Below, piece after piece: positions 1 through 24,857 of a stretch of DNA of 24,857 nt. The stretch spans positions 1 through 24,857 of the IMG/VR virus record IMGVR_UViG_3300037991_003040; one strand, 5' to 3'. Source of the stretch: a virus (Duplodnaviria; Caudoviricetes). A program made the position numbers and the translations under genes. Numbering within the stretch: the first letter of the stretch is position 1; each line of letters begins with the position of its first letter. The notes below the pieces were generated by a model, which worked only from the letters and a program-made list of their open reading frames with translations, did not search any database and was not told the DNA's origin.

Positions 1-1289
1 TAGCTAAAAATATGTCAAGACCTATGGCTGATACTACAAAGGTTAAAATGAACTACGCTATATGTGCTCCACGTATGTATAAAGGTAGAATTGAATCTCT
101 TGTAGGTAAATGTACTGGTTTTGCTGATATGATTCAGTTAACACATTTAAAATTACAACAAGTAATATCTCGTATGGTACCAGATGGTGTTTACTTAGAC
201 ATGGATGGTCTTGCTGAAGTTGATTTAGGTAATGGTACTAATTACAATCCAGCTGAAGCTTTAAACATGTATTTCCAAACTGGTAGTATTGTAGGTAGAT
301 CATTGACACAAGAAGGTGATATGAACGCTGGTAAAGTTCCAATACAAGAACTTCAATCAGGTAGTGGTAATGCTAAAATAGCTAGTTTAATTCAAACATA
401 TCAATATTACTTACAAATGATAAGAGATGTGACCGGATTAAATGAGGCTAGAGATGGTAGTTTACCTGATCGTAACACCTTAGTAGGATTACAAAAACTA
501 GCTGCTAACGCGTCTAATACAGCTACTAGACATATTGTACAGTCTAGTTTGTTTTTAACGCTTAAATTAGCAGAAAATGTAAGTTTAAAAATTGCAGATG
601 CTTTAGAGTTTCCATTAACAAAATCATCTTTGCAAAATTCTATTTCTACATTTAATATTAAAACATTGTCAGAGGTTGTAAATTTAAATCTACATGATTT
701 TGGTATATTTTTAGAATTAGAACCAGATGAAGAAGAACAAGCTCAATTAGAGCAAAATATACAAGTTGCTTTACAAGCTGGTGGTATAGACTTAGAAGAT
801 GCTATAGATTTAAGACAAATTAAAAACTTAAAGTTAGCTAATCAAATGCTTAAAGTAAAACGTAGGCAAAAAGCAAAACAAGATCAAGCTAACCAACAAG
901 CAAACATACAAGCACAAGCTCAAGCTCAAGCAGAGACAGCAGAAAAAACAGCTATGGCAGAAGTACAAAAACAACAAGCTATATCTGGTGCTAATGTTGA
1001 ATATGAAAAAGCTAAGAGTCAATTTGAAATAGAGCGTATGCAAATACAAGCTCAACTTAAAAAACAAGAAATGCAAATGCAACATCAATTTGATATGCAA
1101 TTAAAGCAAGTTGAAGTTCAAGGTATTTCAAAGAAAGAAAAAATGATTGAGGATCGTAAAGACAAGAGAAGTAAAATGGAAGCTACTCAAGCGAGTGAAC
1201 TAATATCACAACGTAAAAATGATTCTCCACCAATAAACTTTGAAGAACCTGCTATGCAAGAAGGTATGCAACCTCCTATGCCTATGTAG
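1..1289 (+). CDS. Portal protein, C-terminal part (5'-truncated by the window edge)
   Basis: The frame is open from base 3 (GCT AAA AAT ATG), so ATG12 is probably internal. Motifs IRDVTGLNEARDG and LVGLQKLAA..SNTAT plus a long Q/K/E-rich C-terminal coiled coil fit crAss-like portals. Lies directly upstream of the scaffold and MCP genes. Confidence 0.82.
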   Translation, partial: AKNMSRPMADTTKVKMNYAICAPRMYKGRIESLVGKCTGFADMIQLTHLKLQQVISRMVPDGVYLDMDGLAEVDLGNGTNYNPAEALNMYFQTGSIVGRSLTQEGDMNAGKVPIQELQSGSGNAKIASLIQTYQYYLQMIRDVTGLNEARDGSLPDRNTLVGLQKLAANASNTATRHIVQSSLFLTLKLAENVSLKIADALEFPLTKSSLQNSISTFNIKTLSEVVNLNLHDFGIFLELEPDEEEQAQLEQNIQVALQAGGIDLEDAIDLRQIKNLKLANQMLKVKRRQKAKQDQANQQANIQAQAQAQAETAEKTAMAEVQKQQAISGANVEYEKAKSQFEIERMQIQAQLKKQEMQMQHQFDMQLKQVEVQGISKKEKMIEDRKDKRSKMEATQASELISQRKNDSPPINFEEPAMQEGMQPPMPM

Positions 1290-1317
1290 GTAATTATTAA
1301 TTTTATATTATTATATT

Positions 1318-2532
1318 ATGTCAGAAATTAAAACAAATGAACCTGTTAAACAGGAAGGTGAATTTACTTTAAAAGGTAAAACAAAACCTAAAAAACCAAA
1401 ACAACTTGGTAATAAGGAGCAAGAAATACAAAAGGTTAATTTAAAAGAACCTTTAGTAGAAGTTGAGCCTAATATTAAAAAAGTTGAAATAAAAAAAGAA
1501 AAAGAAGACGATGCCATTCAAATCGGAGAAACAAAGGAGGTATCTGTGGAAAAACCATCCGGAGATAGCGCAGAGGTGGGAGAACCTGTACAAGAGTCCA
1601 ACGAGACTACTGAAGGGTTTTCTCCGATCAAAGAAGTAACTGAAGAAGAAGTAAAACAAGTTAAAGCAGAAATAAAAGAAGCTGTAAGAGACGAAAAAGT
1701 TTTAGGTAAACAATTACCTGAAAATGTAGAAAAACTTGTTAACTTTATGGAAGAAACCGGTGGAACTGTAGAAGATTATGTTAGATTAAACGCTGACTAC
1801 AGTAATGTTGATGAAACAGCATTGTTAAAAGAATATTACAAAAAAAATAAACCTCATTTAGATTCAGAAGATGTAGATCTTATATTAGAAGATTATACAT
1901 GGGACGAAGACTTACATGAGGAAAGAGAAATACGCAAAAGAAAACTTGCGTTTAAAGAAGAAGTTGCAAAAGCCAAAAACTATTTGGAGGACTTGAAACA
2001 AAAGTATTACGACGAGATCAAGTTGAGACCGGGTGTTACTCAAGAACAACAAAAAGCAATGGACTTTTTCAACCGCTACAACAAGGAGCAAGAAAGAGCT
2101 GAACAATTACACGATACTTTTAAACGTGAAACTAAAAAACTTTTCAATGAAGATTTCAAAGGTTTTGATATTAAAGTTGGGGATAAACGATATAAGTATA
2201 ACGTGCAGAATCGTGATAAAATTGCAGAAAATCAATCAAACATTAATAATCTGATAGGGAAGTTCCTAGACGCAGATGGTAATGTTGCGGATACCGCTGG
2301 TTATCATAAAGCTATGTATGCTGCTGAAAACGTAGATAAAATCGCTGCTCATTTTTATGAACAAGGAAAAGCCGACGCTGTTAAAGAAGTAGTAAACAAC
2401 TCTAAAAATCTTTCTGATATTAAAGCAAGGGAAGGAAATAAAGGAGATGTTTTTGTTGGTGGATTCAAAGTAAGAGCAATTAGTGGCGCGGATTCTACAA
2501 AATTGAAAATTAAAACAAGAAAATTTAACTAA
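1318..2532 (+). CDS. Putative capsid scaffolding/assembly protein (404 aa)
   Basis: E/K-rich low-complexity N-terminal third followed by helical segments (LVNFMEETGGTVEDYVRLN, IAAHFYEQGKADAVKE). Position between portal and MCP. Function inferred from synteny and composition. Confidence 0.65.
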   Translation: MSEIKTNEPVKQEGEFTLKGKTKPKKPKQLGNKEQEIQKVNLKEPLVEVEPNIKKVEIKKEKEDDAIQIGETKEVSVEKPSGDSAEVGEPVQESNETTEGFSPIKEVTEEEVKQVKAEIKEAVRDEKVLGKQLPENVEKLVNFMEETGGTVEDYVRLNADYSNVDETALLKEYYKKNKPHLDSEDVDLILEDYTWDEDLHEEREIRKRKLAFKEEVAKAKNYLEDLKQKYYDEIKLRPGVTQEQQKAMDFFNRYNKEQERAEQLHDTFKRETKKLFNEDFKGFDIKVGDKRYKYNVQNRDKIAENQSNINNLIGKFLDADGNVADTAGYHKAMYAAENVDKIAAHFYEQGKADAVKEVVNNSKNLSDIKAREGNKGDVFVGGFKVRAISGADSTKLKIKTRKFN

Positions 2533-2548
2533 TTAAAAATTACAAATT

Positions 2549-4000
2549 ATGAGTTTAACCCCACAATTTGGGTCAATCATACCATCACAAAAACAAGAGT
2601 TGTTAAATAGCAACTACTTAAAATTTAATGATGGAAACAATGATTTTGCCCAGCAATATTTACCAGAGGTCTACGAACAAGAAGTAGAGCGTTATGGAAA
2701 CAGAACGTTATCTGGTTTTTTAAGAATGGTTGGCGCTGAAATGCCAATGACTTCTGATCAGGTAATTTGGTCAGAGCAAAATAGATTACATATAGCATAT
2801 GATAACTGTACTTACGCAGGTGGTGCTCCTAAAAGACTGGTAATACCAGTTGGTGGTGCTGGAAACACTTTAGTAGAAAATGTTATCTCTATTAATGACA
2901 CTGTTGTTATTATGGATACAGTTTCTGGTCAAGAAGGTAAAGCTATTGTAACAGATAGAGCTGCAGGTTATGTAGACATTCAATTCTTTGCTAATCAAGC
3001 TTCAACACTTGCAAACTTTAATACAACTGGATTTACATCTGGAAATATTAAGGTATTTGTTTATGGTTCTGCTTACAGTAAAGGAAGAAATACAGATGGT
3101 ACTGGTGCTGATGCTGCTAGAATTTCTGTTGATCCTTCTTTCACGCAATATGCTAACTCACCAGTTATTATTAGAAACCAATACGTAGTAAATGGTTCTG
3201 ATATGGCACAGATCGGTTGGGTTGAAGTTGCTACTGAAGATGGTGCTTCTGGATACCTATGGTATTTAAAAGCTGAATCTGAAACTAGATTAAGATTTGA
3301 AGATTACCTAGAAATGGCAATGGTAGAAGGTGAATTAAATACTTCTGCTGCTGGTCTAGCTGATTATCAAGCTGGTGTTTTACCAAGTACAGAAGGTTTA
3401 TTTGCTGCTATCGAAGGTAGAGGTAATGTACAGGTAGGATTTACTGCTGCTGCAGGTCTTGATGATTTTGATGCTATTCTTAAAAACCTAGATACTCAGG
3501 GTGCTATTGAAGAAAACATGCTTTTCTTACAAAGACAAACTGCTTTAGATTTTGATGATATGTTAGCTAGTATTTCTGGTGGTTTCGCTGGTGGTACTGC
3601 TTTCGGTTTATTTGAAAATTCTGAAGAAATGGCACTTAACTTAGGTTTCTCTGGATTCAGAAGAGGTTCTTATGACTTTTACAAAACTGATTGGAAATAT
3701 TTAAATGACGCTTCTACAAGAGGTGCTATTGATGGTATCAGTTCAATCGAAGGTGTATTAGTACCAGCTGGAACTTCTACTGTTTACGATCAAATCTTAG
3801 GTACTAACATTAGAAGACCTTTCTTACATGTAAGATATAGAGCTTCTCAAGCTGATGATAGAAGAATGAAGTCTTGGATTACTGGTTCTGCTGGTGGTGC
3901 ATTTACTTCAACACTTGATGCAATGCAAGTTAACTTCTTATCTGAAAGATGTTTAGTTACTCAAGCTGCAAACAACTTTGTATTATTCAAAGGAGTGTAA
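2549..4000 (+). CDS. Major capsid protein (483 aa, presumed HK97 fold, crAss-like type)
   Basis: Size, position after the scaffold gene, codon usage typical of high expression (GCT/GGT/TTC/AAC) and a strong downstream hairpin. Motifs QYLPEVYEQEVERYG, WYLKAESETRLRFEDYLE, LNLGFSGFRRGSYDF and FLSERCL fit Bacteroidota podovirus MCPs. Confidence 0.87.
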   Translation: MSLTPQFGSIIPSQKQELLNSNYLKFNDGNNDFAQQYLPEVYEQEVERYGNRTLSGFLRMVGAEMPMTSDQVIWSEQNRLHIAYDNCTYAGGAPKRLVIPVGGAGNTLVENVISINDTVVIMDTVSGQEGKAIVTDRAAGYVDIQFFANQASTLANFNTTGFTSGNIKVFVYGSAYSKGRNTDGTGADAARISVDPSFTQYANSPVIIRNQYVVNGSDMAQIGWVEVATEDGASGYLWYLKAESETRLRFEDYLEMAMVEGELNTSAAGLADYQAGVLPSTEGLFAAIEGRGNVQVGFTAAAGLDDFDAILKNLDTQGAIEENMLFLQRQTALDFDDMLASISGGFAGGTAFGLFENSEEMALNLGFSGFRRGSYDFYKTDWKYLNDASTRGAIDGISSIEGVLVPAGTSTVYDQILGTNIRRPFLHVRYRASQADDRRMKSWITGSAGGAFTSTLDAMQVNFLSERCLVTQAANNFVLFKGV

Positions 4001-4008
4001 TTATTTAT

Positions 4009-4043
4009 AAAGGTAAGGGCGCTTCGGCGCCCATATACCTTTT
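4009..4043 (+). terminator. Stem-loop after MCP: probable intrinsic terminator, alternatively a 5'-stabilising hairpin
   Basis: GGGCGC-TTCG-GCGCCC (4017-4032) has the extra-stable cUUCGg loop. It is extended by AAAGGTA/TACCTTT (4009-4015/4036-4042) and followed by T-rich sequence. It is GC-rich within an AT-rich spacer. Confidence 0.75.
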
Positions 4044-4065
4044 AACTATTTAATTTTATTATATC

Positions 4066-4830
4066 ATGACAAAAAAAGAAAAAGTGGCAGAGCCACAATG
4101 GGAGGTAAAAGATAGAGTATATCTTCTTACAGGTGATAAAACGCCTTTAACATTAACAATACCTTCAAAACATACAAATAAACATTCATTATTATATTTT
4201 GATTCTGAAAAACAAAGACAAAGAGAATTAAGATATGCTACTAATATGAGTTCGCCATTTGTAGATGAACAAAATGGAGAAGCAACATTAGGACATATAA
4301 TGTTTAGAGACGGTAAATTAACAGTTCCTGCAAAACAAATTGCATTACAAAAACTGTTATCATTATACCACCCTTTAAAAAATAAAATGTACTATGAATT
4401 TAGTGCTGCTGAAGTAGCAAAAGATGAATTAGTAGATTTAGAAATGGAAATCGATGCTTTAAATGCTGCTAGAACAATAGATATTGATCAAGCTGAAGCA
4501 ATAATGAGAGTAGAAATTGGATCTCAAGTAAATGAAATGACGTCTAAAGAGTTAAAAAGAGACTTATTAGTATTTGCTAAAAACAATCCAGTTTTATTTA
4601 TGCAATTAGCTACTGATGAAAATGTTCAGCTTAGAAATTTTGCAATTAGAGCTCAAGAAAATGGAATTATTAAACTATCTCAAGATCAAAGAACTTTTTT
4701 CTGGGGATCAACTGATAGAAAATTAATGAATGTTCCATTTGATGAAAACCCATATTCTGCATTTGCGGCTTTCTTAAAAACAGACGAAGGTGTAGAAATC
4801 TATAAATCTATAGATAAAAAACTTAAATAA
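4066..4830 (+). CDS. Conserved post-MCP protein of crAss-like phages, function unknown (254 aa)
   Basis: Clean ORF with A-rich leader (motifs RELRYATN..SPFVDEQ and FLKTDEG). Its position immediately after the MCP matches the conserved uncharacterised gene of the crAss-like capsid module. Confidence 0.6.
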   Translation: MTKKEKVAEPQWEVKDRVYLLTGDKTPLTLTIPSKHTNKHSLLYFDSEKQRQRELRYATNMSSPFVDEQNGEATLGHIMFRDGKLTVPAKQIALQKLLSLYHPLKNKMYYEFSAAEVAKDELVDLEMEIDALNAARTIDIDQAEAIMRVEIGSQVNEMTSKELKRDLLVFAKNNPVLFMQLATDENVQLRNFAIRAQENGIIKLSQDQRTFFWGSTDRKLMNVPFDENPYSAFAAFLKTDEGVEIYKSIDKKLK

Positions 4831-4831
4831 C

Positions 4832-4847
4832 AAGTGATAATAATATA
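4832..4847 (+). promoter_or_regulatory. AAGTGATAATAATATA, copy 1 (candidate phage promoter/operator)
   Basis: Identical 16-mer at 11419-11434. Both copies are intergenic and directly upstream of tail genes. Confidence 0.5.
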
Positions 4848-4875
4848 GAGGTGGCAATAGCTGCCTCTATGTTAT
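4840..4875 (+). other. 16-bp RNA hairpin with 3 G-U pairs and an AAUA loop, no U-tract
   Basis: ATAATATAGAGGTGGC-AATA-GCTGCCTCTATGTTAT. The G-U pairs form only on the + strand RNA. It is followed by an A-run and the ATG at 4891. Confidence 0.6.
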
Positions 4876-4890
4876 AATAAAAAAAATATA

Positions 4891-5640
4891 ATGGCAGTAA
4901 ACGTAAATACAGTATATACTACAGTCTTGTACATATTGAACAAAGAACAAAGAGGTTATTTAACACCAACCGAGTTTAACAGTTTAGCTGCTCAAGTGCA
5001 AGAAGAAATATTTAATTCTTACTTTCCCGACGGCAATCAAGTAAATCGTCAAAATCAACAGAACACACAAAACGATACAGAGTTCTTCAACGTGTTCAAA
5101 GACATTTCATATAAGCTTTATCCTTTTGAAAAGAGTGTTCCTTTTACTTATAATAATGGTGCAGCAGTACTTGGTTGGGAATATCAAGGTACTGGAACTA
5201 TATATAAACTAGGTGAAATAATTGCAACATACACTGGTCAACCTCAATATGATTCTATAGTAGAATTAGCGAGTAAAAGTGATTATGAAAAAATAACAAG
5301 ATCTAATTTAACAAGTCCTGGTAAACAATATCCTTTGTGTTTTACTCAAAAAGGAGGAACTGGAGGATCTGTATTAATAAAAGTTTCACCTCAACCTAAT
5401 AGTTTAAATATAAACTGTTTATTTAAACCAACAGAACCATCATGGGGTTTTACAACAGGTAATGTAGGTCAATATGTTTATAGCGCGGGAAGTTCTACTA
5501 ATTTTGAATTAGATATATCTGAACAAACAAATTTAATAACTGGTATATTAAAATATGCTGGTATAATTATAAATGATCCAACAATAATACAAACTGCTAC
5601 TCAAGAAGCAATGAAGGTTGAACAAAACGAAAAATCATAA
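4891..5640 (+). CDS. Tail ring / tail tubular (head-tail adaptor) protein (249 aa)
   Basis: N-terminal VYTTVLYILNKEQRGYLTPTEFN..A..VQ helix motif and C-terminal FEL..SEQ..LI..IL.YAG fit crAss-like ring/tubular (P22 gp4-like) proteins. The stop overlaps the next start (TAATG at 5638-5642). Confidence 0.7.
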   Translation: MAVNVNTVYTTVLYILNKEQRGYLTPTEFNSLAAQVQEEIFNSYFPDGNQVNRQNQQNTQNDTEFFNVFKDISYKLYPFEKSVPFTYNNGAAVLGWEYQGTGTIYKLGEIIATYTGQPQYDSIVELASKSDYEKITRSNLTSPGKQYPLCFTQKGGTGGSVLIKVSPQPNSLNINCLFKPTEPSWGFTTGNVGQYVYSAGSSTNFELDISEQTNLITGILKYAGIIINDPTIIQTATQEAMKVEQNEKS

Positions 5641-6872
5641 TGGCATCAGTAACTGAAACAAATCAACAATATTACGCTGGGGTACAACCTTTCAGAGGCG
5701 ACGCAGGAAATACTGCTGGGCAAAAACTTACTACTACGTTTAATACAGATTTAGTTTTTGGTAGTCATGATCCTAATCAAGCTGATTACGCTAAAAACAA
5801 TTTTAAATTATACACTAGTGCTCAAGGAACACCTGGAACATGGAGTGAATATACCGCCGCGTATACAGTTGCTAACAATATAATTACTATAACTGGAAAT
5901 CCAGGAGCTAATATATACATAGTTGTACAATTAAAATCTTTAGATGGAGGTAAATATGGTAATACTAATCCAGAAAAAGCTTTTGGTGATGCTGTAGAAG
6001 AAAATTATGGTAGTTATGCTTATATAAAGCTAGGAGATATAATTGATAATTTTATGGTTGGTTATGTTGGTGATGGAAAAGTAATTCAAAAATGTAAAAA
6101 ATCTGATGTTGTATTTTTTGCTAAAAGAAGCTTGCAAGAGTTTAGTTATGACACATTAAAAAGTATTAAATCTCAAGAATTAACAATACCTGATAGTCTT
6201 TCATTAATAATACCTCAAGATTATGTAAACTATGTTAGTTTTGATTGGATAGATGAACTAGGTGTAAAACATCCTATTTTTCCTGCGAACAACCTAACAA
6301 CAGATCCTTATCAAAAATTATTACAAGATGAAGATGGAGTACCTACTCAGGATAATTTTGGTGAAAATTTAGAAGGAACATCTTTAACTGTTGAAAGATG
6401 GGGACAAGCTAATGATAAATTATTAAATGGACAATGGTATAGAGATTATGATTATTATGGTTTTGCTAATCCAGATTTATATAGTTTAAATGGACCTTGG
6501 AATTGGGGTAGATTATACGGTATAGATCCTACTTTATCTCAAGTAAATGGTTGGTTTGGTATAAATGAAAGAGATGGTATGTTTACTTTTTCTAGTAATT
6601 TAAGAGATAAATTAATAGTTATAGAATATGTTTCTGATGGTTTAGCTTATGATTTAGATAGCAGAGTTCCTAAACTAGCTGAAGATGCTTTATATAAAAG
6701 TATACTTTATAACATAGTATCGACAAGAGCTGGTCAACAAGAGCATATTGTACAAAGATATAAAAAAGATAGATACGCGGCTTTACGTAATGCAAAAATA
6801 AGATTATCAAATATTAAACTTGATGAATTTATTCAAGTTATGAGAGGTAAGTCTAAATGGATTAAACACTAA
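5640..6872 (+). CDS. Second tail ring/structural protein (410 aa)
   Basis: Coupled to the previous gene. Motifs DIIDNFMVGYVG, AKRSLQEFSYD, IPQDYVNYV, IEYVSDGL, VPKLAEDALY and RNAKIRLS fit a ring protein, with an extra N-terminal beta-rich segment. Confidence 0.65.
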   Translation: MASVTETNQQYYAGVQPFRGDAGNTAGQKLTTTFNTDLVFGSHDPNQADYAKNNFKLYTSAQGTPGTWSEYTAAYTVANNIITITGNPGANIYIVVQLKSLDGGKYGNTNPEKAFGDAVEENYGSYAYIKLGDIIDNFMVGYVGDGKVIQKCKKSDVVFFAKRSLQEFSYDTLKSIKSQELTIPDSLSLIIPQDYVNYVSFDWIDELGVKHPIFPANNLTTDPYQKLLQDEDGVPTQDNFGENLEGTSLTVERWGQANDKLLNGQWYRDYDYYGFANPDLYSLNGPWNWGRLYGIDPTLSQVNGWFGINERDGMFTFSSNLRDKLIVIEYVSDGLAYDLDSRVPKLAEDALYKSILYNIVSTRAGQQEHIVQRYKKDRYAALRNAKIRLSNIKLDEFIQVMRGKSKWIKH

Positions 6873-6878
6873 AATTTA

Positions 6879-9800
6879 ATGGCAAAAATTAGCAATAATT
6901 TTATCAAGGGTAGAATGAATAAAGATCTTGATGATCGATTAATACCCGTTGGTGAATATAGAAACGCAATGAATGCTCAGGTTAGTAAATCTGAAGGTCA
7001 AAATGTAGGTGCTTTAGAAAATGTTTTAGGTAATACTAAAATAGCGGATTTCAGAACATTAACAAGTACTAATGACTTAAAGTCAATAGGTTATTTTGCT
7101 GATGAAATTAACAATATAGTATACGTTTTTTTAACAAACAATACTGGTGTAACATATGATCCTTCTAAAAAGAATTTTTTATATTCCTACAACACATTAA
7201 CTAGTACTACTACTCAATTATTACAAGGTGCTTTTTTAAATTTTTCTACACAAAACCCAATGATTGGTGTTAACTTGTTAGAAGATTTATTATTTTTTAC
7301 AGACAATAGAAATCAACCTAGAGTTATAAATGTTAATAGCGCTTTTTCAAACGCTCAAGGATTAAAAGATTTTTATACTAATGAAGATCAAATATCAGTT
7401 GCTAAATATTATCCTTATCAACCAATAGAAGTTTATAGAAAAGCTGGTAATTTACCTGTGACATACATAGAAACAGTAACTTTAACTTCATCTACTCAAG
7501 CTTATTCAGCGGGTACAACATTTAATGTTAGTACCGCAAGCGCGGGTAATGCGGCTATAACAGTAGGTATGACAATGTTTTGTAAAAGTGATTGTACTGC
7601 TGCTAATCTTAGTATTCCCCCTGATACTGTAGTTACATCGGTAACAAATACAGCTTTTAATGCTTTTGATATAACAGTAAATAAAGATATTAATTTAACA
7701 GGGAGTAATGGTAAATTTTATTTTACTTCTGTACCAGACGAAGGAGCTTATGAAACAACTATGTATGACGTTACAAGTAAAGCATACCCAAATGGTGGAA
7801 CTGGTAATATAAATGGAACTGTAGGATCTGCTACAAATTCTATAGATTTAATATCTAGTACAATACAAGGTGATATAATACCTCCTTATACAGGTTCGTT
7901 AGGAGCTACTGTTGCTTATATAGATCCTACAACTGGAAAACTAATTAATACTGGTGCTAGAGTTCAAGCTTTTAATTACTCGCAAGGTTCTAGCAGTAAT
8001 CCACCAACATCAAGAGTTACATTAAACCAAAATATAGGTCCCTTTTCAGTAGCAAACACAGAGCTTGTTTTTAATTATAATCATTATTATGATCACGAGT
8101 TTAATGGTGATAAAGATTTTTTAAGAGATAAATTTGTTAGGTTTAGTTATAGATTTAAGTATGAAAACAATGACTATTCTATAATGGCTCCATTTACTCA
8201 ACCATGTTTTATACCTAAAAAAGATGGTTATTTCATGTATAAGGTAAATCAAGTTACTGCTCCACCTTCAGGAGTTGCTAATTATAGAACAAATCCACCA
8301 CCGCTAGATATTCAAGATGAAGAAGATACTTATAGAAGTACTGTCGTTGAGTTTATGGAAAATAAAAATGACAAAATTATATTAAGAATTCCTTCTCCAA
8401 CATCAATATCTGAAGCGCAAATGAAAACTGGTAGTGTTGCGGCAAGTTTAAAAGTTATTGAAGTAGATTTACTTTATAAAGAATCAGATGGTTTATCTGT
8501 TAGTGTTATTGAAACTATACCTGTTTCTCAATTTGGTGCAAGTTATAAATATGCTTTTGTTAATGGTCAAACCACTCAATCTACAAGTGTAACTATAGAC
8601 GGTATAAGTGGCGTAACTGGAAGTAGAATAAAAGTTGGTGATATTGTTAGAGGTAATGGAATAGTTGGTGCTCCTACAGTTGTTAGTACAAACAATGTTA
8701 ATAACGTAGTTCTTTCATCAGCACAATCATTAGCTGATAATACTAAATTAGAATTTGGTGATGAATATTATTTTGATTATCATTATCAATCTCAAAAACC
8801 TTATAAAGTATTACCAGACAATGAAATTACAAGAACTTATGATAAAATACCAGTTAAAGCTTTTGGTCAAGAAATAATAAGCAATAGAGTTGTATATTCT
8901 AATTATCAAGATAAACACACGCCTCCTAATTTCATAAACTATAATGTTGGTGTTAGTGAAAAAACAGAATTTAACGCGGGTACCGGTTCAACAACAACTA
9001 GTGCTTCTGAAGCTTCTGGTCAAACAGTTTTATCTGTTAATACTCCAACAGGTGTTTATAACAATGGAGCTATAGTAACATCCCCTGAACCTGGCATACC
9101 AAATAATACAACTTTAGTAGAATATGATCCAGCTGGTCCAACAATTACAATAAGTAACGCATTAACAGCTACATTACCAAGTGGTAGTGTTATTAATTTT
9201 ACTGCTCCAAATAATGTAAGATATACAACTAGTGATATAGAATATCCTAATAGTTCTTTAAAACAAAACAGAAACTATCAAGTAGGAATAGTATTATCTG
9301 ATAGATATGGTAGAAGCTCTACTGTTATTTTAAATGATGAAGATAATTCAAGATTATTTGAAAACCAAAGATATATAGGTTCAACTGTTTTTTCTGATTA
9401 TTTAGACACAGGTGTAGATCAATTATCTTGGTTTGGAAACTCTTTAAAAGTTTTATTCAACGATCCTATTGCAGGTGGTGGAGCTGGTTTATATAATGGA
9501 GATGCTACAAGTGTTAACTATAATCCATTAGGTTGGCATAGTTTTAAAGTGGTGGTTAAACAAACAGAGCAAGAATATTACAATGTATATTTACCTGGTG
9601 TTATGGCTGCTTACCCAGATGATCCAATAAAAGAATTAGGTAAAACATCTCACTCTGTTTTGATAAACGATAATATAAACAAAGTTCCTAGAGACTTAAC
9701 ATTAGTAGGTCCAGAGCAAAGACAGTTTAGAAGTAGTGTGGTTTTACATGGAAGAGTAGAAAATTTAAAAAATAATGATCCTGCTGAAAACAATAAACAA

Positions 9801-11399
9801 TATTATCCAGGTGCTTTACCGCCTATAGTAAGTGTTATAGCTACAGATAATGATTTATTTGATGGTGTTAATGAACCAGGTTATGTTCCTTCAGCAGAGT
9901 TTTATAATGTAGATTCTGATCCACTTATAGCTAGAATAAACACTCCTTCAAAACAATTTGGTGTTCCTGTAACAATAACACAGGGTACAGTAGGAGATGT
10001 TACTAATGCACCTTATAACGCTTTAAATGAAATAGGAATAACACAGTCTACTATTGTACCAACCCCGTACACAACAGCGATTTTTCCAGGTCAAACAATA
10101 AGCGGAAATGGTATACCAGAGGGTACAACAGTAACCTCTGTTTCTAATGCTGGTACCGCATCGTGTTCTACTTGTAGAAGAATAGTAATGAGTAATGATA
10201 GATTACCTGGTATTGCTGTTGGTGATGTAATGACTTTTTCACCAACAAATAATACAAAATTACAAAACTGGGTAACAATGCCTCAGCTAGCTGTTATGGA
10301 AACAGATCCTGTAACATCTAATTTAGATATATTTTGGGAATCAACAACAACTGGTTTAATTAATGATTTGAATGAAGCTATATTAAACAGTACGCAGTCA
10401 ACCGTTACTTTAAGCAGTTTTAATACAGATGCTTTTACAGAAGCAATAGTACCAAATCAAAGTGGTGCAGCTAGTAGAATATTATCAGCTAACTTTACAC
10501 TGCAAGATGAGTTTGGAAATAATATAAACTACATTGATCAGTCACCAGCTCAAATAGAATTAACTAGTGTTGTTAATTTACAGGGTGATGATGTTGGTCC
10601 TGGCTCAACAAATCCTAAATTTGAACTTGAAACTATAAATAGTACAGCAGGTGCTCCAGGTTTATATAACATAAAAGCTAAAGATTTCTTTTATTTTAGT
10701 CAACAAAATCAAACAAAAGATACTTTTACTTTTACCTTTACTTTAAATATTAATGGAGTTCAAACAATTATAACAAAAACACCTGTTGCTTTAGGAAATG
10801 AAGACCCAACAATAAGTAGTGCTAGACCTTGTCCAGGTTCTGGTGGAGTAACTTATTATCCAGGTATTACAGGAGGTGGAACCGGAGTTTTTGTAAATAT
10901 AGGTGGTTTTAATGGTTCAGCAGGAACTTTACAAGGATTAGCTTATTTAGATTTATCAGCTAGTGTAAGTGTTGTAAAAGGAGGTGTTGATTATGGTCCA
11001 GCTGGAACCGCTGATGTAACTGTAACAACAACCCCGTTTAGTACAGCTTTAAATGCTCAGCTTGCTTTTGCAGGAGGTGATCCTCCTAATAGTATGGTAG
11101 ATGGTACATATGTGGTTACTTTAACATTTGAAGATGCCGGTGGCGATACGGTTAGTTGTACATTTAATTTACACATAGAAAGAGATCCATGTTATACATA
11201 TAGATATACTTATACAAATAGTGGTAATGTAATAACTTCTGTAGCGTATCAAAATTGTGATGGTGAAAGTGTTGTTACTTCTTTTGTAGATAATCAATCG
11301 CCACCTATGCAAAACATAGTTTGCGCACCAAATAATACAACCGCATTAACTAATGTTGGTTTTGTAAAAGATAATAATCCAGGATTCCCTTGCAATTAG
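6879..11399 (+). CDS. Muzzle / tail-stabilisation protein, N-terminal part with inserted beta modules and an Ig-like C-terminus (1506 aa)
   Basis: The N-terminus NNFIKGRMNKDLDDRLIP.GEYRNAMN and the motifs LLFFTDNRNQPRVIN, FVRFSYRFKY, NRVVYSNY and YQVGIVLSDRYGRSS fit crAss-like muzzle (P22 gp10-like) proteins. Confidence 0.75.
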   Translation: MAKISNNFIKGRMNKDLDDRLIPVGEYRNAMNAQVSKSEGQNVGALENVLGNTKIADFRTLTSTNDLKSIGYFADEINNIVYVFLTNNTGVTYDPSKKNFLYSYNTLTSTTTQLLQGAFLNFSTQNPMIGVNLLEDLLFFTDNRNQPRVINVNSAFSNAQGLKDFYTNEDQISVAKYYPYQPIEVYRKAGNLPVTYIETVTLTSSTQAYSAGTTFNVSTASAGNAAITVGMTMFCKSDCTAANLSIPPDTVVTSVTNTAFNAFDITVNKDINLTGSNGKFYFTSVPDEGAYETTMYDVTSKAYPNGGTGNINGTVGSATNSIDLISSTIQGDIIPPYTGSLGATVAYIDPTTGKLINTGARVQAFNYSQGSSSNPPTSRVTLNQNIGPFSVANTELVFNYNHYYDHEFNGDKDFLRDKFVRFSYRFKYENNDYSIMAPFTQPCFIPKKDGYFMYKVNQVTAPPSGVANYRTNPPPLDIQDEEDTYRSTVVEFMENKNDKIILRIPSPTSISEAQMKTGSVAASLKVIEVDLLYKESDGLSVSVIETIPVSQFGASYKYAFVNGQTTQSTSVTIDGISGVTGSRIKVGDIVRGNGIVGAPTVVSTNNVNNVVLSSAQSLADNTKLEFGDEYYFDYHYQSQKPYKVLPDNEITRTYDKIPVKAFGQEIISNRVVYSNYQDKHTPPNFINYNVGVSEKTEFNAGTGSTTTSASEASGQTVLSVNTPTGVYNNGAIVTSPEPGIPNNTTLVEYDPAGPTITISNALTATLPSGSVINFTAPNNVRYTTSDIEYPNSSLKQNRNYQVGIVLSDRYGRSSTVILNDEDNSRLFENQRYIGSTVFSDYLDTGVDQLSWFGNSLKVLFNDPIAGGGAGLYNGDATSVNYNPLGWHSFKVVVKQTEQEYYNVYLPGVMAAYPDDPIKELGKTSHSVLINDNINKVPRDLTLVGPEQRQFRSSVVLHGRVENLKNNDPAENNKQYYPGALPPIVSVIATDNDLFDGVNEPGYVPSAEFYNVDSDPLIARINTPSKQFGVPVTITQGTVGDVTNAPYNALNEIGITQSTIVPTPYTTAIFPGQTISGNGIPEGTTVTSVSNAGTASCSTCRRIVMSNDRLPGIAVGDVMTFSPTNNTKLQNWVTMPQLAVMETDPVTSNLDIFWESTTTGLINDLNEAILNSTQSTVTLSSFNTDAFTEAIVPNQSGAASRILSANFTLQDEFGNNINYIDQSPAQIELTSVVNLQGDDVGPGSTNPKFELETINSTAGAPGLYNIKAKDFFYFSQQNQTKDTFTFTFTLNINGVQTIITKTPVALGNEDPTISSARPCPGSGGVTYYPGITGGGTGVFVNIGGFNGSAGTLQGLAYLDLSASVSVVKGGVDYGPAGTADVTVTTTPFSTALNAQLAFAGGDPPNSMVDGTYVVTLTFEDAGGDTVSCTFNLHIERDPCYTYRYTYTNSGNVITSVAYQNCDGESVVTSFVDNQSPPMQNIVCAPNNTTALTNVGFVKDNNPGFPCN
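7470..10240 (+). repeat. About five divergent 70-90-aa beta modules inserted in the muzzle gene (approx. 7470-7727, 7800-8073, 8550-8760, 8985-9203, 9980-10240)
   Basis: Shared pattern G-x-x-(V/I)-x-G-x-G-I-P-x-x-T-x-V...I-x-(L/I)-S...(L/I)-x-F. Examples: IKVGDIVRGNGIVGAPTVV, IFPGQTISGNGIPEGTTVTSV, NGAIVTSPEPGIPNNTTLV, VGMTMF...SIPPDTVVTSV. Similarity is seen at protein level only; boundaries are approximate. Confidence 0.6.
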
Positions 11400-11418
11400 T
11401 GTAATAATTCTTAAAAAT

Positions 11419-11434
11419 AAGTGATAATAATATA
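11419..11434 (+). promoter_or_regulatory. AAGTGATAATAATATA, copy 2 (candidate phage promoter/operator)
   Basis: Exact match to 4832-4847. Ends 2 nt before ATG11437. A related AGTGTAATAATT lies at 11398-11409. Confidence 0.5.
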
Positions 11435-11436
11435 AT

Positions 11437-12942
11437 ATGCCAGCAGTAATTGAAGTTAAATATTTTAATACTTTTGTTCTCAAAAAGGTAAACGATCAAG
11501 TTGACTATGGAGGAAGTCCAGGTGGTTCTTTTGGTGAAATACCAATATGGAACGGTTCTAAGGGTATACCACAAACAAAAGGTGGATATGCTGGTCCTGC
11601 TGACACTGATGCAAACGATTGGGCTATAGAAGAATCAAGAATTAGAGGTGGTTATAATAATACTTCTGTGTCTTTTGGTGCTAAAGCTTATTTAGTAGAA
11701 GAAGAGCCAAACGGAAGTATAAGAGGAAATAGTATGATATATTCTGGAATATATAATTCTAGAACTGGTATAAATAGAACTAATGTTTTTTCTGTTGGTA
11801 CTGATATAACTAAATCAGTTGATCCAGCAAATGGCTCTATACAAAAACTTTATGCTGAAGATACTAATTTAAATATATTTCAAGAGTTAAAGATTAGTAG
11901 AGCATTGATAGATAAAGATGCTATATACTCTGCTGAAGGTGGTGGAGCTGTTACTAGTTCTAACTTAGTAATAGGAGCAATACAACCTTATCCAGGTAAA
12001 TTTGGTATTAGTAGTGATCCTACTAGTTTTGCTGTTTATGGAACAGCTAAATACTTTACAGATAGAGCAAATAATGCTGTATTAAGATTAGCTGGTGGTC
12101 AAATATCAGAAATAAATAAAGCAAACATGATAGACTATTTTAGAGATAGAATAGGTTATTCAGGTGTTAATTCAATTGATGTAGCAGGTGTAAGAGGAAG
12201 CATTATAGGTGGTTGGGATGTTTATAATAAACAATACGTTGTTTCAACTCAACAAGCTGGTAATCTTAAAAATACTTTTGATCAAGGTTATGAAACCCTA
12301 TCATGGGATGAAAACGTACAGGGTTGGACTAGTTTCTTTAGTTATAAACCAGATCAAATGCTTAGCATTGGAAGTAAGTTTTATAGTTTAAAAGATGGTA
12401 AATTATACGAACACTACTCTCAATCTGGTACAAGAAACTTGTTTTATCCAGATCAAGGAGGTGTAACAGCAACACCTACTTCTATTACTTTTGTTTTTAA
12501 TCCTAATGTAAATATTTCTAAAAACTTTAAAACAGTTGATTACGAAGGAAGTAATGGTTGGCAAGTAAATAGTTTTGTTTCTGATTTAACAGGTAAAAAT
12601 TTAAGTCATACAAATATAAACTGGGTTGATTTTCAAGATACAAGTGCTTTAATTTATAGTTATACTCAAGGTCAATATGACGCGGCGGGTAATGTGTATC
12701 CTAATGCTAATCCACCTTTTTTCTATGCTGGATTTAATAGAAAAGAAAACAAATATGTAGCTAATTTAGTTAATAACAGTACAGCTATGCCAAGTGAAAT
12801 AGCATTTGGTAATTCAATGTCTGGTATTAAAGGATTTTTTGCTACAGTAACAATATCAACTGACTCGGTTACAGATCCGGGTGGTGAAAAAGAATTATTT
12901 TCTGTTGGTAGCGAATATATAGCTAACAATGGTTATCAATAA
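11437..12942 (+). CDS. Muzzle / tail-stabilisation protein, C-terminal part (501 aa)
   Basis: Motifs YSGIYNSRTGIN, DPANGSIQKL, GGWDVYNKQY, TLSWDENVQGWTSFFSYKP, KNFKTVDYEG and KENKY resemble the C-terminal portion of crAss-like muzzle proteins. Confidence 0.65.
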   Translation: MPAVIEVKYFNTFVLKKVNDQVDYGGSPGGSFGEIPIWNGSKGIPQTKGGYAGPADTDANDWAIEESRIRGGYNNTSVSFGAKAYLVEEEPNGSIRGNSMIYSGIYNSRTGINRTNVFSVGTDITKSVDPANGSIQKLYAEDTNLNIFQELKISRALIDKDAIYSAEGGGAVTSSNLVIGAIQPYPGKFGISSDPTSFAVYGTAKYFTDRANNAVLRLAGGQISEINKANMIDYFRDRIGYSGVNSIDVAGVRGSIIGGWDVYNKQYVVSTQQAGNLKNTFDQGYETLSWDENVQGWTSFFSYKPDQMLSIGSKFYSLKDGKLYEHYSQSGTRNLFYPDQGGVTATPTSITFVFNPNVNISKNFKTVDYEGSNGWQVNSFVSDLTGKNLSHTNINWVDFQDTSALIYSYTQGQYDAAGNVYPNANPPFFYAGFNRKENKYVANLVNNSTAMPSEIAFGNSMSGIKGFFATVTISTDSVTDPGGEKELFSVGSEYIANNGYQ

Positions 12943-12966
12943 AATTAATAATAAAAAACAATAATT

Positions 12967-13641
12967 ATGCCAGGACCCGCAGGAATGATCATAGGCGGCG
13001 CTTTACAATTAGGCGCAGGTATTTTCGGCTCAAGAAAAGCTAGAAGAGAAGCTGCTCGTATGAAAAAAGAAGCCGCTAGACTACAGGGCAAGCTTGATAG
13101 GCTGGAGGCTAATAGACAGCAAATAATAAATCCTTATGAAAATATAACAGATTTAAGCGGTAGTTTATCTAATCCTTTTGCTAGTTTAGGAGTTGCTACT
13201 CAAGCTGCTGAAATGCAAATGGAGCAAACAGATATAGCTTTAGCTAATACTCTTGATACTATTAGAGCTACAGGTGGTGGAGCTGGTAGTGCTACAGCTT
13301 TAGCTCAAGCAGCTTTACAAGCTAAAAAAGGTGTTGCAGCTAGTATTGAACAACAAGAAGTTGCTAATGAAAGACAAAGAGCTCAAGGTGAAGCAACATT
13401 ACAACAACAAGTAATGTCAGAAAAACAAAGAGTACAACAAGCTGAAGTTGCTGGAGAACAATTTGTGTTTGAGCAAAGAGAAAATAGAGAATTAATGCAA
13501 CTTGATAGATTATCAAATCAAATAGGCGCTTTACGTGGAGCAGCTGCTCAAGCAAATGCAGACGCTACTTCTATAGGTTTAGGAGCAGTAGGAGGATTAA
13601 TGAACACGGCTACAAGCGCTGGATTATTTGGCGGATCTTAA
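12967..13641 (+). CDS. Putative DNA ejection / internal virion (pilot) protein (224 aa)
   Basis: Gly/Ala-rich hydrophobic termini (AGMIIGGALQLGAGIFGS; IGLGAVGGLMNTATSAGLFGG) flank a Q/A/E-rich coiled coil. This layout is typical of small podovirus ejection proteins encoded after the nozzle/muzzle gene. Confidence 0.65.
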   Translation: MPGPAGMIIGGALQLGAGIFGSRKARREAARMKKEAARLQGKLDRLEANRQQIINPYENITDLSGSLSNPFASLGVATQAAEMQMEQTDIALANTLDTIRATGGGAGSATALAQAALQAKKGVAASIEQQEVANERQRAQGEATLQQQVMSEKQRVQQAEVAGEQFVFEQRENRELMQLDRLSNQIGALRGAAAQANADATSIGLGAVGGLMNTATSAGLFGGS

Positions 13642-13651
13642 TATATTTAAA

Positions 13652-14752
13652 ATGGAGAAAAATATACAAATAAACTTATTTATTAAGCAGTTAAACCAAA
13701 GCAATGCTTTAGCACATACTCCTATGTATTTAGCTCATAGTGCTGATTATAATTTTAAAATATTAGACACTGCTTATTTTGAAACAGGTAAAATGTACGC
13801 TGCTTTAAAAACAGCTATAAATACAAACCGATGCTCTGATCCTTCTTGTTTTGAAGAGAATGAAAAATTAAAATTTTTACAAGAAGCACCTGAAAAATCT
13901 TTAGAATTTTTAAGTAATTTAGCAGATCAATTATCAGTCACAGAAGATACGTACTACGATGTTAATCAAAATTATCAGTTTTCTGTAGCTAACTCTATAT
14001 TTACAGGTAAACCTATGTTTGCTAAAAGCGATGGTTATAATATAATACTTCAACTTCAACAAGATGGTTCACAGGTTATTACATTTGCTGGTCCTATGCT
14101 AGAAAAACCTCTTATTGTAAACAGTGATACTTTATCGGCTTTATTAGAAGCTGGTAGTGATATGGTTACACCAACACCAGATATAAATGGAGACATGTTA
14201 AGATTAGTCTCTGAAGTTGGTGTTTTAGCAGGTAAATCAACTAACCCAGAAACAGGTGAATTATTACCTGGAGCTAAAATAGCTGATGAGTTTGTGTTAA
14301 AAAACCAAGATGGTAGCTATAACTATGAAATAATAGATATAGGTATGGGTAAAGGTAGAAACATACTTAAATTTGATTTAGATAAAATAGAAAGAAAAGT
14401 AACTCCTTTTATAGAAGCAGAAGTCGCTGGTCTTTTAACCAATGAAGCTTCTGTTGTAGCTGCTTGGAACGTATTTATAGCTAAAGGAACTAGTGTAACA
14501 GAAGATGATGAAATGGTTCAAAACGCAAATGCAGCTGCTGAATCTTGGGATTATGAAAAAGATTTACCATTAGAACCTAAGAAAAAAGATAAGTTCATGG
14601 AAAAATATAAACAATATTTCATGAATAATTATTTAAAACAATTTACTACAAATCAAATACCAACCGTTAAAGCTGATGCAGCTGTTTTTGATCTTGAAGA
14701 AGCTAAAAAAGCAAAAGCGCAAAAGTTTATAGACGATAATAAATTAGCATAA
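13652..14752 (+). CDS. Hypothetical protein, possible cargo/ejection protein (366 aa from ATG13652)
   Basis: The ORF track starts at TTG13628 inside the previous gene. ATG13652, with an A/T-rich leader 10 nt after the upstream stop, is the more likely start. Lies between the pilot protein and the giant protein; no motif recognised. Confidence 0.55.
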   Translation: MEKNIQINLFIKQLNQSNALAHTPMYLAHSADYNFKILDTAYFETGKMYAALKTAINTNRCSDPSCFEENEKLKFLQEAPEKSLEFLSNLADQLSVTEDTYYDVNQNYQFSVANSIFTGKPMFAKSDGYNIILQLQQDGSQVITFAGPMLEKPLIVNSDTLSALLEAGSDMVTPTPDINGDMLRLVSEVGVLAGKSTNPETGELLPGAKIADEFVLKNQDGSYNYEIIDIGMGKGRNILKFDLDKIERKVTPFIEAEVAGLLTNEASVVAAWNVFIAKGTSVTEDDEMVQNANAAAESWDYEKDLPLEPKKKDKFMEKYKQYFMNNYLKQFTTNQIPTVKADAAVFDLEEAKKAKAQKFIDDNKLA

Positions 14753-14753
14753 C

Positions 14754-17700
14754 ATGGCAGACAACTTATTAGACTATATAAGTTCTTTACATGATGAGGG
14801 ATTGAATGATGAACAAATCTTTCGATTAGCTCAAATATGGAAGAAAGAAAATCCTCAACCAGAAGTTGAAGAAGTTGAAGAAGTTGTTGAGACTAGTGGA
14901 CCACAGCAAAAGTTTTTTACCACTATTGATTATAGTCAATTAAACTTAAGTAACTCATTTAATCCTATTGATATTAGTTTAAGCTCAATACAAGATAGAG
15001 TAAATTTTACTGAAAGACAATTATTAAAGAATCAAAAAGAACAAGAAGGTGAACAAGTTGAGTTAGAAGAAATAGAACTAGTAGCTAATAATCCTTATAA
15101 TCCCGTAGAAATGGGTGAGCATCTTGGTCTTGACGTTTGGACAAATATAAATGATAAATACGATACAAGTGGTCTTAAAAAATTAGGTGAATGGGCTAAA
15201 AATAATAATACTTATACTCAAGATTTAGGAGGTCCAAATGAAAATACTTATGATTTAAATGAGCCTATTGTTTTAGGTGGTAATGAAGTAGCTATTGATG
15301 ATTATTTAAATGACCAGCTTAAACAACCGGCACATTGGGCTATGGGTGAAGATAGAAACAACCAGACAACTTGGATGTTTACAAATGATCCTACCGCGCA
15401 GCAAAAAATAAAAAACAAATACTTTAATGGATTAGGTGAAGATGAAAAAGGTTATGGTCCAGATATTTTTAAAGGTATCGCTCCTGTAAACTTACCTGAT
15501 CTTCAAGGTAGACGTATTTTTGCTGGTATGCAAGAAGTTAAAGATCAATGGAATTGGGATTATGATCAAATATTTAATTGGGGTGAAAGATATTTAGACG
15601 AAGATGAATTAGAGTTTAAAAATTTAAACACGCTTGCCTCTAAAATAAAAGAAGAAGATGCTGATATTGACTCTTTAATACCACAAATAGAAGATATAAT
15701 TTCTAAATATGAGCCACCAGCTGAAATAGATAGAGGCGCAAAAAATGAAGCTCTTGAAGAGTTTAAATCACTTGTAAAACAAGCTAGAGAAACAAAAGAT
15801 TATAGTAAAGTAATAGAATACATAGCTAAAAAAGAAAACTACGGCACTAAACTATACGATACTACTACAGGTGAAGTTATAGGTATAGATAAAGCTACAA
15901 CTAAAGATTTAGAAAATTACGAAAAATCAGAAGAATTAGCTATAACTACTGAATATGAAGATCTTGAATTAGGATTAGAAAGTCAGTATTATAAACTTTT
16001 AACATTAGCTAAAGACGTTAGAGAATTAAATAATACATTTGGGCAGGGTAGAACAGGTTTTACAGGTATGGATAGTGCTTCTAGCTTGATACCTGGTGTT
16101 GTTCCCGGTATAATTAGAGATGAAGATAACAATATAGTAGGATATACAGATGATTTCTATACAAGTCAAAGTGGTATTTATTCACCTGATGAATATCAAA
16201 GACTTATGGAAAGTCACCCTGATTGGAATACAGGTGACATTGATTTTACATATCCAGTTGGTAACTTAAGATCTCAAAATGGTTTATTACCTAAAGGTCT
16301 TATAGAAAAAATTACTGAGTTTATAAACACAGGTGAAATACCAGCTGGTTTAAAAGAAATACCTTCATCACATCCATTAGCAGCTGCGTATAACCAGGCT
16401 TTAAATGGCTATGTTGTTTTTAATCAAGCAATGCAATTAAATAGAAATCCTATATTTATGAAAAGCTCTATAGAGGCAGCAGAAGTTGTTGATGAAGCTA
16501 TGAATATGTTTGGAGACAATATAGTTACTACAAATGAAAGAAAAAATTTATTTGCTGATGCTTTAAACGATATAGGTTTTGATGTAAGTCCAGAAGAAAT
16601 AACAGATCAATTAGATAAAGGTTTTGGAAACAAAGTAAGTAGAGGTTTAGTTGTTTTTGGAGGATTTTTAGCTGAATTAGGTTTAACTAGAAAGGTAACA
16701 CCTGTTAGTGGACAAAGAGCTACAAAGCTTTTTCAAGACATTGGTGCTAGATCTGGTATTTATGCTAGAAGTCCATGGGCTAAAACAGCTATAGATTTAA
16801 CAGCTAAGTCTATAGGTGAAGCTGCTGACTTTGCAATGACAACAAAACTATACGGTGAAGATGGTGAAAGCGCTTTAGATTCTGCTTTATTTGGTGCTTC
16901 TATGCCTTTTGGTCAAGCTATATTTAAAGGTTTTTCAACTTTTCTTAATACTAGATATATAGCTGGTTATACACCTATAATGCAGCGTTTAATGAAAGAT
17001 CCTACACTTAGCAAAGTTATTACAAGAACTGGTGAGGCTCAAGCAGGGGCATTTTCATACCAAACAGGTAGCGCGTTTAGCTCTTTTGTTTTAGACACTG
17101 GTAATTATTTAGAAAGTTTAGAAGCAGAAGGTTCAAACTTATTTGAAAAGCATGTAGAGGAAACCCTTAAAATGATGATAATGGGTAGAGTTGGTAAAGG
17201 TGTTAAAGGTATGGAAAACATATCTTACTCTTTACAAAACAGTTTTGTTAGATTAAACAATAAAGGTAGATTAAATAAAGACTCTAGAGACGCGGCAAAA
17301 TCACTAGGAATAGATAACAATATTATAAAAAATCCTAAAGCAGACTCTTATGAAAAAGTTATTGATGCTCAAACAAAAGCATTAGAAGAGTTAAAAAAGA
17401 AAAAAGAAAGCATGGGTTCAAAAGAATATGAAGATGCTTTTAACGAAATACTAACTAATACTCAAAGATTAAAAAATCAATTAGCTCTTAATGAAGTATC
17501 AGATATTATAAAAGAAAATAGAAAAAAGCCAGATGGTAAGTTAATAACAGACGATCAACTATTTATAATATCAAATAAAATAAAAGCTGGTTCAAAACTA
17601 ACTGAAACAGAATCAGATATACTCGGTCAACCAGGAACTCCAACTAGATTAGTTGCTGAAAGATTAGGTATAGAACCTGGGTCACCAGCATATAATACAT

Positions 17701-20700
17701 TAAAAAATTATTTATTACGTAATAGATATATACAACATCAGTTAAATGGTGGTGGTGCTTTTTATATGGAAAATGGAGTTGGCTTTACAGCTCAAGGTGA
17801 ATTTTATACTTCAAATCCTAAAACAAGAAAAGAAGCTTATAACTTTTTAATGAAAAGAGAAGAGCTTAATGATCAATTAAGAACTTTAGAAAATCAATTA
17901 AAAGGCGAAGGTCTTAGTGAAAGTGAAAAAATAAATATAAAAAGCGAAATAGACGCTTTAAAGTTAGAAGTATTTAGATATTCTAAAGGCGGGACAACAT
18001 ATGAAGCTTTACAAAGTAAAATTAAAAAAGAAAACTTAGAAGTATTAACAGAAGAGTTAGCTATGGAATATGATTTACCTGGTGGTAAAACAACTCCTAA
18101 AACTTCAAAGCAAGATTTTCAAGATAGTTTTAATAAATGGGTTGAAGCAGGTGAAGTAAAAGCTCAAAATGTTAAAGAAGAAGTAGCGGTTGTAAACCCA
18201 AAAACAGGTGAAGCTTTTATAAACTTAGAGGTTGCTACTAAGATTAAAGATTTTACTAGTAAAAACCATGAAGATATTCACAAATTTTTATTATATTCTT
18301 TAAAAGATAATAACAATAAGGTAACTGATGAAGGTATTAAACTTATAGATGATACTTTATCTCAATTATCAGATAATCAAAGAGCTGTTTTAGACGCAGA
18401 AGTTAGTTCTAGGTATGATACTAAAAGACCACAAAATGAGTGGTATGAAGAAAACTTATCTGTTTTATCAGAACTAATAAAGAGTAAAAGAATAACATTT
18501 ACAGAAGAGCTTGGTGAAAAATTAAAAGGTTTTGTACCTTTCTTAAAACAAAAAGGCTTAGAAAACGTTGATCCAGAAAATGTAACTGGTAAGCAAATGT
18601 TTGATATGATTAAAGGTTTTGCTGAAGGTAAAGAAAACGCAGCTATACAAGTTGAGCAGTTTGCTAGAGATGCTGCTAAATTAAGAGGCGAAGAAGTTAG
18701 TGCTGTTCCTGTAGAAACAACAAGATCTGCTAAGAAAAACGCTAATGAATTAGTATTAGAGTTTAAAGAAAATAATCCTACTATAAACAGTCAAACTAAT
18801 ATACCTAAAAATTTATTAGATCAAATGTTTACAATGACGGCTGATGCTTGGAAATTTGATGTGAAAAAAGGTACTAAAACTCAGCAAGAGTTTGAAAGCG
18901 AAGCTCAATTATATTTTACAGGTATATTAAGAAGATTTAATCCAGACAGAGGTGTTAAGTTTAGTGATTTCTTTTATGCAAATATAAAACCTAAAGCTCA
19001 AAAGTTTTATCAAACACTAGAAAAAGAAACAATTACTGATAGTGCTGATCAAAGAAGAGAACAAGGTAAAGAAGTTGTAGAAACTGAAGAAATGGTGTTG
19101 ACAGAGGAAAGACCTACTGATACTGAAGGACTTGCAAAAACACCTACCTCAACAACAATATATAAGCCAGAAGCTTTAGGTACTTTAGGTATTGCTCAAG
19201 AAGTAATAGATCAGAAAAGAGGCGAAGGTAAATCTGACAATGAAATAATAAACGAACATATCACGGAGGTAATTGAAAGAAATTTTGAAGGTATAGATAT
19301 AAGTAAGTTTAAAGACGCAAAAGTTCCTAAAGAAATAGCAGAGCTTTACGCGAATATGTTTGGTATTGAAACAGTTACTGGTCTTACAGAAAAGGCGAGA
19401 AACTTTCCTAAAAAAGACGAACAAGCTTTAATTAGACTTAGGCAGTTTTTAGTTGATAATTCAGCTGCTGATTTTGCTAGACTACCTAAAACAGTAGACA
19501 TGCTTGGAAGAGGTACTGGTGTTTATCAGAATAAGTTTGGTAAAGCAATGTATGATGCTGAGGGTAATCTTGTAGGTACATTAAAAGATTATAGAGATAT
19601 ATTACAAGGTAAAAATGTTACAGTAAACGGTATAGAGTTTAATGCTGTAGGCAAAAATGGTAAACGTAAGCCTATATATAGAGGTGATTTACAAGCTAGT
19701 ATAAAGTTTGCTACTGATATGCACATGCGTAATAATATACTTGAAAGAACTAGTACGCAAGGTGAAAGACTTCAAATGGGCGGTAGATTTAGCAAACCAA
19801 AAGAAGAAACGGTAACCGCAGAAGAAATTATAGAAACACCATATGGATCTTTAGCTGCTAGCAAAAAAACATTTGAAACTAGCTTTAATGAATATTTAGC
19901 TGAAAAAGGATTACCACCATTACCAACTGACTCTAAAGAAAGAGTTAAAATGTATAGAGATCTTACATTAAATCAATTAGTAGATAAGTTTGGTGATTTA
20001 ACTCCTCAAGTAATAAAATGGTTGGGATACGGTGGTATGAGGGTTCCAACTAGAAAAAGCGGTACAGGTGGCTTAATGGTTGGTGTTAGCCGTCAGCTTC
20101 AAGATGTTGTAAATAAATATGGACTTTATAAAAACGAAAATGATCCAGAATCTGGATACACAAAAGAAGTTGAAGATTATATAAAAGCTAATAGAGAAGG
20201 AAGTATATTAGAACTTGAATTATTAGGTCAAGAAGTAAGTCAAGAAATAATTGACAGAAAAATTACAGAAGCTAGAATTGAAGGATATGAAAATAAAATA
20301 AATCCTGAGACTAATAAAAAATATACTAGAGAGCAAGCTGAAGAAGCTGTTGCTGAAGAAAGTAGAAAAATGGCATTGGCTTTGCAAACTCAAACACTAG
20401 GTAAATTAGAGAAAAATAAAAGAGAATATGAAGATATTCAAGCAGGTAAAGAGTTAATATTTGATAAGTTTAGAGAAATATATAAAGAAAACCCTGATAA
20501 ACTTGGAGCTTTAATTAGCATGATTTATACTGGTAATGCAACAAATCATCCGTTTAGAGGTTTTGCTACTGTGTTAGGGGCAGAAAAAGGAATTAAGCCG
20601 GGTGATAAATTCCAGAGAGAAGAACACGTTTTTCAGTATGGTAATTTTGCAGATGCTTTTACCAAAGCTATAAGTGGTAGTGATAAAGTTTATGAAGGCT

Positions 20701-23700
20701 TCAAAGAGTGGGCTAAAGAAAAATATTTTCAAATAAAAGTTAGTAAAGAAACTAAAGATATAATTGATCAAGGTGTAATAACAACTAATAGGTATACAGG
20801 TGAAACAATTGAAGGATATGGTCCATCTGATGGCTTACACCCTAAGTTTGAAGCTCGTTTAAAAGAAGCTTTAGAAACAGGTGATTTTAGTAAAGTACCA
20901 GATCCGAGATATAGGTATTATAACGAGTATCTTACTGCTAACCCTAATAAAATAGGTAGAGAATATTATAATGAAACCACTAAAAAGTGGGAATACAGAA
21001 CTGACGCAGAAGATTACAATGTAGCAGTAAAACCTAAGTTTAAAGACAATGCTATTGTAATCAGCGAACAAGGTAGATTAATACAACGAGTGATTGAATC
21101 TGAATCAGGTATATTAAACGAAGATAGTCCATTGTTCTTAACTAGAACACAAGCTAAAGAGCAAATGGATGCTTTTATGTTGCTAGAACCTAGTGTAAAA
21201 GCAAGTTTAAGTAAACAAAAAAATCAATATGTAGGTGGTAAATCTCCTAATTTAGATACAGTAGAAGGTTTAGTATATCATTTAGCTCAAACAGACGCTG
21301 CCGCTAGAAACGCTAGAAAACTTAATAAAGAGAAAAAATCTTTAACAGCTTTTGATGCTGACGAAACATTAGTTGTTACAAAAAGTAAAGTCAAAGTAGA
21401 GATGCCTGATGGTACAAAATTTGAACTAGATCCAAACGAATTTGGTGCTCAAGCTAAAGAATTAGAGTCACAGGGTGCTAAGTTTAACTTTGATGACTTT
21501 ATGACAATAAAAGGTGGTGAAGAAGGACCTGCGTTTAAAAGATACTTAGAGCAGTATAAACAACACGGTGGTGAAAACATGTTTGTATTAAGTGCTAGGC
21601 CAAAAGAGTTTGCTGCTCCAATGCAAGCTTGGTTAAAGTCAAAAGGTATAGATATACCAGTAGAAAATATTATAGGTTTAGGAAATGGTACACCAGCCGC
21701 AAAAGCAAATTGGTTTATAAACAAAGGTGCAGAAGGTTATAATGATTTTCTATTTGCAGATGATATATTGCCAAATGTTAAAGCTGTGCAAGGAGTTATA
21801 GATGTGTTGCAAATTGATGGACCGGTTCAAGCTAGATTAAGTTCTAAACCTAAAGAGTTTAACGAAATATTTAATCAAAATTTAGAACTTAGAACAACAG
21901 AGCTTGGTAGTAAAGTTGGTGCTGACTGGCAAATATCTGAAGCAAGAGCTCAAACAATGGGTAGACGTAAAAACATGAATATGTTTGAAAACTTTTTCAT
22001 GAGTTATTCAGCGGAAGATTTTAATGGTTTATTATACGCAACTCTTCCAAAAGGTAAAGCAGGTGAAAACATGTTCCAGTTTTATCAAGAAAATTTAATT
22101 GATCCATTTAATTTAGCTGAAAGAAAAATTGAATCTGCTAAAATAGCAGCTTCTGCTGATTTTAAAGAGCTTAAAAGTAGATTAACTAACCTACCTAAAT
22201 CAATGAATAAGGAAACTGGTATAGGTGGTTTTAGTTTTGGTGATGCTGCTCGTGTTGCTATATGGACAGAACAGGGCATGGAAATACCTGGTTTATCTAA
22301 AAGAGACGCTAAAGAATTAAATAAATTTGTTAGAGATAATTCAGATCTTAGTATTTTTGTTCAAGAGGTTATAAAGATGCAAAAAGGTAAACAATACCCT
22401 AAACCAGATAAAAACTGGATTGCTGGTACCTTGACAACAGATATAATGGGTGAGATAAATAAAGTAAATAGAGCTGAGTATTTACAAGAGTGGCAAGAAA
22501 ACGTAGACATTATATTTTCTCCAGAAAACAAAAGAAAACTTAGATATGCTTTTGGTGATAAATATGTTGAAGCTTTAGACGATATGTTAAGACGTATGAA
22601 AAGCGGTAATAATAAACCTATTGGTGGATCTAGAACTGTTAACAATATGCTTGATTGGGTTAATGGTTCTGTTGGAGCTACGATGTTCTTAAACACTAGA
22701 TCTGCTGCGCTACAAACAATATCTGCTGTAAATTATTTAAATTGGGGTGATAATAATCCATATGCAGCTGGTAAAGCTTTTGCTAATCAAAAACAGTATT
22801 GGAAAGATTTTACAACATTATTTAATTCAGATTATTTAGTTAATAGAAGAGAAGGTCTTCAAATAAATGTAACTGAATCAGAAATAGCAGATGCCGCAAA
22901 AAAAGATGGAGCTAAAGGAGCTATAGCATATTTATTAAATAAAGGTTTTGTTTTAACTAGAGGAGCTGATAGTTTTGCTATTGCAAGTGGTGGTGCTACT
23001 TTTTATAGAAACAGAATAAATACTTATGAAAAACAAGGAATGAGTACTGAAGAGGCTCAGCGTAAAGCTTTTGATGATTTTAGAAAAATATCAGAAGAAA
23101 ACCAGCAGTCTAGTAGTCCTATGAGAATTAGTCAACAACAAGCAAGTGGAGGTGGTAGATTAATACTAGCTTTTAAAAACACACCGATGCAGTATGCTCG
23201 TATAATAAAAAGATCTACGCAAGATTTAATAGCTGGTAGAGGTGATTGGAAAACTAATGTTTCTAAAATAGCTTATTATGGAGCTGCTCAAAACTTAATA
23301 TTTAATGGTTTACAAAATGCTATTTGGACAGAAGCGTTTGATGAAGATGGAGATGGTACAGAAAAAGGAGCTAGAACTGCAAACGGCATGGTTGACTCAC
23401 TTTTAGGTGGTTTAGGTTATCAAGGATCAGTAGCTGTTGCTATTAAAAATTCTTTAATAACAATAGCTAAAGAATCAGGTAAAGATTCTCCAGAGTTTAG
23501 AAAAGCTGTTAATGACTTACTTGATTTTTCACCACCAATTGATGTAAAAGCTAGAAAACTAATATCTGCTGCAAATACATTTAGTTGGGAAAGACAAGCT
23601 ATGAAAGAGGAAAGGTTTAACCTAAATAATCCAGCTTACTTAGCTACAGCACAAGTAGTTTCAGCTGCAACAAATATACCAGCGGATAGAGCTTTACAGA

Positions 23701-24035
23701 AAATAAATAACACTCGTATGATACTTAGTGATAATTCTGAAAAGTGGCAGAAAATAGCATTAGCATTAGGTTGGAGTACTTGGGATGTTGGTTTACCATA
23801 CTACGGTGTTCCTAGCACCGAGCCATTAAGTCCTGAGCGTGAAATGGAGAATAGAGAAATTGAAATGCGACAGAACACTAGTACTAAAGAGCAAAAACAA
23901 TTGTTAAAAGAACTTGGTTTAACAAATAAAGAAATTAGAGAATTAAGATACGAAAAAGATAGAGTTAAAAAAATAATAGCACTACAAGATAAAAAGAAAA
24001 AAGATGAAGAAAAAACTAAAACTGGTGGTAGATAA
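14754..24035 (+). CDS. Giant polyvalent (probably virion-ejected) protein, 3093 aa: zincin metallopeptidase, sigma70 region-2-like segment, HAD phosphatase and a helical C-terminal domain
   Basis: Uninterrupted 9.3-kb ORF starting 1 nt after the previous stop, in the ejection-protein position. Gly/Ala-rich hydrophobic segments at ~16640-17200 and ~22640-23790. Internal motifs are listed as separate features. Confidence 0.8.
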   Translation: MADNLLDYISSLHDEGLNDEQIFRLAQIWKKENPQPEVEEVEEVVETSGPQQKFFTTIDYSQLNLSNSFNPIDISLSSIQDRVNFTERQLLKNQKEQEGEQVELEEIELVANNPYNPVEMGEHLGLDVWTNINDKYDTSGLKKLGEWAKNNNTYTQDLGGPNENTYDLNEPIVLGGNEVAIDDYLNDQLKQPAHWAMGEDRNNQTTWMFTNDPTAQQKIKNKYFNGLGEDEKGYGPDIFKGIAPVNLPDLQGRRIFAGMQEVKDQWNWDYDQIFNWGERYLDEDELEFKNLNTLASKIKEEDADIDSLIPQIEDIISKYEPPAEIDRGAKNEALEEFKSLVKQARETKDYSKVIEYIAKKENYGTKLYDTTTGEVIGIDKATTKDLENYEKSEELAITTEYEDLELGLESQYYKLLTLAKDVRELNNTFGQGRTGFTGMDSASSLIPGVVPGIIRDEDNNIVGYTDDFYTSQSGIYSPDEYQRLMESHPDWNTGDIDFTYPVGNLRSQNGLLPKGLIEKITEFINTGEIPAGLKEIPSSHPLAAAYNQALNGYVVFNQAMQLNRNPIFMKSSIEAAEVVDEAMNMFGDNIVTTNERKNLFADALNDIGFDVSPEEITDQLDKGFGNKVSRGLVVFGGFLAELGLTRKVTPVSGQRATKLFQDIGARSGIYARSPWAKTAIDLTAKSIGEAADFAMTTKLYGEDGESALDSALFGASMPFGQAIFKGFSTFLNTRYIAGYTPIMQRLMKDPTLSKVITRTGEAQAGAFSYQTGSAFSSFVLDTGNYLESLEAEGSNLFEKHVEETLKMMIMGRVGKGVKGMENISYSLQNSFVRLNNKGRLNKDSRDAAKSLGIDNNIIKNPKADSYEKVIDAQTKALEELKKKKESMGSKEYEDAFNEILTNTQRLKNQLALNEVSDIIKENRKKPDGKLITDDQLFIISNKIKAGSKLTETESDILGQPGTPTRLVAERLGIEPGSPAYNTLKNYLLRNRYIQHQLNGGGAFYMENGVGFTAQGEFYTSNPKTRKEAYNFLMKREELNDQLRTLENQLKGEGLSESEKINIKSEIDALKLEVFRYSKGGTTYEALQSKIKKENLEVLTEELAMEYDLPGGKTTPKTSKQDFQDSFNKWVEAGEVKAQNVKEEVAVVNPKTGEAFINLEVATKIKDFTSKNHEDIHKFLLYSLKDNNNKVTDEGIKLIDDTLSQLSDNQRAVLDAEVSSRYDTKRPQNEWYEENLSVLSELIKSKRITFTEELGEKLKGFVPFLKQKGLENVDPENVTGKQMFDMIKGFAEGKENAAIQVEQFARDAAKLRGEEVSAVPVETTRSAKKNANELVLEFKENNPTINSQTNIPKNLLDQMFTMTADAWKFDVKKGTKTQQEFESEAQLYFTGILRRFNPDRGVKFSDFFYANIKPKAQKFYQTLEKETITDSADQRREQGKEVVETEEMVLTEERPTDTEGLAKTPTSTTIYKPEALGTLGIAQEVIDQKRGEGKSDNEIINEHITEVIERNFEGIDISKFKDAKVPKEIAELYANMFGIETVTGLTEKARNFPKKDEQALIRLRQFLVDNSAADFARLPKTVDMLGRGTGVYQNKFGKAMYDAEGNLVGTLKDYRDILQGKNVTVNGIEFNAVGKNGKRKPIYRGDLQASIKFATDMHMRNNILERTSTQGERLQMGGRFSKPKEETVTAEEIIETPYGSLAASKKTFETSFNEYLAEKGLPPLPTDSKERVKMYRDLTLNQLVDKFGDLTPQVIKWLGYGGMRVPTRKSGTGGLMVGVSRQLQDVVNKYGLYKNENDPESGYTKEVEDYIKANREGSILELELLGQEVSQEIIDRKITEARIEGYENKINPETNKKYTREQAEEAVAEESRKMALALQTQTLGKLEKNKREYEDIQAGKELIFDKFREIYKENPDKLGALISMIYTGNATNHPFRGFATVLGAEKGIKPGDKFQREEHVFQYGNFADAFTKAISGSDKVYEGFKEWAKEKYFQIKVSKETKDIIDQGVITTNRYTGETIEGYGPSDGLHPKFEARLKEALETGDFSKVPDPRYRYYNEYLTANPNKIGREYYNETTKKWEYRTDAEDYNVAVKPKFKDNAIVISEQGRLIQRVIESESGILNEDSPLFLTRTQAKEQMDAFMLLEPSVKASLSKQKNQYVGGKSPNLDTVEGLVYHLAQTDAAARNARKLNKEKKSLTAFDADETLVVTKSKVKVEMPDGTKFELDPNEFGAQAKELESQGAKFNFDDFMTIKGGEEGPAFKRYLEQYKQHGGENMFVLSARPKEFAAPMQAWLKSKGIDIPVENIIGLGNGTPAAKANWFINKGAEGYNDFLFADDILPNVKAVQGVIDVLQIDGPVQARLSSKPKEFNEIFNQNLELRTTELGSKVGADWQISEARAQTMGRRKNMNMFENFFMSYSAEDFNGLLYATLPKGKAGENMFQFYQENLIDPFNLAERKIESAKIAASADFKELKSRLTNLPKSMNKETGIGGFSFGDAARVAIWTEQGMEIPGLSKRDAKELNKFVRDNSDLSIFVQEVIKMQKGKQYPKPDKNWIAGTLTTDIMGEINKVNRAEYLQEWQENVDIIFSPENKRKLRYAFGDKYVEALDDMLRRMKSGNNKPIGGSRTVNNMLDWVNGSVGATMFLNTRSAALQTISAVNYLNWGDNNPYAAGKAFANQKQYWKDFTTLFNSDYLVNRREGLQINVTESEIADAAKKDGAKGAIAYLLNKGFVLTRGADSFAIASGGATFYRNRINTYEKQGMSTEEAQRKAFDDFRKISEENQQSSSPMRISQQQASGGGRLILAFKNTPMQYARIIKRSTQDLIAGRGDWKTNVSKIAYYGAAQNLIFNGLQNAIWTEAFDEDGDGTEKGARTANGMVDSLLGGLGYQGSVAVAIKNSLITIAKESGKDSPEFRKAVNDLLDFSPPIDVKARKLISAANTFSWERQAMKEERFNLNNPAYLATAQVVSAATNIPADRALQKINNTRMILSDNSEKWQKIALALGWSTWDVGLPYYGVPSTEPLSPEREMENREIEMRQNTSTKEQKQLLKELGLTNKEIRELRYEKDRVKKIIALQDKKKKDEEKTKTGGR
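18180..18480 (+). other. Zincin-like metallopeptidase (MPTase-type) domain in the giant protein
   Basis: AVVNPKTGEAFINLE...TSKNHEDIHKFL gives HExxH at 18267-18281 (aa 1172-1176), preceded by two strands. A downstream WYEE helix (18441-18452) could supply the third Zn ligand. Confidence 0.7.
18800..19010 (+). other. Sigma70 region-2-like segment in the giant protein
   Basis: QEFESEAQLYFTGILRRFNPDRGVKFSDFFYANIKPK aligns by eye with the sigma70 region 2.2-2.3 consensus DLIQEGNIGL.KAV.RFDP.RG.KFSTYA.WWIR. The core RFNPDRGVKFSDF is at 18933-18971. Confidence 0.5.
21336..21815 (+). other. HAD-superfamily phosphatase domain in the giant protein
   Basis: All four HAD motifs occur in order: I LTAFDADETL (D at 21354 and 21360), II MFVLSAR (S at 21591), III AAKANW, IV FLFADD..PN (DD at 21759-21764). 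Confidence 0.8.
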
Positions 24036-24093
24036 AATACAAGAAGCTTGGAATAAGCTTTTATATAAATTAATGTTTAAAAATTACAAATAA
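24004..24093 (+). CDS. Microprotein, 29 aa: MKKKLKLVVDKIQEAWNKLLYKLMFKNYK
   Basis: Below the ORF-track length cutoff. Starts inside the last 32 nt of the giant gene, fills the otherwise empty spacer, and its TAA overlaps the next ATG (TAATG at 24091-24095). Basic amphipathic helix pattern. Confidence 0.55.
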   Translation: MKKKLKLVVDKIQEAWNKLLYKLMFKNYK

Positions 24094-24152
24094 TGAAAAA
24101 TGAAAAAACTGATATGTGTCCTATTTGCGGCGGTTATTGCGGTCTCTGCTAA
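24093..24152 (+). CDS. Cys-rich microprotein, 19 aa: MKNEKTDMCPICGGYCGLC
   Basis: The ATG is coupled to the upstream TAA. It has two CxxC pairs and overlaps the signal-peptide codons of the next gene in another frame. It could be a frame-shift by-product of Ala/Val codons. Confidence 0.4.
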   Translation: MKNEKTDMCPICGGYCGLC

Positions 24153-24857
24153 CGCTCAAGAAAAAAAGAGTTTATTTAAATCTGTTTACGATGAGCTGTT
24201 TAAATACGGAACAATATACGTAGCAGGTGATATTAAAAATCCTAGAGAAAATCCAAAAGATTATTTTGTAAGAACAAACCCAGATGGTAATTTATATACA
24301 CCACCTGTTGTTGTTGATGGTACAGACTATTACGACTTTGATTATCGTTATGGTTTTGGTATTAGAAAAATTGCTAGGTTTGATTATGAAATTAAAGGCA
24401 AACAATACTACGATGGTACTGAATCTAACGTAGCTATGACAGCTCCTAATTCATCTATTAAAGGTTTAGAGTATGTTATACATGTTGAAAAAGAAAGATC
24501 CAGAGATGACGTTTTTAAAAATCATCGATATTTCTTAAAACACAGCGGTAAATATCATATTGTTAAACTTGAAAGTAGAAAACAAGGTAAAGTTAATTTT
24601 AATTATAAGTCTGCTGAGGTTAGAGCTAAGTTACCTATTGGTAAAAAGTTTAGTATATCTGCCGGGGCTATGTATCGTACACATGAAAGAGCTTACGGAT
24701 ATAATCCAATTGAAATATGGTTAAATGAAACAGACAGTAACGGCTGGCCTGTTAATTACTGGTATCAACTAGGTTATAACTATGGTTATACTGATCAATG
24801 GGTTACTATTGATATTGATGGTGAAGAAGTTTATGATTACTATTGGTATGATCCACA
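24100..24857 (+). CDS. Secreted / outer-membrane beta-barrel-like protein, 3'-truncated (at least 252 aa)
   Basis: Missing from the ORF track because there is no stop in the window. Manual translation is open to the end: MKKLICVLFAAVIAVSANA|QEKKSLFKSVYDELFKYGTIYVAG...YDYYWYDP. Typical Sec/SPI signal with Gln at +1. Tyr/Phe/Trp-rich alternating strands (FDYRYGFGIRK, GLEYVIHVE, SAEVRAKLPIGKKFSISAGAMYR). Confidence 0.75.
   Translation, partial: MKKLICVLFAAVIAVSANAQEKKSLFKSVYDELFKYGTIYVAGDIKNPRENPKDYFVRTNPDGNLYTPPVVVDGTDYYDFDYRYGFGIRKIARFDYEIKGKQYYDGTESNVAMTAPNSSIKGLEYVIHVEKERSRDDVFKNHRYFLKHSGKYHIVKLESRKQGKVNFNYKSAEVRAKLPIGKKFSISAGAMYRTHERAYGYNPIEIWLNETDSNGWPVNYWYQLGYNYGYTDQWVTIDIDGEEVYDYYWYDP

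Follow-up and report, generated by a model that had tools for sequence, protein, structure and literature searches.

P0001, a 3093-residue protein encoded at the end of a phage structural gene block, is a polyvalent-type modular protein, a variant of the known polyvalent proteins. One ORF joins a zincin-type peptidase, a predicted sigma-2 fold and a HAD phosphatase, and modules are swapped among its homologues, as expected from the earlier note on this DNA, which had called the protein polyvalent. We read P0001 as an ejected, self-cut polyprotein that releases a sigma-2 unit and a phosphatase, a reading to which we give an even chance of being right. P0001 would be the large internal (ejection) protein, the largest of three, of an uncultured podophage of marine Flavobacteria; its own zinc peptidase would cut it, either in the head or after entry, at short Ser-Lys motifs between modules. 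The freed sigma-2 unit would bind host RNA polymerase and the freed phosphatase would repair nucleic-acid ends, with other enzyme modules delivered alongside, whereas the conserved ends of P0001 may serve packaging or passage. The phage would take over the host RNA polymerase rather than bring its own. The ORF, its slot, the motifs, the module swapping and the junction motifs are read from sequence comparison; the zincin fold, the sigma-2 fold and the disordered linkers are folding predictions.

The window, the whole stretch of DNA that was analyzed, is 24,857 nucleotides in length. It is a podophage structural block with portal, capsid, tail ring and muzzle-like genes, followed by genes for proteins of 224, 374 and 3093 residues. 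The genes discussed here are as follows.

11437..12942, + strand: muzzle-like gene (C-terminal part), Pfam crAss_MUZ/MUZ_C, from Pfam and PHROG searches
12967..13641, + strand: 224-residue gene, likely small ejection/pilot protein, judged by position
13628..14752, + strand: 374-residue gene, likely middle ejection protein, judged by position
14754..24035, + strand: P0001, giant modular protein of 3093 residues, about 348 kDa

The translated ORF agrees with the placement given in the earlier note, directly after muzzle and pilot genes, and P0001 is the third and largest gene of a putative ejection-protein trio. Among 59 loci with at least 2.5 kb of upstream sequence, a homologue of the 224-residue gene adjoins the giant gene in 57 and a homologue of the 374-residue gene is present in 18. 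The 224-residue gene is syntenic with phi38:1 gp99 by position only.

The capsid and portal proteins match 85 and 87 records, respectively, with identities of 26–53% among the matches listed. These are chiefly Elemovirus, Maribacter phage Panino, Cellulophaga phi38:1 and Calle (Pervagoviridae), together with Pachyviridae; the family names follow the records and passages of PMC8776804. By its nearest capsid and portal matches, the phage appears to be closest to Elemovirus/Pervagoviridae and to lie outside Crassvirales, which does not fit the earlier framing as a crAss-like phage that lost its RNA polymerase. In the cultured kin, the same slot holds proteins of 3694, 3859, 1829 and 1691 residues. 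Those of elemo and phi38:1 carry the annotation 'structural'; this is a record annotation, and a literature search found no paper on elemo virion proteomics. P0001 is likely packed in the virion and then injected with the DNA; by analogy with these syntenic 'structural' annotations, packaging is highly probable. Searched by tblastn against cultured phages, residues 1–3000 and 1322–2160 of P0001 gave no match. The whole protein matched no significant family in Pfam or PHROG (best Pfam E 0.099) and no PDB sequence at E ≤ 1; searching the three databases window by window brought no significant match either.

The earlier note placed P0001 in the slot where crAss-like phages carry a virion RNA polymerase (vRNAP), saw no credible DFDxD motif in it, and suggested that a kit of enzymes is injected instead of the phage's own polymerase. 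The motif is indeed missing: P0001 contains no D[FY]DxD, and DxDxD is not conserved in 198 homologues, which gave one stray match at residue 172 of P0015. The cultured kin carry a different giant protein in this slot and are absent from the matches of the phi14:2 vRNAP (gp66). That query matches 147 phage records, down to 22% identity; only two are Cellulophaga records, and the elemo host is absent among the hosts listed. Among 86 family proteins it had no match at E ≤ 1. The vRNAP search that the earlier note had proposed for the rest of the genome was carried out on near-complete relatives: the phi14:2 vRNAP was found in none of five, and its core in none of four, phi14:2 itself being the trivial positive. 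Together, these searches cover six distinct near-complete genomes. Since neither the six relatives nor the cultured kin have a detected vRNAP, its absence is a trait of the lineage and not a replacement specific to this phage. A separate sigma factor of 250–263 residues is encoded in three of the five near-complete relatives; in view of this and the missing vRNAP, the lineage appears to rely on host RNA polymerase. We consider it extremely improbable that a very divergent vRNAP is hidden within P0001. Its position resembles the phi14:2 cargo block, and our structure models cover residues 1100–1315 and 1322–2160, with the two ends outside; against this stand the DxDxD and gp66 results and the model of residues 1322–2160, which consists of separate, mostly helical modules. 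Neither two-barrel RNA polymerase nor double-psi beta-barrels were seen in the modelled residues.

P0001 belongs to a large marine family. Its C-terminal 650 residues, used as a query, matched 156 IMG/VR stretches, 80 of which were kept; the C-terminal profile matches 3153 clusters (50% identity), 1586 of them at E ≤ 1e-30. The set used for architecture comparison contains 198 proteins of at least 1800 residues (131 of 150 representatives listed plus 67 from loci, including P0001), and their lengths range from 1803 to 3864 residues. The modules of P0001 are located as follows.

14754..18050, + strand: N-terminal region (residues 1–1099), charged, Gly/Ala-rich at 600–800, in only a subset of homologues
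18051..18698, + strand: zincin-type metallopeptidase (MPTase) domain (residues 1100–1315), from alignment, model and fold search
18717..19031, + strand: sigma-domain-2-like module (residues 1322–1426), from fold, profile and language-model evidence
19026..19136, + strand: acidic, predicted disordered linker between sigma-2 and M1
19137..19766, + strand: module M1 (residues 1462–1671), confident model, mostly helical
19869..20390, + strand: module M2 (residues 1706–1879), detected in close relatives only
20391..21203, + strand: EH module (residues 1880–2150), with invariant E1957-H1958 on a strand and R2054
21306..21869, + strand: HAD phosphatase (residues 2185–2372), from motifs and Pfam matches in relatives
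21876..23813, + strand: conserved C-terminal anchor (residues 2375–3020), family-defining, of no known family

The comparison of domain content across homologues, also proposed in the earlier note, gave 12 combinations of four scored modules in the 198 proteins: the C-terminal anchor is present in 195, HAD in 128, M1 in 57 and EH in 41. Relatives carry further modules, such as a kinase and DUF6934. The HExxH, EH and HAD motifs that had been described as strung along the protein lie at residues 1172–1176, 1957 and 2201 and are conserved across homologues. The hydrophobic Gly/Ala segments said to separate them were confirmed in composition and not in strength: Gly/Ala-rich stretches occur at residues 600–800 and 2700–2900 (G+A 0.21–0.25), and they are only mildly hydrophobic, with a best 19-residue Kyte-Doolittle mean of 1.18; therefore, they do not qualify as canonical transmembrane helices. 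For the C-terminal domain, no single family recurred consistently, the best being DUF885 in 5 of 52 members, and the label LPD38 was dropped for this reason. Alignments of M1, EH and HAD and a narrow alignment of the sigma module, each searched against PDB profiles, gave nothing below E 0.2. With the 839-residue model of residues 1322–2160, Foldseek found no PDB match at E ≤ 0.001; M1, M2 and EH were fold-searched only within this model, so their lack of a match says little. We set aside as noise one BFVD row entitled 'RNA polymerase (Fragment)', which had an E of 0.0038, a TM of 0.09 and an rmsd of 34.

The catalytic residues of the peptidase that would cut P0001 are given below.

18267–18281, + strand: peptidase motif HEDIH (residues 1172–1176), the single HExxH in P0001
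18450–18452, + strand: peptidase distal Glu1233, the invariant Glu in the alignment

The two His, the Glu between them and the distal Glu are invariant in 47 aligned peptidase domains, and 60 of 67 full-length homologues carry HExxH. The model (pLDDT 79) contains strands at 14–17, 46–48 and 55–58, followed by helices at 70–84 and 134–144. Its top four VIA matches are of the lethal-factor/PPEP zinc-peptidase fold, the best with Z 6.1, rmsd 4.5 and 148 aligned residues, Z values of 6–8 being middling by the tool's own note. The model also matches polyvalent-type phage proteins in BFVD. The slot protein of Elemovirus shares the domain (HMM E 1e-6; Foldseek probability 0.99, E 0.029). The peptidase profile matched PDB profiles only at E > 0.3. 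The zincin HExxH...E peptidase fold predicted for residues 1100–1315 holds, and with it the protease module of the earlier note.

Next to the peptidase lies the sigma-2-like module. Sigma factors or sigma-type subunits, by title, account for 26 of the top 29 VIA rows. The best match is 7d7d_F (Z 8.3, rmsd 3.4, 96 aligned residues), taken as T4 gp55 from its residue range and the text of PMC7892883; the AR9 promoter-specificity subunit 7S01 gave Z 6.3. The sigma matches end at about model residue 108, which covers domain 2; no sigma-4 was recognised in the modelled residues, where M1 was searched as part of the larger model. In the ESM Atlas, the module reached 0.97 to viral Sigma70_r2 clusters, in which 41% and 14% of the members carry the Pfam annotation. 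These fold rows and the Atlas result uphold the sigma-2-like motif of the earlier note.

Profile searches gave less. In the PDB profile search with the sigma-2 region, the top match is a sigma at E 0.011 and a non-sigma follows at 0.018. PF04542 matches inside the giant ORF of one homologue at the sigma-2 slot (E 1.3e-4); of 56 slot segments, a single one matched Sigma70_r2 at E ≤ 0.05 (E 0.0073 and 16.5 bits, below the cut-off of 24), and P0001 itself gave no match. The sigma-2 profile scored 0.5% probability against three phage sigma ORFs, and a homologue search with the module returned four proteins, none with a Pfam family. An iterated sigma-slot profile matches 178 of 188; it may have drifted and was not used as proof. 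The sequence evidence for sigma-2 is weak, and the language-model features and the predicted fold agree on sigma-2.

On this predicted fold, the sigma-2 module probably binds host RNA polymerase, and whether it activates rather than blocks transcription is close to a coin toss. It may be a decoy that sits on the beta-prime clamp helices and displaces host sigma, leaving transcription to a separate full-length phage sigma; we regard this as the less likely option, at roughly one chance in four. A decoy would fit the match to domain 2 alone, the M1 alignment that matched nothing, the separate sigma of three near-complete relatives, and the stand-alone viral sigma-2 proteins of about 120 residues present in the ESM Atlas. 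However, according to the text of PMC7892883, T4 gp55 uses a sigma-2 domain and a short extension for basal initiation. Moreover, sigma-2 and M1 appear to stay joined: the junction motif described below occurs in 2 of 43 sigma-2/M1 linkers versus 36 of 43 linkers after M1, which would suit a two-part specificity factor. The sigma-2/M1 linker has low model confidence. Because it rarely holds the motif, sigma-2 and M1 would travel together, and the released piece is predicted to be a non-canonical sigma of ∼40 kDa, made of sigma-2 plus M1.

The second effector proposed to be released is the HAD phosphatase, of which two motifs were mapped.

21354–21368, + strand: HAD motif I DADET (residue 2201)
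residues 2335–2337, + strand: HAD motif IV ADD

All four HAD motifs (DADET, LSAR, AK and ADD) are intact in P0001, and 125 of the 128 carriers retain both motif I and motif IV. Pfam matches in relatives are to DUF2608 (44 of 56) and PF12710 (7 of 56). In two relatives (L035 and L040), an AAA_33/Zeta kinase is inserted in the HAD after motif I, and 10 of the 128 carriers have a kinase motif at most 420 residues before the HAD end; P0001 has no Walker A kinase. The Pnkp-like kinase beside or inside the HAD in relatives suggests a nucleic-acid end-healing phosphatase, and by this analogy action on RNA or DNA ends is slightly favored. Thus, the phosphatase of the proposed host-takeover kit was retained, and its generic takeover role gave way to this more specific one.

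The EH..RY motif was likewise kept: all 28 EH domains compared share E1957, H1958 and R2054. The model of the module is confident and places EH on a strand, with a later strand and a helix. We take this arrangement to resemble the beta-beta-alpha core of His-Me finger (HNH) nucleases. In the helix after EH, no residue is conserved at 70%, and EH had no fold match. The ESM Atlas score was under 0.9, with low recognition, and the homologue search returned three proteins, none with a Pfam family. The EH module is enzyme-like, and a nuclease role is a guess.

Between the modules, a motif of the x-K-F-S-K type is found repeatedly, on the C-terminal side of M1 and of EH and ahead of HAD and of the C-terminal anchor. 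[FYML]S[KR] is present in 16 of 24 post-M1, 24 of 52 pre-HAD, 32 of 63 pre-C and 8 of 16 post-EH windows, compared with an expected 6–10%; the junction after the peptidase is weakly enriched (10 of 46, and 8 of 43 in a second count). Strict copies of the motif number 105, a 3-fold excess over the shuffled mean of 35.7 (maximum 56). The variants change together within a protein: FSNA in L049, FSDS/YSDS in L079, KSSKK in L007 and SASR in L029. A permutation test with 66 non-redundant proteins (n = 16–44 per junction pair), in which the windows were chosen after data inspection and the sequences are related, showed greater similarity between different junctions within a protein than between those of different proteins (z 2.8–3.7). 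Control windows taken at random gave a mean z of 0.3 or less, and shuffled windows gave means of 1.1, 0.6 and 0.0, with 1 of 12 replicates at 3.6; composition explains part of one covariation test.

P0001 itself contains no strict copy of the motif. Its sites are degenerate: RFSK at 1679 alone comes close to the canonical form, and the four remaining sites were assigned by position.

18723..18737, + strand: candidate junction site 1 RSAKK (residues 1324–1328), degenerate; FSK/MSK at this place in relatives
19767..19868, + strand: predicted disordered linker (residues 1672–1705) with two candidate sites, pLDDT under 50
19782–19799, + strand: candidate junction site GRFSKP, in the 1672–1705 linker
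19851–19868, + strand: candidate junction site LAASKK, in the 1672–1705 linker
21198..21215, + strand: candidate junction site KASLSK (residues 2149–2154)
21834..21848, + strand: candidate junction site RLSSK (residues 2361–2365)

If all five sites were cut, the calculated pieces would be about 149, 40, 2.5, 51, 23 and 82 kDa.

Codon usage bears on the level at which the motif is maintained. The motifs might be DNA microhomologies for module shuffling, without function in the protein, as modules are swapped at motif positions and the Lys after Ser uses the same codon in 28 of 28 pairs (19.6 expected). But the codons of the first Lys are shared less than expected (13 of 28 versus 19.6), and a single gene may use both AGY and TCN for Ser, whose codon is identical in 8 of 28 pairs (7.9 expected). 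The mixed Ser codons indicate that selection acts on the protein; the codon data largely refute the microhomology explanation, which we consider very improbable. The presence of the motif at unrelated junctions, its in-step variation and the mixed Ser codons make it look like a cutting site at the protein level, and the comparison argues that cutting at the junction motifs is fairly probable.

As to the enzyme, the correlation of the motif with the peptidase is weak. Across 41 proteins, the motif correlates with the C-terminal domain with a partial r of 0.20 (p = 0.011) and with the peptidase with a partial r of 0.15 (p = 0.038); its association with the adjacent C-terminal domain is no weaker than that with the peptidase. 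Three of the seven HExxH-less homologues (L036, L043 and L074) keep three or four motifs while Glu replaces the first His (EExxH). Both observations would suit an uncut conduit or scaffold, in which the motifs signal sorting, unfolding or packaging, or are the site of another protease, and the substrate of the peptidase is peptidoglycan or host protein. A peptidoglycan role was proposed for the metallopeptidase of phi24B gp47 in the text of bioRxiv 10.64898/2026.04.10.717836 and offered as an option for phi14:2 gp65 in that of bioRxiv 10.1101/2020.03.07.982082, and some MPTase-bearing proteins (N4 vRNAP, ArdC and TraC1) are described in passages of Iyer 2017 (PMC5512222) as packaged or transferred uncut. 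However, the motif changes in step across junctions (FSNA, FSDS, KSSKK and SASR), as would be expected for the site of an enzyme, and in five of the seven HExxH-less proteins the domain can still be recognised, with [EQ]ExxH. We consider the uncut conduit unlikely, at about one chance in five. For the self-cut polyprotein, cutting by the in-chain peptidase is, from these alignments, a proposition for and against which we would argue equally.

Taken together, the proposed events would amount to a third route to early transcription, in which a packaged non-canonical sigma is self-cleaved free and injected before phage genes, together with an end-healing phosphatase; we consider this complete scenario less likely than not. 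If it is true, phage transcription would be started in a new way, by a sigma-type factor delivered with the virion: host RNA polymerase would be redirected before any phage gene is expressed, and the phosphatase would counter host nucleases. Within the open-licence literature searched, we found no report of a virion-delivered sigma and no paper mapping junction motifs in the processing of polyvalent proteins. Self-processing of these proteins has been a proposal since 2017; the published text consulted bases it on phage P1 DdrB and maps no recurring site. It becomes testable through the predicted sites and fragment sizes of the P0001 family. The family is large, with 3153 clusters matching its C-terminal profile, and the lineage is abundant and marine.

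Compared with the polyvalent proteins described in Iyer 2017 (PMC5512222, the portions consulted), P0001 is similarly large, multidomain and encoded among late/virion genes; it has a central MPTase with HExxH and a distal Glu, its model fits the description in section 8, where the HExxH helix follows a small beta sheet and the Glu lies on the next conserved helix, unrelated catalytic modules are swapped between relatives, and self-processing was proposed there. The portions of the main text consulted differ in containing neither 'sigma' nor a HAD domain and in mapping no recurring junction motif. The LPD and MPTase Pfam families gave no match to P0001. Another polyvalent protein, phi24B gp47 (2811 residues), is present in virions by proteomics and is a proposed ejection protein (text of bioRxiv 10.64898/2026.04.10.717836).

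Like phi14:2 gp65 zincin/gp66 vRNAP/gp67 (text of bioRxiv 10.1101/2020.03.07.982082), P0001 is a large protein encoded downstream of tail/muzzle genes, and it shares with the crAss-like cargo block a zincin domain, a putative delivery for early transcription, and fused polyproteins thought to be cleaved; it differs in having neither DFDxD nor detectable homology to gp66. The slot after the muzzle and two smaller genes is shared with the giant proteins of Elemovirus (3694 residues), phi38:1 (gp101, 1691 residues) and Panino (1829 residues), and the N-terminus of the Panino protein matches four members of the P0001 family. However, these slot proteins have no BLAST similarity to P0001, and the C-terminal anchor is not detectably shared. 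T4 Pnkp, in the text of PMC3592404, pairs a DxDxT phosphatase with a P-loop kinase, as do some relatives of P0001; in these relatives, the kinase lies inside the HAD and not N-terminal to it, and P0001 has none. Finally, P0001 shares with T4 gp55 (7D7D) and the AR9 subunit (7S01) a predicted sigma-2 fold, no sigma-4 being recognised in the modelled residues of P0001. Different from gp55, which is a free late-transcription factor made during infection, the sigma-2-like domain of P0001 is located inside a likely virion protein.

The homologues of the giant protein vary in module order and content. In locus L035, a DUF6934-like module (residues 2529-2633, E 2e-4) is inserted between the HAD phosphatase and the C-terminal anchor of the giant protein, and FSK-type motifs, the short Ser-Lys words recurring at module junctions, are located nearby. 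In the L045 giant protein, the P-loop kinase (residues 793-941) is positioned immediately C-terminal of the peptidase, not inside the HAD module. In the peptidase domains of L036, L043, L074, L059 and L054, the HExxH motif is replaced by EExxH or QExxH, and the distal EE is retained. In the KFSK motifs of 12 loci, the Lys following Ser is encoded by AAA in all copies; its codon is identical in 28/28 pairs of motif copies within one protein, versus 19.6 expected.

The kinase-HAD-C-terminal part of the giant gene is present again on the L035 contig (18703-21816, minus strand), in tail-to-tail orientation; this second copy is either a paralogue or an assembly join. In L021, L044, L053 and L055, the giant gene is made up of two ORFs, reflecting either a real split or a sequencing error.

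In the window, the muzzle-like protein appears to be encoded by two genes, which correspond to the N- and C-terminal parts of phrog_14478, respectively, in the PHROG comparison. The giant gene is followed by one open-ended ORF:

6879-11399, N-terminal part of the muzzle-like protein
11437-12942, C-terminal part of the muzzle-like protein
24100-24857, the open-ended ORF, whose product is rich in aromatic residues and starts like a signal peptide

Homologues of the last ORF are present in 22/80 loci, and searches of Pfam and PHROG gave no match; we would guess that its product is an outer-membrane protein.

Sigma-type proteins also occur outside the giant gene. The near-complete relatives G001, G003 and G005 (L086-L088, L090) encode separate sigma-70-type proteins of 250-263 residues; G005 has two matches, one close to each end. 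The sigma-2-like module of the giant protein (compared as window 18726-19073) resembles stand-alone viral proteins of ∼120 residues in the ESM Atlas, and the 839-residue model beginning with this module (residues 1322-2160) is matched in BFVD by one 119-residue protein of Tenacibaculum phage pT24 (Foldseek probability 0.98).
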